Positions 1 to 64,000 of a DNA stretch of 64,000 bases are shown in pieces. Made by a program: the position numbers and the translations under genes. This DNA is from a plasmid. Where the stretch lies: sequence record NZ_CP044080.1; one strand, written 5' to 3'. Each line of letters opens with the position of its first letter. Positions within the stretch are counted from its first letter, which is position 1. Below the pieces are notes generated by a model. That model saw nothing but the letters and a program-made list of their open reading frames with translations, had not been told where the DNA came from and did not search any database.

Positions 1-2
1 CC

Positions 3-173
3 GACTATCTGGCGCGCCCCGAGATCGCCGAGGGGCGGCTTGTCCCGATCCTGCGGCCCGGCGTCGCGGGACCCGGCGCCTATTGGCTGGCGTGGCCCGA
101 AGACCGGGCCGAGGGAAAACCTCTGCAGGCCTTCCGCGGCTGGCTGGGGCGCAGCATCGCTGCCGCGCCCTGA
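3..173 (+). CDS. LysR-family transcriptional regulator, C-terminal fragment running off the window start
   Basis: Frame 3 translation ...YWLAWPEDRAEGKPLQAFRGWLGRSIAAAP* looks like a LysR substrate-binding-domain C-terminus. The start is outside the window. Confidence 0.45.
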   Translation, partial: DYLARPEIAEGRLVPILRPGVAGPGAYWLAWPEDRAEGKPLQAFRGWLGRSIAAAP

Positions 174-177
174 GCCG

Positions 178-1560
178 TCAGTTCAGCCCCACGCCCCCGG
201 CCGAGGCCGCGCTGAGCGCGATGAAGTTCAGCGCCTGCTGGCGCACCGCGTCGGCCAGTTCCTGCCGCGCCGACAGCAGGGTGCGCTCGGCATCCAGCAC
301 CGGGAAGAAGCCGGCCTCGCCCAGTTCATAGGAGGTCTGGGTCAGGCTGACGGATTCGCTGGCATTGCTGACCAGCCGGCTTTGCGCATCGACGGCGCGG
401 GCATCGCGGTTATAGCCGGCCAGGGCGTTCTCGACCTCTTCCACCGCCTTCAGCACCGACGCCTGCCAGGCCAGCCGCGCCTGTTCGGCCCTTGCCTGGG
501 CCGCGGACAGCCGGGCCTGGTTGGCGCCGCCGGAAAACAGCGGCACCGAAAGCTGCGGGCCAAAGCCCCAGGTCTTGGCGCTGCCGCCGCCCGAGATGTT
601 GATGGGGGTGACAGTCCCCGACAGCGTCAGCTTGGGATAGAAGGCGGCGCGCGCCTCGCCCACGGCGGCGACGGCGGCGGCCAGGTTCGCCTCGGCCACG
701 CGGACGTCGGGGCGGGCGCGGACCACATCGGCCGGGACGCCGACGCTGGCGCGATAGCGGGCGCGGGGCTGACCCCCGCCGCGCCGCAGCTGGGCGGCGA
801 TGTCGGCGCTGCGCCCGGCGGTCAGCGTCGCCAGCCGGTTGATGGCCTGATCGCGCCCGACTTCCAGCGCAGGCAACGCGGCCTCGGCCTGGGTGACGAG
901 CTGTTCGGCCTGCAGCACCTCGATGCGCGACACGCTGCCCAGCACGTCCTGTTCGCGGGTCAGGGCCAGGGTGCGCCTGCGGCTTTCCAGGCTTTGCCGG
1001 GTCAGGGCCAGGGCCTCCTGGTAATAGCGCGCGTCGACATAGGCCGAGGCGATGGCGCTGGCAACCGTCAGCCGCGCCACTTCGGCCGAGGAATAGGCCG
1101 CGTCCAGCTGCGCCGCCGCCCCTTGCCGCGCCGCGCGGTTCTGGCCGAAGATGTCGATCAGCCAGGACACGCCCAGCGTGGCCGAGGTGGTGTCGGAAAC
1201 GATGCCGGTGCCTTCGCTGTCGCCCCGGTTCGCGGCGCCCGAAACGGTCGCCTGCGGCAGGTCGTTCGCACCGACCAGCCGGGCGTTGGCCTGCGCCTCG
1301 CGGATCACCGAGACGGCGGTCTGCACGTCCAGGTTCCGCTTCAGCCCGGCGGCGATCAGCCCGTCCAGCCGGCTGTCGCGGAAGGCCGCCCACCAGATGT
1401 TGCTGCCGGCGCGGCGGGCGGGGCTGTCGGCGGCGAAGCGTTCGGGCAGATCGGCCTTGGGCGCGGTCAGGCCGCCCCCGCCCGGCGCGCAGGCCGCCAG
1501 CGCAAGCGTCGAGGCCATGGCGCCCAGCATCATGCGGCGCGAAAGGGTATGTTGTCTCAT
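178..1560 (-). CDS. RND efflux outer membrane factor lipoprotein (NodT/OprM family)
   Basis: Within ORF 178..1791. The start is chosen at MRQHTLSRRMMLGAMASTLALAAC, which gives a lipoprotein signal with an LAAC lipobox. Outer-membrane-factor repeats follow (…LPALEVGRDQAINRLATLTAG…, …LDAERTLLSARQELADA…). Confidence 0.85.
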   Translation of the reverse strand: MRQHTLSRRMMLGAMASTLALAACAPGGGGLTAPKADLPERFAADSPARRAGSNIWWAAFRDSRLDGLIAAGLKRNLDVQTAVSVIREAQANARLVGANDLPQATVSGAANRGDSEGTGIVSDTTSATLGVSWLIDIFGQNRAARQGAAAQLDAAYSSAEVARLTVASAIASAYVDARYYQEALALTRQSLESRRRTLALTREQDVLGSVSRIEVLQAEQLVTQAEAALPALEVGRDQAINRLATLTAGRSADIAAQLRRGGGQPRARYRASVGVPADVVRARPDVRVAEANLAAAVAAVGEARAAFYPKLTLSGTVTPINISGGGSAKTWGFGPQLSVPLFSGGANQARLSAAQARAEQARLAWQASVLKAVEEVENALAGYNRDARAVDAQSRLVSNASESVSLTQTSYELGEAGFFPVLDAERTLLSARQELADAVRQQALNFIALSAASAGGVGLN

Positions 1561-1618
1561 GTCAGGTCTCGGATGGAGTGAGGGGGCGCGCAGGCCCGAA
1601 GGCCCGCGCGAAGGCCGG

Positions 1619-4600
1619 TCATTCGGCCGGCTGGGGACCCGCCGCGCGGCCGCGCGCCCGGCTGAACAGGCCCAGCACAAAGACGAAGAACACCGGCACG
1701 AAGAAGATCGCCAGAACGGTGGCCGCGACCATGCCGCCGATGACCCCGGTGCCGATGGCGTTCTGGCTGGCGGCCGAGGGACCGGTGGCAATGGCCAGCG
1801 GCACCACGCCCAGCGTGAAGGCCAGCGAAGTCATCAGGATCGGGCGGAAGCGCAGCTTCGCGGCCGTCACCGCCGCCTCGATCAGGCTTTGGCCCTGTTC
1901 GCGCAGGTCCTTGGCGAATTCGACGATCAGGATGGCGTTCTTGGCCGACAGCCCAATGATCGCGATCAGCCCCACCTTGAAGTAGATGTCGTTCGGCATG
2001 TCGCGCAGCAGGACGGCGACCACGCAGCCTAGGACGCCCAACGGCACCACCAGCATCACCGACAAGGGGATCGACCAGCTTTCGTAAAGCCCCGACAGCA
2101 GCAGGAAGACGAACAGGATGCTCATGGCATAAAGCAGCGTCGCCTGCGACCCGGCCTGGATCTCCTCGAGGGACTGGCCGGTCCATTCATAGCCGAAGCC
2201 CTGCGGCAGCTGCTCGGCCAGGCGCTCCATCTCGGCCATGGCGGCCCCGGAGCTGTAGCCCGGCGCGGCGTTGCCGGCGATGCGGATCGACGGATAGCCG
2301 TTATAGCCCACCACCTGCGACGGCCCCTGTTCCCAGGTCACGCTGGCAAAGGACGAAAAGGGCACCATGCCGCCGTTCGTGTTGCGCACGGTCAGGGCCA
2401 GGATGTCCTCGGTGCTCATGCGGGCATTGTCGTCGGCCTGGACCATGACGCGCTGCATCTTGCCGGCGTTGGGGAAGTCGTTGACATAGGCCGAGCCCAG
2501 GTACTGCGAGATCGTGGCCGAGATGTCGGCGAAGGTCACGCCGAAGGCATTGGCCTTTTCCCGGTCGATGGTGACGAAGACCTGCGCGGCCGAAGGCAGC
2601 CCCTCGATCCGCAGGCCGGTGACGATGCCGCCCTTCTGGGCCTCGGCCATGATCTGCCCTGCGGCGGCCAGCAGCGCCTCTTGCCCCTGCCCGCCGCGGT
2701 CCTGCAGGCGGAAGCTGAAGCCCCCCGTGGTGCCGAAGCCGGGGATCGGCGGCGGGGACAGCGCGAAGGCCTGCGCGTCCTGATAGCCGAAAAGCTGCAT
2801 GTTCGCCGCCATCGCGATGTCCTCGGCGCTGCGCTCGCGCTCGCCCCAGTCCTTGAAGGTGGTGAAGATCAGCCCCGCGTTCGGCCCCTGCCCCGAAAAG
2901 CTGAAGCCCCGGATCGAGACGGTGTTTTCCACCTCGGGCATGGCTGCATACATCTCGGTCGCGGCAGCCAGCACCTGGTCGGTGCGGTTCGAGCTGGCGG
3001 CAGGCGGCGTCTGCACGTCCGTGATGATGAAGCCCTGGTCCTCGTTCGGCAGGAAGCTGGTGGGCAGGCGCAGGAAGCCGAAGGCCGTGGCCCCGACCAG
3101 CACCAGATAGAACGCCATCATCACCAGCCGCCGCCGCGTCACCAACGACACGGACTGGCCATAGCGCGCGGTCAGGCGGTCGAAGTTGCGGTTGAACCAG
3201 CCAAAGAAGCCGCGCCGTTCGTGATGGCCCTTGATCGGCTTGAGGAAGGTCGCGCAGAGCGCCGGGGTCAGCGTCAGCGCCAGGAAGGCCGAGAACAGGA
3301 TCGCCGTGACCATGGTCAGCGCGAACTGGCGATAGATGATCCCGGACGAGCCCGGGAAGAACGCCATCGGCACGAACACCGCCGCCAGCACCAGCGTGAT
3401 GCCGACGATGGCGCCGGAAATCTGTCCCATGGCCTTTTGCGTGGCTTCCTTGGGCGGCAGCCCTTCGGTCGCCATGATGCGCTCGACGTTCTCGATCACC
3501 ACGATGGCGTCATCGACCAGGATGCCGATGGCCAGCACCATGGCGAACATGGTCAGCACGTTGATCGAGAACCCCGCCACCAGCATGACGGCGACGGTGC
3601 CGGCCAGCGCGATGGGCACCACGATGGTCGGAATGATCGTATAGCGGAAGTTCTGCAGGAACAGGAACATCACCGCAAAGACCAGCACCATCGCCTCGAC
3701 CAGGGTGTGCAGCACCTTTTCAATCGAGGCCTCGACGAAGGGCGTGGTGTCGTAGGGGATCTGGTAGCTCACACCCTGCGGAAAGAACTGGGACAGTTCC
3801 TCCATCTTGGCATGCACCGCCTCGGAGGTGTTCAGCGCGTTGCCGGTGGTCGACAGCTGGATGCCCATCGCCGCCGCCGGCTTGCCGTTGATGCGCGAGC
3901 CGAAGCTGTAGGTTTCGGCCCCGATCTCGATGCGGGCCACGTCGCGCAGCAGGACGGCCGATCCGTCCGGGTTGGCGCGCAGCACGATCTTGCCGAACTC
4001 CTCGGGGTCGGAAAGCTGTCCCTTGATCAGCACGTTCGCGGTCAGTTGCTGGCCCACGGGGTTCGGGTCCGCGCCGACCTTGCCGGCGGACACCTGGGCG
4101 TTCTGCGCCCGCACCGCCGCCACCACATCGGCGCTGGACAGGTTCAGGCCGGTCATCTTGGCCGGGTCGATCCAGATGCGCAACGCCCGTTCGGGGGCAA
4201 AGACCTGCGCCCGGCCCACGCCCTCGATCCGGCGGATTTCGCCCGCGACGTTGCGGTTGATGTAATCCCCCAGCGCGATGTCGTTCAGCGACCCGTCGTC
4301 CGAGGTCAGCGCGACCATCATCAGAAAGCCCGAACCGGCCTCCTCGACCAGCACGCCCTGGTCCACCACGCTTTGCGGCAGCAGCGGTTCGACCCGCGCG
4401 ACGGCGTTCTGCACATCGACCTGGGCGCGCGCGACGTCGGTTCCGGGCTCGAAGGTCGCGGTGATCGACATGGCGCCGGAACTGTCCGAGACGGATTCGT
4501 AATAGGCGAGCCCCTCGACACCGTTCAGCTCATCCTCGATGGGCTGGGCGACGGACTGGTTGATCTCGCCCGGCGCGGCGCCGGTGTAGCTGGTCGAGAT

Positions 4601-4732
4601 GGTGATCTGCGGCCAGGCGACCTGCGGATACTGCGCCACCGGAATGCTGGGCAGCGAGATCAGCCCCGCAATGACGATGAAGATCGAGATCACCCAGGCC
4701 AGGACCGGGCGGGTGATGAAGAATTGTGCCAT
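1619..4732 (-). CDS. RND multidrug efflux permease, AcrB/MexB family (HAE1)
   Basis: 1037 aa. N-terminus MAQFFITRPVLAWVISIFIVIAGLISLPSIPVAQYPQVAWPQITIST is canonical AcrB. There are 12 predicted TM segments and two large periplasmic loops. It sits 3 bp downstream of the membrane fusion protein gene. Confidence 0.93.
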   Translation of the reverse strand: MAQFFITRPVLAWVISIFIVIAGLISLPSIPVAQYPQVAWPQITISTSYTGAAPGEINQSVAQPIEDELNGVEGLAYYESVSDSSGAMSITATFEPGTDVARAQVDVQNAVARVEPLLPQSVVDQGVLVEEAGSGFLMMVALTSDDGSLNDIALGDYINRNVAGEIRRIEGVGRAQVFAPERALRIWIDPAKMTGLNLSSADVVAAVRAQNAQVSAGKVGADPNPVGQQLTANVLIKGQLSDPEEFGKIVLRANPDGSAVLLRDVARIEIGAETYSFGSRINGKPAAAMGIQLSTTGNALNTSEAVHAKMEELSQFFPQGVSYQIPYDTTPFVEASIEKVLHTLVEAMVLVFAVMFLFLQNFRYTIIPTIVVPIALAGTVAVMLVAGFSINVLTMFAMVLAIGILVDDAIVVIENVERIMATEGLPPKEATQKAMGQISGAIVGITLVLAAVFVPMAFFPGSSGIIYRQFALTMVTAILFSAFLALTLTPALCATFLKPIKGHHERRGFFGWFNRNFDRLTARYGQSVSLVTRRRLVMMAFYLVLVGATAFGFLRLPTSFLPNEDQGFIITDVQTPPAASSNRTDQVLAAATEMYAAMPEVENTVSIRGFSFSGQGPNAGLIFTTFKDWGERERSAEDIAMAANMQLFGYQDAQAFALSPPPIPGFGTTGGFSFRLQDRGGQGQEALLAAAGQIMAEAQKGGIVTGLRIEGLPSAAQVFVTIDREKANAFGVTFADISATISQYLGSAYVNDFPNAGKMQRVMVQADDNARMSTEDILALTVRNTNGGMVPFSSFASVTWEQGPSQVVGYNGYPSIRIAGNAAPGYSSGAAMAEMERLAEQLPQGFGYEWTGQSLEEIQAGSQATLLYAMSILFVFLLLSGLYESWSIPLSVMLVVPLGVLGCVVAVLLRDMPNDIYFKVGLIAIIGLSAKNAILIVEFAKDLREQGQSLIEAAVTAAKLRFRPILMTSLAFTLGVVPLAIATGPSAASQNAIGTGVIGGMVAATVLAIFFVPVFFVFVLGLFSRARGRAAGPQPAE

Positions 4733-4735
4733 GTT

Positions 4736-5911
4736 TTAGCCCCGCGCTTCCTGCACCGCCGGGGCGGTCTCGGCCTCGGCCTTCTCGCCGGCCGCCTCGA
4801 CGGGCTGGGGCACCACCTTGGCGTCGGGGTAAAGCTTCTGCGCGCCGGCGACGACGACCTTGTCGCCCGGCTCGAGGCCGCTTTCGACCAGCCAGCGGTT
4901 GCCGGTGGTCTGGCCCAGCGTCACGTCGCGGCGCTCGACCGTGTCGGCATCCTTCAGCGCATAGACATAGGCCTGGCCCGACTGGTCGCGCTGCACCGCC
5001 ATTTGCGGGATGGTCAGGGCGTTTTCGCGCACCGCCTGTTCGACGCGGGCGCGAACGTAAAGCCCGGGCAGCAACACGTCGTCGGGGTTCGGGAATTCCG
5101 CCCGCAGCGTGATCTGCCCGGTCGTGCTGTCGACGCTGGCTTCCGAGAACAGCAGCCGGCCCGGATGGGGATATTCGCTGCCGTCGTCGAAGATCAACTG
5201 GACCCGCGCCTCGTTCTCGCTGGCCATCACCAGACGGCCGGCGTCGCGCGCCCGGCGCAGCGCGAACAGTTCCGAAGCCGATTGCGTCACGTCCACATAG
5301 ACCGGATCCAGTTGCTGGATGGTCGCCATCACGTCGGACTGGGCATTGACCAGCGCCCCCTCGGTCACCAGGGCGCGGCCGACCACGCCCGAGATCGGCG
5401 CGGTGACGTCGGTATAGCCCAGGTTCAACTCGGCCTCTTGCAGGGCGGCGCGGGCGATGGCCACGTCCGCCTCGGCCTGGGCCAGGGTGGTGGTGGCGTT
5501 TTCCAGATCGACGCCCGCGGTCACGCGGCGTTCGCGCAGCGCTTCGGCCCGGGCCATCTGGTCCCTGGCGTTGTCGCGCGTGGCCTCGGCCCGGGCGAGC
5601 GTGGCCTGGGCGCTGGTGACGCGGACCGCAAAGGGCGCCGGGTCGATCTTGTAAAGAACCGCGCCTTCCTCGATGCGGCTGCCCTGTTCGAAGACGCGGC
5701 TGACCACGATGCCGCCCACGCGCGGACGCACCTCGGCGGTGCGGGTGGCGGCGACCCGGCCCGGCAGTTCGTTCACGATGGGCAGCGCCTCGGGGGTCAT
5801 GGTCTGGACGCTGACCACGGGCGGGGGAAGCTCTTGCGCCAGGGCCGGGGGCGCCAGCAGGAAAAGGGCGGCCAGCCAGGCGATGCGGCCTGGAAATCTA
5901 TCGGAATGCAT
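4736..5911 (-). CDS. RND efflux membrane fusion protein (AcrA/MexA family)
   Basis: 391 aa with a signal peptide. Biotinyl/lipoyl-like and beta-barrel MFP motifs are present (VSVQTMTPEALPIVNELPGRVAATRTAEVRPRVGGIV). Immediately upstream of the AcrB-type gene. Confidence 0.88.
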   Translation of the reverse strand: MHSDRFPGRIAWLAALFLLAPPALAQELPPPVVSVQTMTPEALPIVNELPGRVAATRTAEVRPRVGGIVVSRVFEQGSRIEEGAVLYKIDPAPFAVRVTSAQATLARAEATRDNARDQMARAEALRERRVTAGVDLENATTTLAQAEADVAIARAALQEAELNLGYTDVTAPISGVVGRALVTEGALVNAQSDVMATIQQLDPVYVDVTQSASELFALRRARDAGRLVMASENEARVQLIFDDGSEYPHPGRLLFSEASVDSTTGQITLRAEFPNPDDVLLPGLYVRARVEQAVRENALTIPQMAVQRDQSGQAYVYALKDADTVERRDVTLGQTTGNRWLVESGLEPGDKVVVAGAQKLYPDAKVVPQPVEAAGEKAEAETAPAVQEARG

Positions 5912-5921
5912 GGTCTGTCTT

Positions 5922-6506
5922 TCAGTCTGAGGAGGGCTTTTCGGTCAGGTCGGCGCCGGGATCGCGTTCCGCGAGCGCCATCAGGTCATCCAGGATTTCG
6001 TTGCGGGTCACCTCGTCGAAGCGGTGAAAGCCGAAACATTCGACGAACATCATGCCGTGCAGCGTCAGCAGGACGCGCAGCATCTGGCGCGGCTCGGCGG
6101 CCTCGGCGGCGATGCGCCTGGCGTCGGCGGACAGGGCCTGCTGCATGATCTCGCGGCATTCGGCATTCTCGCCCATGCTGGCGCTGATCAGCATCGTGAT
6201 GGCGATGTCGTCGTCGGTGGGCGCGGTGCGGAATTCGTCGATCAGAGCCCGCAGGAAGGCGTTGGATTGGCCCTGGCGGCGGTTCAGCGCGTCCTCGACC
6301 CGGTCGTGGAACTGCGCGATCTGCGAGCGCGTGAATTCGGCCAGCAGGCCGGCCTTGCCCTGGCAGTCATAAACCACGCTGGACTTGCTGACGCCCGCCT
6401 CCTTGGCGACGGCGTCGATGGACAGGCCGCTGACGCCGGCAAGGCGGGCGACCGCGTCGACGGCCCGCATCAGTTCGTCGCGATCGATGCTGCGCTTGCG
6501 TCCCAC
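5922..6506 (-). CDS. TetR/AcrR-family transcriptional repressor
   Basis: The N-terminal HTH (LSIDAVAKEAGVSKSSVVYDCQGKAGLL) is a TetR signature. It is the first gene of the efflux operon and on the same strand. Confidence 0.8.
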   Translation of the reverse strand: MGRKRSIDRDELMRAVDAVARLAGVSGLSIDAVAKEAGVSKSSVVYDCQGKAGLLAEFTRSQIAQFHDRVEDALNRRQGQSNAFLRALIDEFRTAPTDDDIAITMLISASMGENAECREIMQQALSADARRIAAEAAEPRQMLRVLLTLHGMMFVECFGFHRFDEVTRNEILDDLMALAERDPGADLTEKPSSD

Positions 6507-6595
6507 GGTCTGCCTCGATTATTTCCGTACGATCGTTCGTAAATAAATCGCTGCGGCGCGTCAACCCGCCCCGGCGACTTGCCCAGGCCCCCGCG
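6507..6595. promoter_or_regulatory. Divergent promoter/operator region between the TetR-efflux operon and the GntR gene, with a short palindrome
   Basis: ccgtACGATCGTtcg holds a perfect 8-bp palindrome within an AT-richer spacer. It is a plausible TetR operator, but this is not confirmed. Confidence 0.3.
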
Positions 6596-7327
6596 ATGCG
6601 TCACAGTTCCCTCGCAAGGGGTCAGGGGGAAGGCGTGCAGGACTGGCTGGACGAAAAGCTGCCGATCAGCCGCAAGAACGCGGCCGAGGTCGTGTTCGAG
6701 GACCTGCGCCGTGCCATCCTGTCGGGCCGCATTCCCGTGGGCAGCCGCCTGCCGTCCGAGGAAAAGCTCGGCCGCAGCTACGGCGTCAGCCGCCCCATCA
6801 TCCGCGAGGCGATGCGGTCGCTGCAGACGCTGGGCCTGACCCGCGCGCGGTCGGGCAGCGGCAGCTTTGTCATCTCGGACCGGCAGCAGGCGGACCTGGC
6901 CTTCGGCGACGTGACCGCGCGCGACCTGATCGAGGCACGCCCCCATATCGAGATTCCCGCCGCCGGCCTTGCCGCGCTGCGCCGCACCCCGGAACAGCTT
7001 TCCCGCCTGCTTGCGCTGTGCGACCAGATGGAGCGGCAGGTCGCCAGCCTGACCTGGGTCGGGCTCGATTCCGAGTTCCACGGGCTGATCGCCCAGGCGG
7101 GGCAGAACGCCCTGTTCGCCCGGATCGTCGCCGAATCGCGCGATGCGCTGCAAAAGCAGTCCGAACTGGTGAACATGATGGCCGACCGCCGCATGGCCTC
7201 GAACGCCGAGCATCGCCTGATCGCCGCCGCCATCGCCGACGGGGACGAAGCCGCGGCCCAGGACGCGATGCAGCGCCACCTGGACCGCGTGGCCCGGGCG
7301 GTCGCGGGCATCACCGGCGGGGCCTGA
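6596..7327 (+). CDS. GntR-family transcriptional regulator (FadR/FCD subfamily)
   Basis: The N-terminal winged HTH (VVFEDLRRAILSGRIPVGSRLPSEEKLGRSYGVSRPIIREAMRSL) is followed by an all-helical FCD-like C-terminus. It is divergent from the TetR gene. Confidence 0.8.
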   Translation: MRHSSLARGQGEGVQDWLDEKLPISRKNAAEVVFEDLRRAILSGRIPVGSRLPSEEKLGRSYGVSRPIIREAMRSLQTLGLTRARSGSGSFVISDRQQADLAFGDVTARDLIEARPHIEIPAAGLAALRRTPEQLSRLLALCDQMERQVASLTWVGLDSEFHGLIAQAGQNALFARIVAESRDALQKQSELVNMMADRRMASNAEHRLIAAAIADGDEAAAQDAMQRHLDRVARAVAGITGGA

Positions 7328-7530
7328 GCCCTGAGGCCCCGGCCCGACCTCTCGGGCATGTGAGACGCGCCGGACTTTCAACTTCCGCCCATTCCCCGCA
7401 TTCTGCCAGGCTCTTAACCGATTATCCCCCGAGCGTTGGACGTCGGGTGAACGAATTTGTTAACTTGCGGCGGCCCGCCGTCCCCGGACATTAGGGCCCC
7501 TGACCACCACGCCCGATTCGAAGGAAACCC

Positions 7531-8943
7531 ATGCTAGAGCGCCTGAAGGCCATGTTCCGGTCGGACGATGTGATCTCGACCCTGTCGGTTTTCCCCGAGA
7601 TCGACGAGGAAAAGATCCAGCGCGAGCTGGCGCTTGAATCCCAGGGCCGCGACCGGGGGGCCCGCAACCAGCCCGAGCCTTCCGCGCAGGAGCCCGACCA
7701 TATCGAGACCGCGATCATCACCCGGATCGAGGCGCTGCGCCGCACCGGGCTGGAGAACTACGAACAGTATCGCCGCGTCTACAACGAACGCCTGGCCCGC
7801 GCGGGCGACGCCAAGAAAGAGGTCGAGATCGTCGCGGGCCGCGCGCGCAACGAATTCGGCGCCTCGGTCCAGGGATGGAAGACGACGATGACGCCGACCA
7901 TCGAGCGGCTGAACGAAACCTATACCTATCGCCGCCATTTCCGCGACCGGCACCGGCTGATCCGCCCCGCCCGCCAGTTCGAGGGCTGGGTCAAGTTCGC
8001 CGCGCTGGCGGTCATCTACATCGTCATCGAATCGGCGATGAACAGCTTCATGTTCTCGCGCGGGAACGAATCCGGGCTGCTGGGCGGGCTGCTGACCGCC
8101 TTCATCTTTTCGGCGCTGAACGTTCTGGTCAGCATCCTGATGGGCTATTTCGCGCGATATGTGAACCACACCAACCTGCTGAAAAAGCTGTTCGGCCTGC
8201 TGGTGATCCTGGCCTGGATCGGGTTCGCGGTCGCGCTGAACCTGATGATTGCCCATTTCCGCGACCTGATCGACGCCGGCGCGACATGGGAGGCCGCGTT
8301 GCGCCAGGCGGTCCCGAACCTGACCGCCGGCCCCGTGGCGCTGACCGGCATGGACAGCTGGATCCTGGTGGGGATCGGCGGCTTCATCTCGACCCTCGCC
8401 TTTCTCAAGGGCTGGACCGCCGAGGACCCGTTCCCCGGCTATTCCCAAGTCGAAGGCGAATTGGCCCGCGCCCGCCGCCGGCACGAGATCGACATGACCC
8501 GCGCGCTGGACGAGCTGACCGACCGCCGCGACGAAGCGATCGAGGAGCTGCGCGACGCCGATCGCCAGGTCCGCGACGGCATCACCGAGGCCATCGATGC
8601 GCTGTTCGGCCAAAGTGCCCTGAACGCGCATCTGGAAACCTTCCTGGAACAGTGTGACCTGAAGTTGGCGCATCTGCTGGCGGTCTATCGCGACGCGAAC
8701 CGCAATGCCCGGACCGAACCTGCGCCCCCCAGCTTTGCCCGCGTCCACCGCTTTGCCGCCTTCACCCCCGCCCGGATCGAGGACGGGCGCAAGACCAATG
8801 CCGAGGCCGAGGCCGCCAAGGTCACCGAGACCGTCGATGCCGCCATCGCCGACATCTTTGCGCAGTTCGAAAACGCCCGCCGCGAGTTTCGCCTGCCCGA
8901 AGAAATCCAGCGCGGCGACCACCTGGCGGCGGGGCGGGCCTGA
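7531..8943 (+). CDS. Hypothetical polytopic membrane protein with coiled coils (member 1 of a MotAB-like four-gene cluster)
   Basis: 470 aa. A strong RBS (AAGGAAA) lies 6 nt upstream. A ~150-aa cytoplasmic N-terminal coiled-coil region is followed by four hydrophobic helices (VKFAALAVIYIVIESAMNSFMF / GLLGGLLTAFIFSALNVLVSILMGYF / LFGLLVILAWIGFAVALNLMIAHF / WILVGIGGFISTLAFLKGW), then a ~190-aa charged coiled-coil C-terminal domain. No catalytic motif is recognisable. Confidence 0.7.
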   Translation: MLERLKAMFRSDDVISTLSVFPEIDEEKIQRELALESQGRDRGARNQPEPSAQEPDHIETAIITRIEALRRTGLENYEQYRRVYNERLARAGDAKKEVEIVAGRARNEFGASVQGWKTTMTPTIERLNETYTYRRHFRDRHRLIRPARQFEGWVKFAALAVIYIVIESAMNSFMFSRGNESGLLGGLLTAFIFSALNVLVSILMGYFARYVNHTNLLKKLFGLLVILAWIGFAVALNLMIAHFRDLIDAGATWEAALRQAVPNLTAGPVALTGMDSWILVGIGGFISTLAFLKGWTAEDPFPGYSQVEGELARARRRHEIDMTRALDELTDRRDEAIEELRDADRQVRDGITEAIDALFGQSALNAHLETFLEQCDLKLAHLLAVYRDANRNARTEPAPPSFARVHRFAAFTPARIEDGRKTNAEAEAAKVTETVDAAIADIFAQFENARREFRLPEEIQRGDHLAAGRA

Positions 8944-9776
8944 TGGCGGCGCGGTCCAGACGCCGCCGCCACAGCCGCGGCCGGGGCCATGGCGGCGGCC
9001 TCAAGACCGCGGGCATCGTGATCCTGGCCGTGCTGCTGTCGGCCGGCATGGGCGCCGCCGCCTGGTGGCACAGCCGCCAGCAGCGCGCCGCGGCCATCGA
9101 CCAGACCACGCTTTGCCCCACGGCCACCGGCCCCGTCGGCATGACGGCGATCCTGCTGGACCTGACCGACGCCCTGTCGCCCGCGCAGAAATCCCAGCTT
9201 CTGGGCTATCTGGAACAAGAGATCGACGATGCGCCGCAGGGAACCCAGTTTACCCTGGGGGTGGTCAGCGCCGACCCGGACCAATGGGGCGCGACGCCGC
9301 CGCTCTGCAAGCCGCAGGACGTCAGCACCGCCAGCGCCCTGACCCAGAACCCGGGCCTGATCGCAAAGCGCTATCGCGACCGCTTCCTGCAGCCCCTGCA
9401 GGACAACATCGCCCGGATGACGGCGGCCAGCGGCGCCAAGCAGTCCCCCATCATGGAATCCCTGCAGGCGCTGATCGCGGACACGCCGGGCTTTGTCACC
9501 TATGACGGGCCGCGCCGGGTCCTGCTGGTGTCGGACCTGCTGCAACACAGCGACGCGCTCAGCTTCTATCGCGGGAACGACTGGCAAAGCTTCGTGAAAT
9601 CCCCCGCCTATCAGCGGCTGGGGGCGACGCTCGGCGATGCCGAGATCCGCATCTTCCAAGTGCCGCGCCCGCTGGAGGGCGTCGACGACCCCGCCGTGCT
9701 GGAGGATTTCTGGGCGCGCTATTTCGACGTCCAGGGCGCGCATCTGCCGGTGCTGAAACGCCTGGGGGACCTTTAG
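8943..9776 (+). CDS. Hypothetical single-pass membrane/periplasmic protein (member 2 of the cluster)
   Basis: 277 aa. The start overlaps the upstream stop (ATGA). A basic N-terminus is followed by one TM helix (TAGIVILAVLLSAGMGAAAWW) and a ~230-aa domain with alternating beta/alpha character (TAILLDLTDALSP…FTLGVVSAD…VLLVSDLL), possibly vWA-like. No match to a known family was recognised by eye. Confidence 0.6.
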   Translation: MAARSRRRRHSRGRGHGGGLKTAGIVILAVLLSAGMGAAAWWHSRQQRAAAIDQTTLCPTATGPVGMTAILLDLTDALSPAQKSQLLGYLEQEIDDAPQGTQFTLGVVSADPDQWGATPPLCKPQDVSTASALTQNPGLIAKRYRDRFLQPLQDNIARMTAASGAKQSPIMESLQALIADTPGFVTYDGPRRVLLVSDLLQHSDALSFYRGNDWQSFVKSPAYQRLGATLGDAEIRIFQVPRPLEGVDDPAVLEDFWARYFDVQGAHLPVLKRLGDL

Positions 9777-10802
9777 GTGGCGCGCGGCGATCCCGACCGG
9801 CTGCATGGCCGGGGCCCCCGGGCGATGCTGGACAGCCTGCCGCTGGCCCTGGCCTTTCTGGTGGGCACCATCGGCGGCGTGGCGCTGAAACTGGCCGAGG
9901 CGCCGGCGCTGCTGACCGCGGGCTTTGCCGCGGCCGTGCTGGTCGCCTATGCGCTGTTCAGCTATGCCGCGACCCGGTTGCGGCTGGACACGGAAACCAT
10001 CGGCGACAACTGCTATTACCTCGGCTTCCTGTTCACGCTGACCAGCCTGGCCGTGACGCTGTATTTCGTGGTCGAGGCCGCGCCGGAGACGCGCGCCGAC
10101 CTGATCCCGCAGGTGATCTCGGGCTTCGGGGTGGCGCTATCGTCCACCATCGTGGGGGTGTTCCTGCGGGTGCTGATGATGCAGCTGCGCGTCGATCTGG
10201 ACCTGCGCGAACGCCGCACGAGGATCGAGCTGGACGAGGCCGCCCGGCGCTTCCGGTCCGAACTGGGCGTCAGCCTGGGCCGGGTCAAGAACTTCTCGAC
10301 CGAAAGCCTGCAACACGCCTCCGAGCGCGAGGACAGGATGCGCGAGGCGATGGACCGGCTGATGGCCCAGATGCAGGCCGAACTGCTGAAATCGGCCGCC
10401 GACTTCGGCCCGGCGCTGCGCGACGCCATGCGCGCCCAGACCGATCAGGTCATGGCCGACGTGACCGAGGCGGTGCGCGAAAGCTCGACCGCCGCCTGCG
10501 AGGCGATCCGCCAGGCCATGACCGAACTGGCGCAGGTCGCGCAGGCCTTCAGCCGCGACCAGGCCGGGGCGGCGCAGGCCGTGGCGCAAAGCGTGGACAG
10601 CCTGAAAGCCAGCGCCGAGGCCCTGGCCCTGGGCACGGAACAAAGCCTTGCCCGGCTGAACGCCGCCGCGACCGGCGGGGCGGACTGGGCCGAAAGCCTC
10701 GGCGCCCGGATCGAGGCCGAGACCGAGGCTCTGGGCGCCGCCCTGTCGAACGCCGCCCGCCGCCTGGACCAGGTCGCGCCCCAAGGCTCGGGCGATGCCT
10801 AG
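9777..10802 (+). CDS. MotA/TolQ/ExbB-like proton-channel protein with a C-terminal coiled-coil tail (member 3; ZorA-like architecture)
   Basis: 341 aa with a GTG start directly after the upstream stop; an alternative ATG lies at 9825. Four N-terminal TM helices are present. The last two carry ExbB/MotA-type signatures: YLGFLFTLTSLAVTLYF resembles ExbB YIGLLGTVWGIM, and ISGFGVALSSTIVGVFLRVL resembles ExbB/MotA AL-TT--G-V-AIP. A ~200-aa Ala/Glu/Arg/Gln-rich coiled-coil tail follows. Confidence 0.65.
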   Translation: MARGDPDRLHGRGPRAMLDSLPLALAFLVGTIGGVALKLAEAPALLTAGFAAAVLVAYALFSYAATRLRLDTETIGDNCYYLGFLFTLTSLAVTLYFVVEAAPETRADLIPQVISGFGVALSSTIVGVFLRVLMMQLRVDLDLRERRTRIELDEAARRFRSELGVSLGRVKNFSTESLQHASEREDRMREAMDRLMAQMQAELLKSAADFGPALRDAMRAQTDQVMADVTEAVRESSTAACEAIRQAMTELAQVAQAFSRDQAGAAQAVAQSVDSLKASAEALALGTEQSLARLNAAATGGADWAESLGARIEAETEALGAALSNAARRLDQVAPQGSGDA

Positions 10803-11835
10803 GATCGCGCCCCGCCCCGGCGGCAGCCGCGACTACAAGCGCGGCGCGATCATGGGCCTGACCGTGGCCGAGGCCTTCATCCTGCTGGCCTTCTGCCTGC
10901 TTCTGCTGTTCACCTGGTGGCAGGTGGAAACCGAGAAACGCTCGATCACCGTGGCCGAACGCATCGGCGAACTGACCGAGCAGCAAAAGCAGGATCTGGT
11001 CGCCGGCCTGTCCGACGGCACCTTCGACCTGGCCCGCACGCTGCGCGAGGCGGGCATCGTCGGCGGAGAACGGGCCTTGGCCGAAACCAGCCAATACAGC
11101 CGCTTCATGCGCGAGGAAGATCTGAAGCGCCTGATGCAGGCCACGGTGGAGCTGTCCCCCGACACCCGCCTGACCCTGGCCGACGCGGTCGAGGTCACGC
11201 CCGAAGCCGAGCTGCGCGATGCCTTGCGGAAACTGGCCGCGCGCGAGGACAGCGTCGAACAGGCCAGCCGCCGCCTGGCCGAGGCGGCCGCGACCCAGGA
11301 CCGCGCCGTCGCCATGCTGGACCGCGCCCTTGGCCAGGACATCCGCGCGGCCGGCGGGCAGATCGACGGGAACGGCACGATCACCCTGCCCCAGAACGTC
11401 CTGTTCGACCCCGGCAGCGACCGCATTCGCAACCTGCCCTTCCTGCGCGACTTCTGCACCGCCTGGATCGGCACGCTGCGCGATTCGGGACTGGACATCG
11501 CGAACCTCAAGATCGAGGGCCATGCCTCGAGCGAGGGGCGGCCGGGCGAGACGCCCGAGCAGGCCTATCTGTCGAACCTGGACCTGTCGCAGCGCCGTGC
11601 GCAGAACGCGCTGACGACCTGCCTGAACGGCATCCGCGACCCCCGGACGCTGGCCTGGGCGCGCGAACACCTGTCGGCGGCGGGCTATTCCTCGGCCCGG
11701 CCGGTGGTGCAGGCCGACGGCAGCGAGGACCGCGAAAAATCCCGCCGCGTGATGTTTGCCATGGACGTGGACCGCGAGGCGCTGATCGACGGCATCCGCG
11801 AGGACCTGACAAGCACCCCGCCCGCCTTGCCCTAA
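10795..11835 (+). CDS. MotB/OmpA-like protein (member 4): N-terminal TM plug helix plus C-terminal OmpA-type peptidoglycan-binding domain
   Basis: 346 aa, overlapping the upstream gene by 8 nt. The TM segment TVAEAFILLAFCLLLLF aligns to MotB TYADLMTLLLAFFVVLW with Glu in place of the conserved Asp. The C-terminal domain (ITLPQNVLFDPGSDRIRNLPFLRDFCTAWIGTLRDSG…IEGHASSEG…NLDLSQRRAQNALTTCL…ARPVVQADGSEDREKSRRVMF) is OmpA/MotB-like. Confidence 0.75.
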   Translation: MPRIAPRPGGSRDYKRGAIMGLTVAEAFILLAFCLLLLFTWWQVETEKRSITVAERIGELTEQQKQDLVAGLSDGTFDLARTLREAGIVGGERALAETSQYSRFMREEDLKRLMQATVELSPDTRLTLADAVEVTPEAELRDALRKLAAREDSVEQASRRLAEAAATQDRAVAMLDRALGQDIRAAGGQIDGNGTITLPQNVLFDPGSDRIRNLPFLRDFCTAWIGTLRDSGLDIANLKIEGHASSEGRPGETPEQAYLSNLDLSQRRAQNALTTCLNGIRDPRTLAWAREHLSAAGYSSARPVVQADGSEDREKSRRVMFAMDVDREALIDGIREDLTSTPPALP

Positions 11836-11850
11836 CCCGCGCGGGTCATG
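11836..11850 (+). terminator. Possible hairpin right after the cluster stop codon (ACCCGCG/CGCGGGT), with no U-tract
   Basis: An inverted repeat acccgcgcgggt immediately follows the TAA at 11833-11835. Confidence 0.25.
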
Positions 11851-11971
11851 CTGCACATGCAGAAACTTTTTCACCGCAAGATTACACTTGCTCATGCAGC
11901 AGGTGTGGGCTTACACTTTGCCTGTCCTGCAATGCCGACCTGTGCAGGATCCGCGCAACTCGGGGGGAGCG

Positions 11972-12745
11972 TTGAGCGATTTCGTGCGTCAGGACAGGAT
12001 TGTGGCCCTGCTGGATGAGCGACCTTTCGCATCGGTGCGCGATCTGCAAAAGCTGATCGGCGTGTCGGGCGCCACCATCCGCCGCGACATCGAAAAGCTG
12101 AACGACGCCGGACGGGCCCGCAAGGTCTATGGCGGGGTCGCGGCGATCGAACGCGGCACGCGCACGGCCGCGCTGCCTTTCGTGGAAAACCGCGACATCG
12201 CAGTCGCCGCCAAGCGGGCCATCGCGCGCGAGGCCGAGCGGCTGGTCCAGGACGGCACCGCCATCATGATCCACGGCGGATCGACCTGCTTTCACTTCGG
12301 CTGTCGCATCGCACATCGCAACCTGCGCGTCTTCACGAACTCGATGCCGCTGGCCGCCTACCTGTCGGAATACGGCACCTGCCTTCTGACCGTGGGCGGG
12401 GGCGACCTGCATCGCGATCCAGGCATCCTTTATGATGTGTCGGACCACCTGTCGCGCTTCTATGCGGCGCAGTTCTTTGTCGGCGCGCTGGGGGTCAGCG
12501 ACCAGGGCATTCTGGAACAGCACCCGCTGCTGGTGCGCCTGGCCGACGAGATGAGCCGGACCGCCTCCGAGGTGATCCTGCTGGCCGACAGCCGCAAGTT
12601 CAGCGTCCGCCCCCCGACCGTCGCCCTGCCCTTTTCCCGCATCAGCCGCGTCGTCACCGACGACGGCCTCAGCGACGCCCATGCCCGGATGCTGGAGCGG
12701 GCGGGCGTCGAGGTCATCGTCGCCCAGATCGAGAGGGAACCATGA
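11972..12745 (+). CDS. DeoR/GlpR-family transcriptional regulator
   Basis: Within ORF 11888..12745. The HTH is [34 protein letters not shown] and the C-terminus is a DeoR sugar-binding domain. The start is uncertain: TTG at 11972 follows GGGGGGAG, and GTG at 11984 is an alternative. Confidence 0.75.
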
Positions 12746-14289
12746 GCCCGTCACCCATCCTTGAGATGCGCAACATCTCCAAGACCTTCGGGCCGGTGCG
12801 CGCGCTGCGCGACGTCAGCCTGACGGTCTATCGCGGCGAACTGCATGCCCTGATGGGCGAGAACGGCGCCGGCAAGTCGACGCTGATGAAGATCCTGTCG
12901 GGCGCCTATATCGCCGATCCCGGCGGCAGCATCACCATCGAGGGAAAGCCCCAGGCCGAGGCGCGCGGCGCCGTCGCCGTGATCTATCAGGAACTGTCGC
13001 TGGCCCCGAACCTGACCGTGGCCGAGAACATGTTCCTGGGGCGCGAGATCGCGACGCGCGGCGTCGTGGACCGCGCCGGCACCCGCGAATGCGCCCAGCC
13101 GATCCTGGACCGGCTGGGGGTCAGCTTCGACGCGCGCACCTTGGTGGGCACCCTGTCGCTGGGCGAACGCCAGATGGTGGAAATCGCCCGCGCCCTGACC
13201 ACCGACGCCCGGCTGATCGTGATGGACGAGCCTACGACCTCGCTGTCGGCGCGCGAAACCGAGCGCCTGTTCGAAGTCATCGCCCGGCTGAAGTCCGAAG
13301 GCATCGCGATCATCTACATCAGCCACCGCATGGAGGAGGTCTATGCCTTGGCCGACCGCTGCTCGGTCCTGCGCGACGGGGTCTATATCGGCACGTTGGA
13401 CCGCGACGAGCTTTCGGCGGCGCGGCTGGTGCAGATGATGGTCGGCCGCGACCTGGACAGTTTCTACAAAAAGGAACACATCGCCTCGCCCGACCATTCC
13501 GGCACGCCGCTGATGCGGGTGCGCGACATGGCGGACGGCAGGCTGGTCAAGCCCTGCTCGTTCGACCTGTACCGGGGCGAGGTGCTGGGCATCGCGGGGC
13601 TGGTCGGCTCGGGCCGGACAGAGCTGGCGCGGCTGATCTATGGCGCCGATCCGCGCGTCAGCGGCACGGTGGAGCTGGACGGCAAGCCCGTCGCCACCAC
13701 GGACCCGCGCACCAGCCTGGCAAGCGGCATCGCCTATCTGACCGAGGACCGCGCCAAGCTGGGCCTGTTCCTGGACATGTCCATATCCGACAACGTGAAC
13801 GTGGGCGTGATCCAGCGCGACGCGGGCACCGGGGGACTGCTGAACTTCGCCGCCGCCGCACGGCGGGCGGGCGATGCGATCAAGGCGCTGGCGGTCAAGG
13901 CGCCCTCGGCCAAGATGCCGGTCGGCGGCCTGTCGGGCGGCAACCAGCAGAAGGTGCTGATCGCGCGGCTTCTGGAAACCGGCCCCCGCGTCGTCATCCT
14001 GGACGAACCCACGCGCGGCGTGGACGTGGGCGCGAAATCCGAAATCTACAAGCTGATCGACGGACTGGCCCGGCGCGGCGTCGGCGTCATCGTCATATCC
14101 AGCGAACTGGCCGAGATCATCGGCACCTGCGACCGCGTGCTGGCCATGCGCGAGGGCCATATCGCGGGCGAGGTCGCATCATACCCCGGCCAGCCGATCA
14201 GCCAGGAAGCCATCATGGAACTGTCGACCGGCACCGCGGCCGGCGCGACGACTGGAACGGCGGCCGAACCCGCCACGGAAGGAGCGTGA
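12742..14289 (+). CDS. Sugar ABC transporter ATP-binding protein with duplicated ABC domains (RbsA/MglA-like)
   Basis: 515 aa. There are two Walker A motifs (GENGAGKST and GLVGSGRT), two LSGG signatures and two Walker B motifs. Confidence 0.9.
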
Positions 14290-14290
14290 A

Positions 14291-15265
14291 ATGACCGACC
14301 AGACCAGCCCCGCCGCCCGCCAGCGCCTGCGCACCATGATGAGCGTGGTGGGCATGTTGCCCGTGCTGATCCTGCTTGCCGTGATTTTCGAGGTCATGAG
14401 CGGCCGGTTCATGTCGGTCAACAACCTGTCGAACGTCATGCAGCAGGCCTCGATCAACATCGTCCTGGCCTCGGGGATGACCTTCGTGATCCTGACCGGG
14501 GGGATCGACCTGTCGGTGGGCTCGATCCTGGCCACCTCGGCGATGGTCGCGGTCATCGTCTCGCTGATCCCCGAGGTCGGCTGGCTGGGCGTCCCGGCGG
14601 CGATGGGGGTGGGACTGGCCTGCGGGCTTGCGAACGGCATCCTGATATCGGCGTTGAAGCTGCCGCCCTTCATCGTGACGCTGGGGTCGCTGACCGCCGT
14701 CCGGGGCATAGCCCGGCTTCTGGGCAACGACACCACCGTCTTCAACCCCGACCTGCCCTTCGACGTGATCGGCAACGGCAGCCTGTTCGGCATCCCCTGG
14801 CTTGCGATCATCGCCTTCGTGGTGGTGCTGGCCTCCTGGTTCGTCCTGAAACGCACCGTGCTTGGCACCTGGATCTATGCCACCGGCGGCAACCCCGAGG
14901 CGGCGCGCCTGACCGGCATCAAGGTGCCGGTGGTGCTGCTGTTCGTCTATGGCATCTCGGGCCTGTTCGCGGGCCTGGGCGGCGCGATGGCGGCGGCGCG
15001 GCTTTACGCGGCGAACGGGCTGCAACTGGGCCAGGCCTATGAACTGGACGCCATCGCCGCGGTGATCCTGGGCGGCACCAGTTTCGTCGGCGGCATCGGC
15101 TCGATCTGGGGAACGCTCGTGGGCGCGCTCATCATCGCGGTGCTGTCGAACGGGCTGATCCTGATCGGGGTCAGCGACATCTGGCAATATATCGTCAAGG
15201 GCCTCGTCATCATCGCGGCCGTGGCGCTGGACCGCTATCGCCAGAAGGGCGGCGCGCGGACCTGA
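14291..15265 (+). CDS. Sugar ABC transporter permease (RbsC/AraH-like)
   Basis: 324 aa polytopic membrane protein with a typical RbsC-type permease fold, directly after the ATPase gene. Confidence 0.88.
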   Translation: MTDQTSPAARQRLRTMMSVVGMLPVLILLAVIFEVMSGRFMSVNNLSNVMQQASINIVLASGMTFVILTGGIDLSVGSILATSAMVAVIVSLIPEVGWLGVPAAMGVGLACGLANGILISALKLPPFIVTLGSLTAVRGIARLLGNDTTVFNPDLPFDVIGNGSLFGIPWLAIIAFVVVLASWFVLKRTVLGTWIYATGGNPEAARLTGIKVPVVLLFVYGISGLFAGLGGAMAAARLYAANGLQLGQAYELDAIAAVILGGTSFVGGIGSIWGTLVGALIIAVLSNGLILIGVSDIWQYIVKGLVIIAAVALDRYRQKGGART

Positions 15266-15301
15266 ACCCTTTCACAACGCATATAACGGGAGGAAAACCA
15301 C

Positions 15302-16240
15302 ATGCGTTTCACGAAAACCCTGGCCTCGGCGCTTGCCCTGGCGGCGGTCTCGGCGGTGCCGGTCGCGGCCAAGGACCTCAACAGCGTCGGCATCTCGGTC
15401 GGGCTTCTGGGCAACCCCTTCTTCGTCGCCACCATCAAGGGGATCGAGGATGCGGCCAAGAAGATCAACCCGAACGTCAAGGTCACCTCGGTTTCGGCCG
15501 ACTACGACCTGAACAAGCAGGTCAGCCAGATCGACAGCTTCGTCGCGGCGGGCGTGGACATCATCATGCTGAACGCCGTCGACGCCCAGGCCATCGGCCC
15601 GGCCGTCAAGCGCGCGACCGACGCCGGCGTGATCGTCGCGGCCTTTGACGTGTCGGCCCCCGGCGCGACCGTCACCGTGATGACGAACAACGTCCAGGCC
15701 GGCGAAAAGGCCTGCGCCTATCTGGCCGAGAAGCTGGGCGGCAAGGGCGACATCGTCATCGTGAACGGCCCCTCGTCGTCCTCGATCCTGGACCGGGTCA
15801 AGGGCTGCAAGGACGAGCTGGCCAAGCACCCCGACATGAAGATCCTGTCCGACGACCAGAACGCTCAGGGCTCGCGCGATGGCGGGCTGAACGTGGGCCA
15901 GACCCTGCTGACCCGCTTCGACAAGATCGACGGGGTGTTCGCGATCAACGACCCGACCGCCATCGGCTTTTCGCTGGCGGCCAAGCAGGCCAACCGCAAC
16001 GAATTCATCATCACCGCGGTCGACGGCGCCCCCGACATCGAGAACGAGCTGAAATCCGGCGATGGGCTGATCAAGGCCTCGGCCTCGCAGGACCCCTACA
16101 CCATGGCGGGCCAGGCGCTGGAAATGGGCTATCAGGCGCTGCAGGGAACCGTGCCCGACCCCGACACCGTCCTGCTGGAGCCCGAGTTGATCACCCATGA
16201 CAACATCGGCGAATACAAGGGCTGGACCTCGCCCCGCTAA
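15302..16240 (+). CDS. Periplasmic sugar-binding protein (RbsB-like, PBP type I)
   Basis: 312 aa with a signal peptide MRFTKTLASALALAAVSAVPVAA. LacI/RbsB-type periplasmic binding fold motifs are present. Confidence 0.88.
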   Translation: MRFTKTLASALALAAVSAVPVAAKDLNSVGISVGLLGNPFFVATIKGIEDAAKKINPNVKVTSVSADYDLNKQVSQIDSFVAAGVDIIMLNAVDAQAIGPAVKRATDAGVIVAAFDVSAPGATVTVMTNNVQAGEKACAYLAEKLGGKGDIVIVNGPSSSSILDRVKGCKDELAKHPDMKILSDDQNAQGSRDGGLNVGQTLLTRFDKIDGVFAINDPTAIGFSLAAKQANRNEFIITAVDGAPDIENELKSGDGLIKASASQDPYTMAGQALEMGYQALQGTVPDPDTVLLEPELITHDNIGEYKGWTSPR

Positions 16241-16297
16241 GGACCAACGGGCCGTGCGGCGCGCGCCGCGCGGCCCTTTCCCAAAGGAACCCGACCC

Positions 16298-16993
16298 ATG
16301 ACCGACGACGAGCTGCGCCGCGCCGTCCTTGACGCCAATCTGGACACCGTGCACCACGGGCTAGTGATCTCGACCTTCGGCAACGCCAGCGGCATCGACC
16401 GCAATGCCGGCCGCATCCTGATCAAGCCCAGCGGCGTGGCCTATGACCGCCTGACCCCGGCCGACATGGTGCCCTGCGACCTGGATGGCCGCAGCCTGGA
16501 CAACCGGCTGCGCCCCTCCTCGGACCTGGCGACCCATGCGGTGCTGTATCGGGCTTTCGCGGACATCGGCGGCGTGGTCCATACCCATTCGACCTATGCG
16601 ACCATCATGGCCCAGTCCCACCGGCCGGTCCCCTGCCTGGGCACCACCCATGCCGATTACTTCCACGGCACGATCCCGGTGACGCGCGACCTGACGGCCG
16701 AGGAGATCGCCCAGGATTACGTCGGCAACACCGGCGCCGTCATCGTGGAAACCTTTGCTGACCTCGACCCGCTGGCGATCCCCGCTGTCCTGGTTGCGGG
16801 CCATGGCCCCTTCACCTGGGGCCGCACCCCGGCCGAGGCCGTCCACAACGCCCTGATCCTGGAGCAGGTCGCGAAAATGGCGTGGCATGCCATGGTCTTG
16901 AACCCGGATCCTCAACCGATTTCGCAGGCGCTTCTGGACCGCCACTTCCTGCGCAAGCACGGTGCGCAGGCCACTTACGGACAGGATGGCTAG
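16298..16993 (+). CDS. Class II aldolase/epimerase, L-ribulose-5-phosphate 4-epimerase (AraD/SgbE)-like
   Basis: 231 aa. Motifs FGNASGIDR, IKPSGV and HTHSTYA match the AraD family. Confidence 0.85.
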   Translation: MTDDELRRAVLDANLDTVHHGLVISTFGNASGIDRNAGRILIKPSGVAYDRLTPADMVPCDLDGRSLDNRLRPSSDLATHAVLYRAFADIGGVVHTHSTYATIMAQSHRPVPCLGTTHADYFHGTIPVTRDLTAEEIAQDYVGNTGAVIVETFADLDPLAIPAVLVAGHGPFTWGRTPAEAVHNALILEQVAKMAWHAMVLNPDPQPISQALLDRHFLRKHGAQATYGQDG

Positions 16994-16994
16994 G

Positions 16995-18572
16995 ATGATC
17001 GTCGCAGGCGTCGATTTCGGCACGCTCAGCGTGCGCGTCACCCTGATGGATTGCGATGACGGCGCGACGCTGGGCGGCGCGGTCGCGTCCTATCCGCTGA
17101 AACGCAGCGCCGCCGATCCGCTGCTGGGCGCGCAGTCCCACGACGACCAGATGGATGCCCTGGCCCGCGCCATGCGCGAGGCGGTGGCCAAGGCGGGCAT
17201 CCGGGGCGAGGCGGTGGCGGCGCTGGCCTGCGACACCACCGGATCAAGCGTCGTGATGGTCGACCGGGACCTGCGCCCGCTGGCCGACTATTACCTGTGG
17301 TGCGACCACCGCGCCCATCGCGAGGCCGAGGAGATCACCGCCCTTGGCCGCGCCGAGGGGCTCGAGGCGCTGAAATGGTGCGGCGGGACCTATTCGCACG
17401 AATGGGGCTATGCCAAGGTCCTGCATTTCCTGCGCCACAACCCGGACCTGCGGGACCGCTTCGCCACCGCGCTGGAACATTGCGACATGGTGGCGGCGAC
17501 GCTGTGCGGCATCCGCGATCCGGCCGATCTGGCGCGCAGCATCTGCGCGGCCGGGCACAAGTGGATGTATGGCGCCGCCTGGGGTGGGCTGCCGCCGCAG
17601 GATTTCCTGAGCCGCGTCGATCCGCTGCTTGACGGGATCAACGAACGGCTTGCCGGCCGCTTCCTGACCTCGGATGCCGTCGCGGGGCACCTGTCGCCGG
17701 AATGGGCCGAACGACTGGGCCTCGCGCCCGGCATTCCGGTGCCCGTGGGCGCCTTTGACGCGCATTGGGACGCGGTGGGCGCGGGCGCGCGGCCCGGCGA
17801 CATCGTGAACGTGGTCGGCACCTCGACCTGCATCATCGCCATGGGGCCACAGGGCTTTCCGCCCGTGCCCGGCCTTTGCGGCGTGGTGCCAGGCAGCGTC
17901 CTGCCCGGCTGGACCGGGATCGAGGCCGGCCAGTCCGCCACCGGCGACGTCTTCGACGCCATCGCCCGGCGCGCCGGCCGCGACGTGGCGGCGCTATGTG
18001 CCGAGGTCGCCCACCTGCCCCCCGGCGGCAGCGGGCTGATGCGGTTGAACTGGGACAATGGCGACCGCACGGTGCTGGTGCGCCCGGACCTGGGCGCGGT
18101 CACGCTGGGCTGGGACCTGAACCACACCGCCGCGGACGAGATGCACGCCGCGATCGAGGGCATGGCCATGCATGTCCGCATCATCACCGAGCGCATCGAG
18201 CAGGGCGGGATGGAAACCGCCCGTATCGTCAACGCCGGCGGCATCCCGCAGCGCAACGACCTGCTGAACCAGGTCTATGCCGATGTGCTGGGGCGCGAAG
18301 TGCATGTCCCCGCCCAGTCCCCCGTGGGCACCGGCTCGTGCATCTTTGCCGCGATGGCGGCGGGGGCCTTCGACACGTTCCAGGTGGCGCAGCAGGTCCT
18401 GTGCCCGCCCACCCGGGTGTTTTTCCCGCGTGGCGGCTATGACGCTCTGAACGCCCTGTTCCGCGACCTTTACTTCGGCTTGGGCGAAGGGCGGCCGCTG
18501 GACCTGGCGGGGGTTCTGCCGCAGCTGCGGGCCTTTCGCCTGCAAGGCGCCGGGGCGCGCGGCCATGACTAG
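16995..18572 (+). CDS. FGGY-family carbohydrate kinase (ribulokinase/xylulokinase-like)
   Basis: The N-terminus MIVAGVDFGTLSVRVTL is the FGGY phosphate-1 motif. An ATG at 16986 is an alternative start. The ORF as listed begins at 16962. Confidence 0.85.
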   Translation: MIVAGVDFGTLSVRVTLMDCDDGATLGGAVASYPLKRSAADPLLGAQSHDDQMDALARAMREAVAKAGIRGEAVAALACDTTGSSVVMVDRDLRPLADYYLWCDHRAHREAEEITALGRAEGLEALKWCGGTYSHEWGYAKVLHFLRHNPDLRDRFATALEHCDMVAATLCGIRDPADLARSICAAGHKWMYGAAWGGLPPQDFLSRVDPLLDGINERLAGRFLTSDAVAGHLSPEWAERLGLAPGIPVPVGAFDAHWDAVGAGARPGDIVNVVGTSTCIIAMGPQGFPPVPGLCGVVPGSVLPGWTGIEAGQSATGDVFDAIARRAGRDVAALCAEVAHLPPGGSGLMRLNWDNGDRTVLVRPDLGAVTLGWDLNHTAADEMHAAIEGMAMHVRIITERIEQGGMETARIVNAGGIPQRNDLLNQVYADVLGREVHVPAQSPVGTGSCIFAAMAAGAFDTFQVAQQVLCPPTRVFFPRGGYDALNALFRDLYFGLGEGRPLDLAGVLPQLRAFRLQGAGARGHD

Positions 18573-18588
18573 CGCGTCTTGCGCCCTG

Positions 18589-19377
18589 CTACTTGACCGC
18601 CAGCCCGGCGGTCAGCCCACCGTCGATGCCATAGTCGGCGCCGGTGATGAAGCCCGCGCGGTCCGAGCACAGGAAGGCCACCAGTTCGGCCACCTCCTCG
18701 GGCTCGCCAATCCGCCCCAGGGGATGGGCCGCGCCGAAGCGGGCAAAGACCTCGTCCTGCGGCAGTTCGGCGCCCAGCTTGCGCGCCGCCAACTCCAGGA
18801 TCGGCGTGCGGACCGACCCGGGCGAGACCGAGTTTACCCGCACCCCGGCCGCCGCATGGTCCAGCGCCATCGCGCGGGTCAGCGCATGGATCGCCCCCTT
18901 GCTTGCGACATAGGCCGCGACGCCCTGCTGGCAGGCGTGACCCTGGGCCGAGGACAGGTTGACGATGGCGCCGCCGCCCCGCCGCGCCATTTCCGGGATG
19001 CCGAAGCGGCCGGTCAGCACGATGCCACCCACGTTGACCGCCATGCAGCGCGTGAAATCGTCCCAGTCCGTGTCCAGCACCGTGCCGTAAGGGTGGACCG
19101 CCGCCGCGTTCACGATGATGTCGAGCCCGCCGAACAGGTCGACCGCCTCGGCCACCGCGGCCTCGACCGAGGTGTCGTCGGCCACGTCCAGCGCCAGCGC
19201 CGTGATCGACAGGCCCTGCGCGACCGCCATGGCCGCAAGCTCCTGGTTGGCGGCGATGTCGATGCCGCCGGCCAGCACTTCGGCCCCGCCCTGCGCCAGC
19301 CGGATCGCGCTGGCCCGCCCGATCCCCGTGGTCCCCGTCACCAGCGCGACCTTGCCCGCAAATTCACGCTCTGCCAT
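18589..19377 (-). CDS. SDR-family short-chain dehydrogenase/reductase
   Basis: The TGxxxGxG motif is VTGTTGIGRA. The catalytic YxxxK lies in VAAYVASKGAIHALTRAMA. Confidence 0.9.
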   Translation of the reverse strand: MAEREFAGKVALVTGTTGIGRASAIRLAQGGAEVLAGGIDIAANQELAAMAVAQGLSITALALDVADDTSVEAAVAEAVDLFGGLDIIVNAAAVHPYGTVLDTDWDDFTRCMAVNVGGIVLTGRFGIPEMARRGGGAIVNLSSAQGHACQQGVAAYVASKGAIHALTRAMALDHAAAGVRVNSVSPGSVRTPILELAARKLGAELPQDEVFARFGAAHPLGRIGEPEEVAELVAFLCSDRAGFITGADYGIDGGLTAGLAVK

Positions 19378-19472
19378 CCGCCCGTCTCCCTGTCCTGCCC
19401 GGCAATCCTATCGGTTTCGCGCGGGAATTGAAGGGGGCGGCCAATACCCTCCAAAGCCATGGAAAGCACTTC

Positions 19473-20259
19473 ATGAAACGCTCGGAAGTCAATGATATCC
19501 TTCGCCAAGGCCAGGCCTTCATCCAGTCCTTCGGCTGGCATCTGCCGCCCTTTGCCGACTGGACGCCCGACCAGTTCCGCGCGCGCGCCGATCAGGCGCA
19601 AGCCATCCTGTCGGCCGGTCTGGGCTGGGACCTGACCGATTTCGGACAGGGCGACTATGCGCGCACCGGGCTTTTCCTGTTCACGGCGCGCAATGGATCC
19701 GCGGCCGACCTGCAGGCCGGGCGCGGCATGTGCTATGCCGAAAAGATTCGGACAGGGCGACTATGCGCGCACCGGGCTTTTCCTGTTCACGGCGCGCAAT
19801 GGATCCGCGGCCGACCTGCAGGCCGGGCGCGGCATGTGCTATGCCGAAAAGATCATGTGGGTGCGCGATGGCCAGGTGACCCCCATGCACCGCCACATCG
19901 TCAAGGCCGAGGACATCATCAACCGCGGCGGCGGCGATCTGGTGCTGAAGGTCCACGGCGCGCAAGCCGACGGCACGGTCTGCCGCGACCGGCCCGTGAC
20001 GGTGGCCTGCGACGGCCTGCCCCGGCAGATCGGGCCCGACCAGCACCTGCGGCTGAAGCCCGGCGAAAGCGTCACCCTGCTGCCCGGCGTCTGGCACAGC
20101 TTCTGGGCCGAGGCGGGCGACGCGCTGGTGGGCGAGGTCTCGACCGTGAACGACGATATGACCGACAATGTCTTCGAGGCCCCTGTCGGCCGCTTCGCCC
20201 GCATCGACGAGGACGAAGCGCCCTGGCGGCTGCTGGTGTCGGACTATGGGGGATTCTGA
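19473..20259 (+). pseudogene. D-lyxose (D-mannose) ketol-isomerase, cupin family, frameshifted by an internal 106-bp tandem duplication
   Basis: MKRSEVNDILRQGQAFIQSFGWHLPPFADWTPDQF…FGQGDYARTGLFLFTARNGSAADLQAGRGMCYAEKI is D-lyxose-isomerase-like. The reading frame then shifts by +1 after the first repeat copy and resumes in the second copy (…CYAEKIMWVRDGQVTPMHRHIV…WHSFWAEAG…). Confidence 0.75.
19642..19853. repeat. Perfect direct tandem duplication, 2 x 106 bp
   Basis: The unit tcggacagggcgactatgcgcgcaccgggcttttcctgttcacggcgcgcaatggatccgcggccgacctgcaggccgggcgcggcatgtgctatgccgaaaagat occurs twice back to back. 106 is not a multiple of 3. Confidence 0.9.
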
Positions 20260-20328
20260 CGGGTTCCGCCTTGCGCGACTGGCGGTCTTGTTGGATAACG
20301 CCCGCAAGCAAGAACAGAGGTTCCCGCC

Positions 20329-20640
20329 ATGCGAGTCCGTATCTACAAGCCTGCGCGCAACGCGATGCAATCCGGCATCGCCCGCACCAAGCTTTGGGTG
20401 CTTGAATTTCCGGCAGACGATTCGCGCGAGATCGACCCGCTGATGGGCTGGACCAGCAGCGACGACACACAAAGCCAGGTCCGCCTGCGGTTCGAGACGC
20501 GCAAGCAGGCCGAGGACTATGCCCGCGAGAAGGGCCTGGAGTTCGAGGTAATCGAGCCCCACTCTCGCGCCCCGAACGTCCGTCCCCGCGGCTACGGCGA
20601 AAACTTCGCCCCCGACCGCCGCGCGCCCTGGACGCACTAA
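20329..20640 (+). CDS. NDUFS4-like ETC complex I subunit family protein (alphaproteobacterial small conserved protein)
   Basis: 103 aa. [27 protein letters not shown]…[39 protein letters not shown] matches the conserved NDUFS4/AQDQ-type family. Confidence 0.8.
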
Positions 20641-21131
20641 CAGGCGCAGGCAGGCTGGGCCAAGCGGCCCGGCCGGGATCGGGCGCAGGCTGTTGCGCCG
20701 TTGAGCTCCCCTCGGGGGTGGGCATCCCGCCCCTGTCCGACGTTGCAGGCCCGGTTTGATGGCATGGCATGGCCTGCGAAGGCCGGCACCGATACCCGTG
20801 CCTTCACGCCGATGAAGACTTCTCGCCTGTCATTCCGATGCCGAACTGATCCGCTGCCGGACATGGGACCGCCCTGGCTGGGGCGATGCCCAGTCGCGCC
20901 CAGCGTCGTCGCCTAATACGCCAATCACGCGCCGAACATGGGCTCGAGACCTGCAAAATTCGCGCAGCCCTCGCCAATACACCCAGCAAATCCAAGATAA
21001 GTATCTGTTCTTTATAGAAATAAATCAGGGCTGTCCCGACGCCAAAGATGTAGACAGATAATCCTATCTATCCGTATAGTTTTGACAGTTGCCTCTCCAA
21101 AACCAATGCAACGTCAACAACAGGGATTTCC

Positions 21132-22343
21132 ATGATCAACCGTCGTCGCTTCCTGACCACCTCGACGCTCGCCGCGGCATCGCTGGCCGCGCCGGGCCTC
21201 GTGACCCGCGCCCTGGCCGCTGGCGAGGCGCTGAAGATCGGCGTGCCGGTGCCGATCTCGGGTGCCTTTGCGGCCAATGGCAAATTCGCCACGATCGGCG
21301 CTGCCCTGGCCGCGGAAGAGGTCGCAGCCGCGCATGGCGTGCAGGTCTCGACCCTGGACCTGGATACCGAGGGCAAGCCCGCCACCGCCGTGCGCAAGGT
21401 GCAGGATGCCTTGGCACAGGACGGGATCAAGCTGTTCGCGGGCGGCATCCTCTCGTCGGAATCGCTGGCCATGGGCAAGGAGATCGGGCGCGGCGGCGGC
21501 GCCTTCATGACCACCGCCGGCGCGGACGAGATCACCGGCGTCGATTGCAACAAGGCCACCTTCCGCTGGTCGGTGCCGACCTTCGGCGCCATCAACCAGA
21601 CCGTGCGGCCGATCATCGACGCGCTGCCCGACGCCAAGAAATGGTATACGATCACGCCGCAATATGTCTTTGGCGACGGGCTCTTGAACGCCGCCAAGGC
21701 GGTCTTTGCCGAAAAGGGCATCGACCATGTCGGCAACAGCTATCATTCGCTGACCGACAAGGAATTCTCGGGCTATCTGACCAATGCCATCGCGGCGCAG
21801 CCCGATGTGCTGCTGCTGCTGAACTTCGGCGCCCAAAGCTCGGACACGCTGCGGCAGGCGGTCAGCTTCGGCCTGAAGCAGCGCATGACCATCGTGGTCG
21901 CCTGGGCCTCGGGGCTCGAGCAGTTCGAGGCGCTGGGGCCGGACATCTGCGAGGGCGTCTATTTCGGGGCGCAATACTGGCACGGGGCGGATTCGCCGCT
22001 GAACCGCGAACTGGTCGCCAAGGTCCAGGAAAAGCACGGCTTCAACCCGAACTATTCCTTTGCCGGCAGCTACATCATCAGCAAGCTGCTGCTTGAAGGC
22101 GCGGTCAAGGCCGGCTCGCCCGAGGGACCGGGGGTCGCCAAGGCGCTGCAAGGGCTGAAATACGCGGGCCTGACCGGCGAAGAGGAAATCCGTGCCGCCG
22201 ACCACCAGGTCATCAAGGATTACTACCTGCTGAAGGGCAAGGCCAAGGCCGACATGGCCGACAAGGACGATTACGCCGAAATCGTCAGCTCGGGCAAATC
22301 GTTCCTGTCGCCCGAGGAAGCCGGCTGCAAGATGCCCGCCTGA
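21132..22343 (+). CDS. ABC transporter substrate-binding protein, branched-chain amino acid/amide (LivK-like) family
   Basis: 403 aa with a Tat-like signal RRRFLTTSTLAAASLAAPGLVTRALAA. A PBP type I (Leu/Ile/Val-binding) fold is present. Confidence 0.85.
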   Translation: MINRRRFLTTSTLAAASLAAPGLVTRALAAGEALKIGVPVPISGAFAANGKFATIGAALAAEEVAAAHGVQVSTLDLDTEGKPATAVRKVQDALAQDGIKLFAGGILSSESLAMGKEIGRGGGAFMTTAGADEITGVDCNKATFRWSVPTFGAINQTVRPIIDALPDAKKWYTITPQYVFGDGLLNAAKAVFAEKGIDHVGNSYHSLTDKEFSGYLTNAIAAQPDVLLLLNFGAQSSDTLRQAVSFGLKQRMTIVVAWASGLEQFEALGPDICEGVYFGAQYWHGADSPLNRELVAKVQEKHGFNPNYSFAGSYIISKLLLEGAVKAGSPEGPGVAKALQGLKYAGLTGEEEIRAADHQVIKDYYLLKGKAKADMADKDDYAEIVSSGKSFLSPEEAGCKMPA

Positions 22344-22411
22344 TCCCCGCCCCGCGCGCGCCCCGCGCGGCCCATGCCGTGCGGGGACCTTCCGGTTTCA
22401 GGGAGAGTCCC

Positions 22412-23266
22412 GTGATCTACCTTTTCCAGGTTCTGAACGGCATCGGTCTGGGGATGCTGTATTTTCTGCTGGCCGTCGGGCTTAGCATCATCTTTGGCCT
22501 GCTGCAGTTCGTGAACTTTGCCCATGGCGCGTTCTATCTGCTGGGCGCCTATCTGACCTATGACCTGACCACGCGCGGCTTCAGCTTCTGGCTGGCAATG
22601 CCGCTGGCCACGCTGATCGTCGCCGCCATCGCCGCGCTGATCGAGGCGCTGCTGCTGCATCGCATCTACAAGCTGCCGCATACCTTCCACATCCTGGTCA
22701 CCGTGGGCCTTGCCTTGGCGATCCAGGAGCTGGTGATCATCGCCTGGGGACCGCTGGGCGGTTCGGTGCCCGCGCCCGAAGGGCTGCAGGGCGTGGTGAT
22801 CCTGGGCGATTTCATCTATCCGCAATACCGCCTATTCACCATCGGCTTCACCGCCGTCCTGGCCGGGCTGCTTTGGTGGCTGCTGGAGGGGACGCGGCTG
22901 GGCGCCATCGTGCGCGGCGGCTCGGAATCGGCGTCGAACATGGCGCTGCTGGGCTACAACACCATGCGCATCAACACCGTCGTCTTCGGCTTCGGCGCCG
23001 GTCTTGCAGGCCTTGCCGGGGCGCTTGCGGCGCCGATCCGGGGGGTCGAGCCCTTCATGGGGGCCGAGGCGCTGTCGATCGCCTTCGTCGTCGTCGTGAT
23101 CGGCGGCATGGGCAGCTATACCGGCGCGCTGGTCGCCGGACTGCTGGTCGGCGTCGTGCAAAGCCTGATGGCCACGATCTGGCCCGAGGGCGCGCGCCTG
23201 ATGATCTATGTCGGCATGGCCATGGTCATCGCGCTGATGCCGCGCGGCCTTTTGGGGAGGGCATGA
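22412..23266 (+). CDS. Branched-chain amino acid ABC transporter permease (LivH-like)
   Basis: GTG start after the RBS GGGAGAG. VIYLFQVLNGIGLGMLYFLLAVGLSIIFG is a LivH N-terminus. Confidence 0.85.
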   Translation: MIYLFQVLNGIGLGMLYFLLAVGLSIIFGLLQFVNFAHGAFYLLGAYLTYDLTTRGFSFWLAMPLATLIVAAIAALIEALLLHRIYKLPHTFHILVTVGLALAIQELVIIAWGPLGGSVPAPEGLQGVVILGDFIYPQYRLFTIGFTAVLAGLLWWLLEGTRLGAIVRGGSESASNMALLGYNTMRINTVVFGFGAGLAGLAGALAAPIRGVEPFMGAEALSIAFVVVVIGGMGSYTGALVAGLLVGVVQSLMATIWPEGARLMIYVGMAMVIALMPRGLLGRA

Positions 23267-24231
23267 GCATGAACCCGCTGGACAAACCCGTCGCGCAGAT
23301 GGCGCTGGCCCTTGCCACCGCGCTGATCCTGCCGCTGTTCCTGAAATCGGGCATCCTCGCGACCGAGATCCTGATCTTTGCCATGGTGGTCGCGGCCTGC
23401 AACCTGCTTCTGGGCTATACCGGCCTTCTGTCCTTCGGTCAGGGCATCTTCTTCGGCATCGGCACCTATGTCGCGGGGATCTGCCTGACGCGCTGGCAGG
23501 TGCCGGTTCCGGTCGTGCTGGCGGGCGCTGCCCTGCTGGGCGCGCTGACGGCGACCCTGGTCGGCTGGCTGTCGATCCGGCGGCAGGGGGTCTATTTCGT
23601 CATGCTGACGCTGGCCTTCTCGCAGCTTTTCTACTTCCTCGCCTATACGTTCTCGGGCCTGACCGGGGGCGACAACGGGCTGCTTGGCGTGCCACGCCCC
23701 AGCATCGGCGGGGCCGAGCTGAACGCGCCTTGGTCCTACTACACCTATGTCGCGATCTGCTTCCTGGCGGTCTTTGCGCTGCTCATCATGGTCACGCAAT
23801 CGACCTTCGGCCGCACGCTGCTGGCGATCCGCGAGAACGAGGGCCGCGCCGCCGCCATCGGCTTTCCGACCCGCATCTTCAAGATCGAGGCCTTCGCCAT
23901 CTCGGGCGCGGTCACCGCCCTTGGCGGGGCGCTGCATGCCATGCTGATCGGCGTCGCGCCGCTGTCGAACATCGAATACCACACCAGCGAGCTGATCCTG
24001 ATCATGACCATCATCGGCGGCAGCTCCAGCCTGTTCGGCTCGGTGCTGGGGGCGGGGTTCTACCTGCTGCTGGCCGATGCGCTGTCGGCGATCTGGCCGC
24101 GCTGGCTGCTGTTGCTGGGGCTGGTTCTGGTCGCGGTGGCACTGTTCCTGCAACGCGGCCTTTGGGGCCTGGTCGAGCGCGGCTATGACCTTGTGGCGCG
24201 CCGCGGCAAGACCCCGGCGAAGGAGCATTGA
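23263..24231 (+). CDS. Branched-chain amino acid ABC transporter permease (LivM-like)
   Basis: MSMNPLDKP… starts at an ATG overlapping the LivH stop (ATGA). Polytopic with a LivM-type fold. Confidence 0.85.
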   Translation: MSMNPLDKPVAQMALALATALILPLFLKSGILATEILIFAMVVAACNLLLGYTGLLSFGQGIFFGIGTYVAGICLTRWQVPVPVVLAGAALLGALTATLVGWLSIRRQGVYFVMLTLAFSQLFYFLAYTFSGLTGGDNGLLGVPRPSIGGAELNAPWSYYTYVAICFLAVFALLIMVTQSTFGRTLLAIRENEGRAAAIGFPTRIFKIEAFAISGAVTALGGALHAMLIGVAPLSNIEYHTSELILIMTIIGGSSSLFGSVLGAGFYLLLADALSAIWPRWLLLLGLVLVAVALFLQRGLWGLVERGYDLVARRGKTPAKEH

Positions 24232-24232
24232 G

Positions 24233-25000
24233 ATGACCGACATCGTATTGCAGACCAAAGGGCTGGGCGTCAAATACGGCAACTTCCATGCCCTGGCCGA
24301 GGTGGACCTGCAGATCCGCCGCAACTCGGTCCATTCGGTGATCGGGCCGAACGGCGCCGGCAAGACCACGCTGTTTCACGCGCTGACCGGGCGGGCGCAG
24401 GCGTCCTCGGGCCGGATCGAGCTGGACGGGCGCGACATCACTGGCACCTCGGACGACGACCGGGTGCGGTTGGGGATCGCGCGGTCCTTTCAGGTGACAA
24501 GCCTGTTCCCGAACCTCGCGCTGCGCGAGAACCTGCGGCTGGCCGCGCAGGGCCGCACGCCCTGGCAGGCGCTGGCGCCTTGGCGGCGGGCGGAATCGAA
24601 CGCCCAGGCGCTGGCCATCGCCGACGAGGTGATCCAGCGGCTCGAGCTGTCCCGCGTGGCCGACCGGCTGGCGGGCGAGCTGTCGCATGGCCAGCAGCGC
24701 CGGCTGGAAGTCGGCATGGCGATGGCCGCCCGCCCCCGGGTGATCCTGCTGGACGAGCCGACCTCGGGCATGGGCATCGACGATATCGAGGCGATGAAGC
24801 AGCTGATCCGCGACCTTGGCCGCGACCACACGGTGCTGTTCATCGAACACAACATGGGCATCGTCATGAACATCTCGGACATGGTCACGGTGATGCGGCT
24901 GGGCCGCAAGCTGGTCGAGGGGCCGCCCGCGCAGGTCCGCGACGACCCCGAGGTGCGGCGCGCCTATCTGGGCAACATGATCACGGGGGACATCGCATGA
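24233..25000 (+). CDS. ABC transporter ATP-binding protein (LivG-like)
   Basis: MTDIVLQTKGLGVKYGNFHALAEVDLQI… carries Walker A GPNGAGKTT and the signature LSHGQQRRLEV. Confidence 0.88.
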   Translation: MTDIVLQTKGLGVKYGNFHALAEVDLQIRRNSVHSVIGPNGAGKTTLFHALTGRAQASSGRIELDGRDITGTSDDDRVRLGIARSFQVTSLFPNLALRENLRLAAQGRTPWQALAPWRRAESNAQALAIADEVIQRLELSRVADRLAGELSHGQQRRLEVGMAMAARPRVILLDEPTSGMGIDDIEAMKQLIRDLGRDHTVLFIEHNMGIVMNISDMVTVMRLGRKLVEGPPAQVRDDPEVRRAYLGNMITGDIA

Positions 25001-25701
25001 CCGCCGCGCTGCAACTGACGGATCTGCACGCCTATTACGGCAAAAGCCACATCCTGCAAGGCGTCAGCCTGACCGTGGGCGCGGGCGAGATCGTGACCCT
25101 GCTGGGCCGCAACGGTGCCGGCAAAAGCACCACGCTGAAGACCGCCGTGGGCCTGATCGCACCGCCCCAGGGCCGGGTCGAACTATGCGGGCGCGACGTG
25201 ACCGGGCAACCGGCCTATCGCATCGCCTCGGCCGGGCTGTCGCTGGTGCCCGAGGATCGCGGCATCTTCCAGCTGCTGACGGTCGAGGAGAACCTGCGCA
25301 TCGCCCAGCGGCGCGGCTCGCCTTGGGGGCTGTCCGACATCTATCGCATCTTTCCGCGCCTGCAAGAGCGGCGCAGGAACGGCGGCGGTCAGCTTTCCGG
25401 GGGCGAACAGCAGATGCTGTCGATCGCGCGCGCGCTGCTGAATGGGCCCAAGGTGCTGATGCTGGACGAGCCGGTCGAGGGGCTGGCCCCGATCATCGTC
25501 GAGGAGATCGTGGCCCAGGTCCGGCTGATCCGCGACGAAGGCGTGCCGATCCTGCTGGTCGAGCAGAACCTGGCCGTGTGCAGCCAACTGGCCGACCGGC
25601 ATTACATCCTGGAGCTTGGCCGCATCGTGCACGAGGCCAGCGCCCAGGAATTCCGCAACGCCCCCGAGGTCATCGACCGCTATCTGGGCGTCAAGGCTTA
25701 A
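24997..25701 (+). CDS. ABC transporter ATP-binding protein (LivF-like)
   Basis: MTAALQLTDLHAYYGKSHILQGVSL… carries Walker A GRNGAGKST and the signature LSGGEQQMLSI. Confidence 0.88.
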   Translation: MTAALQLTDLHAYYGKSHILQGVSLTVGAGEIVTLLGRNGAGKSTTLKTAVGLIAPPQGRVELCGRDVTGQPAYRIASAGLSLVPEDRGIFQLLTVEENLRIAQRRGSPWGLSDIYRIFPRLQERRRNGGGQLSGGEQQMLSIARALLNGPKVLMLDEPVEGLAPIIVEEIVAQVRLIRDEGVPILLVEQNLAVCSQLADRHYILELGRIVHEASAQEFRNAPEVIDRYLGVKA

Positions 25702-25710
25702 GGAACCCCA

Positions 25711-26970
25711 ATGTCAAACCTGAACATCGACGCCGAGCGGCTGTGGGACAGCCTGATGCAAACGGCGGAAATCGGCGGCACGCCGGATGGCGGCATCGCG
25801 CGGCTGACGTTGTCGGATGACGACCGGCGGGTGCGCGACTGGCTGGCGCAGCAATGCGCCGCGCTGGGGATGACGTTGCAGGTGGACGAGGTCGGCAACA
25901 TGTTCGCGACCCGCCCCGGGCGGCGCGCCGACCTGCCCGCCATCGCGATGGGCAGCCACCTGGACACCCAGCCCACCGGCGGCAAGTTCGACGGCGTGCT
26001 GGGGGTGCTGGGCGGGCTCGAGGTGCTGTGCACGCTGGACGCCGCCGGCTACCAGACCGAGGCGCCCCTGATGCTGGTCAACTGGACGAATGAGGAAGGC
26101 TCGCGCTTTTCGCCCGCGATGCTGGGCTCGGGCGTCTGGGCGGGGGTTTACAGCCGCGACCATGCCGACGCCCGGCTGGACGCGACGGGCGACAGCTTTG
26201 GCGCCAGCCTGGACCGCATCGGCTGGCGCGGGCCGCTGAAGGCCGGCGCGATCCGCTTTGGCGCGATGTTCGAATTGCACATCGAGCAAGGCCCGATCCT
26301 TGAGGACGAGGGCGCCCAGATCGGCGTCGTGCAGGGCATCCAGGGCATGCGCTGGTTCGACCTCGTACTGACCGGAACGGCGGCACATACCGGCTCGACC
26401 CCGATGGGGATGCGGCGCAATGCGCTGCTGGGCATGGCGCAGGTGATCGCGGGCATCGACCGCATCGCCAAGGCGCATGACGGCGCCGTGGGCACTATCG
26501 GCTATCTCGACATCAGCCCCAATTCGCACAACGTGATCCCTGGCGAGGTGCGGGCGACCATCGACCTGCGCCACCCCTCGGACGCGGTGCTGGACGTGAT
26601 AGAGGCCGAGGTCGCGGCGCTGGCGGCCGAGACAGCCGCAGGCGCAGGGCTGGACCAGCGCCTGGTGCCGATCTCGCGCACGGCGGCGGTGGCCTTCGAT
26701 GCGGATTGCATCGCCTCGGTCCGGGCGGGGGCGCAGGCGGCGGGCTTTTCGACACGCGACATCATTTCGGGCGCGGGCCACGACGCAGCCCATGCGGCGG
26801 CGGTCGCGCCAACGACGATGATCTTTGTCCCCTGTGCCGGCGGGCTGTCCCACAACCCGGCGGAATCGACGGAACCGGCCGAATGCGCCGCCGGCGCGCA
26901 GGTCCTGCTGGAGGCCGTGCTGGACTATGACCGCCGCATGGCCGAGGCCCGGTCGGAGGCAACCGCATGA
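25711..26970 (+). CDS. M20-family Zn-dependent amidohydrolase (allantoate amidohydrolase / N-carbamoyl-L-amino-acid hydrolase type)
   Basis: 419 aa. IAMGSHLDTQPTGGKFDGVLGVLGGLEV and …MFELHIEQGPILE… match the AmaB/AllC family. Confidence 0.8.
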   Translation: MSNLNIDAERLWDSLMQTAEIGGTPDGGIARLTLSDDDRRVRDWLAQQCAALGMTLQVDEVGNMFATRPGRRADLPAIAMGSHLDTQPTGGKFDGVLGVLGGLEVLCTLDAAGYQTEAPLMLVNWTNEEGSRFSPAMLGSGVWAGVYSRDHADARLDATGDSFGASLDRIGWRGPLKAGAIRFGAMFELHIEQGPILEDEGAQIGVVQGIQGMRWFDLVLTGTAAHTGSTPMGMRRNALLGMAQVIAGIDRIAKAHDGAVGTIGYLDISPNSHNVIPGEVRATIDLRHPSDAVLDVIEAEVAALAAETAAGAGLDQRLVPISRTAAVAFDADCIASVRAGAQAAGFSTRDIISGAGHDAAHAAAVAPTTMIFVPCAGGLSHNPAESTEPAECAAGAQVLLEAVLDYDRRMAEARSEATA

Positions 26971-28451
26971 CCCGCCTGGTGCTGGCGCGGCTGAACCACG
27001 AAACGAACAGCTTTTCCCCAGTGCCGACCCCGCTGGCCGCCTTTGCCCCGAAATGGGGCGAGGACGCACTGGCAGCGGCGGATGGCTATTCCGCCGCCGT
27101 GGGCGCCTTTCACGCATTCGCCCGCCACATCGGCGCGCAGGTCGAGGTGCCGCTGATCGCCCATGCCATGCCCTCGGGTCCGGTCGAGGATGACGCGTTC
27201 GAGGCGATGGCGGCCGCCATCCTCGTGGCGGTCGAAAAGGGCTGCGACGGCATCCTGCTGGACCTGCACGGCGCGATGGTCACCCGCAGCCATGACGATG
27301 GCGAGGGCGAGCTTCTGCGCCGCATCCGCGCCGCCGCGCCCGGCGTCCCCATCGGCGTGGCTCTGGACCTGCACGGCAATATCACCCAGGCGATGCTGGA
27401 CCATTGCGACGTGATCGTGGGCTTCAAGACCTATCCGCATGTGGACATGGTCGAGACGGGCGATCATGTCGTGCGCCTGTTCCAGCCCTTGCTCGCCGGC
27501 GCACCGCGCCCGGCGATGGCGCTTTGCCATCCGCCGATGCTGGCGGCGACGCTGTGCATGAACACGACGACCGATTGCGCCATGACCGACCTGATCGCGC
27601 AGGCCCGCGCGGCCGAGGCGCGGCCGGGCGTGCAGGCGGTGACGGTGTTCGGCGGCTTCCCGATCTCAGACCTGGCGGAAACCGGGCTTTCCATCGTCGC
27701 CGTCGCCGATACTCCGGCGCTGGCTGCCGAGGTTGCGGCGGAACTAGGACGCGAGGCGTGGCGGCGGCGCGCGGATTATGTCTATCACGAAGAACCCCTG
27801 CCCCAGTCCATCGCCCGCGCCTCTGGCCTTGCGGGCGGCGGCAGGCCGGTGCTGCTGCTGGATCACGGCGACAATTGCATGTCGGGCGGATCCTGCGACG
27901 TGATGGACGTTCTTGAAGAGCTGCTGCAGGCGGGCGAGACCGGCGTCATGGTCGGCCCGATCGCCGACCCCGAGACGGTAGCGCAGCTGTTCGCGGCGGG
28001 CCAAGGCGCCAAGGTCGAAATCGCGCTTGGCAACAAGACCCCGGCCAAGGGCCTGCCCGCGCCGCACCCGCCCCTGAGCCTGACCGGGCGCGTCACGGCG
28101 CTGTCGGACGGGCGCTATCGCGTCGCCGGGCCGATCTATCACGGACAGCGGCTGTCGATGGGCCGGACCGCCGCCTTTGACACCGGCGCCGCGCGCATCG
28201 TCATCTGCGAGGAACCGCATGAGCCGCTTGACCTAGGCTGCTTTGCCTGCGTCGGGCTGGATGCCCGGCAGGCGCGATTCCTGCACCTGAAATCGCGCAT
28301 GTATTGCCGCCCGGTGTTCGAGCCCCTGGCGGCGGCGGTGTTGGAATGTGCAAGCTCGGGGGTGACCGCCTCGGATTACGGGTTGTTCGCTTTCCAAAAG
28401 CTGGCCCGCCCCATATATCCGCTGGACCCTGGAACCGGCTGGAAAGGCTGA
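26967..28451 (+). CDS. M81-family metallopeptidase (MlrC / microcystinase C-like)
   Basis: 494 aa. The N-terminus MTRLVLARLNHETNSFSP is the characteristic M81 (DUF1485) start, followed by a DUF1446-like C-terminal half. Confidence 0.8.
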   Translation: MTRLVLARLNHETNSFSPVPTPLAAFAPKWGEDALAAADGYSAAVGAFHAFARHIGAQVEVPLIAHAMPSGPVEDDAFEAMAAAILVAVEKGCDGILLDLHGAMVTRSHDDGEGELLRRIRAAAPGVPIGVALDLHGNITQAMLDHCDVIVGFKTYPHVDMVETGDHVVRLFQPLLAGAPRPAMALCHPPMLAATLCMNTTTDCAMTDLIAQARAAEARPGVQAVTVFGGFPISDLAETGLSIVAVADTPALAAEVAAELGREAWRRRADYVYHEEPLPQSIARASGLAGGGRPVLLLDHGDNCMSGGSCDVMDVLEELLQAGETGVMVGPIADPETVAQLFAAGQGAKVEIALGNKTPAKGLPAPHPPLSLTGRVTALSDGRYRVAGPIYHGQRLSMGRTAAFDTGAARIVICEEPHEPLDLGCFACVGLDARQARFLHLKSRMYCRPVFEPLAAAVLECASSGVTASDYGLFAFQKLARPIYPLDPGTGWKG

Positions 28452-28460
28452 CTCACGCGA

Positions 28461-29231
28461 ATGGATCGGGACATGCCGGCGGGCCGCGAACGCAAGCTGA
28501 CCCGGATCAAGCTGTCGGACCAGATCGCCGAGGACCTGCGCCGCCGCATCGCCCGCGACGGGCTGCGCCCCGGCGACCGCCTGCCGCACGAGCGCGCGCT
28601 GATCGAGCATTACGGCTGCTCCAAGGGGACCATGCGCGAGGCGCTGAAAGCGCTGGAAGTCGAGGGGCTGGTGCGGATGCTGTCAGGGCCCAACGGCGGA
28701 CCCGAGATCCAGCACGCCTCGATCGACATCGTGACCCAGCAGCTGCGACAATACCTGCATTTCCAGAAGCTGGACTTCGCCCATGTCTACGCGCTGCGCC
28801 AGTCGCTCGAGGTGGCGCTGGCGCGCAACGTAACCGGCCGGCTGAGCCCGGGCCAGATGGACCGGCTGGCGGAAAACATCCGCATCTGCGAGACGGCCAA
28901 TGCCGCCCGCGACCGCGCCGTGGTCCGCAGCGCCGAGACCGAGTTCCACGACATCCTCTGCGAGGCGTCGGACAACGTGATCCTGGTCTTCATGTGCCGT
29001 TTCCTGAACAGCATGCTGCGCGACCTGGTCAGCTATCGCAGCGACAGCATGCGCGAGCACGAGCATTTCGGCGAGGCGAATATCGAAAGCCACAAGCAAC
29101 TGCTGGCCGCCTTCTGGGCCGGCGACGCCGAGGCCGCGGGCAAGATCATGCACGACCATATGTGCTGCGCCGAAGGCTACATGCGACGGCTGGACGCCTC
29201 GTTCCGCTCAGACCTGCTGAGCCGGTTCTGA
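28461..29231 (+). CDS. GntR-family transcriptional regulator (FadR/FCD subfamily)
   Basis: HTH IAEDLRRRIARDGLRPGDRLPHERALIEHYGCSKGTMREALKALEVEGLV plus an FCD domain. Probably the regulator of the upstream transporter/hydrolase operon. Confidence 0.8.
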   Translation: MDRDMPAGRERKLTRIKLSDQIAEDLRRRIARDGLRPGDRLPHERALIEHYGCSKGTMREALKALEVEGLVRMLSGPNGGPEIQHASIDIVTQQLRQYLHFQKLDFAHVYALRQSLEVALARNVTGRLSPGQMDRLAENIRICETANAARDRAVVRSAETEFHDILCEASDNVILVFMCRFLNSMLRDLVSYRSDSMREHEHFGEANIESHKQLLAAFWAGDAEAAGKIMHDHMCCAEGYMRRLDASFRSDLLSRF

Positions 29232-29752
29232 CGGTCGCCGGGCGGTGGGGCAGCCTGGGTCATCCCCGCCACAGGTCCACCGAGGCGGGCACAGCCGCCA
29301 TGACTTCGGCCAGCACCGAGACGGCCAGCTGCCGCGGATTGCGGGTCGAACGGATCATGCCGATGGGGCCGCGCAGCCGGCTGCTCAGTCTTGTCGCCAC
29401 AGGTTCCGCTCTACGCCGTTTCGCGGTAGGGCGATCCGTCGCCCACCCTGCATCGCTTCATCGCCATCATCCGCGAAGAGGTCGGCGAGAGCGCGCCGAT
29501 GGCCCTGGCGAACTGAGGTCATGTTTTGTCCTTTGGCCGATGGCTGATTGATGTCATGCGCGTTAATGCGCAGCAGCCTAAGCTGGCCCCGCAAACCCGC
29601 CGAAATGTCGCCATCCGTGATCTTGGCACTTTCTCGGTTGCCGCGAGTTACAACCTCAGGTTCAGATCGTCAGGGTCGCGAACCATGTGAGATGAACGAT
29701 TGCACGACAGGTTGCTTGCGACTTTCATGAGCTTCCGCGGGAGGCGGATCCA

Positions 29753-30964
29753 ATGTCCTTTGCATCTGCATATGAACGCTATTTCGTCGGTCTGGTGAAC
29801 CAGGCCCGTCAGGCCGAGGGGCACTCGGCTTTGCGCATCGACAAAAGGCTGAACGACTCGTCCGAGGGCCACAGCCGCTGGATGCTGCAGGCCGACGTCT
29901 TCTCGCATACCGGCCAGGGTGGCTCATCCTCGCGCGAGCGGATCGAGGCGGCGGGCTTTCCGCTGGTCGGCGACTGGCACACCGCCGAAAACATCGCCTA
30001 TGTCGGCATCTCGGGCGAGGGTGACCTGAAGGACGAGATCCGGGCCCTGCACCGGATGCTGCTGGAAAGCCCCGGCCACTATGCCAATATCATGGGCGAC
30101 AGCGCCTATATCGGCATCGGTCTTGAAGTTGGCTATCTTCGTGTCAACGGCCAGAACCATCGGGTCCTGATGGCGACGCAGAACTTCGGCGACACCGATG
30201 GCCAGTTGCGCATCGATACCGGGACCTTCACCAAGGTCCCGGACCCCGGTTCCAGCCTGACTATGTCCACCCGGGCCCAATGGCTGCAGGACTTTGACGG
30301 CAATGTCTTTGTAACCCCTGGCCCATCGCAGGCGACGGTCCGGAACGACGACTATCGCCTGACGGCACGCAATGACGTGGCCTGGGCGGCCGCGGGCAAT
30401 GACTGGATGGATGGAGGGGCGGGAAATGATCGCCTGGCAGGCGGGGCGGGAAATGACCGCCTGATCGGCGGGCTGGGCTTTGACACCCTTCAGGGCGGCG
30501 CCGGGAAAGACACGCTGCAGGGCGATTATGGCAATGACAACCTGGGCGGAAACGAAGGGAACGACCAGCTGCGGGGCGGTGCGGGCGAGGACCTTCTGGC
30601 GGGCCATGCCGGAAACGACTGGCTGATCGGCAATGAAGGGCGCGACACGCTTTATGGCGGTGACGGCAATGACACCCTGCAGGGCGGGCCGGGTAACGAC
30701 ATGCTGATCGGAGGACCGGGCGCGGACGTGTTCATCTTTCGCGCGGGCCAAGGCGCCGACACGATCAGCGGCTATCAGCGCGGTGTCGACCGCCTGCTGA
30801 TCGGCGATGCGCTGCTGGATGACAACCCTGCTGCATTCATCCGGGACCACATGTCAAAAACCGCCACAGGGGTGGTCCTTGACTTTGGCAACGCCGGGCG
30901 CATCGTCGTCAACGGGCCGAACCTGACAGTGGCGGGCGTGGCGGACGACATCTTCTCGATCTGA
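29753..30964 (+). CDS. Secreted protein with an N-terminal CAP/SCP/PR-1-like domain and C-terminal RTX (hemolysin-type) calcium-binding repeats; probable type I secretion substrate
   Basis: 403 aa. The CAP-like region is VGLVNQARQAEGHSALRIDKRLNDSSEGHSRWM…HTGQGGSSSRERIEAAGF…AENIAY…GHYANIMGDSAYIGIGL. It is followed by at least 10 GGxGxDxL nonapeptide repeats (GGAGNDRLAGGAGNDRLIGGLGFDTLQGGAGKDTLQGDYGNDNLGGNEGNDQL…). The region has lower GC. Confidence 0.8.
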   Translation: MSFASAYERYFVGLVNQARQAEGHSALRIDKRLNDSSEGHSRWMLQADVFSHTGQGGSSSRERIEAAGFPLVGDWHTAENIAYVGISGEGDLKDEIRALHRMLLESPGHYANIMGDSAYIGIGLEVGYLRVNGQNHRVLMATQNFGDTDGQLRIDTGTFTKVPDPGSSLTMSTRAQWLQDFDGNVFVTPGPSQATVRNDDYRLTARNDVAWAAAGNDWMDGGAGNDRLAGGAGNDRLIGGLGFDTLQGGAGKDTLQGDYGNDNLGGNEGNDQLRGGAGEDLLAGHAGNDWLIGNEGRDTLYGGDGNDTLQGGPGNDMLIGGPGADVFIFRAGQGADTISGYQRGVDRLLIGDALLDDNPAAFIRDHMSKTATGVVLDFGNAGRIVVNGPNLTVAGVADDIFSI

Positions 30965-31204
30965 GGCGCGACCGCCAGAGCCTGGCCGGGAGCTGGAGGA
31001 CCGAACCTGGATGTTTCGACTGCCCTCGGCCGCACCAGACCAAGGCGCGCGCGGTGTGTTTCTGACCGACCCCCGGCACGAGCCGTTGCGCTGTTGATTT
31101 CCACCGAGACGTGATCCGGTTCGGGCGATAATTTCCATTGAGAGTTGACCCATGTGACCCTTCCCCCAACGCGGCGAGCGACGGGGGGCCAAGGAGTGAT
31201 CCAC

Positions 31205-31319
31205 ATGGGACTTTTGAATGTCATCCGCCGAATGGCGCTGCGAGAGAAGCTTCCGATCCGCGAGATTGCTCGCCGGACTGGTCTGTCGCGCAACACCATC
31301 AAGAAGTATCTTAACGCTG
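31205..31319 (+). pseudogene. IS21-family istA transposase N-terminal HTH fragment, cut at the left end of the IS3 element
   Basis: MGLLNVIRRMALREKLPIREIARRTGLSRNTIKKYLNA matches IS21 IstA N-termini. The frame runs directly into the IS3 inverted repeat. Confidence 0.55.
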
Positions 31320-31360
31320 TGAACTGCCCCGGGTTTACCGGAGAGTAGAGCACTCAAAGG

Positions 31361-31702
31361 ATGAGCCCTATGACGAAGCAAAGATTCACCCCCGCCTATC
31401 CGGCCGAACTGCGCGAACGCGGTGTTCGGCTTTTCCGCGAGAACCGCGGCGACTACGCCAGCGACAGTGCGGCCTACAAGGCGATCGCGCCGAAGCTTGG
31501 CTGCTCTCCCGACAGTCTGCGCGTCTGGTGCCAGCAGGCGGAGCGTGACCGCGGAGAGCGCGGCGGGCTGACGAGCGCGGAGAAGGACCGGATCAAGGAA
31601 CTGGAACGCGAGGTGCGGGAGCTTCGCACCGCCAATGAGATCCTGAAGAAGGCCAGCGCATATTTCGCTGCGGCGGAGCTCGACCGCCCGTTCCGCAAAT
31701 GA
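31361..31702 (+). CDS. IS3-family transposase OrfA (HTH/leucine-zipper)
   Basis: 113 aa. MTKQRFTPAYPAELRERGVRLF…KELEREVRELRTANEILKKASAYFAAAELDR is typical of IS3 OrfA. Confidence 0.88.
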   Translation: MSPMTKQRFTPAYPAELRERGVRLFRENRGDYASDSAAYKAIAPKLGCSPDSLRVWCQQAERDRGERGGLTSAEKDRIKELEREVRELRTANEILKKASAYFAAAELDRPFRK

Positions 31703-32604
31703 TCGCGTTTCTCGACGATCACCGTGGCGTCTTTGGTGTCGGGCCGATCTGCCGGGTTCTGGGGATCGCACCATCGACGTTCTACAGTTTCAAGGCTGTG
31801 GAGCGTGATCCCACCCTGGCATCGGATCGGGCCAGGCAGGACCAGAAGGACATGACTGCCATCAAGCAGATATTCGACGGCAGCAGAGGCCGATATGGCG
31901 CGCGTAAGGTTTGGCACCAGTTGCGCCGCGAAGGGTGCGACATCGCCCGTTGCACAGTGGAGCGGCTGATGAAGGTCATGGGGTTGCAAGGCGTTGTGCG
32001 CGGCAAGAAGGTCGTCACGACCAACCCCGATGCGGCCCAACCCTGTCCGGACGACAAGGTGAACCGGGTCTTCGTGGCAGACATGCCGAACCAGCTGTGG
32101 GTCAGCGATTTCACCTACGTCTCAAGTTGGCAGGGCATGGTTTATGTGGCCTTCGTGATCGACGTCTTCGCCCGCAAGATCGTCGGCTGGCGCGTCTCGA
32201 CTTCGATGACCACCGGTTTCGTCCTCGACGCTCTGAATCAGGCCATCTGCCAGCGCGCGCCGTCCGAGGCTGACAAGCTGATCCATCACAGCGACCGGGG
32301 CAGCCAATATCTCTCGATCCGATATACCGAGCGGCTGGCCGAGGCGGGCATCGACACCTCGGTCGGCAGCGTCGGTGATTCCTATGACAACGCTCTGGCT
32401 GAAAGCATCATCGGCCTGTTCAAGACCGAGGTCATCAAGTTCCTCGGCCCTTGGAAATCCGTGGGTCAAGTCGAGTGGGAAACCCTGAAGTGGGTCGACT
32501 GGTATAACAAGACGCGCCTGCACAGCGCCATCGGTTACGTCACACCGAACGAAGCAGAGGAGGAATTCTACACAAGCTTGAACGCCGCCGCAAAAGCAGC
32601 CTAA
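31699..32604 (+). CDS. IS3-family transposase OrfB (DDE integrase core, rve)
   Basis: 301 aa. Contains …LWVSDFTYVSSWQGMVYVAFVIDVFARKIVGWRV…HHSDRGSQYLS…DNALAESIIGLFKTE…. It is expressed by a -1 frameshift from orfA. Confidence 0.88.
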   Translation: MIAFLDDHRGVFGVGPICRVLGIAPSTFYSFKAVERDPTLASDRARQDQKDMTAIKQIFDGSRGRYGARKVWHQLRREGCDIARCTVERLMKVMGLQGVVRGKKVVTTNPDAAQPCPDDKVNRVFVADMPNQLWVSDFTYVSSWQGMVYVAFVIDVFARKIVGWRVSTSMTTGFVLDALNQAICQRAPSEADKLIHHSDRGSQYLSIRYTERLAEAGIDTSVGSVGDSYDNALAESIIGLFKTEVIKFLGPWKSVGQVEWETLKWVDWYNKTRLHSAIGYVTPNEAEEEFYTSLNAAAKAA

Positions 32605-32645
32605 TCATTGAACCAGAAACTCTCCGGTAAACCCGGGGCGGTTCA

Positions 32646-33508
32646 TGACCTCCGGGGCAATCAGCCGCCAGATCAAGGCCCTGGAAGCCGAGCTTGGCGT
32701 ACCGCTGTTCATCAGGACGGGGCGTGGCGTGCGCCCGACGCAGGCAGGAACCGAACTGTATGCGAGTGTAGCCGCCGGATTTTCCCGCATTGCGGATGTC
32801 GCGCGTGACATCAAGCGCGGGGATCGGTCCCGCAATGTCACGATCGCAACGACCGACACCACGGCCACCATGTGGCTGGTTCCGCGCATGCCCGAGTTCT
32901 GGCATCGTCACCCTGAAATCGTCATCAACCATCAGCTCGCCGAGAACAGCCGGTACTTTCGGCCCGAAGAGGTGGAGCTTCGCATTCGTCACGGCATGGG
33001 CGGCTGGATCAACGACGTCATGGAGCCGCTGTTCGACGATTGGCTCTATCCCGTCTGCAGTCCGGCACTCGCCAAGCGCCACGCCGGTGCGACGGTGGCC
33101 GATCTTCCCGACATGCCGCTTCTGGACATCGACTGGGTCGCGCCCGACTGGGTGACATGGGAGCAGGCGCTGCTGCAGGGCGGTGTGTCGTCCCGGTCGT
33201 TCGCCGCCCGCCGCCTGGGAAAATTCAGCCTTGCCATGCAGGCCGCCGCGGCGGACCAAGGTGTGGCGATCGGCTGGCACCGCATGATCACGCCCATGCT
33301 GGAACGGGGCGAGCTGGTCCGTCTGACCGAACTGGTCTTTCGCGCACCCGGAACCTATTATCTGACCTGGCATCGCGGGCGCGCGCTGTCCCCCGCCGCC
33401 GAATTGCTCCGGGAGTGGGTCCATGAGCAGGCGGAAGCGGAACGGGCGCGGCCTCTCCCTTGGCAATCCGTCGAAGGCGGTGATTTGCTTCCGACGGAGG
33501 GGGCGTGA
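32646..33508 (+). pseudogene. LysR-family transcriptional regulator lacking the first ~20-25 codons, truncated at the right end of the IS3 element
   Basis: The frame opens immediately after the IS3 right IR with …SGAISRQIKALEAELGVPLFIRTGRGVRPTQAG, the second half of a LysR HTH. A full LysR substrate-binding domain follows. Confidence 0.7.
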
Positions 33509-33719
33509 GCATGCGGACATTTGGCAAGCCTTGCAGTTTGTTCGGTCTGGATAGTGGACGCTGACCCTGCAACCCGCATTCCGCCCGGGCCTCCGCAACG
33601 CGCGTTGAACGACTGACTTTTCGGCTCAATGACCTGTTTGGGGCAGCCTTCGCCAGGGACGCCTGACAGGCCGCTGAAGAAGTCAGCTCTCGACCTGTTA
33701 ATGTGGAACATGCTTCTCC

Positions 33720-34068
33720 CATCTTTGGACAGGTTTCTGGGTGATTTAAGCTACTGCCTGCGCCTACTGATCGGTTTCGATGCTATTGAAGTAGACCATG
33801 GCGGGCGGCTGCCCGCCATGGGCGGTATGAGGCCGCCGGTGGTTGTAGAATGTGATCCAGTGGCCGATGGCTGCCTTGCCTGTAACCCTGTTTCCCATGC
33901 GTGAAGGTAAACGCATTCATACTTCAGGGACCGCCAGAGGCGCTCGATGAAGACGTTGTCGATGCAGCGCCCTTTTCCGTCCATCGAGATCCGGGTGCCG
34001 ACGCGCTTCAGCCTGTCCGTCCATGCAAGGGACGTGAACTGGGCGGATTCAACCGGTCGTCGCAACAC
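33720..34068 (-). pseudogene. IS3-family transposase OrfB C-terminal fragment (frameshifted), the distal part of an element split by the IS30 insertion
   Basis: FTSLAWTDRLKRVGTRISMDGKGRCIDNVFIERLWRSLKYECVYLHAWETGLQAR is the rve-domain end. The terminal …RPHTAHGGQPPAMVYFNSIETDQ* lies in a different frame. Confidence 0.65.
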
Positions 34069-35407
34069 CTTTCATATCCTGTTTGAGCAGCCGGTCGAGA
34101 GCCTCTGCCGGTGTTTGCCACGCCAGCGTTTTCCGGGGGCGCGTATTCAGCGCATGGGCTACGGCGCTCAGCTCTTCGGCACCATGTTGGCTGAGATCCG
34201 TGCCCTTTGGGGAGTATTGGCGGAGCAGGGCATTGGTGTTCTCGTTGCTGCCGCGTTGCCAGGGGCTCTGAGGGTCACAGAAATAGATCTCGAGACCAGT
34301 ATCCATCCGAAGCTGCACATGTTGGGCCATCTCGGCGCCTTGGTCCCAAGTCAACGAGCGACGTAGCTGGGCAGGCAGGCCGCTGATCGTCCCTGCGATG
34401 GCATCCCGAACGGCCTCAGCGCCGTGACCGGCAAGGGCTGGCCCGTTCTTGACGGACTTGCCTGTCCCGTGCCCTTCCATGCGCGGCAAGTGCAGGAGCA
34501 TGGTGAAGCGGGTCGTGCGTTCGACCAGCGTGCCGATCGCCGAACTGCCAAGGCCGGGAATGAGGTCACCTTCCCAATGACCAGGAATAGCCCTGTCACC
34601 GATTTCAGCTGGGCGGTCGCTGATCATCAACGCGTCGGCAATGAAGGCCTTGCCGCGGTTCCGGGCACGTTCTCGTGGGAACCTGAGGGCACGGCCGGAC
34701 CTCAGGCAGGCTGAGAGCTCTCGCCTCAGTCCGCCGCGCCCCTGAATGTATAGCGCCTGATAAATGGCTTCGTGGCTGATGCGCATGGTCAGATCCTCGG
34801 GGAAGTCCAGCTTCAAGCGCTGTGAGATCTGCTCCGGGCTCCAGGCCGATGACCAGCGTCGGCTTTGCCGGTGAACGGCTCGCCGTCCTTTCCATACCAC
34901 GACAGGCCCATCGAAGGCGATGCCGTCCGGCGTGGTAATGAGGCCGGACAGCCGATCCTGCACGTCGTCGCGCAGGGCGGGGTTGAGCGCGAGCTTGCTG
35001 ATTTTTGGACGTCTGGCCGCACGATCCGCATGCCACTGTGCGGCAATGGCCCGATAGTCGAACTCTCCGCCGCGCGTTGCCGAGTTGCGGCTGATCTCAC
35101 GCGGGATCGTGCTGGCGGATCGGCTAAGCTTGCGCGCGATTGCCCACACGCCGGTGCCCCGAGCGCATTCGAGGGCTATCTCCTCGCGTTCGGAGAACGA
35201 AAGGCTACGGCGCTTCGGCACAGGAGCCCATGGTGCAAGATGAGTGGGAGGCATTCCGCCAGAACTCCGAATCCATCGGGTTCCGACCGGAGCTGAAACA
35301 CCTGCTGCAACAGCGGCTTCTTCGCTGGACAAGCCTGCCGCTATTTCTCGCCAGAACCGGCACAGATGTTCACGCTGCCAGACTGGCGGCCGACCTGGCG
35401 AGGACAA
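34049..35407 (-). CDS. IS30-family transposase; its insertion splits an IS3-family orfB
   Basis: 452-aa ORF; the true start may be internal. Contains an N-terminal HTH (…LSSEEAAVAAGVSAPVGTRWI…), a second HTH (…VWAIARKLSRSASTIPREISRN…) and a DDE core (…IPGHWEGDLIPG…RTTRFTMLLHLP…LTWDQGAEMAQH…). The IS ends were not delimited. Confidence 0.8.
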   Translation of the reverse strand: MSSPGRPPVWQREHLCRFWREIAAGLSSEEAAVAAGVSAPVGTRWIRSSGGMPPTHLAPWAPVPKRRSLSFSEREEIALECARGTGVWAIARKLSRSASTIPREISRNSATRGGEFDYRAIAAQWHADRAARRPKISKLALNPALRDDVQDRLSGLITTPDGIAFDGPVVVWKGRRAVHRQSRRWSSAWSPEQISQRLKLDFPEDLTMRISHEAIYQALYIQGRGGLRRELSACLRSGRALRFPRERARNRGKAFIADALMISDRPAEIGDRAIPGHWEGDLIPGLGSSAIGTLVERTTRFTMLLHLPRMEGHGTGKSVKNGPALAGHGAEAVRDAIAGTISGLPAQLRRSLTWDQGAEMAQHVQLRMDTGLEIYFCDPQSPWQRGSNENTNALLRQYSPKGTDLSQHGAEELSAVAHALNTRPRKTLAWQTPAEALDRLLKQDMKGVATTG

Positions 35408-35422
35408 TTTGCGCCGCGTCGA

Positions 35423-36090
35423 TCACTCCGACTTCCGTTTGCCTGTCGTCATCAGCACCTCCAAAATCGGGTGTTGCGACGACCGGTTGAATCCGCCTTG
35501 CGCGCCGCGATCCGTGTGGTGAATACAGCCTGGTGGCGGGCGGCGCAGGGCAACAGCCATATTCAGCGCCCTGATCGCCAGATCCTGTTTCATCCGGTTG
35601 CTGATAGCCCAGCCAATCACGCGCCTTGAGAACAGGTCGATGATGACGGCCAGATAAACCCAGCCTTCACGCGTCCAGATGTAGGTGATGTCGGCGCACC
35701 AGACCTGACCGGGGCGGTCCACGCGCAGCCCGCCCGAGCCAGATAGGGATAAGTCTTGTGCCCCTTTCTCGGCTTGCTGGTGTTGGGCTTTTGATAGATC
35801 GGCATCAAACGCATGAGCCGCATCAGACGCCGTATGCGCTTCTGGTTCACGCCATGCCCTTCGTTCTGCAAGTGCCAGGTCATCTGCCGGACGCCGTAGA
35901 AGGGCGTGTCCAGGAACTGCTGGTCAATCACTCTCATTAGCCCAAGGTTCACCTCGGTCTCCCGTGCGGCTCGTGATAGAAGGACAAGCGAGATCGACAG
36001 CAGACGGCACTGCGCGCCGATCGACAATGCCGGATGGCCCTGCTCGATCATCCCGCGCCTCACTTGCCGGTCCACGGCTTGAGCTTTCAT
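35423..36090 (-). pseudogene. IS3-family transposase OrfB N-terminal portion (HTH_21 plus start of rve core), interrupted by the IS30 insertion
   Basis: Contains …LGLMRVIDQQFLDTPFYGVRQMTWHLQNEGHGVNQKRIRRLMRLMRLM… and …VWCADITYIWTREGWVYLAVIIDLFSRRVIGWAISN…. An RLM tripeptide is repeated three times. Confidence 0.7.
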
Positions 36091-36413
36091 GACAAAAAAT
36101 CGTTGGCTACGGCCAGCTCCCCGATTTTGGCGTGCAGCGACCGGACTGTCTCCTCATCCACCTCCGCAACGGGCTTTCTGCCACCGCAACCGAAGATATC
36201 CGCAGCCCCGTCGAGCAGCGTCTTCTTCCATTGTTGGATCATCGTCGAATGCACGCCGGATTCAGCCGCCAGTTCCGAGACCGTGCGCTCGCCTTTCACT
36301 GCTTCCAGCGCCACGCGCGCCTTGAAGCCAGCGTCATGGTTGCCTCGCGTTTCCGCATTCCTGATCTCCTCGCCATTGGAGACCAGCCGGAGGGGGTCTG
36401 CGACGGTTCCCAT
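36087..36413 (-). CDS. IS3-family transposase OrfA of the IS30-disrupted element
   Basis: MGTVADPLRLVSNGEEIRNAETRGNHDAGFKARVALEAVKGERTVSELAAESGVHSTMIQQWKKTLLDGAADIF…HAKIGELAVANDFLS is OrfA-like. It overlaps the orfB frame by 4 nt. Confidence 0.7.
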   Translation of the reverse strand: MGTVADPLRLVSNGEEIRNAETRGNHDAGFKARVALEAVKGERTVSELAAESGVHSTMIQQWKKTLLDGAADIFGCGGRKPVAEVDEETVRSLHAKIGELAVANDFLS

Positions 36414-36896
36414 TGATGCGAAGGAGGTAACCCTGGAAAAGCTGCTCGACCAAACCGCTACTAGGACGATCCGGTCTGTCCAAGACTTCGGCAATGACCG
36501 GGACCACAGTGTCCGGATCTGGGGCCTGCCCGAGGACGTCGGCGACGCCGGGGGCGACGAGGAGTTCCTGAAGCGCTTGCCGATCTCGATCATGAGCAAC
36601 ACGAGAACATAGTCCACTGGTCGGGTGGGGACCTCGACATCGAAGATGCCGGAACCGACAGCTTCATCGAGCGCTTTGATCGGCTTGCCAACATGTCTGA
36701 GCAAAGGGCGGGACCATCCGCAAAGGGCCGAGGAAGCCGCTCAGATCTCCTTTGAGGCCCGAAATGGCCGTGGTTATCGCCACACCTGATAACCCTTGGC
36801 ACCTGCGTTGCCGTGCCAGCCCTTTCTCAGCCTTCCAGCCTTGCCCTGCCTTGACCCCAAACCCGCCGCGTGCAGCGCCGGAGGCCCACGGCCCTT

Positions 36897-37538
36897 CTAC
36901 CGCGATACACCGCCGAAACGTCGTTCCAGCACTGCCACCTGGTCGGGCGAGAGCAGGCGGACGGGCAGTCCGCGCAGCAGGATCGCCAGGCGCGCCGTTT
37001 CCTCGAGTTCCTCGGCGGCGTGGACGGCCGAGGCCAGGTCGCAGCCCGCCACCACCGGGCCGTGGTTGGCCAGCAGGACGGCGGCATTCCGCCCCCCACG
37101 CGCCCGGATCAGGTCCCCCATCGCCGGGTCGCCCGGCGGCACGTAGTCCAGCAGCGGCACCCGGCCCACGCGCATGACCACATAGGGGGTCAGGGGCGGA
37201 ACGCAGTCCTCGGGGTCCTGGGCGACAAGGCAGGACAGCGCCGTCGCATGGGTCGAATGCAGGTGCACCACTGCCCCGGTGCCGGGCCGCGTCTCGTAAA
37301 AGGCGCGGTGCAGGAACACCTCTTTCGAGGGCCTGTCGCCGCCGACATGGGACCAGTCGCGGTCCAGCTTCGAAATGCGCCCGGCGTCCAGGTGGCCCAG
37401 GCTGGAGTTCGTCGGCGTCATCAGCCAGCCGTCCGTCAGCGCCACGCTGATGTTGCCGGCCGTGCCGACCGAAAAGCCGCGCTGGAACAGCGAGGCCGCC
37501 AGCCGCACCAGTTCGGCGCGCAGATCGTCCTCGGTCAT
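36897..37538 (-). CDS. otnC: Class II aldolase/adducin-family protein, 3-oxo-tetronate 4-phosphate decarboxylase (OtnC)-like
   Basis: 213 aa. MTEDDLRAELVRLAASLFQRGFSVGTAGNISVAL…VHLHSTHATAL matches the class II aldolase fold. Its start overlaps the upstream kinase gene stop (ATGA). Confidence 0.7.
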   Translation of the reverse strand: MTEDDLRAELVRLAASLFQRGFSVGTAGNISVALTDGWLMTPTNSSLGHLDAGRISKLDRDWSHVGGDRPSKEVFLHRAFYETRPGTGAVVHLHSTHATALSCLVAQDPEDCVPPLTPYVVMRVGRVPLLDYVPPGDPAMGDLIRARGGRNAAVLLANHGPVVAGCDLASAVHAAEELEETARLAILLRGLPVRLLSPDQVAVLERRFGGVSR

Positions 37539-38788
37539 GGCCGGTCCTCCATCCCGTCCAGCGCGCGCGCCAGGAAATCCTCGGCCCCGAAGTTGCCCGA
37601 TTTCAGCGCCAGCGCAAGGCCGGATGCCGCGCGCAGCACCGGCACGCCCGGGTCGATCTCGGCCCCCACCTCCAGCGCGCCGGGGGCGAGCGCCGAGACG
37701 ACCGCGCCCGAGGTCTCGCCCCCCGCGACCACCAGCCGGGTCACGCCGGCCGCGACCAGCGCGCGGGCCAGATCGCCGAAGAACCCGTCGAGCCGCGCCG
37801 CCACCGCCTCGCGCCCGTACTCGGCCTGCATCCGCGCCACCTGCTCGGGGCTGCCCGAGGAGAACGCCAGCGGCGCCTGCGCCACCAGCGCCAGCAGCTG
37901 CCGCGCCACCGCCTCTGGCGTCAGCGTCCCGGCCATGACGGCAGGCACGTCGATCTCGATCACCGGATGGGCCGCGCGATGATGCTCGATCTGGCGCCGG
38001 GTCATGCCCGAGCAGCTGCCCGCCAGCACCACCCCCGGCCCCGGCGCGGTGCGCCGCGGCGCCGCGACCCCCGGTCCCGCCACGTCCAGGTTCTGCGCCA
38101 GCCCCAGCGCGATGCCCGAGCCGCCCGTGACCAGCCGCGCCCCTGCGAGCGCGGCGCCGATCGCCATCAGGTCCTCGTCCGAGGTCGCATCGGTGACGAC
38201 CAGCGTGGCATCGCTTGCCTCCAGCGCCGCCCGGATCGCCGCCGCGCCCTGCCGGACCACGCAGAGCGGCACCAGCCCGACCGGCCCCGTGCCCTGCCGG
38301 CCCAGCCAGCGGCGCAGGTCGGGGTCGGTCATGGGCGTCAGCGGGTGGTCCTGCATGCCGCTTTCCGACAGCAGCCGGTCGCCGACGAACAGGTGGCCCT
38401 GATAGATCGTGCGCCCCATGGTCGGAAAGGCCGGGCAGACCACCACGCCGCGCGCGCCCAGCCGGTCGGCCAGGGCCATCGCCACCGGGCCGATGTTGCC
38501 CTGCGGCGTCGAATCGAAGGTCGAGCAGTATTTGAACACCACCTGCTTGCAACCCTGCGCCAGCAGCCAGTCGAGCGCCGCCAGCGACTGCGCCACCGCC
38601 CGGTCCGCCGGGATGGAGCGGCTTTTCAGCGCCACCACCCCGGCCTGCACCGAGAGCGCGGCGGGCCGGTCCGGCACGCCCAGGTATTGCACCACATGCA
38701 GCCCGGGGCTCGCGCCATGGCCCCGCGCCAGAGTGTTCGCGATGTCGCTGGCCCCCGTGAAATCGTCCGCAATGACCCCGATCAGCAT
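37535..38788 (-). CDS. otnK: Four-carbon acid sugar kinase, 3-oxo-tetronate kinase (OtnK / YgbK)-like
   Basis: 417 aa. The N-terminus MLIGVIADDFTGASDIANTL is the DUF1537 signature. The C-terminal DUF1357-like half includes …VVAGGETSGAVV…. Confidence 0.75.
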   Translation of the reverse strand: MLIGVIADDFTGASDIANTLARGHGASPGLHVVQYLGVPDRPAALSVQAGVVALKSRSIPADRAVAQSLAALDWLLAQGCKQVVFKYCSTFDSTPQGNIGPVAMALADRLGARGVVVCPAFPTMGRTIYQGHLFVGDRLLSESGMQDHPLTPMTDPDLRRWLGRQGTGPVGLVPLCVVRQGAAAIRAALEASDATLVVTDATSDEDLMAIGAALAGARLVTGGSGIALGLAQNLDVAGPGVAAPRRTAPGPGVVLAGSCSGMTRRQIEHHRAAHPVIEIDVPAVMAGTLTPEAVARQLLALVAQAPLAFSSGSPEQVARMQAEYGREAVAARLDGFFGDLARALVAAGVTRLVVAGGETSGAVVSALAPGALEVGAEIDPGVPVLRAASGLALALKSGNFGAEDFLARALDGMEDRP

Positions 38789-39020
38789 GATCCGCCCCCC
38801 TGTCCCAACAGCGCCCGCAACCGTTCTACCGCCGCTTGCGGGCTCGCGAAAACAGGAATGTCCGTCGAAAGGGCGGCTTTGGCTTGTACCGGTGGGCGCG
38901 CGGCCGGGCTGGCTGCGTCAATCCGATGGAGTTCCGGGCCAGCGCCATGCTAGCCTGCCGAACCGGCAGCAGGCCAGAGTACCGCGCTTCATTGTCGCCC
39001 ACGTACAGGAAGAACCGCTC

Positions 39021-39734
39021 ATGTCCATTCGTGTCGGTGTCGCCGGCTGGTCCATACCCTCCGCGCTTGCCGGGCGGTTTCCGTCAGAAGGCACGCATCT
39101 CGAACGCTATGGCGCATGCCTTTCGGCCGTCGAGATCAACAGCAGCTTCTACCGGCCGCACCGGCGCGCGACATACGAACGCTGGGCGGCAAGCGTGCCA
39201 CCCGGGTTCCGCTTCTCGGTCAAGCTGCCGAAAGCCATCACGCATGAGCGCCGACTGGAGGACTGCACGGCGCTGGTCGAGCGCTTCGCCGAGGAAACGG
39301 GCGGCCTGGGCGACAAACGCGGTCCGATCCTGGTTCAGCTTCCCCCGAGCTTCGCCTATCCCGGCGAGCGCGCGGACCGTTTCCTTGACGAGCTGCGGAC
39401 CGCGATCACCGGGCCCATCGTGCTGGAGCCGAGACATGCCAGCTGGTTCCAGCCGGACATCGACCGCATGCTGGAGCGACGGCGGGTGTCGCGGGTTGCC
39501 GCGGACCCGGCAAAACCGCCAGCTGCCGCGCAGCCCGGTGGCTGGAGCGGGCTCGCCTATTTCCGACTGCACGGATCACCGCGGATGTACGAATCGACCT
39601 ATGGACAGGACGCCATCGAAGCCCAAGCAGAGCGCGTCGCCTCCCTCGTTCAGCGCGATATCGATGTCTGGACCGTCTACGACAACACCACCTACGGCGC
39701 GGCCACGCAGAACGCTTTGGTCCTCCCCCACTGA
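39021..39734 (+). CDS. DUF72-family protein (YecE-like)
   Basis: 238 aa. SFYRPHRRATYERWAASVPPGFRFSVKLPKAITHERRL…ILVQLPPSF is the DUF72 signature. Its stop codon lies within the left end of the downstream IS3-family element. Confidence 0.75.
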   Translation: MSIRVGVAGWSIPSALAGRFPSEGTHLERYGACLSAVEINSSFYRPHRRATYERWAASVPPGFRFSVKLPKAITHERRLEDCTALVERFAEETGGLGDKRGPILVQLPPSFAYPGERADRFLDELRTAITGPIVLEPRHASWFQPDIDRMLERRRVSRVAADPAKPPAAAQPGGWSGLAYFRLHGSPRMYESTYGQDAIEAQAERVASLVQRDIDVWTVYDNTTYGAATQNALVLPH

Positions 39735-39773
39735 AGTGGTCCGCCGTTATGTTTAGGAAACGGAGGATCGAGA

Positions 39774-40052
39774 ATGGCAAACAAACGACCGAAGCCGGAA
39801 GAGATTGTCTCGAAGTTGCGGCAGGTTGAGGTTCTGATGGGGCAAGGCTTGTCCCGTCTGGACGCGATCAGGCGTATCGGCGTTGTCGAACAGACCTATT
39901 ACCGCTGGCGCAAGCAATACGGCGGAATGGGCGTAGACCAGTTGAAAGAGCTGAAGCGCCTTCAGCAGGAGAATGAGCGGCTCAGGCGTGCGGTGTCTGA
40001 CCTGACGTTGGACAAGCTAATCCTGACGGAGGCGGCCCGGGGAAACTTCTGA
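39774..40052 (+). CDS. IS3-family transposase OrfA
   Basis: 92 aa. MANKRPKPEEIVSKLRQVEVLMGQGLSRLDAIRRIGVVEQTYYRWRKQYGGMGVDQLKELKRLQQENERLRRAVSDLTLDK is OrfA-like. Confidence 0.85.
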   Translation: MANKRPKPEEIVSKLRQVEVLMGQGLSRLDAIRRIGVVEQTYYRWRKQYGGMGVDQLKELKRLQQENERLRRAVSDLTLDKLILTEAARGNF

Positions 40053-40900
40053 GCCCCGCTCGCCGCCGGGCCTGTATTGACCATGTCCGCCGTGAGCTGG
40101 GCGTTTCCGAGCGTCGCGCCTGCCAAGTGCTTCGCCAACATCGTTCGACACAACGCAAGTTCCCGAGAGGTCGAGCGGACGAGGTCCGCCTGGCCGCCGA
40201 CATGATTGAGCTGGCCCGCCAATATGGCCGTTATGGCTATCGCCGGATTGCGGCTCTGTTGCGGGATGCCGGGTGGCAGGTGAATGACAAGCGGGTTGAG
40301 CGCTTGTGGCGGCGAGAGGGGCTGAAAGTGCCGATGAAACAGCCGAAGAAAGGGCGATTGTGGCTGAACGACGGATCCTGCGTCCGGTTGCGGCCGCAAT
40401 ACCGGGATCATGTCTGGTCGTATGATTTTGTTCATTGCCGCACCGATGATGGCAAGGTGTTCCGGACGTTGAACATCCTTGATGAGTTCAGTCGCGAATG
40501 TCTGACGATCAAGGTGCGGCGCAGGCTGAATTCGACAGACGTGATTGATGCGCTGACCGATCTGTTCATCTTGCGCGGCGTGCCCGCCTTCATCCGTTCC
40601 GACAACGGTCCGGAGTTCATTGCCCTGGCCGTTCGTGACTGGATCGGGGCGGTCGGGGCAAAAACGGCTTACATCGAACCGGGATCGCCTTGGGAAAATG
40701 GCTATTGTGAGAGCTTCAACGCCCGCTTCCGCGATGAAATGTTGAATGGGGAAGTTTTCTACAGCCTCCGTGAGGCACAGATCCTGATCGAACAGTGGAG
40801 GAAGCATTACAACACGAAACGACCGCACAGCGCATTGGGCTATCGCCCACCAGCCCCAGAAGCCTTTGTGCCGGTGGACCAAAGGCTGGTCATGCACTAA
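40040..40900 (+). CDS. IS3-family transposase OrfB (rve), -1 frame relative to OrfA
   Basis: The -1 frame opens at about 40040 with …RRRACIDHVRRELGVSERRACQVLRQHRSTQR… and continues through the DDE core (…WSYDFVH…IRSDNGPEF…YIEPGSPWENGYCESFN…). The first internal ATG is at 40127. Confidence 0.8.
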   Translation, partial: GKLLSPARRRACIDHVRRELGVSERRACQVLRQHRSTQRKFPRGRADEVRLAADMIELARQYGRYGYRRIAALLRDAGWQVNDKRVERLWRREGLKVPMKQPKKGRLWLNDGSCVRLRPQYRDHVWSYDFVHCRTDDGKVFRTLNILDEFSRECLTIKVRRRLNSTDVIDALTDLFILRGVPAFIRSDNGPEFIALAVRDWIGAVGAKTAYIEPGSPWENGYCESFNARFRDEMLNGEVFYSLREAQILIEQWRKHYNTKRPHSALGYRPPAPEAFVPVDQRLVMH

Positions 40901-40921
40901 CTTTCAAAATGGACCACTCAG

Positions 40922-41524
40922 GTGGGGCTGATCAAGAGCCCCTTCGTCACCTTCTTCGGCGCCATCGGTATCGAGGGCGCGGACGTGGTGATGAACCTGG
41001 TCGTGCTGACGGCCGTGCTGTCGTCGCTGAACGCGGGGCTTTATTCGACGGGCCGCATCCTGCATTCCATGGCGATCTCGGGCTCGGCCCCGGCGGCGCT
41101 GGCGCGGATGAACAAGGCGGGCGTGCCCTATATGGGGATCGGCGTCACGGCGGCCGTCACCGTCCTGGGGGTGGTGCTGAACGCCTTCATGCCCTCGGAT
41201 GCCTTCGAGATCGCGATCAACGTGGCCGCGCTTGGCCTGATCTGCGCCTGGGGCACCATCGTCCTGTGTCAGCTGAAGTTGTGGAACCTGTCGCGCCAGG
41301 GCCTGATCCAGCGCCCCGAGTTCCGCATGTTCGGCGCGCCCTTCACCGGCATCCTGACGCTGGCCTTCCTGCTGGGAGTCGTGGTCCTGATGGCCTTCGA
41401 CTATCCGGTCGGAACCTGGACCGTCGCCTCGCTTCTGGTGATCGTGCCGGCGCTGATCCTGGGCTGGCATCTGGCGCGGGGCCGCATCGCGGCCATCGCC
41501 GCCGCAAGCGAGGCGGGCCAGTGA
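40922..41524 (+). pseudogene. APC-family amino-acid permease (AnsP/GabP-like), C-terminal ~200 aa only; the N-terminal half is lost at the IS boundary
   Basis: [69 protein letters not shown]… matches the TM8-12 region of amino-acid permeases. The frame begins right at the IS right end. Confidence 0.65.
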
Positions 41525-42447
41525 CCGCAGATGCCGGCAAGCCCCTGGTCGCGGTCATAGCGACCGGGGGCACCATCGCCAGCCGCAAGGACGCAAGCGG
41601 GGCCGCCCAACCCGTGCTGCGCGGGCAGGACCTGCTGGACCTGCTGCCGCCCCTGGACCTGCGCCTGCGCGCGGTGGAACTGCCCGCCAAGGACAGCTCT
41701 GCCCTGACGCTGGCCGACATGCAGGCGATCAGCGACGCGGTGGGTGCGGCCCTGGCCGATCCTGCGGTCGCGGGCGTCGTGGTCCTGCACGGCACCGACG
41801 CGATGGAGGAAACCGCGCTGCTGATCGCCCTGCAGCATGGTGCGCGCGGCCCGGTCGTGCTGACCGGGGCGCAGTTCTCCGCCGACAGCGACCGGCCCGA
41901 CGGGCCCGGCAACCTGGCCGATGCCCTGCGCGCGGTGCTGGCGGGGCCGGCGGGCGTGCGGCTGGCCTTCGGCGGCCGGCTGTTGCCGGTCTGGGGGCTT
42001 TACAAGGCCGCGTCCGACCGGGCCGACGCCTTTCGCCTGGCGGTGCCGGGCGACCATCCGGTGCCGCACCTGCCCGCGTCGCTGGGGCCGCAGCGCGTCG
42101 ATCTGGTTGCGATCCATCCCGGCGCGGACGCGCTGCATCTGGACGCCAGCCTGGCCGCCGGGGCGCAAGGGATCGTGCTTGTCGCGCTGGGATCGGGCAA
42201 TGCCTCGGCCCCCGTGGCCGAGGCGGTCGCCCGCGCCCATGCGGCCGGCGTGCCCGTGGTCGTCTCCAGCCGGGTGCCGGAGGGGGTTCTGACCCCTGCG
42301 TATGGCGGCGGCGGCGGCGGCCACGACCTGATGCGGGCCGGGGCCATTCACGCCCGCATCCTGCGCCCCGGACAGGCCCGCATCCTGCTGGCGGCGCTGA
42401 TCGCGAACGGCGTCCCGCCGGACCGGATGGCGGCGCATTTCGACTGA
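41521..42447 (+). CDS. L-asparaginase (type I/II asparaginase-glutaminase family)
   Basis: GTG start. [12 protein letters not shown] is the asparaginase N-terminal signature. …[14 protein letters not shown]… and …[11 protein letters not shown]… are also present. Confidence 0.85.
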
Positions 42448-42522
42448 AACGCGGGGCAGCGCGATTGCATTCCGGGGCCTGCTGGCGCAGAACCCAGCCA
42501 AATCCTTGCCATCGGGCCGGCC

Positions 42523-43518
42523 ATGAACCCATCCTCTCCCTGGACCGCGCGGGCCCTGCAGCTTTTCGCGGCCGCGGCGATCTCGTTGATCCTTGCGGTG
42601 CAGCTTGGGCTGCAGAACCCGTTCTGGGCGGCCATGCCGGTCTGGGTCGTGGCCCAGCCGAACCGGCAGGACCTGCTGCTGCGCGCCGTGCTGCGGGTTC
42701 TGGGAACGGCATTCGGCGCAGGGATCGGCTGGCTTGTGCTGATGTCGGTGCCGGGCGACGCGGCCCGGGTCGCGGTCCTGGCGCTGGGGGTCGGGCTCGG
42801 GGCCTCGGTCGCCTTCTGGATCGGCACGGTCTACAGCTATGGCGTGATCCTGGCCGCGATCACGCTGGCGGTGGTGCTGGTGCCGGCGATGGATCATCCG
42901 GTCGATGCGGCCCATCTGGCGCTGGACCGGATCTGGTGCACGCTGATCGGTGTCGTCGCGGTGACGGTCATCACCTTCCTGTTCACCCCCCATCGCAGCG
43001 GCCCGCTGCCGCCGCGCACCGTCCCGCCGCTGGGCGATGTGATCCGCCAGGGGCTGATCGCCGCAGCGGCCGCCTTGGCGGGCGGGGCGATCCTGCATGC
43101 GGTGGGCGGACCTGCGGGGATCGCGGCGGCCCTGTCCCTGACAATCTTCAGCCTGATTCTGGGAACCTCGCGCAACCCCGCGCCGATCCTGGCCTATATG
43201 CCGCCCGGGGCCGCCGTGGGGGTGCTGGCCGCGCTGGCCTATCGGGCGCTTGACATGGCGCTGCCCGATCCGGCGGGAACCGCGCTGTGGCTGGCGCTGC
43301 CCTTCATCGCGGCGGGCGCCAGCCTGCGCAGCTATCCCCGCACCGCCCCGCTGGGACTGGACGCCAACATGTGCTTCCTGCTGGCCGCCGAGGCGGGCAC
43401 CGCCGGGCATGGCTTTGGCGCGCATCTGCAAGGCGGGCTTGCCACGGTCCTCGCAGGCTTCGCCATGGCCGGGATCTTCCGCCGCTTCGGAGCGGTGCGG
43501 GCGCCCGCGTTGAAATAA
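42523..43518 (+). CDS. FUSC-family (fusaric acid resistance / aromatic acid exporter-like) integral membrane protein
   Basis: 331 aa, polytopic. …FWAAMPVWVVAQPNRQDLLLRAVLRVLGTAFGAGIGWLVL… is typical of the FUSC/YccS family. Confidence 0.6.
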   Translation: MNPSSPWTARALQLFAAAAISLILAVQLGLQNPFWAAMPVWVVAQPNRQDLLLRAVLRVLGTAFGAGIGWLVLMSVPGDAARVAVLALGVGLGASVAFWIGTVYSYGVILAAITLAVVLVPAMDHPVDAAHLALDRIWCTLIGVVAVTVITFLFTPHRSGPLPPRTVPPLGDVIRQGLIAAAAALAGGAILHAVGGPAGIAAALSLTIFSLILGTSRNPAPILAYMPPGAAVGVLAALAYRALDMALPDPAGTALWLALPFIAAGASLRSYPRTAPLGLDANMCFLLAAEAGTAGHGFGAHLQGGLATVLAGFAMAGIFRRFGAVRAPALK

Positions 43519-43581
43519 TTGCGAGCGGTGAACCCCGCCGGGCATCCCGGTGTTCTGTCGCAAACAGAATGGGGGCTCAGC

Positions 43582-43836
43582 ATGGCAAGAATTCCGAACG
43601 ACCTGATCGCAGACCTGCGCAATGCGCTGCACGACCTGGGGGGCGCCTCGGCCGAGGCGTCCGACCTGATCCGCGAACAGTTGGGGGCCGATGCGTCGCG
43701 TGCCTTCGACGATGTGCTGGCGGCCTGCTACCAGATCGTCGAGGCCGCAGCGGAATCGCGCACACTTGCAGACCCTGGCCTGGTGCCGCCCCGGCAACTC
43801 AACGGCCAGGCCATGCGGATCGCGGCGGCGGCCTAG
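43582..43836 (+). CDS. Small hypothetical protein (84 aa)
   Basis: MARIPNDLIADLRNALHDLGGASAEASDLIREQLG… within ORF 43519..43836. No family was recognised. Confidence 0.35.
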   Translation: MARIPNDLIADLRNALHDLGGASAEASDLIREQLGADASRAFDDVLAACYQIVEAAAESRTLADPGLVPPRQLNGQAMRIAAAA

Positions 43837-44999
43837 TCCAGCGGGTCCATCACAAAGCTGGCGCCGATGCTGGACGCCAGCCGGATCAGCTGCGTCCGGT
43901 TCGCGCAATCGGCCTTGGCCAGCAGCGACTTGACCTGCGAATTGATAGTCTCGACCGAGCGGTTGCGCCGGTCCGAGATCTGGCGGTTGGTCAGCCCCTC
44001 GGCCAGCAGCCCGACCAGCCGGGTTTCCGATTGCGTCAGCGTCAGCACCTTGGCCAGCAGGTCCAGGTCCAGCGGCAGCTCCCGCCCGGTATCCAGGCTG
44101 TAGATCGCATAGCCGTCCAGCCGCCGCTCGCCAAAGGCATCGGCGGACGTCAGCGGAGAGATTTCCACCGCAAGCCGCCCGCAACTGGCCTGACGCCCGC
44201 CAAGCGCCTCTTTCCGGGGCCGGGCGCCGCAGCGGCCGTGGTCGCGCGCATCCGCCGTCATCGCGTGCAGCCATTGCCGGTCGGGCGCGGCCCGCATCTC
44301 CAGCCGCCCCGCCCCATCGCGAAAGAACACCCCCGCCGCTTCGCGCTGGCGGGCGAATTCGACGTTCTCGCAGATGATCTGGCGATCGCCCCGGATCAGG
44401 CAGACGCCGATGCGCAGCCGGTCCATGGCCTCGGCCAGGCCCGCATAGGCGGTGCTCAACTGACGCAGCGGACGGCCCAGGTGCAGGGCCTTGGCGACAT
44501 GGGGCAGGATCGTGGCCAGGGCCGCGCGCTCGGCCCCGCTCATCGGCCCGTGCCGGCGCGAGAACTGGACCGAGAAGCGGTCGCGCGACAGGTCGTCCTT
44601 GTTCAGGACGGCGCCGGCCCGGTAATGGACGCCGTGCCGGGCCATCTCTTGCGCATTGGGTCGCAGGGCCAGGGCGCTGTGCTCGGGCGCCAGGACATCG
44701 TCGCCCACGATCTCGATCCGGTCGCCGCGCGCGGAATGGCGGGCGATGATCTCCTGGTCGGCGAACTCCTCCTCGGCAAAGCGATGGATGTAGCCGTCGA
44801 CCAGAACCGGGTCGTAGGCGGCCGAGAAATGGGGCGCCCGCAGCTGACGCGCGCGCGGATCGGCCTCGTCCAGTTCAAAGATGATGCAGCCCCGCGCACC
44901 CACGGCCCGCGCGATCCGGTCAAGCACCCCAGGCCACCGACCGGCGTCCAGCACGGTGTCGTAGATGTCCAGGATGACCTGTTCGTCGGGCTCTTGCAT
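43833..44999 (-). CDS. LuxR-family transcriptional regulator (C-terminal GerE HTH; N-terminal sensory region of unknown type)
   Basis: The C-terminus …LTQSETRLVGLLAEGLTNRQISDRRNRSVETINSQVKSLLAKADCANRTQLIRLA is a LuxR/GerE HTH. It is divergent from the heme-enzyme operon. Confidence 0.75.
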   Translation of the reverse strand: MQEPDEQVILDIYDTVLDAGRWPGVLDRIARAVGARGCIIFELDEADPRARQLRAPHFSAAYDPVLVDGYIHRFAEEEFADQEIIARHSARGDRIEIVGDDVLAPEHSALALRPNAQEMARHGVHYRAGAVLNKDDLSRDRFSVQFSRRHGPMSGAERAALATILPHVAKALHLGRPLRQLSTAYAGLAEAMDRLRIGVCLIRGDRQIICENVEFARQREAAGVFFRDGAGRLEMRAAPDRQWLHAMTADARDHGRCGARPRKEALGGRQASCGRLAVEISPLTSADAFGERRLDGYAIYSLDTGRELPLDLDLLAKVLTLTQSETRLVGLLAEGLTNRQISDRRNRSVETINSQVKSLLAKADCANRTQLIRLASSIGASFVMDPLD

Positions 45000-45272
45000 C
45001 GCCGATCCCTATCCGCCCGGCCCCCTATGGTAGTCCAGTTCGCGGTCCTTGCAAAAGAAAAGCGTCGACGCCCGTTGCAGAGCAAAAATCCCCCGAACTG
45101 GTGATGCGGGACAGGGGACGGCCGCGCTAGGGTATGGTCACGGCCCGATTTCATTCAGCAAGTGCTTTGCCGATCCTTCTTCAACGGTTACGCTTCTTCC
45201 CAGCCTTACTCAGTATCCGTCGGCCGGCCGGGCAGGCTGGCCGACAATTTGACCCTTGTTCGGAACGGTTCC

Positions 45273-47135
45273 ATGCGCACGGGGAAAGCATCTTGCCTTG
45301 CGGCCGGCCTGGCCATCGCGGTTCTGCTGGCTGGCCCGGTGGCGGCCCAGCCCGAAAACGACACCCCCCCTTGCGAGGCGCGCGAGGCACTGGCCCATGC
45401 GCTGGCCCGCAACCCCGACCTGCGCTGGCCCCAGATCCGCGCCGCCTGCGACCAGCGGATCGCCGAGGCGCGGGCCGCCGACCCCGTGGGACGCGCCTGG
45501 TTTGCCAATGCGGCGAACGGGTTCGAAGGCGTTCCCCTGGTCCTGCTGAAGGTGCTGCCCGACCTCGCCCCGGAAATCTGGGGCCGGCCCGAGGACTTCT
45601 TTTCCGGTTTCGGCCTGTTTCCCGACCCGGACATTCCCGACCGCATCCTGCCGCGCGGCCTGGGGGTCGCGGGGGACGGTCGCCCCCTGGACGACCAGGG
45701 GCGGCCCCTGGGCGAAATCGACTATGGCGCAAAGGGAAAGCCGCTGTTCGTCACGCTGGCCTGCGGCGCCTGCCACAGCGGAGAGGCCGAGATCGACGGC
45801 CGCCGCATCGTCTATGACGGCGCGCCGAACACCCGGTTCGACGTGCGCAAGTGGCGGGCCGCCTTCAGCGCGCTGCGCCAGGACTATCTGTCCGACGAAC
45901 AGATCGGCACCCCGGACAAGCCGGGCGAGACCACCCGCCGGCTTCTGGCGCTGGTCGCCGCCAAGCCCGCCGGTTTCTTTGCCCGGGGACTGCCCGGCAT
46001 CCCCGAGGACCGCGTGGCCCCCGTGGACGCGGGGCAGCGCGCCATCTTTGCCGCCGCGGCCCCGCAGATCCTGTCCGCCCTGGCCAGGGGCAGCGAGGTT
46101 CGCGCGGCGGCCGTCGCGCTGCAACAACGCGCGGGGTCAAGCTATGGCCACCCGGATTCGCCCGGCCTTGCCGGCGAAAGCGCCGGCCAGTCGGACGGCA
46201 GCGGCGATCTTCTGGCAGACCTGCTGGCCGCGCAGGCGGCCGACCGGCTTGACGCCCTGCAGGCCGACCCCCTGCCCGAGGCGCTGCCGCGCTTTGCCAC
46301 GGTGACGGACATGCCGGCGGTCTGGAACCAGGCGGACCGCGCGACCGGGCAATGGGACGGCAGCGTGCTGGACCGATTCTGGCGCAACATCGCGGCCCAG
46401 TTGCCCATCGTCGGCAAGCCCGGCAGGCTGGACCTGTGGAACGCCGCGCTGGCCGGGGAATACCTGACCACCCTGCCCTCGCCGCCCTGGCCTTTTGACG
46501 TGGACCTGCCCAAGGCCGCACGGGGCGAGGCGATCTTTGCCCGGAACTGCGGCACCTGCCACCGGCCGCGCAACGACAGCCGCTATCCCCAGATCGGCAC
46601 CGATGCGAACCGCGCCCGCGTGCTGAACGCCGCCGCCAGCCAGGTGCTGTTGCAGGGGTTCCGCGCCGCCTGCCACGACCCGGATTTCCACTATCAGGAC
46701 CGGCTGGGCCGCCGCGTGGCGCCCTGCGCCATGCCCGATTACCGCATTCTGCGCGACACGGTCCGGCCGGCGAACCAGGGCTACCTGGCCCCGCCGTTGG
46801 ACGGGATCTGGCTGCGCGCGCCCTATCTGCACAACGGATCGGTCCCGACGCTGGCGCAGCTTTTGCAGCCCGCGACAAGGCCCGCGCGCTTCCTGCGCGG
46901 CGCCATCGCCTATGATGGCGCGGGCATGGGCTGGGTCTGGCAGCCTGACCAGCGCGAGCGGCTGGCGCCGCGTCATCCGACGCTGTGGGTCCACGACACG
47001 GGGCGGGACGGGCTGGGCAACGGCGGCCATGACACCGACCTGATGATCGACGGCCGCCTGCACCGGCTGGACTGGTCCGACCCCGCCCATGCGGCCGAGT
47101 TCGAGATGCTGATGGAATACCTCAAGACCCTTTGA
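45273..47135 (+). CDS. Secreted di-heme c-type cytochrome, divergent cytochrome c peroxidase/MauG-like
   Basis: Start chosen at MRTGKASCLAAGLAIAVLLAGPVAAQ (signal peptide) within ORF 45162..47135. There are two CxxCH motifs (TLACGACHSGE and RNCGTCHRPRN). A CCP-family motif lies near the C-terminus (APYLHNGSVPTLAQLL, compare CCP PYFHDGS--TL). Confidence 0.65.
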   Translation: MRTGKASCLAAGLAIAVLLAGPVAAQPENDTPPCEAREALAHALARNPDLRWPQIRAACDQRIAEARAADPVGRAWFANAANGFEGVPLVLLKVLPDLAPEIWGRPEDFFSGFGLFPDPDIPDRILPRGLGVAGDGRPLDDQGRPLGEIDYGAKGKPLFVTLACGACHSGEAEIDGRRIVYDGAPNTRFDVRKWRAAFSALRQDYLSDEQIGTPDKPGETTRRLLALVAAKPAGFFARGLPGIPEDRVAPVDAGQRAIFAAAAPQILSALARGSEVRAAAVALQQRAGSSYGHPDSPGLAGESAGQSDGSGDLLADLLAAQAADRLDALQADPLPEALPRFATVTDMPAVWNQADRATGQWDGSVLDRFWRNIAAQLPIVGKPGRLDLWNAALAGEYLTTLPSPPWPFDVDLPKAARGEAIFARNCGTCHRPRNDSRYPQIGTDANRARVLNAAASQVLLQGFRAACHDPDFHYQDRLGRRVAPCAMPDYRILRDTVRPANQGYLAPPLDGIWLRAPYLHNGSVPTLAQLLQPATRPARFLRGAIAYDGAGMGWVWQPDQRERLAPRHPTLWVHDTGRDGLGNGGHDTDLMIDGRLHRLDWSDPAHAAEFEMLMEYLKTL

Positions 47136-48106
47136 CCCTTCCCCCGCCAGGCACGAGGCCCGCCGTGATCCAGCAAGATGCCCAGACCGTCGCCGATATC
47201 CAGACCCAGATCATGCAAGCCACGGCCCCGCATTTGCGCGGGCAGCATCCCAAGATGCACGGCTGCGTCGCCGCCCTGTTCGAGGTCCTGCCGCTGCCGC
47301 CGCCGCTGGACCAGGGCCTGTTCGCCCGGCCCGCCCGGTTCGATGCGCTGGTGCGCCTTTCCAACGGCAGGGAAAGGGACGACCGCAAGCCGGATGCGCA
47401 TGGCATGGCGATCAAGCTGCTGGGTGTTGCGGGCGAAAAGGCCATGCCCGAGGCGCCCGAGGGCGAACAGGATTTCATCCTGGTGGACAACCCGGTGTTC
47501 TTCATTCGCAACGCGGCGGATTATGCCCGCTTCATGGCTCTGGTCGCTGCCGACAGGAAGGCGGAGTTCCTGGCCTATCTTCACCAGACCCACCCCGAGG
47601 ATGTTGCCGTGCTGACGTCATTCGCGCAGCACATCCAGGCCGACCCGCTGTCGGCGACCTACTGGGGACAGGTGCCCTATGCGCTGGGACCGGACCCCGC
47701 CACCGCCTGCCGCTATCGCGCGGTGCCGCGCGTGCCCGCCCCGGACGACAGCCCCGGCGCCACGCCCGATTACCTGCGCGAGCGGATGGTGGCGCGGCTG
47801 GCGCCCGAGGCGTCGCCGGTGGTCTATGACCTTCAGGTGCAACTGCGCCAGGACGCCGATGCGGCGGTGATCGAGAACCCGACCGTCGAATGGGACACCC
47901 CCTTCGTGACCGTCGGCACGCTGACCATTCCGCCCCAGGACTTCGATACGCCCGAACGCCGCGCCCGGGGCGAGGGCCTGCGCTTTTCGCCCTGGCACGC
48001 CCTGGCGGCGCATCGTCCCCTCGGAGAGATCAACGCCGTGCGGCGCGTGGTCTATCCGGCCAGCCAGGCGCTGCGCGCCGCCAGCAGCGGGAAGGCCGCG
48101 TCATGA
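47132..48106 (+). CDS. Catalase-related (small catalase-like) heme protein, possible fatty-acid hydroperoxide-converting enzyme
   Basis: 324 aa. HPKMHGCVAALFEV…ARFDALVRLSNG…DAHGMAIKL parallels the catalase core (HAKG-GAFGYFEV … RFSTV-G … DPRGFA-KF). Overlaps both neighbours by 4 nt. Confidence 0.6.
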   Translation: MTLPPPGTRPAVIQQDAQTVADIQTQIMQATAPHLRGQHPKMHGCVAALFEVLPLPPPLDQGLFARPARFDALVRLSNGRERDDRKPDAHGMAIKLLGVAGEKAMPEAPEGEQDFILVDNPVFFIRNAADYARFMALVAADRKAEFLAYLHQTHPEDVAVLTSFAQHIQADPLSATYWGQVPYALGPDPATACRYRAVPRVPAPDDSPGATPDYLRERMVARLAPEASPVVYDLQVQLRQDADAAVIENPTVEWDTPFVTVGTLTIPPQDFDTPERRARGEGLRFSPWHALAAHRPLGEINAVRRVVYPASQALRAASSGKAAS

Positions 48107-49749
48107 CCGCCACCGCCCGGCCCCACCCCCCGCGCGACACCTCGGCCGACGGCTGGGGCAACCGCCTGCAAGCCTATGCGCTAAGCCATTTTCCGGCGCT
48201 GTGGCGCGGCGTCATGGCGGTGCCGCCGCTGCGGCGCCTGGCCAACGACAAGATCGTGGACATGGCCGTGCGCCGTGCGCCCGCCCGCCCCATGGCCTTC
48301 GGCGCGATGACCGCGCGCGCAGACAGCGCGGCCAGTTGCAGCGCCGAATACACCTCGTGGGAAATGCTGACCGACCTGGGCTGGTACAAGCGCCACCTGC
48401 CGCAGGTTCCCCTGCGCACGGACCCGCCGCTTGACGACGTGGTCGCGCTGTTTCGGACCGATCCGGGCGGCGGCGTCCCGTCCGAGGACAGCAGCGTCCT
48501 TTTCATGTCCTTTGCGCAATGGTTCACCGACGGCTTCCTGATGACGGACGCGGTGGACCGGCGCCGCACCCACAGCAGCCACCAGATCGACCTGAATCCG
48601 CTTTACGGCCTGACGCGGGCCGAAACCGATGCGGTGCGCCTGCGCTCCGAGGAACGGGGGCGCCGCGGCCGGCTGAAGGTCGAGCGGATCAACGGCGAGG
48701 ACTTCGCGCCCCGGTATTACGACGACGCCGGCAACCCTCGCGCCGAATTCGGCGCGCTGCGCAAGCCGCTGCGTCTGGACGAATGGCGATCCAAGGCGCC
48801 ACCGGACCGGGACGAGGCGGTCAAGGCAACCCTGTTCGCCTTCGCGGGCGAGCGGGCGAACAGCACGCCTTATACCGCCATGCTGAACACGTTGTTCCTG
48901 CGCGAACACAACCGCCTAGCCGGCGTGATCGAGAAAGCCCACCCCGGCTGGGACGACGAGCGCGTGTTCCAGACCGCGCGCAACGTGACCATCGTCCTGC
49001 TGATCAAGATCGTGATCGAGGAATACATCAACCATATCTCGCCCTATCATTTCCAGCTGACCGCCGATCCGGCCGTCTGCTGGCGCAAGTACTGGAACCG
49101 GCAGAACTGGATTCCTTTGGAATTCAACATGCTTTATCGCTGGCACAGCCTGACGCCGGACCGCTTTGCCATAGCCGGTCAGGAGATCCTGGCAACTGAC
49201 CTGCTGTTCAATCACCAGCCGCTGGTCCAGCATGGGCTGAATGCAATGATGCAGGCGGCAAGCGACCAGCGCGCCCGCCAGATCGGGCTGTTCAACACGC
49301 CCGATTTCCTGATCCCCGTCGAGGCGAGCACCCTGCAGCAATCCCGAGACCAGCGGCTGGCCTCGTACAACGACTACCGGCAGGCCTTCGGCTATGGCCG
49401 GGTCAGGCGGTTCGACCAGATCACCGGGGATCCGCGCCGGATCGAGGCACTTCAGGCGCTTTACGGCGACGTGGATCAGGTCGAGTTCATGGTGGGACTG
49501 TTCGCCGAGGACATCTCGCCCCGCTCGGCGGTGCCGCCGCTGATCGGGCGGATGGTGGCTCTGGACGCCTTTTCGCAGGCGCTGACCAATCCCCTGATGG
49601 CGGAATGCGTGTTCACGCCGGCCACCTTTTCGGAACCCGGATGGCAGGCGATCCAGGAAACCCACCGCTTGCAGGACATTCTGGACCGCAACACGCCACC
49701 CGGGACGGCCCCGCCCCGGGTTACGATGACGCTGCCGCCCGCGACCTGA
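48103..49749 (+). CDS. Animal heme peroxidase superfamily protein, cyclooxygenase / fatty-acid dioxygenase-like
   Basis: 549 aa. SFAQWFTDGF (COX: FAQHFTHQF), HQIDLNPLYG (COX: GVDLGHIYG), AFAGERANSTPYTAMLNTLFLREHNRLA, TARNVTIVLLIKIVIEEYI and EFNMLYRWHSLTPD (COX: EFNTLYHWHPLLPD, holding the catalytic Tyr and proximal His) are all present. Confidence 0.8.
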   Translation: MTATARPHPPRDTSADGWGNRLQAYALSHFPALWRGVMAVPPLRRLANDKIVDMAVRRAPARPMAFGAMTARADSAASCSAEYTSWEMLTDLGWYKRHLPQVPLRTDPPLDDVVALFRTDPGGGVPSEDSSVLFMSFAQWFTDGFLMTDAVDRRRTHSSHQIDLNPLYGLTRAETDAVRLRSEERGRRGRLKVERINGEDFAPRYYDDAGNPRAEFGALRKPLRLDEWRSKAPPDRDEAVKATLFAFAGERANSTPYTAMLNTLFLREHNRLAGVIEKAHPGWDDERVFQTARNVTIVLLIKIVIEEYINHISPYHFQLTADPAVCWRKYWNRQNWIPLEFNMLYRWHSLTPDRFAIAGQEILATDLLFNHQPLVQHGLNAMMQAASDQRARQIGLFNTPDFLIPVEASTLQQSRDQRLASYNDYRQAFGYGRVRRFDQITGDPRRIEALQALYGDVDQVEFMVGLFAEDISPRSAVPPLIGRMVALDAFSQALTNPLMAECVFTPATFSEPGWQAIQETHRLQDILDRNTPPGTAPPRVTMTLPPAT

Positions 49750-49753
49750 GCGC

Positions 49754-49939
49754 TCAGTCGCCCTTGTGCTCGGGCTTGCCCTTGCGCTTGGTATGGGCCA
49801 TGTCCTTCAGCTCCTTCTCGGTCATGGACTTCTCCATTTCCCTGGACGCGCCGCGCAGTTCGCTTTTGGGCGTGTCCCCGCGCTTGGCCGACAGGGCGGC
49901 CCCTGCGGCCTTTTGCTGGGCCTTGGATTTGGCGGGCAT
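49754..49939 (-). CDS. DUF3008-family small lysine-rich protein
   Basis: 61 aa: MPAKSKAQQKAAGAALSAKRGDTPKSELRGASREMEKSMTEKELKDMAHTKRKGKPEHKGD. Confidence 0.55.
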   Translation of the reverse strand: MPAKSKAQQKAAGAALSAKRGDTPKSELRGASREMEKSMTEKELKDMAHTKRKGKPEHKGD

Positions 49940-49959
49940 GGCTTTGCTCCTGTTCCGAC

Positions 49960-50271
49960 TCAGCCGCGCTTGGCGCGAGCCGTTTCGGCGTTCAGATAGG
50001 GGGTCGGGCCGTCGTCGCCCTTGAGCATCGACTGCTCGACCTCGTCGGTCGAGGGTTCGGAGTTGCTGGCAAGGTCGATGCCGCTGACGGCGGCGGCCGA
50101 TGCGGCTGCGGCCGGATCCTCGGCGGTGCTGTCGGATTGCGCCGGGTCCGATCCGTCCTGCAACTCCTGTCGGGCGCGGCTCCAATGGTCCTCGGCGCGG
50201 CCCTCGGGGCGCCCCTCCTCTTCCCAAAGCTGATGGGCGCGCTGGCGGATCCTGTCTTCTTCCTGGTCCAT
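49960..50271 (-). CDS. DUF2934-family small protein
   Basis: MDQEEDRIRQRAHQLWEEEGRPEGRAEDHWSRARQEL is the DUF2934 signature. It has an acidic low-complexity tail. Confidence 0.55.
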   Translation of the reverse strand: MDQEEDRIRQRAHQLWEEEGRPEGRAEDHWSRARQELQDGSDPAQSDSTAEDPAAAASAAAVSGIDLASNSEPSTDEVEQSMLKGDDGPTPYLNAETARAKRG

Positions 50272-50289
50272 GGTCTCTCCTCCTCGGGG

Positions 50290-52347
<2,058 letters not shown>

Positions 52348-52361
52348 TCCTGTCACTCCGT

Positions 52362-53489
52362 TCAAGCCACGATGCGGCGGGTCGGGACGGCGACCGGCGC
52401 CATCAGCCGTCGCGTCGCCTCGCGCCGGTCCAGCATGGCCTGGGTGACAAGGGTGGTGCCCTGCGCATCGCGGCGGAACCAGGGCAGGTCGTCGTCCGGG
52501 TCCTCGCCCGCCACCAGCCCCGGCGGGATGCGCGTTCCGGGCGCGACGATGCAGTTGACCAGCCGGGCCGAGGCGGGGACCCACGCCCCCGGCATCATGA
52601 TGCTGCCCCGTCCCAGGGACCATTCCGCCTGAGGCGCATCCTGCGGCAGCCGGGCGGGTGCCCGGTCAAGAAAATCCAGATGCGCGCGGCGCAGCGCCGT
52701 CAGCGTGCCCACGTCGCGCCAATAGCTTTCGCCCGACGGGCCGGGGGGCAGGCGAAAGGCCGCGGCCTCGCCCCGGGCCACGGCCTCGGGGATCAGATCG
52801 TGGCCGAAATCCAGCGCCTCCGGCTGGCCGCTCAGGCGGTCGCGCAACCAGGCCGCGTCGAACAGATAGATCCCCATCGACACCAGGGCGCTGTCGGACT
52901 GACCCGGCATGGCCGGCGGATCGGCAGGCTTTTCCAGGAAGGCGGTGACGCGCCCGCCGTCATCGACCTGCATCACGCCAAAGCCCTGCGCGTCGAGCCG
53001 GGGAACGACGTCGACGGCGATGGTGACGGCGGCGCCCGAGCGTTCGTGGGCCTGCACGAGCGCGCCATAGTCCATGTCATAGATATGATCGGCGGCCAGC
53101 ACCAGGACGTGGTCCGGCCCGCATGACTCAATCCGGGACCAGTTGCAGCGCACGGCATCGGCCGTGCCGCGATAAAGCCCGCGCCCGTCGCTCAGTTCGA
53201 TCCCTCCGGCCGGGAAATGGCGGCCCCAGCGCTCCGGCAGGTGACGATGCAGCGTCGCGGGGGCGAATTGCGTGGCGACCACCAGGCGTTCCAGCCCCGA
53301 GCGCACCACGTTGGCCATGACAAAATCGACGATCCGGTTGCGGCCCGCAAAGGGCACGGCGGGCTTGCTTTCGTTCGTCGTCAGCTCATGCAGCCGGGAC
53401 CCCTGCCCCCCGGCCAGCAGGAGGGTCGCCGTAGAGTTCTGGGAAAGACGGGAACGGGTGGCAGGCAGACAGGCAAATGAATCGGTCAC
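52362..53489 (-). CDS. glgC: Glucose-1-phosphate adenylyltransferase GlgC (divergent)
   Basis: 375 aa. LLLAGGQGSRLHELTTNESKPAVPFAGRNRIVDFVMANV…YRGTADAV…LAADHIYDMDY…EKPADPP…SMGIYLF…YWRDVGT aligns along the full length of GlgC. Confidence 0.85.
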   Translation of the reverse strand: MTDSFACLPATRSRLSQNSTATLLLAGGQGSRLHELTTNESKPAVPFAGRNRIVDFVMANVVRSGLERLVVATQFAPATLHRHLPERWGRHFPAGGIELSDGRGLYRGTADAVRCNWSRIESCGPDHVLVLAADHIYDMDYGALVQAHERSGAAVTIAVDVVPRLDAQGFGVMQVDDGGRVTAFLEKPADPPAMPGQSDSALVSMGIYLFDAAWLRDRLSGQPEALDFGHDLIPEAVARGEAAAFRLPPGPSGESYWRDVGTLTALRRAHLDFLDRAPARLPQDAPQAEWSLGRGSIMMPGAWVPASARLVNCIVAPGTRIPPGLVAGEDPDDDLPWFRRDAQGTTLVTQAMLDRREATRRLMAPVAVPTRRIVA

Positions 53490-53649
53490 CGGCGAATTCC
53501 TTTGGCTTGGGGCTGAACCGCCGGCGAACCGACGGACAACCGCGCAACCCCTGTGTGAACCGCCTGTTCCCTGAAGCTATCAAATGTTTATCAGGTTTGC
53601 GTGACCCCCGGGATAGTCCCGAGGGTCGAGGGCAAGACTGTCCCGGACG

Positions 53650-54834
53650 TCAGGCGACTTCGGCAGGCGTCGGCGCGGGTTGTGCCGCCGCTGCAATGTC
53701 CTCGAGCCAAGCCACGGGCTTGAGGCCGGTACCGCGCAGGAATTCGATGTAGCGGGCGCATTTCATGGCCCGGAAACGGTCGTATTCCGCGCCGTCGAAC
53801 TTGACGAGCTGCTTGAGCCGCGCACGGGTCAGGGGCTGCTTGAGGTCCTGGGCCCGCAGATAGGGCACCCCGGTTTCGCGGCACATCTCTTCGGTGCGGG
53901 TGTCGATGGTGACGGTGCAGGCCATGCGTTCCGCCTGGATCGCCAACTGCGCCCCATGGAAGCGCGGGCCGATCAGCAGATCATGGCGGCGCAGCTCGTC
54001 CATCCAGGCAGCCACATCGTAATAGGATCGCGCATAGTTCCGCGCCCAGTCCTTGAACTGGTCGAGGGTGTAATGGGGGACGGTGTGGCGGTGGATGCGA
54101 GCCAGGGCATCGGGCTCGATCTCGTCGAACAACCCGCGCGAGATCTTGATCATGTTGCCCATCGACTGGACGATGTAGACGCCGGGGAACTGCGGGTCCA
54201 TCATCATGGCGATCAGCTGCTGCTCGATCTCACGCGTGTCGCGCCAGCTTTCGTGCCCACCTGCGACGGTGATCCGCTGCGGCAGGGGGTTCGCCTCCCA
54301 GTTCGCCTGGATGCGGCGCCCCAGGTCGGGCCGGGGGTTGATGAAATGGGAAGGGCAGCCGTTCGCCAGAGTATCGGCGCCGGTCAGCTTCTTGATCTGT
54401 TCCGAGGTGTAGGGGCCCCGGGTATAGATGTTCTGGATGCCGTGCTTGCGCCCGTTCTCGATCAGAACGTCAAGCCAGGCGCGGGTGCCCTCGGTCAGCT
54501 CGACGTCTGCGCCGAACTCTGGTGCCTGCGCACCAAGCCCGATGGCGACGATGGGCTTTTCGACCTGCGCCAAATTTTTGGCCAGCCCACCCAACTCAGT
54601 GTGCTTGCCAAGCTGGTTAGCGCCGGGAAAAACAACGAAGTCGACGCGCTCGTTCAGAACCTCTCGCTTGGTATGCCAAGGGAAATACTCGATCTCGGCA
54701 TCAATCTGGCTTTTGATAGCATGAACAAAAGCCAAGTTGCCGTTGTTGTGCCCGACTTGCCTGTAAAGGGTGTTGAAATTGGTGTTCGCGTAAAGCCCGC
54801 AGTTTTCGCTTTCCCACAAAAGGCCGATCTTCAT
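53650..54834 (-). CDS. Polysaccharide pyruvyl transferase-like protein (tentative), lower-GC gene
   Basis: 394 aa. MKIGLLWESENCGLYANTNFNTLYRQVGHNNGNLAFVHAIKSQI…VDFVVFPGANQLG resembles PS_pyruv_trans N-termini. GC is about 52-55% against a ~68% background. Confidence 0.45.
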   Translation of the reverse strand: MKIGLLWESENCGLYANTNFNTLYRQVGHNNGNLAFVHAIKSQIDAEIEYFPWHTKREVLNERVDFVVFPGANQLGKHTELGGLAKNLAQVEKPIVAIGLGAQAPEFGADVELTEGTRAWLDVLIENGRKHGIQNIYTRGPYTSEQIKKLTGADTLANGCPSHFINPRPDLGRRIQANWEANPLPQRITVAGGHESWRDTREIEQQLIAMMMDPQFPGVYIVQSMGNMIKISRGLFDEIEPDALARIHRHTVPHYTLDQFKDWARNYARSYYDVAAWMDELRRHDLLIGPRFHGAQLAIQAERMACTVTIDTRTEEMCRETGVPYLRAQDLKQPLTRARLKQLVKFDGAEYDRFRAMKCARYIEFLRGTGLKPVAWLEDIAAAAQPAPTPAEVA

Positions 54835-54934
54835 TCTCGCGTCTCCTTATAGATTGCGATCCGGGTTGCCGTGGCGCGCGTCGCCAGCGGTTGCTTTATT
54901 GTTTTGAATTGCCATCTCACCCGATTCCGGACCT

Positions 54935-56191
54935 TCACGCCGCCCCCTCGCGCAGGACCCGCGCCGGGGTCAAGCCGCAGGCCTCCACCCACTCGGCGTG
55001 GAAGCCAGCAAGGTCCAGCGGCGGGGTGATCCGGGCCTTGTGGTCGCGCAGCACATCGGGGCGGGCGTGGACCGACAAAATCGCCTGGGCCAGCGACGCG
55101 GGGTCGGCGGTGCGGAACGGGATGCCCCAGCCTGCGGTCTTCTCGGCCATGCCGCCGATGTCCGAGGCGATCATGGGCGTGACCGCCGCGCGCGCCTCCT
55201 GGATCACCACGGGGCTGTTCTCCCACCACACCGAGGGAATGACGATCCAGCCGTAGCCCCGCATGATGTCGACGCAATCCTGCGGGCGATAGCGGCCGCG
55301 AAAGCGCACACAGTCGGGAATTTCCAGCTTGGGCCAGAGCCGGGTGAAGCCTTCTTCGTCGACGCCGTGGATCTCGATGTCCAGGGGCACCTCGGTCTCG
55401 GGCATGCCGGCCTCGATCAGGGCGGCAGCCCGGATCAGCACGTCCAGGCCCTTGGTCGGCGTGGCCTGGCCGAAGAAGGCGAAGCGGCCGGACTTGGCCA
55501 GCAGCTCGGCCTCGGTCTCGGGGGGGTATTCGGCGTGGTGGTCCAGGCCGTTCTCGATCACCGCGATGCGGCCGGGCGCGATGCCCCAGTCCTCGAAGCG
55601 GTCGCGCAGGAACTCGCTGGGCGACAACAGGTGGTCGAACAGGTCCAGCATCTCGATCATGCGCGCCTTGCGCAGCACGAAATCGACCGGCGGCCGGCCG
55701 AGGCAGGCTGCGCAGGCCACCTCGGCCGAGGCATGGCACAGTTCGCCCGAACGCTTGACCATCTGGCCGTGATTGGCGCAGATCGCCGTCAACTCGTGCA
55801 GGGTGCAGATGAACCGCGCCTTGGGCAGGGCCGCGCGAAGCCGCCGGATGGTGCCCGCGCCGATGTTCCAGAAATGATGAAAGTGATAGACCTCGGCCTG
55901 GAAGGCGGACAGGAATTCGACGATCCAGTCCTCGTCCTCGATCCGGGCCTGCTCCATCTGGAAGGCGTCCATGCCGCGCCCCTGCAGGCAGAAGTCGCGC
56001 GGGTCGAAGCTGATGACCTGCTGGCCGGGGCCGAAGAACTTGGCGCTGTCCTCGGGACCGATGGTCGAGCCGACGAAATAGGCGTCCTCGCCCAGGGACA
56101 GCAGGTGCTGGAACTGGCGATAGGCCGCAACTTCGCCGCCGCCGTAGCGCAGGTTCGGGTGGGAATGGGATACAACGACGATCCGGGTCAT
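54935..56191 (-). CDS. Glycosyltransferase family 4 (GT-B, GT1 clan)
   Basis: Start at MTRIVVVSHSHPNLRYGGGEVAAYRQ within ORF 54935..57181. The C-terminal half has the EX7E-type motif region (…VIPSVWWENSPVVIQEARAAVTPMIASDIGGMAE…). Confidence 0.75.
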   Translation of the reverse strand: MTRIVVVSHSHPNLRYGGGEVAAYRQFQHLLSLGEDAYFVGSTIGPEDSAKFFGPGQQVISFDPRDFCLQGRGMDAFQMEQARIEDEDWIVEFLSAFQAEVYHFHHFWNIGAGTIRRLRAALPKARFICTLHELTAICANHGQMVKRSGELCHASAEVACAACLGRPPVDFVLRKARMIEMLDLFDHLLSPSEFLRDRFEDWGIAPGRIAVIENGLDHHAEYPPETEAELLAKSGRFAFFGQATPTKGLDVLIRAAALIEAGMPETEVPLDIEIHGVDEEGFTRLWPKLEIPDCVRFRGRYRPQDCVDIMRGYGWIVIPSVWWENSPVVIQEARAAVTPMIASDIGGMAEKTAGWGIPFRTADPASLAQAILSVHARPDVLRDHKARITPPLDLAGFHAEWVEACGLTPARVLREGAA

Positions 56192-57747
56192 GCGGCAGAC
56201 AACGCCTCCATCAAAGCGCGGCTTTCCGCGTCGAACGTGTGCAGGTCCAGCCCGCCGGGCAGGGGCTGGTTCAGGGGGCCGGATTTGCCCGCGAAATGCC
56301 GCGTCGGGGCGAGCCCCTCGGCATGGGCCGCGCCGGCGCCCAGCAGGTGGCGCGCGATGTCGCGCAGACGCGCCTCCTCGGTCAGGTAGGCGCGCGGAGC
56401 CTGGGCCAGCAGCGGCCTCAGCAGGGCGGTCGGCGCGCTGAGCGCGAAGGCCAGCTGGTCGCGCAGGAAGCGCTGCCCGGGATCGCCCCCCGCCACGGCA
56501 AAGATCGGGTCCAGGATCGACAGCTGCACCGGCTGGCGCCGCAGGGTCGCGTCGAACACGCGCGCATCCTCGTCCAGCTGGAACAGGGTCGAACTGCGGC
56601 CGTAAAGCGCCAGTTCGGCCATCGGCGCCTCGCGGTCCAGCGCCATGCCGGTGCCGCGCAGGACCAGCCCCTGGGGCAGGTCGCGCTGCGCGCCCTCGAC
56701 CGCGGCGGCCAGGGAACGGGTCAGGCCGGGGCGCAGCAGGAACAGTTCGAGCGGCCGGTCCAGCCGCAGGCCCACGCGGCGCAGCACATCTCGCAGGTCC
56801 GCATCCGGCAGATCGTGGTCCAGGACCAGCAGCACCCGACCCGCCCGAACCGGCGCCACCCCGGACGGCGGCTGCCAGGCGGGCAGAGGCTCCAGCATGG
56901 CGCGGCGCAAGCGCGTCTGGCGGGTGGGGTCGGGCAGTTCCAGCTGGACCTGACAGGTCTGGATCGCCAGCGCGGCCGCGGGGGTGGGTTCGGCGGCGAC
57001 AAGGACGCCCGCGGCGGCATGCTGGCCAGGGATCAGGAACAGCACGCGCACCGGGCCGCTGGCAGGCTCGGCCAGAAGGAAGCTGCCGCAGAACCCGTCC
57101 GTCCCGCTGAAGCGATAGCGCGTGGCATAGGGTTGCAGGTCCGCGCGCGGCAGCGCACCGGGCATCAGTTCGACCCGGCACAGCTGCCGGTCGTCCATGG
57201 CCAGGGCGGTCAGCGCCTCGGTCTGGCCCTGGGCCGGCATGAACCAGCCCGAAACCAGCCCCTGCCCCGCCTCGCCCACCAGGCAGCGGTCGGTACCCAG
57301 ACCGAAATCGTCGCTTTCGCGCGCGAGCAGCGGCGCAAAGCGCAGCCGGGTCATCACCGCCTGCGCCGTCTCGCCCTTGGGCGCGGTCAGCGTGCCCTGC
57401 CCGACAAGGCGCAGCCAGGCGAAGAAGACCTCGTCCACGCCGACCTCGATCAGGCGCAGCTCGTCCGTCACCAGCCGTTCGGGCGAAAGCTCGGTGAACT
57501 CGTGCCCGGTCCTGAGATGGATCGCGGCGTTTCCGGGCAGGTCCAGCCCGCCAAGGTCGAAGACCGCCAGATACCCCATCGGCTCGGCCGTGCGCAGGTC
57601 GCGCCGGGCATGGCGCGTGACCAGCACGGGCGACAGCCGCGCATCCTCGGCATGAAGTTCGAGGTCAAGCCAGGGGTCTGCGCTCCAGCCTGCCAGGACA
57701 AGGATGGCCCGGGCGTCGGCAAAGCAGAAATCCATGTTCAGGCCCAT
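56188..57747 (-). CDS. Hypothetical protein (519 aa) in the glycan operon
   Basis: Start chosen at MGLNMDFCFADARAILVLAGW within ORF 56188..58101. No family was recognised. Overlaps the downstream GT4 gene by 4 nt. Confidence 0.5.
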   Translation of the reverse strand: MGLNMDFCFADARAILVLAGWSADPWLDLELHAEDARLSPVLVTRHARRDLRTAEPMGYLAVFDLGGLDLPGNAAIHLRTGHEFTELSPERLVTDELRLIEVGVDEVFFAWLRLVGQGTLTAPKGETAQAVMTRLRFAPLLARESDDFGLGTDRCLVGEAGQGLVSGWFMPAQGQTEALTALAMDDRQLCRVELMPGALPRADLQPYATRYRFSGTDGFCGSFLLAEPASGPVRVLFLIPGQHAAAGVLVAAEPTPAAALAIQTCQVQLELPDPTRQTRLRRAMLEPLPAWQPPSGVAPVRAGRVLLVLDHDLPDADLRDVLRRVGLRLDRPLELFLLRPGLTRSLAAAVEGAQRDLPQGLVLRGTGMALDREAPMAELALYGRSSTLFQLDEDARVFDATLRRQPVQLSILDPIFAVAGGDPGQRFLRDQLAFALSAPTALLRPLLAQAPRAYLTEEARLRDIARHLLGAGAAHAEGLAPTRHFAGKSGPLNQPLPGGLDLHTFDAESRALMEALSAA

Positions 57748-57800
57748 GTCCAGGCTCCTTCCGTCGGGCAAGGCCATGCCGGGGCATGGCCGTGCCGGGT

Positions 57801-58358
57801 TCAGATCAGGGTCAGCGCCAGACCGCTCAGGACCAGCCGCTGGGCCGGTTGGCGCAGGTGGATGATGACGCGGCGGCCGGTCGCCTCCTCGTCCGCGGCG
57901 GGCAGGTCCAGGCTGCACAGCGACACGGAATCCTGCTGGATGCGCCATTCGACATGGCCGCTGTCCTGCGCCTCGCCCTCGGCATCGAAGCTGCGCAGGA
58001 AGACATCGGCGACCAGCGGCACCTCGCCATGGGCCTGACATTCGATGAAGCATTTGCGCGCGATGACGCCATCGGGCAGCGGCGCTTCCAGCGTCATCCA
58101 CTGCAGGCCGGCGCTGCGCAGTTCGACGGCATGGGCATCGCTGGCCACGGGCAGCACGTCGCAGCGCGTCCCGCCGGGAACGCAGGCGCCAAAGGCGGCG
58201 GTGACGGTGTTGTAGCCGCCCGACAGGCTAAGCTTGGGCCGGCCGACCATGGCGGCATGGACCTCGGCCACGAGGTCCAGCCGGTTGGATTGCAACGCGG
58301 TCAGGACCGCGGCGGCGGCTTCGTAATTGCGAACCGCAGCAGCGTAGATCGTCGTCAA
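57801..58358 (-). CDS. Hypothetical protein (185 aa) in the glycan operon
   Basis: MTTIYAAAVRNYEAAAAVLTALQSNRLDLVAEVHAAMVGRPKLSLSGGYNTV…. No family was recognised. Overlaps the upstream gene by 4 nt. Confidence 0.5.
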   Translation of the reverse strand: MTTIYAAAVRNYEAAAAVLTALQSNRLDLVAEVHAAMVGRPKLSLSGGYNTVTAAFGACVPGGTRCDVLPVASDAHAVELRSAGLQWMTLEAPLPDGVIARKCFIECQAHGEVPLVADVFLRSFDAEGEAQDSGHVEWRIQQDSVSLCSLDLPAADEEATGRRVIIHLRQPAQRLVLSGLALTLI

Positions 58359-60976
58359 TTTGATTTCCTTCCATGCGTTTCAGGAAAAGTCTGCTGATCG
58401 CCGCAGACAGGCGCCTCCCATTTCGTGCCGAGCCAGGCCAGCAGCGGGGCGGCGGCATCGGCCCAGTCGCGCGATCCCGAGGCCACGGCACCGGCCGACA
58501 CCGCCCGCAGCCGCGCACGGTCCCGGTCGAGATCCAGAACAAGGCGCACGAAGGCGTCCTCGCAGCCATCCTCGGGCAGGATGAAACCATCGACGCCGTC
58601 GCGGATCGCCTCGCGCATGGCGCCGACATCGGTCGCCAGCACCACCACCCCCAGCCGCTGCGCCTCGAGAACCGACAGCGGCAGCCCTTCGTAATGCGAA
58701 GGCAGGATCATCACGTCGGTGTCCGCCAGAAGCGCGGTCAGCGCATCGGGGCCGCGCACGGCGCCCAGCATCCGCACCTGCGGCGGAAAGGCCAGGTCGG
58801 CGGGCGCATCGACGACCGCCTGACCCGCGACGGAAAGCCGCATGTCCGGGGCATGCCGCGCCAGATCGCCCAGGATCGCGGCCAGCCGGTGGACGCCCTT
58901 TTGCGGGTCCAGCCGGCCCATGAACAGCACGCGCAGCGGCCCGTCGCCCGGTCGGGTGGCACGGTCGTCCAAGGCCTTCGCAAGCCGATCCGCCTTCAGC
59001 GGATAGCCGGGCGCATTGACCAGCGGGCACAGCTTGCGGCGCGGCATCCCCTGGGCGTTCAGCCAGTGGGCCAGCGTCCTCGAACAGGTCAGCACCAGGT
59101 CGTAGGCGTGCTCATAGGCCAGCGCCAGCTTGGGCGGGCCATAGTTGCGGCCGTAGGTGCTGCGCTCGACCAGATGCTCGTGGTCGATCATCAGGATGCC
59201 CTGCTGGCGCAGCCGGCCGGCGACCTTGTGCAGCGCCGCCGAATGGGCGTTGATGACCGCATCCATCGACGACAGCAGCCCCGCAAGATCGGCGCGCTCG
59301 GTGCCGTTGCCCCAGCTGGGCTCGGCCGTGCCCAGGTATTCGGGGCCCGACCAGTCCAGGGTCGAGGCGTCGGGCAGCCAGCTGACCGTGGCGAAGGGCT
59401 CAAGCGCCCAGGCGTCGGAATGGATCGGGCGGTCGCTGGCGATGAACAGGTGCAGCCGGTGCCCCGCCGCCGCCAGTTCGCGCGCCAGGCTTGCCGCGAC
59501 CTTTTCCACTCCGCCGAAATCGAAGATCGGCAGGACCATCCCGATGTCCTTGCGGCCGGGCTGTTTCAGCAGCGGAAAGACGATGCCGCCCGAAACGGCC
59601 TTGCGCGGGATCTCGACCGCCATCGCGCGGCTTGCCGCGCCGCCGGTCTCGCGCCAGTTCCAGCTTTGGTCCAGCGCCGGACGATAGCGGCTGCGGTGCA
59701 GCGCGACCAGAAAGCCGCGCATCACCTCGGCGGCGCTGTCGCTGTCGGGACGGGCGGCGCGCCCGTCCGCCACCTCGAGCCCCCAGCTTGTCACGGGATG
59801 GGGACAGGGTGTCCGGTCGATCTCGCGCGCCCAGGCGGCATCGGTTTCCAGCAGGATGCGGCGCAGGCCCTGCATCGACAGGACCGCCCCGTCCGACGGG
59901 CGGTCGGGATTGCCCAGGTCGCTGTGGACCGCATGGCCCGCGTCCGAAGCGTCCAGGAAGAACAGGTCCACGTCGCCCGGCCATTCCAGCCGCGCCTGCC
60001 GCCGTTCGCAGTTCCACAGGAAGCCGTGCAGCAACCGGGCCTGGGCCAGCCGGGCACGGGTGCCGTCGCGCAGAAAGATCAGGACGGCGGGCGCGTGGTT
60101 GCGGTGGGGATCGGCCAGATGGGCAAAGATCCGGCGCTCAAGCTCGGCCAGGGGAACGCTTTTGCCCTGGTCGGGGTCCGTGCACAGAAAGGCCTGACCG
60201 CCCTCGACCAGCGCATAGCGGGGAAAGCGCGCCGCCTCGAGCGCCAGAAGCGCGGGACAGGAAAACAGCCAGCGGTGCTTTTGTTCCAGAAAGCGACGCA
60301 GTTCGCCGTCGCGGTCGTGGGAACCGGCCAGCATGCTGGCGGGACGCTTGCGGTACAGCAGCACCGGCTCGGCAAAGGGCTGGCCCCGGAACCCGCGGCT
60401 GGCGGCCGACAGCCAGAAATCCCAGTCCTCGTAGCCCTGCTTCATCGTCTCGTCAAAGCGCAGCCCGGCGTCCAGCACCCGGCGGCGGATCAGGCTGCCG
60501 GCCTCGCACAGGTTGACATGGGCGTGAAACAGCAGGTCCGGTTCGCGGTCGGTGACGTAATGGCCCTTTTGGCCGAAGAAGTCGAAATCGGGATAGAACC
60601 AGTCCCGGTCGGGGTGGCGCGCCAGCGCACGGCCGAACGCGGCGCCCGCGCCCGCCGCCAGGACGTTGTCGGCATCCAGCAGCAGCACGGCCGCGATGTC
60701 CTGATCCAGCGCCAGCGCGGCGTCGATCCCGCAGTTGCGCGCGGTGCTGAGCCCGCCGTTCGGCACATGCAGCGCCGCCATGCGCTCGCCCAGCAGCGCC
60801 TGCCAGCTTGCGATGCTGGTCATGGTCTCGTCATGCTCGCAGCCGTCATTGACCACGACCAGCCGACGGATGGTGCCGCTGGCCATTTCGCGATGCACCG
60901 CGCCGATGGCGTCGTCCAGCAGAACGGGATGGCCCCAGACCGGGATGACGACGCTGACCTGGTCGCGCGGGCTCAT
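58355..60976 (-). CDS. Large bifunctional glycosyltransferase: N-terminal GT2 (GT-A) domain, central domain of unknown function, C-terminal GT4 (GT-B) domain
   Basis: 873 aa from MSPRDQVSVVIPVWGHP within ORF 58355..61903. The GT2 half has VSVVIPVWG…LVVVNDGCEHDETM…LLLDADNVL, a DxD-type motif. The GT4 half has …RVLFMGRLDPQKGVHRL…MILPSHYEGLPLSVLEAQRLGVVVLATDVGAMREAIRDGVDGFIL. Confidence 0.75.
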   Translation of the reverse strand: MSPRDQVSVVIPVWGHPVLLDDAIGAVHREMASGTIRRLVVVNDGCEHDETMTSIASWQALLGERMAALHVPNGGLSTARNCGIDAALALDQDIAAVLLLDADNVLAAGAGAAFGRALARHPDRDWFYPDFDFFGQKGHYVTDREPDLLFHAHVNLCEAGSLIRRRVLDAGLRFDETMKQGYEDWDFWLSAASRGFRGQPFAEPVLLYRKRPASMLAGSHDRDGELRRFLEQKHRWLFSCPALLALEAARFPRYALVEGGQAFLCTDPDQGKSVPLAELERRIFAHLADPHRNHAPAVLIFLRDGTRARLAQARLLHGFLWNCERRQARLEWPGDVDLFFLDASDAGHAVHSDLGNPDRPSDGAVLSMQGLRRILLETDAAWAREIDRTPCPHPVTSWGLEVADGRAARPDSDSAAEVMRGFLVALHRSRYRPALDQSWNWRETGGAASRAMAVEIPRKAVSGGIVFPLLKQPGRKDIGMVLPIFDFGGVEKVAASLARELAAAGHRLHLFIASDRPIHSDAWALEPFATVSWLPDASTLDWSGPEYLGTAEPSWGNGTERADLAGLLSSMDAVINAHSAALHKVAGRLRQQGILMIDHEHLVERSTYGRNYGPPKLALAYEHAYDLVLTCSRTLAHWLNAQGMPRRKLCPLVNAPGYPLKADRLAKALDDRATRPGDGPLRVLFMGRLDPQKGVHRLAAILGDLARHAPDMRLSVAGQAVVDAPADLAFPPQVRMLGAVRGPDALTALLADTDVMILPSHYEGLPLSVLEAQRLGVVVLATDVGAMREAIRDGVDGFILPEDGCEDAFVRLVLDLDRDRARLRAVSAGAVASGSRDWADAAAPLLAWLGTKWEAPVCGDQQTFPETHGRKSN

Positions 60977-62322
60977 TGCAGCAGCGCCGCGTTTCCGCCG
61001 CGGCTGGCAATGCGAAAGCCGCGGAACAGCCCCCAGCTCATGTCGTTCGGGCCGTCCGTCGCCAGCGAGGCCGCCAGCAGGATATCGGCCCGCCCCTCGA
61101 TCCGCTCCTGCGGGATGCAATGGGCCTGCGCCCAGCCGTGCGGCGGCAGGCCATGCACCCAGGGGCCCATGCGGCGCTGCCAGAAACCGTCTTCGTCCAC
61201 CCGGCCATGCGGGGCAACGCCGACGGCAAAGTTCAGACTGGGCGCGCGCGGATGGCCGACGTTGACCAGGGCCGAGATATGGGACATCGACGGCAGATCC
61301 ACGTCGCGGATGATGGCGCAGACCGGCCCCTGGCGCGAGGGGTGGACCATGACCGCGTCCTCGTTTTCCCAGAAGGCGGCCGAGATGTGGTCCTGGGCCT
61401 GCGGCGGAACCGCGAACAGTTCGGGCCGAGGCAACAGCGCGGGCGAAACGAAGCCCGCCTCGTCGACCAGGGCGGCGCCTTGCACCTCGGCCGGCAGACG
61501 GACACCGGGCAGGCCCTTCCAGACCCGCAGCGCAAGCACCTGTTCGCACGCCGGACCCTTGGGAAGCCGCAGGGCGAAGCGCTGATCGGGGACGGCATGG
61601 CCCAGGCCCAGCGACAGCGGCACCGAACCCTTCCAGTCCAGCCGCAGCATGCAGTCGCGCTCGACCCCGCCGATCGGCTGGTCGGGCTGCAAGCGCAGCC
61701 AGCCCGCGCCGGCCCCGCCCTCGGCCGGGCGCAGCGCATGGGACACGCCGGCCGCATCGACCAGCGCCGCCTGCAGCCCCTGGGCGTTCGTGCCCTGCGG
61801 CAGCCACAGATCGACCGCCGCGATGCAGGCGATGCTGAGCGGCAGAACCTGTTCGGCCACCGAGCGCGGCTCGATCCGGGCGATCTGGCCGACCGGCTCC
61901 CACGACAGGGATTTCATATAGCGGGGATTGCCCAGGCTATACATGAAATCCTCGACCGCTTTCAGGCTTTCCTCCAGCGCGTTATTCTCGTTCCGCAGAA
62001 TCGAGGCGGCGAGTCGGGCCGATCCGGCATCGCTTTCGACCGAATTCATCTGATCCAGCAGCAGGCCGATAATATCGGCGGCCAGTTTCTTCTGATTGCG
62101 GGGATCGAATTCCAGCCGGGGCAGCATCTGCAAGGCGGCCGGCAGCGCGGGCATCTTGGCGGCCGCGCCTTTTCCCGTGATGACGCCCGCGGGACGGCGG
62201 CCGTCCAGACGTCGAATCGCGGCCATTCCGTCCGACAATCCAACACATTCAACGCAATCGGCAGGCATGATCGCGGCGATCTGGTCGCGCAGACCCTCCT
62301 GGACGAAAAACACGGCGCGCAT
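60973..62322 (-). CDS. Hypothetical protein (449 aa), first gene of the glycan operon
   Basis: MRAVFFVQEGLRDQIAAIMPADCVECVGLSDGMAAIRRL…. No family was recognised. A long low-GC intergenic region lies upstream. Confidence 0.5.
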   Translation of the reverse strand: MRAVFFVQEGLRDQIAAIMPADCVECVGLSDGMAAIRRLDGRRPAGVITGKGAAAKMPALPAALQMLPRLEFDPRNQKKLAADIIGLLLDQMNSVESDAGSARLAASILRNENNALEESLKAVEDFMYSLGNPRYMKSLSWEPVGQIARIEPRSVAEQVLPLSIACIAAVDLWLPQGTNAQGLQAALVDAAGVSHALRPAEGGAGAGWLRLQPDQPIGGVERDCMLRLDWKGSVPLSLGLGHAVPDQRFALRLPKGPACEQVLALRVWKGLPGVRLPAEVQGAALVDEAGFVSPALLPRPELFAVPPQAQDHISAAFWENEDAVMVHPSRQGPVCAIIRDVDLPSMSHISALVNVGHPRAPSLNFAVGVAPHGRVDEDGFWQRRMGPWVHGLPPHGWAQAHCIPQERIEGRADILLAASLATDGPNDMSWGLFRGFRIASRGGNAALLQ

Positions 62323-62901
62323 GGCTGATGACCTTCAAAATCGGGTTTCAGACCCCTTTCGGGATCGACGGCTTGAATGTGTCGGCTGACAGACGCCCTC
62401 GCATTTCCGGCCATTTGCCAGCGCAATGCGACGCGCTACTCGGTAATCTGGAACAAATTATCTTTTTCGACGTTTCGGCTATTTCCACGATCCGCTGCAA
62501 GGCTGATAGCGCCCTCAAAATGGTCCGTCAACACTGGTTAACGCAAGAATCCGCCGACATATTTGTGACATCGGTGCCTATTTCGCGTAGGAAAGATCAT
62601 TATGTTTGCGCTGTTTGGAATATTGATTGGGTTAACGAAGCATATGTTCTTTTTGTCTGCGACCCTGCACCTCAATGGCGTGATCCCTGCGCGGGCAGTT
62701 GCTGCCCGAGGGTTCGGCACTGCCTGCCAGGTGCGCATCCCGCGTTAACGCGACAAGTCGGGCGCTCTGGCGACCTTTGCCAGAGCCGCCGCCCCGCCGA
62801 AACACCGGACAGCCGGGCTGTCACGCAAGCGTCGCGAAACCCGCGCCCCTGACCCGGCGTTCCCCCGGCTCAACGCGCGAGGCGCCAACCGGGGATCTGC
62901 C

Positions 62902-63711
62902 ATGGCCGAGAAAGTCGAACTGCACGTCGAGGACAGCGGAGGTGCCGGGCGCCCCGTCATCCTGATTCACGGCTGGCCCCTGTCCGGGGCGGCATGGGAA
63001 AAGCAGGTGCCCGTCCTGCGCGACGCGGGCTTTCGTGTCCTGACTTACGACCGGCGCGGCTTTGGTCGGTCCTCGAAGCCCGCCACGGGCTATGATTACG
63101 ATACACTGACCGCCGACCTGCATCAGGTGATTCTGGATCGCGACCTGCGCGACGTGACCATCGTCGGCTTTTCCATGGGCGGGGGCGAGGCCGCACGCTA
63201 TATCCCGAACCACGGCGCGGATCGCGTCCACAGCCTCGTCTTTGCCGCCGCCGTGCCGCCCTATCTGATGCAGACCGACGACAACCCCGAAGGCCCGCTG
63301 ACGCCCGAGCAGGCCAAGGCCATGGAGGACGCGCTGAAGGCGGACCGCGACACCTTCTTCGACAGCTTCACCCAGGATTTCTTCACCGCGAACGAAGAGC
63401 TGAAGGTTACCGAAAGCGACCGGCAAAAGGCCATCGAACTGGCGCATCAGTCGTCCCAGGTCGCGGCGCTTGGCTGCATGAAGGCCTTCGGCACCACCGA
63501 TTTCCGCGACGACCTGCGGCAGATCCAGGTGCCGGTGCTGGTGCTGCACGGCGACGCCGACGGCATCGTGCCGCTCGAGGGCTCGGGCCAACGCACGCAC
63601 GAGGCGATCCCCGGCAGCGAGCTGGTGGTGATCGAGGATGCGCCCCACGGCCTGAACGTCAGTCACCCCGACGAATTCAACGCGGCGCTGCTGGCGTTCC
63701 TGCGCCGCTGA
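62902..63711 (+). CDS. Alpha/beta hydrolase, cofactor-free (non-heme) haloperoxidase/esterase family
   Basis: 269 aa. VILIHGWPLSGAAWEKQVPVLRDAGFRVLTYDRRGFGRSSKPATGYDYDTLTADL…GFSMGGGE…VLVLHGDADGIVP…APHGL aligns along the full length of bacterial non-heme chloro/bromoperoxidases. The nucleophile motif is GFSMG. Confidence 0.85.
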   Translation: MAEKVELHVEDSGGAGRPVILIHGWPLSGAAWEKQVPVLRDAGFRVLTYDRRGFGRSSKPATGYDYDTLTADLHQVILDRDLRDVTIVGFSMGGGEAARYIPNHGADRVHSLVFAAAVPPYLMQTDDNPEGPLTPEQAKAMEDALKADRDTFFDSFTQDFFTANEELKVTESDRQKAIELAHQSSQVAALGCMKAFGTTDFRDDLRQIQVPVLVLHGDADGIVPLEGSGQRTHEAIPGSELVVIEDAPHGLNVSHPDEFNAALLAFLRR

Positions 63712-64000
63712 GAAAGGCTGCCGCCAGCGCCAGGTCGTCCTTGAACTGGCGCGTGGCGACGGCGGCCTGCACGGCATCCGGCAAGCGCAGCAGATAGGCC
63801 GGATGCCACGTCGGCAGAATGGCCGGGCCCTGCCCCCGCTCGATGATCCGGCCGCGCAATTCGCCCATCTTGCCGCTGCGCCCGGTCAGGCCCAGCATGG
63901 CTGTCGCCCCCATGGCGACGATCAGGCGGGGGCGCACCATCCCGATTTCCTGCGTCAGCCACCAGCGGCAATGCGACACCTCGCCCGCGTCGGGTCTTTG
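63677..64000 (-). CDS. Uracil-DNA glycosylase family 4, C-terminal part; the gene runs off the window end
   Basis: …LIVAMGATAMLGLTGRSGKMGELRGRIIERGQGPAILPTWHPAYLLRLP…DDLA is a family-4 UDG C-terminus. The start lies beyond 64000. Confidence 0.6.
   Translation of the reverse strand, partial: QRPDAGEVSHCRWWLTQEIGMVRPRLIVAMGATAMLGLTGRSGKMGELRGRIIERGQGPAILPTWHPAYLLRLPDAVQAAVATRQFKDDLALAAAFLSGAGTPAAPR

Follow-up and report, generated by a model that had tools for sequence, protein, structure and literature searches.

Organization of the cassette

We analysed a 64,000-nucleotide stretch (hereafter the window) of a Paracoccus yeei plasmid (NZ_CP044080.1), in which four co-directional open reading frames (ORFs), g1 to g4, occupy positions 7531–11835 of the plus strand. 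g1 (7531–8943) encodes a polytopic inner-membrane protein of 470 aa, g2 (8943–9776) a 277-aa single-pass protein with a periplasmic von Willebrand factor A (vWA) domain, g3 (9777–10802) a 341-aa channel (A) subunit of the ZorA/MotA/ExbB type, and g4 (10795–11835) a 346-aa B subunit of the ZorB/MotB type. Translation begins at GTG in g3 and at ATG in the other three genes. g2 overlaps the stop codon of g1 by 1 nt, g3 abuts g2, and g4 overlaps g3 by 8 nt. The initial annotation had described an operon with overlapping or abutting starts and stops, and its coordinates agreed exactly with the ORF listing. RefSeq calls the four corresponding CDSs, with equal lengths, on pYEE1, a P. yeei plasmid of 98.6% identity. 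There, g1 to g4 are named as three hypothetical proteins and an 'OmpA family protein'. The cassette is kept in three independent P. yeei plasmids at 97.6–98.6% identity. In the window, all four ORFs are intact and translationally coupled, and every family-invariant residue is retained.

The upstream intergenic region (7328–7530, plus strand) carries a Shine-Dalgarno-like GAAGGA (7520–7525) ahead of the g1 ATG. A promoter scan found no sigma-70 consensus site upstream of g1, a result that is uninformative for an alphaproteobacterium of 68% GC; a terminator scan was likewise uninformative.

Motor subunits and their partners

The predicted g4 protein begins with a basic cytoplasmic N-terminus bearing a YxRG motif, followed by one transmembrane (TM) helix (aa 21–39 by hydropathy scan), a periplasmic helical stalk (aa ~40–198, nt 10912–11388) and an OmpA-like, predicted peptidoglycan-binding domain (aa ~200–322, nt 11392–11760). 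This TM-plus-OmpA architecture, read from the sequence in the initial annotation, was upheld by the hydropathy scan and by profile searches. g4 matched the PADLOC models ZorB2 (5.4e-25) and ZorB1 (3.3e-24), the NCBIfam ZorB2 model (1.6e-17) and, in the PDB, type II ZorB (8vvi_A, 2.8e-8), the last better than MotB and OmpA. The match to Pfam OmpA (E 1.3e-5) was slightly short of the gathering cutoff, and NCBIfam MotB models scored 20–37 bits against cutoffs of 250–312 (for example, 36.8 against 300). A profile of the N-terminal part gave no PDB match, the query being too short and hydrophobic. Glu26 (codon 10870–10872) is the sole acidic residue of the TM helix and is invariant in 28 of 28 diverse family sequences, as are G17, G21 and F33 among the family-invariant positions. 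It aligned with the MotB Asp in a phmmer alignment and, by residue count, corresponds to ZorB Asp26/Asp24, to which it may be functionally equivalent.

g3 has a core of four TM helices (aa 16–135, nt 9822–10181; hydropathy scan) and a 206-aa cytoplasmic helical tail (aa 136–341, nt 10182–10799) continuous with TM4, in agreement with the four helices and ~200-aa coiled-coil tail first reported. In the AF2 model, TM4 runs into long helices spanning residues 107–209 and 217–333. Tail length in the family ranges from 133 to 465 aa, with a median of ~273 aa. The TM2–TM3 loop consists of ~13 residues; in MotA, the torque-generating cytoplasmic domain occupies this place. Invariant motifs lie in TM3 (GDNxYYLGFxxTL) and TM4 (FGxALxSTIxGxxxR), and include the ion-filter-like Thr/Ser residues T87 and S123/T124, whose ZorA equivalents are Thr147 and Ser184 (PMC11946911). 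When a profile of the TM core by itself was searched against the PDB, MotA, ExbB and ZorA were all missing from the matches, and the fold was therefore assigned from structure prediction; with the full-length profile, the tail drew most of the matches, to apolipoproteins and coiled-coil proteins. Foldseek gave no match at E ≤ 1e-3; ZorA was the best of the fold matches, with TolQ, ExbB and MotA chains also among them. We conclude from the predicted structure that g3 has the ZorA/MotA/ExbB membrane fold, as the initial annotation had proposed, with weak sequence support for the membrane core.

The four TM helices of g1 (aa 152–292; hydropathy scan) lie between two cytoplasmic domains, aa 1–151 and aa 293–470, so that the soluble ends recognized earlier measure 151 and 178 aa. 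Invariant polar or charged residues (E167, N197, N237, H242 and R244) are located in or beside the TM helices, and conserved motifs in the C-terminal domain (DPxPGY, 299–304; YRDANxxAR, 386–394). g1 had no significant match in Pfam, NCBIfam or PADLOC; 53 family members searched against Pfam gave only spurious MFS and apolipoprotein matches, and a g1 profile found nothing in the PDB beyond weak coiled-coil matches, which we regard as noise. No channel or pore family was matched in the Pfam and PDB profile searches. The family is unannotated and comprises 2,320 clusters at 50% identity (E ≤ 1e-3). A diverged paralogy with g3 was ruled out (hhalign probability 10%).

g2 was likewise confirmed as a single-pass protein with an extracytoplasmic domain. 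Its one TM helix (aa 22–40; hydropathy scan) has eight K/R residues on the N-side, and the N-terminus is cytoplasmic. The periplasmic vWA domain (~aa 55–277, nt ~9105–9773) has a Rossmann-like alpha/beta fold and two invariant cysteines, C58 and C122. Its MIDAS-like residues are incomplete: the family has D73-x-T75-D76-(A/P) as its consensus, S168 and D198 are invariant, and the second Ser of DxSxS...T...D is absent. g2 had no significant match in Pfam, NCBIfam or PADLOC.

Conservation, neighbourhood and nuclease association

The four gene families occur in unchanged order in essentially all of the 80 fetched loci, which span four bacterial classes, and synteny was also seen on Rhizobium and Microvirga plasmids. 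This synteny is far beyond chance, and the genes co-evolve (r 0.59–0.92) and are inherited as a unit. The family is rare and patchy, with 164 confirmed matches among 185,579 species genomes. Viral contigs of IMG/VR, when scanned, contained no copies of the cassette, and a search of plasmids for an empty site (flanks without the cassette) gave no informative record.

The neighbours of the window cassette are metabolic (regulators, an efflux pump and a sugar ABC transporter), which counts against a defence reading. No mobile-element or defence genes were found near it, and its replicon is large and non-mobilizable. The neighbourhood also offers no flagellar, Tol-Pal (pal/tolB) or TonB context, as had been noted from the sequence. 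Next to the cassette in relatives, we found mobile-element and defence genes: IS66, IS110, integrases, DarT-Macro, zeta/ParD, UvrD, BrxL, HEC-05, PD-Lambda-1, restriction enzymes, UzuA, MADS, ThsB and PDC candidates. In a census without a matched background control, the directly adjacent genes of relatives were enriched in known defence genes and in transposases or integrases. By guilt by association, this flanking content suggests a defence role for the family. One relative, in R. johnstonii, adjoins a PBP1A gene.

Many relatives also encode a nuclease. Using Pfam scores above the gathering cutoffs (SNase, PF00565; GmrSD_C, PF07510), we counted a fused SNase in 22 of ~79 loci, a fused HNH/GmrSD_C module in 7 and an adjacent SNase in 14. 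The survey of C-terminal modules covered the fetched loci; a search with g4 residues 1–200 yielded no more than 20 relatives, all close and without a nuclease. More than half of the relatives have an SNase or HNH nuclease, either joined to g4 at its periplasmic end or encoded in an adjacent gene with a signal peptide, and ~46% have no nuclease within 10 kb. All 29 g4–nuclease fusions have a single N-terminal TM helix, and the stand-alone SNases have signal-peptide-like N-termini and 7–9 Cys. Where present, the nuclease is therefore predicted to be periplasmic or extracytoplasmic. Most modules retain their DGDT and GID(A/T)PE or DxDH...N...N motifs. They resemble secreted or periplasmic SNase (PF00565) and GmrSD_C/HNH (PF07510) enzymes but are C-terminal modules of g4 homologs, or lie beside them, and so accompany a wall-anchored motor subunit. 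The nuclease state differs between nearest relatives in 23 of 69 cases, and modular defence effectors typically switch this often. In the window copy, g4 carries no nuclease module and no nuclease is encoded anywhere in the 64 kb, consistent with the earlier statement that a nuclease partner is missing. Because this copy and ~46% of relatives have none, the nuclease is not a universal effector.

Relation to known systems and proposed function

The cassette resembles Zorya in several respects. Both have an A subunit of the MotA/ExbB/ZorA fold whose last TM helix extends into a long cytoplasmic helical tail, and a B subunit whose single TM helix carries an acidic residue at about position 24–26 and which ends in an OmpA-type peptidoglycan-binding domain. 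In both, the A and B genes lie next to each other and overlap, nucleases are associated (ZorD and ZorE in Zorya), and a defence-island context is found, for the cassette among its relatives. ZorA and ZorB were the top structural and sequence matches of g3 and g4. The partner genes here, however, encode a protein with four TM helices and a periplasmic vWA protein, whereas Zorya types I, II and III have ZorC and ZorD, ZorE, and ZorF and ZorG (DUF3348/DUF2894), respectively (PMC8565338, PMC11890865). In the profile checks that tied g4 to ZorB models, neither g1 nor g2 matched any Zor partner in PADLOC, or DUF3348 or DUF2894 in Pfam. ZorA has three TM helices and a cytoplasmic domain close to the membrane, and in E. 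coli its tail measures ~500 aa and 70 nm (PMC11946911); g3 has four TM helices, lacks that domain and a Ca2+ site, and has a 206-aa tail. The TM helix of the B subunit carries an invariant Glu in place of the 'universally conserved' essential Asp of ZorB (Asp26/Asp24), a periplasmic stalk of 110–443 aa separates the TM helix from the OmpA domain in the g4 family, and the nuclease, where present, is predicted to be periplasmic here but is cytosolic in Zorya. The initial annotation had likewise distinguished the locus from canonical Zorya I and II by its X-Y-A-B order, its lack of a nuclease, helicase or HNH partner and its shorter tail, and this reading was supported.

Other ion-driven motors are less similar. 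Compared with MotAB/PomAB, the cassette has no torque-generating domain between TM2 and TM3 and no flagellar genes, and it has a long cytoplasmic tail and Glu for Asp. TolQR and ExbBD have a 3-TM A subunit, and TolR and ExbD lack OmpA domains, whereas g3 has four TM helices and g4 is OmpA-like; there is also no TolA/TonB-like partner and no Tol or Ton gene context. GldLM, of type IX secretion and gliding, is a 5:2-type motor that likewise has a long periplasmic stalk, made by its B-like subunit, and a Glu as protonatable residue. This Glu (Glu49) lies on the A-like GldL, however; GldM has no OmpA domain, and no sequence or fold match with the cassette was seen. A computational study proposed inner-membrane-tethered vWA 'force transducers' beside TolQ(R)-like motors (PMC12204202). 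g2 is similar in being single-pass with a cytoplasmic N-terminus and a periplasmic vWA domain and in being encoded beside a MotA/TolQ-type motor. In contrast, its TM helix is not sequence-conserved and has no SHLS/His motor-binding motif or TolR-like Asp, its vWA domain begins straight after the TM helix without a proline-rich or disordered linker, and the motor here has its own OmpA-bearing B subunit. Literature searches on Zorya type IV or Zorya-like systems, periplasmic nuclease defence, and MotA with thermonuclease and vWA returned no description of the cassette.

We consider it somewhat probable (roughly 55%) that these four genes make up a Zorya-like cassette not described before, which acts against phages or mobile DNA and has a ZorAB-type ion-driven motor at its core. 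The initial annotation had proposed either a new Zorya-like defence variant or a new PMF-driven envelope machine, and that interpretation was supported. By homology, g3 and g4 would form a 5:2 complex. Envelope disturbance by an invading phage or DNA-delivery apparatus might cause g4 to engage peptidoglycan and open ion flow past Glu26, and the ensuing rotation or conformational change could be picked up or passed on by g2 on the periplasmic side and, via the g3 tail, by g1 on the cytoplasmic side. A wall-tethered periplasmic nuclease may then attack incoming DNA locally; the periplasmic-side nuclease of many relatives suggests that foreign DNA is attacked before cell entry. However, phage DNA normally traverses the periplasm within a protein conduit, where access by a periplasmic nuclease would be problematic, and this counts against nuclease attack. 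As the window copy lacks a nuclease, it must use one encoded elsewhere or a nuclease-independent output of the g1–g4 core, which might block DNA entry or leak ions via g1 or g3–g4.

Zorya is among the more widespread defence systems and is mechanistically unusual, and to our knowledge only three types are recognized. If the defence reading is true, the cassette would add a fourth architecture to the ZorAB-like ones, one in which the partners are wholly different, the A subunit is minimal and Glu replaces the 'universal' Asp. Its periplasmic-side nucleases would widen the uses of 5:2 motors in immunity and make testable the long-standing question of whether bacteria can attack foreign DNA during envelope crossing. 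It would provide a first functional context for the g1 family (~2,300 clusters at 50% identity) and an anchored periplasmic vWA family, and for the many genes on Rhodobacterales and Rhizobiales plasmids that are annotated as 'OmpA family protein' or 'thermonuclease family protein'. We offer more tentatively the stronger proposal that this is the first immune system in which a ZorAB-type rotary ion-driven motor runs a peptidoglycan-tethered periplasmic nuclease, intercepting phage, GTA or plasmid DNA in the envelope before it reaches the cytoplasm. In this scheme, g2 would sense the invading apparatus from the periplasm and g1, a new 4-TM protein, would be the partner coupled to the cytoplasmic tail; an ion pathway based on Glu would be chemically new among 5:2 motors.

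A PMF-driven envelope machine without an immune role is possible but rather unlikely. It could process or scavenge extracellular or periplasmic DNA (as nutrients, or in controlling transformation or GTA DNA) or shape envelope architecture, with the wall-anchored nuclease as a housekeeping enzyme. Secreted SNase-type enzymes normally digest free DNA, and the nuclease is predicted to be extracytoplasmic. The metabolic context on a large, non-mobilizable replicon, the PBP1A gene beside the R. johnstonii copy and the proposed non-immune role of tethered vWA proteins beside TolQ(R)-like motors (PMC12204202) also fit. The rarity and patchiness of the family and the rapid swapping or loss of nuclease modules among close relatives argue instead for defence, as does the enrichment of defence and mobile genes beside relatives, counted without a matched background control. 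The nearest solved relatives of g3 and g4, moreover, are Zorya proteins rather than TolQR or ExbBD.

Abortive infection, with the core itself as effector, appears unlikely. Here the g3–g4 channel or the polar-lined g1 would dissipate the membrane potential and the nuclease would be an optional add-on, in keeping with the nuclease-free loci, the window included, that still keep four core genes and their invariant residues, and with the invariant polar and charged residues in or beside the g1 helices. Depolarisation was the original proposal for Zorya, as quoted in PMC8565338. Zorya I and II, however, showed no depolarisation and defend directly or through a nuclease (PMC11946911, PMC11890865). 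g1 matches no channel or pore family, and the frequent tethering of nucleases to g4 would be left unexplained.

We regard as improbable that the family is a defence system of which the window copy is a decaying, non-functional remnant that lost its nuclease. All seven nearest relatives have an SNase, fused (L005, L006, L008 and L012) or adjacent (L007, L010 and L015), and the window has neither a nuclease nor flanking mobile or defence genes. Nevertheless, its ORFs and invariant residues are intact, identity across the three P. yeei plasmids is high, nuclease-less cassettes arise repeatedly in many separate clades, and a nuclease could be chromosomal, outside the window.

Ordinary MotAB, TolQR or ExbBD orthologs with accessory genes share the membrane fold and account for the weak MotB matches to the OmpA part of g4, but are effectively refuted by scores far under all curated equivalog cutoffs, the 13-residue g3 loop in place of the MotA torque-generating domain, an OmpA-like domain foreign to TolR and ExbD, the missing flagellar, pal/tolB and TonB neighbours, and a B subunit that carries Glu rather than Asp.

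Organization and distribution of the cassette

ORF calling on the Paracoccus yeei plasmid sequence (NZ_CP044080.1) returned four plus-strand genes at exactly the coordinates given in the initial annotation, which had described them as co-directional with overlapping or abutting ends. A ribosome-binding site, GAAGGA, was read upstream of g1 (7531-8943, 470 aa), whose stop codon shares one base with the ATG of g2 (8943-9776, 277 aa). The third gene, g3 (9777-10802, 341 aa), has a GTG start and abuts g2 directly, and g4 (10795-11835, 346 aa) overlaps g3 by 8 nt. Hydropathy analysis agreed with the topologies proposed earlier for all four proteins: g1 has four TM segments between soluble ends of 151 and 178 aa, g2 a strongly basic N-terminus and one TM segment, g3 four TM segments followed by a 206-aa tail, and g4 a single N-terminal TM segment. 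The GC content of the cassette (0.68-0.69) was the same as that of its surroundings. Three P. yeei plasmids matched the window at 97.6-98.6% identity, and RefSeq annotates the same four CDSs on them as three hypothetical proteins and an 'OmpA family protein'.

A degenerate-pattern scan for g3 relatives, covering one genome per species in 185,579 species, yielded 164 confirmed relatives, and 80 loci were fetched. In homology searches of all ORFs, the g1-g2-g3-g4 order and orientation were kept in essentially every locus not cut by a contig end, so the suggestion that the four genes might form a conserved syntenic block held. The pairwise distances of the g1-g4 proteins, compared over 69 cassettes, showed strong correlations (r 0.59-0.92), indicating that the four genes have been inherited together. 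Hosts included Rhodobacterales, Rhodospirillales, Dongiaceae, Parvibaculum, and Micavibrio, as well as Halomonas/Vreelandella, Halioglobus, Thiohalocapsa, Porticoccus, Arenicellales, one betaproteobacterium, and one member of the Bdellovibrionales. A further 18 plasmids, from Rhizobium, Sinorhizobium, Microvirga, and Tistrella and including pRL11 of R. johnstonii 3841, carried more distant copies, with g1 at ~30% identity; the two of these loci that were inspected, on pRL11 and in Microvirga ossetica, carried the same four genes.

The probable motor pair and its relation to Zorya

Among PADLOC models, g4 matched ZorB2 (5.4e-25) and ZorB1 (3.3e-24), and it also matched the NCBIfam ZorB2 model (1.6e-17), with a score that fell far short of the equivalog cutoff. 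Among solved structures, its closest sequence match was type II ZorB (8vvi_A, 2.8e-8), with weaker matches to MotB (1.9e-4) and to a protein of the OmpA family (3.2e-4). The g3 protein was far more diverged: Pfam MotA_ExbB matched only 8 of 38 family members, and weakly; PADLOC ZorA2 matched at 1.5e-6, covering TM4 and the start of the tail; and a TM-only g3 profile found no match in the PDB. Two motifs were invariant in the g3 family, GDNxYYLGFxxTL in TM3 and FGxALxSTIxGxxxR in TM4, and their residues appear to occupy the expected positions of an ion pathway. The selectivity filter of E. coli ZorA uses Thr147 and Ser184 (PMC11946911). At its N-terminus, g4 carries a strictly conserved motif, YxRGxxxGLTxAExxxLLxF, in which the invariant E26 is the sole acidic residue. 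This glutamate lies opposite the essential Asp of Clostridium sporogenes MotB in a phmmer alignment and corresponds in ordinal position to ZorB Asp26/Asp24. We consider it very probable that g3 and g4 form a ZorAB-type motor.

A periplasmic helical stalk of ~158 aa connects the TM helix of g4 to its OmpA domain; in relatives the stalk ranges from 110 to 443 aa and grows by internal repeats. The distance from inner membrane to wall anchor appears to be tuned between lineages. The repeats are ~80 aa long and occur in up to 3-4 copies, for example in the fetched relatives L046:11403-13733, L065:11410-13587, and L049:18945-20573. In 13 distant cassettes (L067, L069, L070, L072-L074, L076-L081, and L083), g4 retains its conserved N-terminal region, TM helix, and stalk, but in the C-terminal 110-230 aa a conserved domain unrelated to OmpA, without a Pfam match, takes the place of the OmpA domain (example sequence, '...CWYNPETKKSEYIFDVALRDDGFVIRD...'). 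This domain may serve as another kind of module for binding the wall or the envelope.

Although the core may, by analogy, work like Zorya, the cassette differs from that system in several respects. ZorA has three TM helices, a membrane-proximal cytoplasmic domain, and a Ca2+ site (PMC11946911), whereas g3 has four TM helices, and a stretch of only ~13 residues separates TM2 from TM3; it therefore lacks the membrane-proximal domain and Ca2+ site of ZorA as well as the torque domain of MotA. The tail is indeed shorter than that of ZorA, as the initial annotation had stated (206 aa here, against ~500 aa in E. coli ZorA); in the family it ranges from 133 to 465 aa, with a median near 273. The ZorB Asp26/Asp24 is described as universally conserved by Hu et al. 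(PMC11890865, PMC11946911), but the B subunit here carries Glu. None of the type-defining Zorya partners is present, and gene order, A-subunit architecture, and effector compartment also differ. The searched literature describes Zorya types I-III only and not this cassette, whose proteins are publicly annotated as 'hypothetical protein' or 'OmpA family protein'. Identity with ordinary MotAB, TolQR, or ExbBD was rejected, with model scores, topology, and gene neighborhood all against it.

Partner proteins and nucleases

No relative of g1 was detectable in Pfam, PADLOC, NCBIfam, or the PDB, and profile comparison ruled it out as a g3 paralog. Among 1.84 billion cluster representatives, g1 had 2,320 relatives at E<=1e-3 and 1,636 at E<=1e-10, nearly all 450-520 aa long; the family is thus large, and it is entirely unannotated. 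Its invariant polar residues (E167, N197, N237, H242, and R244) lie in or next to TM helices, and the motifs DPxPGY and YRDANxxAR are conserved. The reported lack of a canonical Zorya partner was upheld, as neither g1 nor g2 matched ZorC, D, E, F, or G. DUF3348 and DUF2894, which had been put forward as families to check and which represent the Zorya III partners ZorF and ZorG (PMC8565338, PMC11890865), were not matched either. A computational study from 2025 in MBE proposed inner-membrane-tethered vWA proteins near TolQ(R)-like motors as force transducers (PMC12204202). The periplasmic vWA protein g2 shares their topology but lacks their conserved SHLS/His motif, TolR-like Asp, and long linker, which makes it an analogue of these families and not one of their members.

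Homologs of g4 ranged from about 290 to 777 aa. We surveyed about 79 non-redundant loci for nucleases, counting separate genes within 10 kb. An SNase domain (PF00565) was fused after the g4 OmpA domain in 22 loci and a GmrSD_C/HNH domain (PF07510) in 7, both above Pfam gathering cutoffs; 14 loci had a separate SNase gene at <=10 kb, often directly upstream of g1 or downstream of g4, and about 36 had no detected nuclease. A 'thermonuclease family protein' also adjoins the cassette on Rhizobium pRL11 (RL_RS31080-31100) and in the Microvirga copy, and the relative in P. litorisediminis (WMIG01000011.1) likewise bears a nuclease. All 29 g4-nuclease fusions have a single, N-terminal TM helix, which would put the nuclease and the peptidoglycan-binding domain together on the periplasmic side. 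Most stand-alone SNases have a signal-peptide-like hydrophobic start and 7-9 cysteines, and the catalytic motifs are preserved in most modules (DGDT and GID(A/T)PE in SNase; DxDH...N...N in HNH). Of 69 cassettes, 23 differed in nuclease state from their nearest relative, a pattern that resembles the modular effector turnover typical of defense systems.

No SNase or HNH homolog was found anywhere in the 64-kb window, in line with the earlier statement that a nuclease partner is missing, and SNase is present in all seven nearest relatives. The P. yeei cassette thus represents a derivative without a nuclease, intact and with every invariant residue kept.

Two divergent four-gene cassettes occur in one genome (L046 and L057, both OZ241902.1), and likewise two divergent whole cassettes in Albidovulum sp. 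bin36 (L045 and L068). The paired copies combine one long g4 (777 aa), expanded by repeats and carrying an SNase, with a short one that is nuclease-less. Such paralogous cassettes may differ in specificity.

Proposed function and genomic neighborhood

In Zorya, phage perturbation of the envelope is thought to lead to wall engagement, ion flow, and tail rotation, and then to recruitment of a cytosolic nuclease (PMC11946911). By homology, g3 and g4 would form a 5:2 ion-driven complex, with Glu26 as the putative ion-coupling residue and the stalk and OmpA domain of g4 as the peptidoglycan anchor. Zorya's cytosolic effectors would be replaced: the polytopic g1, with two cytoplasmic domains, is a plausible partner of the g3 tail, g2 a plausible periplasmic sensor or adaptor, and a wall-tethered periplasmic nuclease would be added in most lineages. 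The most economical reading is that the DNA-degrading output of a Zorya-like sentinel is delivered in the envelope, possibly against phage, GTA, transforming, or conjugative DNA. We put the probability of a defense role at roughly 0.6. Periplasmic DNA interception as the mechanism is a tentative prediction, and rather a doubtful one. It gives the nuclease no route to incoming DNA, which normally moves within a protein conduit. As many cassettes, that of P. yeei included, are nuclease-less, the four-gene core must have its own output or use a nuclease encoded elsewhere. This candidate system is of high interest to specialists in defense systems and 5:2 motors.

Around the cassette in the window, and likewise in its P. 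yeei relatives, lie an RND efflux operon, regulators of the TetR, GntR, and DeoR types, and sugar, amino-acid, and ethanolamine genes. Flagellar, Tol-Pal, and TonB genes were absent there, as first noted, and so were nearby mobile elements. The efflux operon (1619-6506, minus strand; permease, periplasmic adaptor, and TetR) is an ordinary one immediately upstream, and a GntR/FadR regulator gene (6596-7327, plus strand) directly precedes g1. Elsewhere, six annotated neighborhoods held IS110, IS66, and IS91 transposases, integrases, a resolvase, Zeta/ParD, DarT-Macro, a UvrD-type helicase, TerB with dynamin-like GTPases, and an AAA_15/SMC-like ATPase. A census of the two nearest ORFs per side at about 37 loci gave many transposase and integrase domains together with BrxL, HEC-05, PD-Lambda-1, type I and II restriction enzymes, UzuA, MADS components, ThsB, ZacB, and several PADLOC candidate systems. 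The flanks of relatives thus carry a clear defense-island signal, in raw counts without a matched background. A scan of IMG/VR viral contigs found no cassette copy.

The pRL11 copy (L088, 276240-295457) lies directly downstream of a plasmid-borne PBP1A gene, with a convergent thermonuclease gene adjoining and HipA/HTH and WGR/zincin genes close by; rich public Tn-seq and transcriptome data exist for R. johnstonii 3841. At L085, a Logan contig fetched with the P. aestuarii g3 homolog, g4 has no nuclease, and a separate SNase-domain gene lies ~4.4 kb downstream, past a UvrD-type helicase gene, with an AAA_15/SMC-like ATPase gene next, a composite defense-island arrangement (16805-17542, 12437-14476). 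Within the window, GC content falls to 0.62-0.63 at 30000-36000, against ~0.68 elsewhere. This stretch may represent a small island gained by horizontal transfer and unconnected with the cassette. Assuming collinearity of the window with the near-identical P. yeei plasmid pYEE1, an IS66 TnpB remnant and short hypothetical genes of that plasmid would fall just downstream of it, at about 36-42 kb.

What the first reader, a model, noticed from the sequence alone, without database searches (positions are those of the whole stretch)
19642..19853. Perfect 106-bp tandem duplication inside the D-lyxose isomerase gene causes a +1 frameshift (recent pseudogenisation, assembly artefact, or a reversible switch)
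Seen in sequence: a 106-bp unit is repeated twice with no mismatch.
- The upstream reading frame (MKRSEVNDIL…CYAEKI) reads copy 1 correctly, then goes out of frame.
- The downstream frame (…FGQGDYARTGLF…CYAEKIMWVRDGQV…WHSFWAEAG…DYGGF*) reads copy 2 correctly.
- Deleting one copy restores a single ~227-aa cupin-type D-lyxose isomerase.

Perfect identity implies a very recent event. Such duplications can revert by recombination, which would make this a potential on/off switch for the gene. It is located in a pentose utilisation locus.
Basis: seen in the sequence. Interest (0 to 1): 0.55.

Follow-up and report, generated by a model that had tools for sequence, protein, structure and literature searches.

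The report
Tandem duplication breaks lyxose isomerase gene
One sequenced strain of the bacterium Paracoccus yeei carries a fresh, perfect 106-base tandem duplication that frameshifts its D-lyxose isomerase gene; the mutation is real but ordinary and strain-specific, and nothing shows that it works as a genetic switch.

Summary
Bases 19641-19746 and 19747-19852 are identical, and one extra shared T extends the match to 19853. They lie inside a D-lyxose/D-mannose isomerase gene that starts at ATG 19473. Because 106 = 3x35+1, the frame breaks after codon 92. Removing one copy gives a 226-aa protein that matches Pfam Lyx_isomer end to end and is 100% identical to an intact protein found in other Paracoccus yeei samples.

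All of roughly 30 related contigs that span the site (98-100% DNA identity) carry one copy, including one with identical flanks. The junction is absent from two large public collections.

An assembler error is unlikely. Independent k=31 assemblies of three read sets (SRR8991243-5) break exactly at 19670 and 19824, which are the only branch points a duplication would create.

The window appears to be P. yeei FDAARGOS_643 plasmid CP044080.1. There the 3' fragment is annotated as an ordinary 200/188-aa CDS rather than a pseudogene.

A second disrupting allele (Q14*) occurs in six other contigs, so the gene looks dispensable.

Reversion by loss of one copy is mechanistically expected. However, the duplication is not recurrent and has no flanking homology, so a programmed switch is not supported. 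Interest is low.

The parts
19473..20259 (+). D-lyxose/D-mannose isomerase gene disrupted by the duplication. It is 787 nt here and 681 nt / 226 aa in all relatives.
   Evidence: The restored protein matches Pfam PF07385 over 1-222 of 222 positions, E 3e-97. It matches PDB 3kmh D-lyxose isomerase at E 3e-60 and is 100% identical to P0001.
19641..19746 (+). Copy 1 of the 106-nt unit. It encodes native residues 57-92 (FGQGDYARTGLFLFTARNGSAADLQAGRGMCYAEKI) in the frame of the gene's start codon.
19747..19852 (+). Copy 2 of the 106-nt unit, identical to copy 1. It is in frame with the 3' part of the gene. The new junction lies at 19746|19747 (…GCCGAAAAGA|TTCGGACAGG…).
   Evidence: The junction 26-mer is absent from genome contigs and metagenome contigs and from all related loci fetched up.
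19853..19853 (+). Single T shared by the start of the unit and the base after it. This is the only microhomology at the duplication endpoints.
   Evidence: the period-106 identity spans 19641-19853.
19473..20405 (+). Frameshifted reading frame actually open from the native start: 92 native residues followed by 218 out-of-frame residues. It runs 77 nt into the next gene.
19657..20259 (+). 200-aa ORF that public annotation calls as the gene (29 out-of-frame residues from copy 1, then native residues 57-226). RefSeq uses a 188-aa version.
   Evidence: P0130 (QEU07087.1) and P0129 (WP_397294203.1) are identical to this ORF or its shorter form.
18589..19377 (-). Divergently transcribed SDR-family oxidoreductase, 95 nt from the isomerase start.
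   Evidence: Pfam adh_short_C2, E 4e-59
16962..18572 (+). Ribulokinase (FGGY family). Gene callers start it about 33 nt further in, giving 525 aa.
   Evidence: NCBIfam NF003154 ribulokinase, 486.5 bits against a cutoff of 428; gene calls.
16298..16993 (+). L-ribulose-5-phosphate 4-epimerase (AraD-like)
   Evidence: NCBIfam NF006047, 321.8 bits against a cutoff of 257
12742..16240 (+). Sugar ABC transporter (ATPase, permease, periplasmic binding protein), preceded by a DeoR-type regulator at about 11888-12745.
   Evidence: Pfam ABC_tran, BPD_transp_2, Peripla_BP_4. DeoR domains appear on the matching gene of L001.
20329..20640 (+). Downstream NDUS4-like 'ETC complex I subunit' gene. Its start is overrun by the frameshifted frame.
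   Evidence: Pfam PF04800, E 2e-34; stop of the frameshifted frame at 20405

Best explanation
This is a spontaneous, very recent, strain-specific tandem duplication of 106 bp inside a D-lyxose/D-mannose isomerase gene. The gene lies on an extrachromosomal replicon of Paracoccus yeei, apparently strain FDAARGOS_643, plasmid CP044080.1.

The endpoints share only one base, so the duplication most likely arose by illegitimate template switching or slippage during replication, not by recombination between pre-existing repeats (inferred).

Because 106 = 3n+1, translation from the native start leaves the frame after residue 92. That is upstream of the cupin metal-binding residues (HxH…E at 104-111, His173). 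The product is an aberrant 310-residue protein, so the allele is almost certainly null (inferred).

The duplication is present in the sequenced DNA and is not an assembler error (shown indirectly).

Like any perfect tandem repeat of about 100 bp, it should be lost precisely at a measurable rate, by RecA-independent slippage or template switching, or by homologous recombination. That would restore the gene (inferred by analogy).

Nothing indicates that the forward event recurs or that the cell uses it as a switch. The gene appears dispensable in this species.
For: Repeat and frames.

Identity of the gene: full-length Pfam Lyx_isomer match and a match to 3kmh over residues 1-224. The restored protein equals P0001, a 226-aa protein seen in other samples.

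One copy in every relative: about 30 contigs spanning the site at 98-100% identity give two BLAST pieces that overlap by one unit. ERR1009409_112 has 0-2 mismatches over about 12 kb and a single copy. The junction 26-mer is absent from 185,579 species-representative genomes and from the JGI metagenomes.

Real in the reads: Logan contig SRR8991244_190 is 100% identical and ends at 19670. Contigs of SRR8991243, SRR8991244 and SRR8991245 are 100% identical and all start at 19824. A k=31 de Bruijn simulation gives outer branch nodes at 19641-19670 and 19824-19853 with the duplication, and none without it. No other indels separate the window from near-identical contigs over 12-17 kb, so the assembly is clean here.

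Dispensability: an independent nonsense allele, Q14* (C40T), occurs in six contigs that carry six different sets of linked SNPs. P. yeei genomes average about 190 pseudogenes, and 36-49% of them lie on extrachromosomal replicons (PMC11578231).

Reversion precedent: in E. coli, 101-bp tandem repeats in tetA are deleted precisely and independently of RecA. About 8% of cells show this in a uup radD mutant, which is 96-fold above wild type (PMC7145654).
Against: No read-level data could be inspected. Copy number, and the fraction of the culture carrying the duplication, are therefore unknown. The de Bruijn graph looks the same for a pure two-copy population and for a mixture.

The three runs have consecutive accession numbers. 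They probably come from one DNA preparation, so the mutation could have arisen during laboratory culture.

Loss of function is inferred, not measured. An internal ATG at 19657 with a weak AGGG Shine-Dalgarno-like motif could give a 200-aa product that retains the cupin core.
Confidence: 0.85

Rival explanations
1. Assembly or sequencing artefact: the genome really has one copy and an intact gene.
For: Perfect tandem duplications can be produced by long-read assemblers or at contig joins. No reads could be examined directly. The exact 200-aa and 310-aa products are not on record in the contig index, so the source record itself could not be fetched.
Against: Independent k=31 assemblies of three runs break at exactly 19670 and 19824. 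The simulation shows that these branch points exist only if the unit-to-unit junction k-mers are in the reads. One-copy relatives assemble straight through, for example ERR1009409_112. The region has no other indels against near-identical contigs.
Confidence: 0.04
2. Programmed or selected reversible switch (phase variation or bet-hedging): the gene toggles off by duplication and on by loss of one copy, as in pneumococcal cap3A.
For: A perfect tandem repeat can revert precisely (PMC7145654). Intragenic tandem duplications are a documented on/off mechanism in S. pneumoniae cap3A (Waite et al. 2001, as summarised in PMC11163986). The gene belongs to an accessory sugar-use locus, where on/off variation could be tolerated.
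Against: The forward step shows no sign of being frequent. Only 1 nt of microhomology lies at the endpoints. No second occurrence of this or any other duplication was found in about 35 related contigs, and every full-length copy of the gene is 681 nt. The junction is absent from two collections. The species also inactivates the gene by an ordinary nonsense mutation. That fits relaxed selection rather than a dedicated mechanism.
Confidence: 0.05
3. Adaptive loss of function: knocking out the isomerase was selected, in the human host or in culture, rather than being neutral decay.
For: Two independent disrupting alleles exist in one species: the duplication here, and Q14* on several haplotypes. 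Clinical and skin isolates dominate the sampled genomes.
Against: Most strains keep an intact gene, and its variation is mostly at third codon positions. This indicates long-term purifying selection. One singleton allele plus one segregating nonsense allele is also what neutral loss of a dispensable gene would give. No phenotype data exist for this strain.
Confidence: 0.12
4. The gene is still functional: the annotated 200-aa (or 188-aa) ORF is translated from an internal start and yields an active short isomerase.
For: The ORF 19657-20259 keeps the HxH…E and His173 cupin residues. GenBank and RefSeq annotate it as an ordinary CDS. Short-form D-lyxose isomerases of 175-204 aa exist (2y0o, 7nzo).
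Against: It lacks native residues 1-56, which align to the E. coli enzyme throughout, and replaces them with 29 out-of-frame residues. The weak alignment to the short-form enzymes (query 156 to residue 120 of 2y0o) implies that even they begin about 20 residues before residue 57. No start signal is evident beyond a weak AGGG. Every relative uses the 226-aa form, or carries Q14*.
Confidence: 0.04

Closest known systems
Tandem-duplication phase variation of the pneumococcal type 3 capsule gene cap3A (Waite et al. 2001; summarised in PMC11163986)
   Same: A spontaneous tandem duplication inside an ORF switches the gene off. Precise loss of the duplication restores it.
   Different: There the duplications arise repeatedly and at high frequency, with many sizes and positions, and give a selectable phenotype. 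Here a single allele occurs in a single strain, with no recurrence in about 35 relatives and no phenotype data.
Engineered 101-bp tetA tandem-repeat deletion reporters in E. coli (pSTL57; PMC7145654 and the Lovett-lab work cited there)
   Same: Almost the same anatomy: a direct tandem repeat of about 100 bp inside a gene creates a null allele, and precise deletion restores function. This gives the expected reversion mechanism (RecA-independent template switching or slippage).
   Different: Those are artificial constructs on multicopy plasmids in E. coli. This is a natural allele on a large low-copy replicon in an alphaproteobacterium, and its rates are unmeasured.
D-lyxose isomerase of E. coli O157:H7 (PDB 3kmh/3mpb), Pfam PF07385
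   Same: The restored 226-aa protein aligns over residues 1-224 (E 3e-60) and keeps the HxH…E…H cupin residues.
   Different: The score against the NCBIfam equivalog NF051472 is 256.5 bits, below its cutoff of 350, so substrate preference is not established. The gene here is frameshifted.
Simple-sequence-repeat contingency loci
   Same: Frameshifting by a change in repeat copy number within an ORF.
   Different: Those use many copies of 1-8-nt units that mutate at high rates in both directions. Here there are two copies of a 106-nt unit that did not pre-exist as a repeat.
IS-flanked 208.6-kb duplication used for bet-hedging in Burkholderia thailandensis (PMC9946442)
   Same: An unstable tandem duplication creates population heterogeneity.
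   Different: That one is RecA-dependent between pre-existing IS copies, spans many genes and acts through gene dosage. Here there are no flanking repeats, the event is intragenic, and it causes loss of function.

Membership tests
D-lyxose/D-mannose isomerase (Pfam PF07385, cupin) | Full-length match to the family profile above its gathering score | tested here: met
   Restored protein: 324.6 bits against a cutoff of 20.8, residues 1-223 on profile positions 1-222 of 222.
D-lyxose/D-mannose isomerase (Pfam PF07385, cupin) | Cupin metal-binding residues (HxH…E and a distal His) conserved relative to a solved enzyme | tested here: met
   H104, H106, E111 and H173 align with the matching residues of 3kmh. 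That these residues bind the metal is from my own knowledge of the E. coli structure.
D-lyxose/D-mannose isomerase (Pfam PF07385, cupin) | Equivalog-level match to NCBIfam NF051472 (same function assured) | tested here: not met
   256.5 bits against a cutoff of 350. Family membership is safe, but exact substrate preference is not.
D-lyxose/D-mannose isomerase (Pfam PF07385, cupin) | Uninterrupted reading frame in this genome | tested here: not met
   The frame breaks after codon 92.
Frameshift pseudogene (recent) | Disruption relative to intact orthologues in close relatives | tested here: met
   About 24 contigs carry an intact 681-nt gene at 98.8-100% identity.
Frameshift pseudogene (recent) | The lesion exists in the DNA and not only in the assembly | tested here: met
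   Contig breaks at 19670 and 19824 in three read sets match the simulated branch nodes. This is indirect, because the reads themselves were not seen.
Frameshift pseudogene (recent) | Loss of enzyme function or phenotype | not testable with these tools
   Needs growth tests on D-lyxose or an enzyme assay.
Tandem-duplication phase variation (cap3A type) | Duplications arise recurrently in the same gene (several alleles in a population) | tested here: not met
   No other duplication or length variant in about 35 related contigs. The junction is absent from two collections.
Tandem-duplication phase variation (cap3A type) | Precise reversion at high frequency | not testable with these tools
   Expected by analogy but not measured. 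The assembly graph cannot tell a mixed population from a pure one.
Tandem-duplication phase variation (cap3A type) | Both states give an advantage under alternating conditions | not testable with these tools
   No phenotype data for this strain.
Simple-sequence-repeat contingency locus | Tract of many short (1-8 nt) units in or before the ORF | tested here: not met
   TRF finds only the 106-nt, two-copy array in the gene.

The most novel reading that the evidence does not exclude
The 106-bp duplication is one captured 'off' state of a natural, reversible on/off polymorphism of a rare-sugar isomerase in Paracoccus yeei. Cultures would be mixtures of one- and two-copy cells, and loss or gain of the copy would let subpopulations switch use of D-lyxose, D-mannose or L-ribose. 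This would be a cap3A-like mechanism acting on a metabolic gene in an alphaproteobacterium.
Probability: 0.05. Interest if true: 0.45.

Novelty: new member of a known kind. Interest (0 to 1): 0.15.

Why it matters
The main value is to annotation. A regulatory-grade reference genome appears to list the 3' fragment of a broken gene as an ordinary 'D-lyxose/D-mannose family sugar isomerase' of 200 or 188 aa, whose first residues are out-of-frame translation. It should be flagged as a frameshifted pseudogene.

The strain is predicted to lack the activity that its relatives have, which is easy to test with the API 50 CH D-lyxose well.

The allele is also a ready-made natural reporter. Selecting for growth on D-lyxose would measure the loss rate of a 106-bp tandem repeat in Paracoccus.

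Together with the segregating Q14* allele, it shows that this gene is being lost in part of the species. Beyond that it is an ordinary mutation of a well-understood kind.

Tried and rejected
1. Exact look-ups of the 200-aa ORF, the 310-aa frameshifted ORF and P0130 in the contig index returned nothing. The source record could not be fetched. It was identified indirectly through cluster members and an IS3 coordinate match.

2. Searching the supplement of PMC11578231 for the replicon size 267632 gave only an unrelated hit.

3. I looked for a DNA secondary structure that would bring the duplication endpoints together. The junction-containing strand folds well (z = -3.0). In the reconstructed one-copy ancestor, however, the unit's ends are not paired with each other, so no structural explanation is claimed. 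The new junction happens to form a CCGAA-AAGA-TTCGG mini-palindrome, which I treat as coincidence.

4. The promoter/terminator scan of 19300-20700 found no promoter-like site. It found one terminator-like site, inside the next gene, at the frequency expected by chance. It is uninformative for this high-GC organism.

5. A search for a second isomerase copy in the window found none (tblastn).

6. Programmed ribosomal frameshifting as a rescue was considered and dropped. It would need a -1 slip and would leave a 35-residue insertion, and nothing in the sequence suggests it.

7. PLSDB does not hold the source replicon. The best plasmid hits are three other P. yeei replicons at 98.2-98.7% identity, each with one copy.

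Full report
**Observation**

The sequence at 19200-20400 contains a perfect tandem duplication.
- The repeat finder gives two 106-nt copies at 19641-19746 and 19747-19852, 100% identical.
- Tandem Repeats Finder gives period 106, 2.0 copies, 100% matches, no indels and score 426. The other seven arrays in the window score 51-86 and are imperfect.
- A script confirmed that the two copies are equal. The period-106 identity runs from 19641 to 19853, so one T is shared between the start of the unit and the base after it.

**Reading frames**

The gene starts at ATG 19473. That frame reads 92 native residues (MKRSEV…CYAEKI). It then goes out of frame and stays open until 20405, giving 310 residues, as is common in 68% G+C DNA. 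A second frame reads copy 2 correctly and ends at 20259. Removing one copy gives a 681-nt ORF of 226 aa.

**What the gene is**

- The restored protein matches Pfam PF07385 (D-lyxose isomerase) over the whole profile, positions 1-222 of 222, E 3e-97.
- It aligns over residues 1-224 with the solved E. coli O157:H7 D-lyxose isomerase 3kmh, E 3e-60.
- It is below the NCBIfam equivalog cutoff (256.5 bits against 350). The family is certain, but the preferred substrate is not.
- The cupin HxH…E motif (H104, H106, E111) and His173 lie downstream of the frameshift. The product made from the native start therefore lacks the catalytic core.

**Surroundings**

- Upstream on the same strand lie a DeoR regulator, a sugar ABC transporter, an L-ribulose-5-phosphate 4-epimerase and a ribulokinase, both enzymes scoring above their NCBIfam cutoffs.
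- A divergently transcribed SDR oxidoreductase sits 95 nt from the isomerase start.
- An NDUS4-like gene follows 69 nt after the stop.
- 'Pentose utilisation locus' is therefore correct.
- D-lyxose isomerases also interconvert L-ribose and L-ribulose (PMC6746899). Isomerase plus ribulokinase plus 4-epimerase would therefore make a complete L-ribose route to D-xylulose-5-phosphate. This is an inference only.

**Organism and source**

- Three Paracoccus yeei replicons in PLSDB match at 98.2-98.7% identity, each with one annotated isomerase gene.
- The 90%-identity protein cluster of the restored protein contains a 200-aa member (QEU07087.1) and a 188-aa member (WP_397294203.1). Both are from a 267,632-nt P. 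yeei plasmid.
- Their sequences are exactly the window's ORF 19657-20259 and a shorter version of it.
- The window's only IS3 transposase starts at 31370 on the plus strand. A supplement of PMC11578231 lists the same transposase at 191369..192604(+) on NZ_CP044080.1 of P. yeei FDAARGOS_643. That puts window position 1 at a round 160,000 offset.
- I therefore infer that the window is CP044080.1, about 160001-224000.
- The public annotation presents the 3' fragment as a normal CDS, with 29 (or 17) out-of-frame residues at its N-terminus.

**Comparison with relatives**

- Look-ups of the flanking genes returned 30 contigs from genomes and metagenomes.
- BLAST against the window shows 98-100% identity. 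Every contig that spans the site gives two pieces overlapping by one unit, which is the signature of one copy in the relative and two in the window.
- None of the loci fetched by then contains the junction. Every full-length copy of the gene is 681 nt.
- ERR1009409_112 has 0 mismatches over 9.3 kb around the site, 2 over a further 6.2 kb, and one copy.
- The duplication is thus younger than a divergence of about 1e-4.
- The junction 26-mer has no exact match in 185,579 species-representative genomes or in the JGI metagenome contigs.

**Is it an artefact?**

- Logan assemblies are built with k=31 (my own knowledge).
- Contig SRR8991244_190 is 100% identical to the window and ends at 19670.
- Contigs from SRR8991243, SRR8991244 and SRR8991245 are 100% identical and all begin at 19824.
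- A k=31 de Bruijn simulation of the window gives outer branch nodes at 19641-19670 (two predecessors) and 19824-19853 (two successors). The one-copy version gives none.
- The observed breaks are therefore exactly those expected if the unit-to-unit junction is present in the reads of all three runs. One-copy samples assemble straight through.
- This excludes an assembler error.
- It does not tell whether the culture was pure or mixed, nor whether the mutation arose in the laboratory. The three runs probably come from one DNA preparation.

**Mechanism**

- With only 1 nt of microhomology, the duplication was not templated by pre-existing repeats. Illegitimate template switching or slippage is the likely origin (inference).
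- Folding gave no convincing hairpin joining the endpoints in the ancestral sequence.
- The reverse step is well documented. In E. coli, 101-bp tandem repeats inside tetA, an almost identical design, are deleted precisely and without RecA. Deletion reaches 8% of cells in a uup radD mutant, 96-fold above wild type (PMC7145654).
- One-copy revertants are therefore expected in any large culture.

**Switch or accident?**

- Reversible capsule switching by tandem duplications in pneumococcal cap3A is the closest precedent (Waite et al. 2001, via PMC11163986).
- Its defining feature, frequent and recurrent forward duplication, was looked for here and not found.
- Instead, a different disrupting allele, Q14* (C40T), occurs in six other contigs carrying six different sets of linked SNPs.
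- Most other variation in the gene is at third codon positions. The gene has been under purifying selection, but it is now dispensable in part of the species.
- P. yeei genomes average about 190 pseudogenes, with 36-49% of them on extrachromosomal replicons (PMC11578231).
- The simplest reading is ordinary, recent pseudogenisation.

**Verdict**

- Recent pseudogenisation is well supported.
- An assembly artefact is unlikely.
- A programmed switch is unsupported, although physical reversibility is expected.
- The finding is a new instance of a known kind of mutation. Its practical value is for annotation and as a natural repeat-deletion reporter.
- Interest is low.

Noticed in passing
L015:5251-5934; L033-L037 (lyxose isomerase gene; equivalent to window 19512): A second disrupting allele of the same gene, Q14* (C40T, CAG to TAG), is present in six contigs from different samples, each with a different set of linked SNPs. 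It is therefore a segregating nonsense polymorphism in P. yeei. Gene callers then report 141-aa or 210-aa fragments.
   Followed up: partly
window 19657-20259: GenBank (QEU07087.1, 200 aa) and RefSeq (WP_397294203.1, 188 aa) annotate the 3' fragment as an ordinary D-lyxose/D-mannose isomerase CDS rather than a frameshifted pseudogene. Its first 29 or 17 residues are out-of-frame translation of copy 1.
   Followed up: yes
window 20697-29612: A segment of about 8.9 kb is absent from several P. yeei contigs (L014-L016, L018-L020). It carries a branched-chain-type ABC transporter, an M20 peptidase and a DUF1485/MlrC gene. Those contigs keep only a diverged M20 remnant (79% identity over about 440 nt in L016). 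This is a strain-variable indel right next to the locus.
   Followed up: partly
window 20260-20405: The frameshifted reading frame does not stop until 20405. Ribosomes would read across the 69-nt spacer and 77 nt into the NDUS4-like gene (start 20329), which could disturb that gene's translation. No terminator-like site lies between the two genes.
   Followed up: no
window 11888-20259: The gene set is DeoR regulator, sugar ABC transporter, L-ribulose-5-P 4-epimerase, ribulokinase, SDR and lyxose isomerase. It would make a complete L-ribose (via L-ribulose) pathway, since D-lyxose isomerases also act on L-ribose. The physiological substrate of the locus is unknown.
   Followed up: no
window 31370-32604: An IS3-family transposase (two overlapping frames, 1235 nt) is the only copy in the window. 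It served to place the window on NZ_CP044080.1.
   Followed up: partly
window 30392-30472: Imperfect 27-nt tandem repeats (2.1-2.6 copies) lie inside the 403-aa CAP/HemolysinCabind gene (29753-30964). The period equals the 9-residue RTX calcium-binding repeat, so they are probably coding repeats.
   Followed up: no
window 16962-16995: The longest ribulokinase ORF starts at GTG 16962 (536 aa) and overlaps the end of the epimerase gene. Gene callers on related contigs use a start about 33 nt downstream (525 aa), which abuts the epimerase stop.
   Followed up: no

Follow-up and report, generated by a model that had tools for sequence, protein, structure and literature searches.

A plasmid-borne haem-enzyme operon in Paracoccus yeei as a candidate fatty-acid oxygenation module

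Bacterial and coral enzymes have provided several examples of haemoproteins that produce or process fatty-acid hydroperoxides. In the cyanobacterium Nostoc punctiforme, a linoleate 10S-dioxygenase (10S-DOX) and an adjacent catalase-related 10S-hydroperoxide lyase have been characterised, as described in the review drawn on here (Brash et al., 2014; PMC13049297). In the coral Plexaura homomalla, a catalase-related allene oxide synthase domain (cAOS) is fused to a lipoxygenase (1u5u/3dy5). A different fold is employed by the "FadCcp" enzymes of Pseudomonas aeruginosa, where PA2077 is an oleate 10S-DOX and PA2078 a 7,10-diol synthase, showing that a CCP/MauG fold of the RoxA branch is able to oxygenate and isomerise fatty acids (PMC4496055).

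The window analysed here, a 64,000-nucleotide stretch of sequence record NZ_CP044080.1, belongs to a Paracoccus yeei plasmid, with an amino-acid identity of 97-100% to three complete plasmids. P. yeei is an opportunistic pathogen. As an earlier sequence-only reading had described, positions 45273-49749 hold three intact co-directional haem-protein genes (g1, g2 and g3, all on the plus strand), next to a divergent GerE/LuxR-type regulator gene. The coordinates of g1, g3 and the regulator are the same in the RefSeq annotation of a near-identical P. yeei plasmid, the regulator being 100% identical in the P. yeei plasmids. That reading had also proposed 4-nt overlaps at both gene junctions. The ATGA start/stop overlap joining g2 and g3 (48103-48106) is secure, but the one between g1 and g2 would require a TTG start at 47132 (324 aa), which lacks a Shine-Dalgarno sequence. 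The RefSeq start of g2, GTG 47165, is preferred on account of a GAGG 8-11 nt upstream and an N-terminal length matching that of homologues; it yields a 313-aa product (47165-48106) and a 29-nt gap between g1 and g2.

The third gene, g3 (48103-49749, 548 aa), encodes a COX-like haem protein with a match to Pfam An_peroxidase (E = 1.6e-45). Its best solved relative is COX-2 (5kir, E = 3.7e-61), plant alpha-DOX following at 1e-15. The YRWH motif, noted earlier together with the animal-haem-peroxidase fold, occupies residues 345-348 (49135-49146) and comprises the catalytic Tyr345 and the proximal His348. Both dioxygenase residues are kept in the COX-2 alignment, and all of the 24 homologues compared retain Q139, D143, Y308, Y345 and H348. 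When compared to PGHS-1 and PGHS-2, the equivalents of Gln203, Tyr348, Tyr385 and His388 are retained, with the alignment beginning at about COX-2 residue 58 and spanning the membrane-binding helices to the C-terminus; nonetheless, g3 has no EGF domain, and the distal His207 is replaced by Asp143, located in an FTDGF motif (48523-48537). Prostaglandin-type chemistry is not to be assumed for this protein. A review (PMC13049297) gives the motifs of the Nostoc 10S-DOX (UniProt B2J5P4, 542 aa), and g3 agrees with them in FTD[GS]F, I[VM]xxYIxxI[ST]PY and GRxxxxDAFxQA, the Nostoc comparison resting on the motifs quoted there and on other cyanobacterial loci. COX-like genes were matched in at least 574 species-level genomes from several phyla, many of them alphaproteobacterial. 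The earlier reading had called the pathway unusual for an alphaproteobacterium, but COX-like genes as such are not unusual there.

The product of g2 has a weak match to Pfam Catalase (17 bits, cut-off 25). Its identification as a fragment of a conventional catalase was considered and rejected, as both profile and fold indicate a complete 33-kDa mini-catalase. The family profile matches the 33-kDa mini-catalase MAP-2744c from Mycobacterium avium subsp. paratuberculosis (3e4w, E = 1.3e-18), and a Foldseek search with the AF2 model (pLDDT 91.9) retrieves MAP-2744c (3e4y, E 5e-16) and coral cAOS (1u5u, TM 0.71), both at a TM-score of about 0.7. MAP-2744c is the best match by profile and fold. It shares with g2 a minimal catalase core, some 300-320 residues long and carrying a distal His and a proximal Tyr, but the two are only 22-23% identical; the coral enzyme matches at the level of the fold only (19% identity). 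MAP-2744c is said, from work by Pakhomova and colleagues in 2009, to have organic-hydroperoxide peroxidase activity, and to our knowledge it is not known to pair with a dioxygenase. In g2 (numbering from 47132), the distal His39 lies in RGQHPK and the proximal Tyr308 in R304-x-x-x-Y308, the distal His and the proximal Arg/Tyr pair being conserved in the family. The canonical distal Asn is missing, since a linear alignment places Val118 at the position of catalase Asn148, and the distal motif is Gln-His, as opposed to Ala-His in cyanobacterial homologues and Thr-His in cAOS. These differences suggest that the chemistry of g2 may not be that of the Nostoc lyase.

The first gene, g1 (45273-47135, 620 aa), shows the features initially ascribed to it, namely a putative signal peptide, two CxxCH motifs and a CCP/MauG motif. 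The N-terminus, MRTGKASCLAAGLAIAVLLAGPVAA/QP, resembles a Sec signal peptide as read by eye (aa 1-25, 45273-45347), and is followed by the haem 1 site CGACH (residues 164-168, 45762-45776), the haem 2 site CGTCH (residues 426-430, 46548-46562) and the MauG-type motif PYLHNGS containing His520 (46821-46841). The protein matches the Pfam domain RoxA-like_Cyt-c (PF21419, E = 1.2e-19), a domain common to g1 and RoxA of Xanthomonas sp. 35Y, and RoxA (PDB 4b2n) is the sole significant PDB fold match of its AF2 model (pLDDT 86; E 5.5e-9, TM 0.41). It scores 127 bits against NCBIfam NF040606 (cut-off 150) and fails the RoxA, RoxB and RoxC equivalogs widely (41-62 bits against cut-offs of 900-1000). 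The family-invariant His586 is likely the second axial ligand of haem 2; with no invariant Met, this site resembles the bis-His haem 2 of RoxA, a ligation of the C-terminal haem that is probably common to both proteins, and not the His/Met electron-transfer haem of CCP. The CCP-like label first given to g1 therefore stands at the level of the CCP/MauG superfamily, whereas its identification as a generic CCP electron carrier was rejected in favour of a di-haem protein of the RoxA-like type; g2, and not g3, is its constant partner. Identity to RoxA is nevertheless only 16%, and the genomic context of g1 is related to lipids and not to rubber degradation. In several g1 loci a second, divergent di-haem paralogue adjoins g1, as with the PA2077/PA2078 pair.

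The trio is not confined to P. yeei: it is colinear in at least five further genomes or contigs (two species of Rhodovulum, Amaricoccus, Roseibium, Mesorhizobium and the contig L167), and in a tree of g3 these loci group with that of P. yeei. A g2-type gene is present within 10 kb of 13 of 80 g3 loci, mostly directly adjacent, and a g2-g3 fusion of 872 aa (P0155) occurs on four contigs. In 65 of the 80 loci neither g1 nor g2 lies in the vicinity, which indicates that g3 does not generally need them. Ten g1 relatives are full-length or of high identity and have sequence available downstream; in every one of them a g2-type gene, a cAOS-like gene or both come after g1. Three fusions (P0470, P0473 and an ORF of L104) connect a g2-like domain via a hydrophobic helix to a di-haem domain of the RoxA-like type. 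Genes for patatin-like phospholipases neighbour the module in pNGR234a, in Mesorhizobium and in L169, and P0044 is a fusion of such a phospholipase with a g2-like protein. The closest relatives of g2 (61-64% identity) are N-terminal halves of two-domain proteins of about 665 aa, g2 being fused in relatives to a domain that is homologous to coral AOS (1u5u, E 1e-30) and has the Thr-His motif. This cAOS-like half is present neither in the window nor in any of the three complete operon-bearing P. yeei plasmids, and the P. yeei cluster is a reduced form in which the cAOS-like domain of its closest relatives has been lost.

The regulator gene (43833-44999, minus strand, 388 aa) is separated from g1 by a 273-bp intergenic region (45000-45272). 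Its sole Pfam match is GerE (1.4e-7), corresponding to a helix-turn-helix at aa 320-375 (nt 43875-44042), to which its PDB matches are also restricted. The N-terminal part of about 310 aa matches no known domain, so the protein is not a LuxR of the autoinducer-binding kind. A sigma-70 consensus scan of the intergenic region returned no promoter; an 11-nt inverted repeat, GTCGGCCGGCC/GGCTGGCCGAC (45219-45245), located 28-54 nt upstream of the g1 ATG, is a candidate operator. Homologues of the regulator (38-46% identity) adjoin a g3 homologue in one locus (L044) and, in Ruegeria pomeroyi and Rhizobium sp. WL3, genes for RoxA-like di-haem proteins, lending some support to the earlier suggestion that this gene is placed for operon control, and it probably does control the operon.

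The co-conservation of the trio, the g2-g3 and g2-RoxA-like fusions, the nearby patatins, the retained g3 residues and the completeness of g2 all support a reading in which this plasmid operon serves fatty-acid oxygenation of the oxylipin type and is a reduced version of a gene module more widespread in bacteria; we lean towards this reading by a modest degree. The oxylipin pathway proposed earlier is thus supported in part, as a functionally linked haem set acting most plausibly on fatty acids, although its pairing is not new. By homology to a characterised enzyme, g3 would be a cytoplasmic or monotopic haem-b dioxygenase, in which a Tyr345 radical generated from the His348-ligated haem would abstract hydrogen from an unsaturated C18-type fatty acid, with O2 insertion yielding a hydroperoxide as in the Nostoc 10S-DOX. 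The Tyr308-ligated g2, translationally coupled to g3, would then rearrange, cleave or reduce this hydroperoxide; sequence does not discriminate between lyase, AOS-like and peroxidase chemistry. The RoxA-like g1, presumably Sec-exported, would act in concert with g2, on the periplasmic side of the membrane. Genomics establishes the functional linkage of g1 to g2, while its chemistry is argued by analogy with RoxA and PA2077/PA2078, and on that basis it most probably has oxygenase, isomerase or peroxidase activity towards the same pool of lipids. With g1 predicted to be exported and no signal peptide in g2 or g3, a simple soluble three-step pathway is impossible. It also weighs against this reading that Paracoccus fatty acids are mainly monounsaturated, and that g3 is only 44-46% identical to its cyanobacterial homologues, from which it may differ in substrate and regiospecificity.

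An unlikely alternative is that the trio serves in peroxide defence, with g1 as a periplasmic cytochrome c peroxidase, g2 as a MAP-2744c-like peroxidase of organic or lipid hydroperoxides and g3 as a haem peroxidase, so that the set would clear H2O2 and lipid hydroperoxides from either side of the membrane instead of making oxylipins. The superfamily of g1 and the reported activity of MAP-2744c, the closest solved relative of g2, are in line with this, and two-sided protection would be well served by the topology of the fusions, with the mini-catalase in the cytoplasm and the di-haem domain in the periplasm. However, g3 lacks the distal His of the superfamily's haem peroxidases and keeps the dioxygenase Tyr and His, its nearest characterised relative being a dioxygenase according to the review cited (PMC13049297). 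Moreover, the haem 2 of g1 is RoxA-like rather than of the His/Met type of true CCPs, its sole fold match is an oxygenase, and the cAOS-homologue fusion and patatin association point to substrate-specific lipid chemistry.

Less probable still is a g1-g2 core that performs RoxA-like oxidative C=C cleavage on polyisoprenoids, carotenoids, quinone tails or hydrocarbons, with g3 as an independent passenger. RoxA, the sole structural relative of g1, cleaves poly(cis-1,4-isoprene) (PMC4496055), g3 is missing from most g1-g2 loci and g1-g2 from most g3 loci. Against this, a P0155-type g2-g3 fusion is located downstream of a g1 homologue, patatins recur beside the module, fatty-acid hydroperoxides are the only known substrates of cAOS-like domains, and g1 is distant from RoxA in both identity and the NCBIfam tests. 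That the P. yeei genes are an eroding remnant, no longer a working unit of an ancestral pathway broken by loss of the cAOS-like half, would fit the two-domain relatives and the absence of that half from the plasmids, but is very improbable given three intact ORFs with every family-invariant catalytic residue kept and 97-99% conservation among four P. yeei strains, a clean ATGA-coupled junction remaining after the deletion, and single-domain g2 beside g3 also in L164, L023, L040 and cyanobacteria.

As a candidate oxylipin-type operon, the locus finds its nearest counterparts in the systems described at the outset. PA2077 and PA2078 resemble g1 as di-haem c-type proteins of about 620-635 aa in the RoxA branch, with two CxxCH and PY[LF]HNGSVP; they are periplasmic, and export is predicted for g1 from its by-eye signal peptide. 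The motif spacing differs (His168, His430 and His520 in g1; His130, His375 and His553 in PA2077), no protein with the PA2077/PA2078 spacing occurs among the top 150 matches to the g1 profile, and g1 is on this basis not close to them. No catalase-related or COX-like partner has been described for the Pseudomonas operon. The coral fusion, similarly to P0155, couples a catalase-related domain to the oxygenase that makes its hydroperoxide, but this oxygenase is a non-haem-iron lipoxygenase and not a haem COX-like protein, and the cAOS-like domain, present in the coral and in the operon's relatives, is missing from the P. yeei window. The Nostoc 10S-DOX shares with g3 a length of about 545 aa, FTDxF (Asp for the COX distal His), the central Tyr and Tyr-x-x-His, and is likewise encoded beside a small catalase-related haemoprotein; the combination of a catalase-related and a COX-like enzyme, initially taken for a novel type of pathway, had already been characterised in N. 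punctiforme, as the review records (PMC13049297). In five cyanobacterial loci a g2-type gene (about 450 bits) directly follows the DOX homologue, as in Scytonema and Nostocaceae, whereas g2 precedes g3 in P. yeei. Identity of g2 to these homologues is only 33-35%, with Gln-His and Asp-Asn replacing Ala-His and Asn-His, the host is an alphaproteobacterial plasmid rather than a cyanobacterium, and the RoxA-like g1 is added as a third gene. Two of the three parts, g3 and g2, thus repeat the Nostoc enzyme pair, and the new element is the core formed by a RoxA-like di-haem protein and a mini-catalase.

The arrangement proposed in the sequence-only reading, three co-directional genes for haem enzymes accompanied by a divergent regulator, has been borne out by the list of open reading frames (ORFs) and by motif checks. 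On the plus strand, the gene for a RoxA-like di-haem cytochrome (g1) spans positions 45273-47135 and encodes 620 aa. It is followed by a mini-catalase gene (g2), which starts at TTG 47132 or GTG 47165 and ends at 48106 (324 or 313 aa, with residues numbered here from the TTG), and by the gene for a cyclooxygenase (COX)-like dioxygenase (g3) at 48103-49749 (548 aa). The LuxR/GerE-type regulator, 388 aa in length, lies at 43833-44999 and is divergent from g1. Of the 4-nt overlaps described previously, the ATGA shared by g2 and g3 is secure, but the one between g1 and g2 is doubtful, as it needs the TTG start, which has no Shine-Dalgarno sequence. Since GTG 47165 is preceded by GAGG 8-11 nt upstream, yields an N-terminus of the same length as in the homologues and is the start chosen by RefSeq, a gap of 29 nt between g1 and g2 is more likely; with either g2 start the gene arrangement is operon-like. 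Searches of a plasmid collection with tblastn identified the window as part of a Paracoccus yeei plasmid, with g1, g2, g3 and the regulator sharing 97-100% identity with three complete P. yeei plasmids from human isolates. In RefSeq the four products are named 'hypothetical protein' (g1), 'catalase family protein' (g2), 'peroxidase family protein' (g3) and 'helix-turn-helix transcriptional regulator'. A scan of 43600-50400 for the sigma-70 consensus detected no promoter, and terminator-like sites in the same interval occurred at chance level. According to the annotation of L081, the operon neighbours in the window at ~36000-43800 and 49750-55000 are unrelated to lipids. Upstream (~36000-43800) are an IclR regulator, 3-oxoacid CoA-transferase A and B, a pcaF thiolase, an amino-acid permease, an asparaginase-domain protein and a FUSC-family protein, and downstream (49750-55000) are DUF3008, DUF2934, glgX, a nucleotidyltransferase and polysaccharide pyruvyl- and glycosyl-transferases. 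The G+C content is ~0.64 in the 3' half of g3, compared with ~0.70-0.73 upstream.

The g3 protein scores 156 bits against Pfam An_peroxidase (PF03098; E 1.6e-45, cut-off 25 bits), and among solved structures it is closest to COX-2 and COX-1 (E 4e-61 to 1e-53), with peroxinectin, lactoperoxidase and plant alpha-dioxygenase far behind (1e-18 to 1e-11). In the COX-2 alignment, LY345RWH348 of g3 corresponds to LYHWH (Tyr385, His388) and is invariant in 24 homologues, while EEY308I aligns with EDY348V and its central tyrosine (COX Tyr348). The dioxygenase residues Tyr345, His348 and Tyr308 are therefore present in a proper alignment, as had been anticipated. FAQWFTDGF (F141-T-D143-G-F) aligns with FAQHFTHQF of COX-2, so that the distal His207 is replaced by Asp143, a residue invariant in the 24 homologues, which share 50-79% identity. 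This replacement might be taken to mark a defective peroxidase, an explanation ruled out by the invariance of the Asp in the family and its presence in the active, characterised linoleate 10S-dioxygenase (10S-DOX) of Nostoc punctiforme. For the latter enzyme, a 2026 JBC minireview (PMC13049297) lists F143tdsF in place of the COX F205thqF, with Y305 as the central tyrosine, a central motif IMxxY305IxxIT310Py and a terminal motif ...ARxI483GxDAFxQA. The central and terminal motifs are matched by g3 at nearly every residue and with almost equal numbering. Together with Asp143, these motifs place g3, on sequence grounds, in the bacterial COX-like dioxygenase clade (Family 4 of the peroxidase-cyclooxygenase superfamily, typified by Nostoc 10S-DOX) and not among animal-type COX. 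In comparison with animal cyclooxygenase (prostaglandin H synthase), Asp143 stands in for the distal His207, which serves peroxidase activity, and the N-terminal EGF region is missing, given that the COX-2 alignment only starts at approximately residue 58. Members of the g3 family were matched in at least 574 species-representative genomes, spread over Alphaproteobacteria, Planctomycetota, Cyanobacteria, Actinomycetota and Chloroflexota, and with such a wide spread the gene is not unusual in an alphaproteobacterium, leaving little of the taxonomic surprise initially attached to it. Beside a g3 homologue in Methylobacterium oryzisoli (L029, 8725-11593), a cytochrome P450 ORF is located directly upstream with a slight overlap, which parallels, with separate genes, the fungal linoleate diol synthases in which dioxygenase and P450 are fused, and an 802-aa caspase-domain (Peptidase_C14) ORF lies between the g3 homologue and the g1-g2 pair. 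At another locus (L164, 2774-4665), two adjoining An_peroxidase ORFs of 312 and 318 aa occur on the opposite strand beside a g2-g3 pair, and may together represent one further haem peroxidase, interrupted by a split or a frameshift.

The g2 protein scores 17.2 bits against Pfam Catalase, under the cut-off of 25, and its sequence search against the coral allene oxide synthase (cAOS, PDB 1u5u) gives an E value of 0.6. It belongs to a distinct family with hundreds of homologues of 320-360 aa, annotated as 'catalase family protein'. The best match of the family profile is the 33-kDa mini-catalase MAP-2744c from Mycobacterium avium subsp. paratuberculosis (1.3e-18), followed by true catalases. An AF2 model of g2 (pLDDT 91.9) superposes on both MAP-2744c and cAOS with a TM of ~0.7; in Foldseek comparisons the match to 3e4y (MAP-2744c) has an E value of 5e-16 and TM 0.69/0.73, with TMt only ~0.45 for true catalases. 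The model depicts a ~33-kDa protein with the catalase core fold and without the catalase C-terminal domains. The distal His39 (R36-G-Q-H39, in RGQHPK) and the proximal R304-R-V-V-Y308 are invariant in 27-30 homologues, as is the RxS haem-propionate motif among homologues. By linear alignment alone, Val118 occupies the distal Asn position (catalase Asn148, cAOS Asn137), with Asp119 and Asn120 next to it; mutation of the distal Asn, to go by the title of Gao et al. (2008, via PMC5617202), affects the rate and not the chemistry. At 313-324 aa, g2 differs from true monofunctional catalases, which have ~480 aa or more, and its Pfam Catalase score falls below the gathering score, whereas from coral-type cAOS it is distinguished by a Gln-His instead of a Thr-His distal pair and by the absence of close homology. 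A fragment of a conventional catalase, the obvious alternative for so short a protein, is ruled out by the full catalase core, the consistent 320-360-aa family and the presence of all haem-ligand residues. The catalase-related character first proposed for g2 is upheld by its fold and haem ligands, and g2 is a complete catalase-related haemoprotein of the MAP-2744c/Nostoc hydroperoxide lyase (HPL) type. Four homologues from Leptolyngbya and other bacteria (P0028, P0039, P0041 and P0080) carry N-terminal signal-peptide-like sequences, so some family members may be exported, unlike P. yeei g2.

Two CxxCH motifs, PYLH520NGS, a match to PF21419 (Pfam RoxA-like_Cyt-c) and a RoxA-like fold assign g1 to the RoxA-like branch of the di-haem CCP/MauG superfamily; His586 is invariant as well. 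The g1 family is large, with 418 clusters at E <= 1e-30. Against the NCBIfam model for di-haem cytochrome c peroxidase (NF040606) g1 scores 127 bits, below the cut-off of 150, and it remains far below the cut-offs of 900-1000 for RoxA (41 bits), RoxB (45 bits) and RoxC (62 bits). RoxA is also the sole significant PDB match of its AF2 model (pLDDT 86; E 5.5e-9, TM 0.41, 16% identity). As known from PA2077/PA2078 of Pseudomonas aeruginosa, RoxA-like di-haem proteins can be fatty-acid dioxygenases/hydroperoxide isomerases (PMC4496055). Orthology of g1 to this pair (FadCcp) is unsupported, considering that the haem/motif spacing differs, as compared by motif pattern, and that the PA2077/78 pattern is absent from the best 150 of 4491 g1-profile matches. 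No informative extra domains were found in the large g1-family fusions P0344, P0401, P0455, P0463, P0469 and P0477. On pNGR234a of Sinorhizobium fredii NGR234 (8004-15858 of L082), the g1 homologue y4iM lies in pieces beside IS66 and IS21, followed by genes for a 'catalase', a cAOS-like 'hypothetical protein', a second di-haem cytochrome c peroxidase-family protein and a patatin-like phospholipase; in S. fredii HH103, y4iM is intact (P0243). A further locus (L169, 4759-10275) carries a mini-catalase-TM-di-haem fusion gene, with a 741-aa protein lacking a Pfam match, an EcKL/APH kinase-like gene and a 728-aa patatin encoded downstream.

The trio is conserved elsewhere, being colinear in Rhodovulum kholense, R. 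visakhapatnamense, an Amaricoccus MAG, Roseibium sp. M-1 and Mesorhizobium sp. M0296; in Methylobacterium oryzisoli, g1-g2 is located ~5 kb from g3 on the opposite strand. Of the 80 closest species-level g3 loci, 13 proved in profile searches to have a g2-type gene no more than 10 kb away. A close g1 is also present at four of these 13, whereas two loci have only a distant di-haem gene and 65 have neither g2 nor g1. In a neighbour-joining tree of g3, P. yeei falls in a 12-member clade where seven members have g2 upstream and six have both g1 and g2. When g1 relatives of full length or high identity with available downstream sequence are considered, all ten (pNGR234a and nine metagenome contigs) are directly followed by a g2-type and/or cAOS-like gene, often without g3. 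The association is also seen within single polypeptides. P0155, an 872-aa protein present in two samples on a total of four contigs, joins a g2-like domain to a g3-like domain through a Gly-rich linker, and its gene comes immediately after a g1 homologue. In P0470, P0473 and an ORF of L104, a g2-like domain without signal peptide is followed by a hydrophobic helix and a RoxA-like di-haem domain, a predicted topology which would place the mini-catalase in the cytoplasm and tether it to a cytochrome in the periplasm. In P. yeei, where the proteins are separate, the topology is the same, with a putative signal peptide on g1 and none on g2 or g3. Such gene fusions constitute unusually direct evidence of the three enzyme types working together, and the functional link between g1 and g2 is the best-supported new point of this analysis. 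Patatin-like phospholipases flank the module on pNGR234a, in Mesorhizobium and at L169, and P0044 combines such a phospholipase with a g2-like protein in one fusion, an association that points to lipid-derived substrates.

In the closest relatives of the trio, the middle gene encodes a protein of ~665 aa with two catalase-related domains in tandem, a g2-type N-terminal half and a cAOS-homologous C-terminal half (L001 7958-9952; L162 7948-9954; L163 7632-9635; L083 8572-10611). The C-terminal half matches 1u5u over its full length (E 1.3e-30) and carries the Thr-His pair (rgTHT); no description of this tandem architecture was found in the searchable literature. The cAOS-like half is absent from the window and from the three complete P. 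yeei plasmids. Since P. yeei g2 is closer to the fused N-domains (61-64% identity) than to the single-domain relatives (~51%), the likeliest history, as far as these identities indicate, is that the P. yeei lineage lost the cAOS-like half. Its cluster is a pared-down form of a richer module, and the relatives with the extra coral-type AOS domain are symbiotic and marine Alphaproteobacteria.

In the regulator, only a GerE helix-turn-helix (HTH; aa 320-375) was detected, the N-terminal 310 aa being without Pfam or PDB match. The GerE HTH is shared with LuxR-family quorum-sensing receptors, whereas their autoinducer-binding domain was not found; the protein is of the LuxR-C-terminal type, not a demonstrated AHL receptor. 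Homologues with 38-46% identity occur in three relevant neighbourhoods: divergent beside a g3 homologue in a Roseobacter genome (L044), divergent beside a RoxA-like 'di-heme-cytochrome C peroxidase' on the Ruegeria pomeroyi DSS-3 megaplasmid (L171, 2654-6155), and directly upstream of a RoxA-like di-haem gene on a Rhizobium sp. WL3 plasmid (L172, 4974-8201). This recurrent neighbourhood lends moderate support to control of the operon by the regulator, as originally proposed. In the latter two loci the regulator homologues have 42-46% identity, and the di-haem neighbours (~640 aa) are of a subfamily other than g1, with 22-24% identity to g1 and 58% to each other; the WL3 pair is flanked by S8 and S53 peptidases. 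A candidate operator, the 11-nt inverted repeat GTCGGCCGGCC / GGCTGGCCGAC with a 5-nt spacer, is present at 45219-45245, 28-54 nt upstream of the g1 start. Comparison of the intergenic regions beside the regulator in P. yeei and in L044 revealed no obvious shared operator.

As regards the pathway, Brash et al. (JBC 2014), whose work is summarised in PMC13049297 and used in PMC9579011, showed that Nostoc 10S-DOX acts together with a catalase-related 10S-hydroperoxide lyase encoded next to it. In five cyanobacterial loci (four Scytonema, one Nostocaceae), the gene right after the DOX homologue is g2-type, at ~450 bits, and not cAOS-type. The oxylipin reading holds in outline, in a reduced cluster; the coupling of a catalase-related enzyme with a COX-like dioxygenase was already established by the Nostoc pair. 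The novel element is that a RoxA-like di-haem cytochrome and a mini-catalase are conserved partners, linked both through fusions and through a membrane-spanning topology; no description of the cluster was found in the searchable literature on P. yeei, mini-catalases and the trio. The overall mechanistic reading, fatty-acid oxygenation, is narrowly favoured, with greater confidence in a transfer of hydroperoxide from g3 to g2 and less in any specific role of g1. The constant core is the pair of RoxA-like di-haem cytochrome and mini-catalase, not the COX-like gene, and in the natural fusions a single membrane helix is predicted to connect a cytoplasmic Tyr-ligated haem enzyme with a c-type di-haem enzyme in the periplasm. 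A broader proposal is tentative and rather unlikely: the core with its modules would form an undescribed, widespread, membrane-spanning bacterial machine for lipid oxygenation, fed by patatin-type lipases. The COX-like dioxygenase and coral-AOS-like modules would serve as optional extensions, and the products would be oxylipin signals sensed by the associated LuxR-type regulator. If this is true, such oxylipin signals could influence how P. yeei, as a human opportunist, interacts with its host.

Characterised bacterial oxylipin systems are very few, comprising Nostoc 10S-DOX with its lyase, the cyanobacterial AOS-LOX fusions and the P. aeruginosa diol synthase, and bacterial 'cyclooxygenases' were still putative sequences in a 2015 review (PMC4420034). 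The P. yeei locus brings together a COX-like dioxygenase, a catalase-related hydroperoxide enzyme and a RoxA-like di-haem oxygenase in one conserved module, and provides a compact three-gene test bed on the plasmid of a culturable human opportunist. Among its relatives, the g2-g3 fusion P0155 is the haem-dioxygenase counterpart of the coral AOS-LOX fusion. If g1 oxygenates or isomerises lipids and is coupled to the mini-catalase across the membrane, the locus would represent a new pathway architecture; if not, it would add one more example of the Nostoc pair, from a new phylum.
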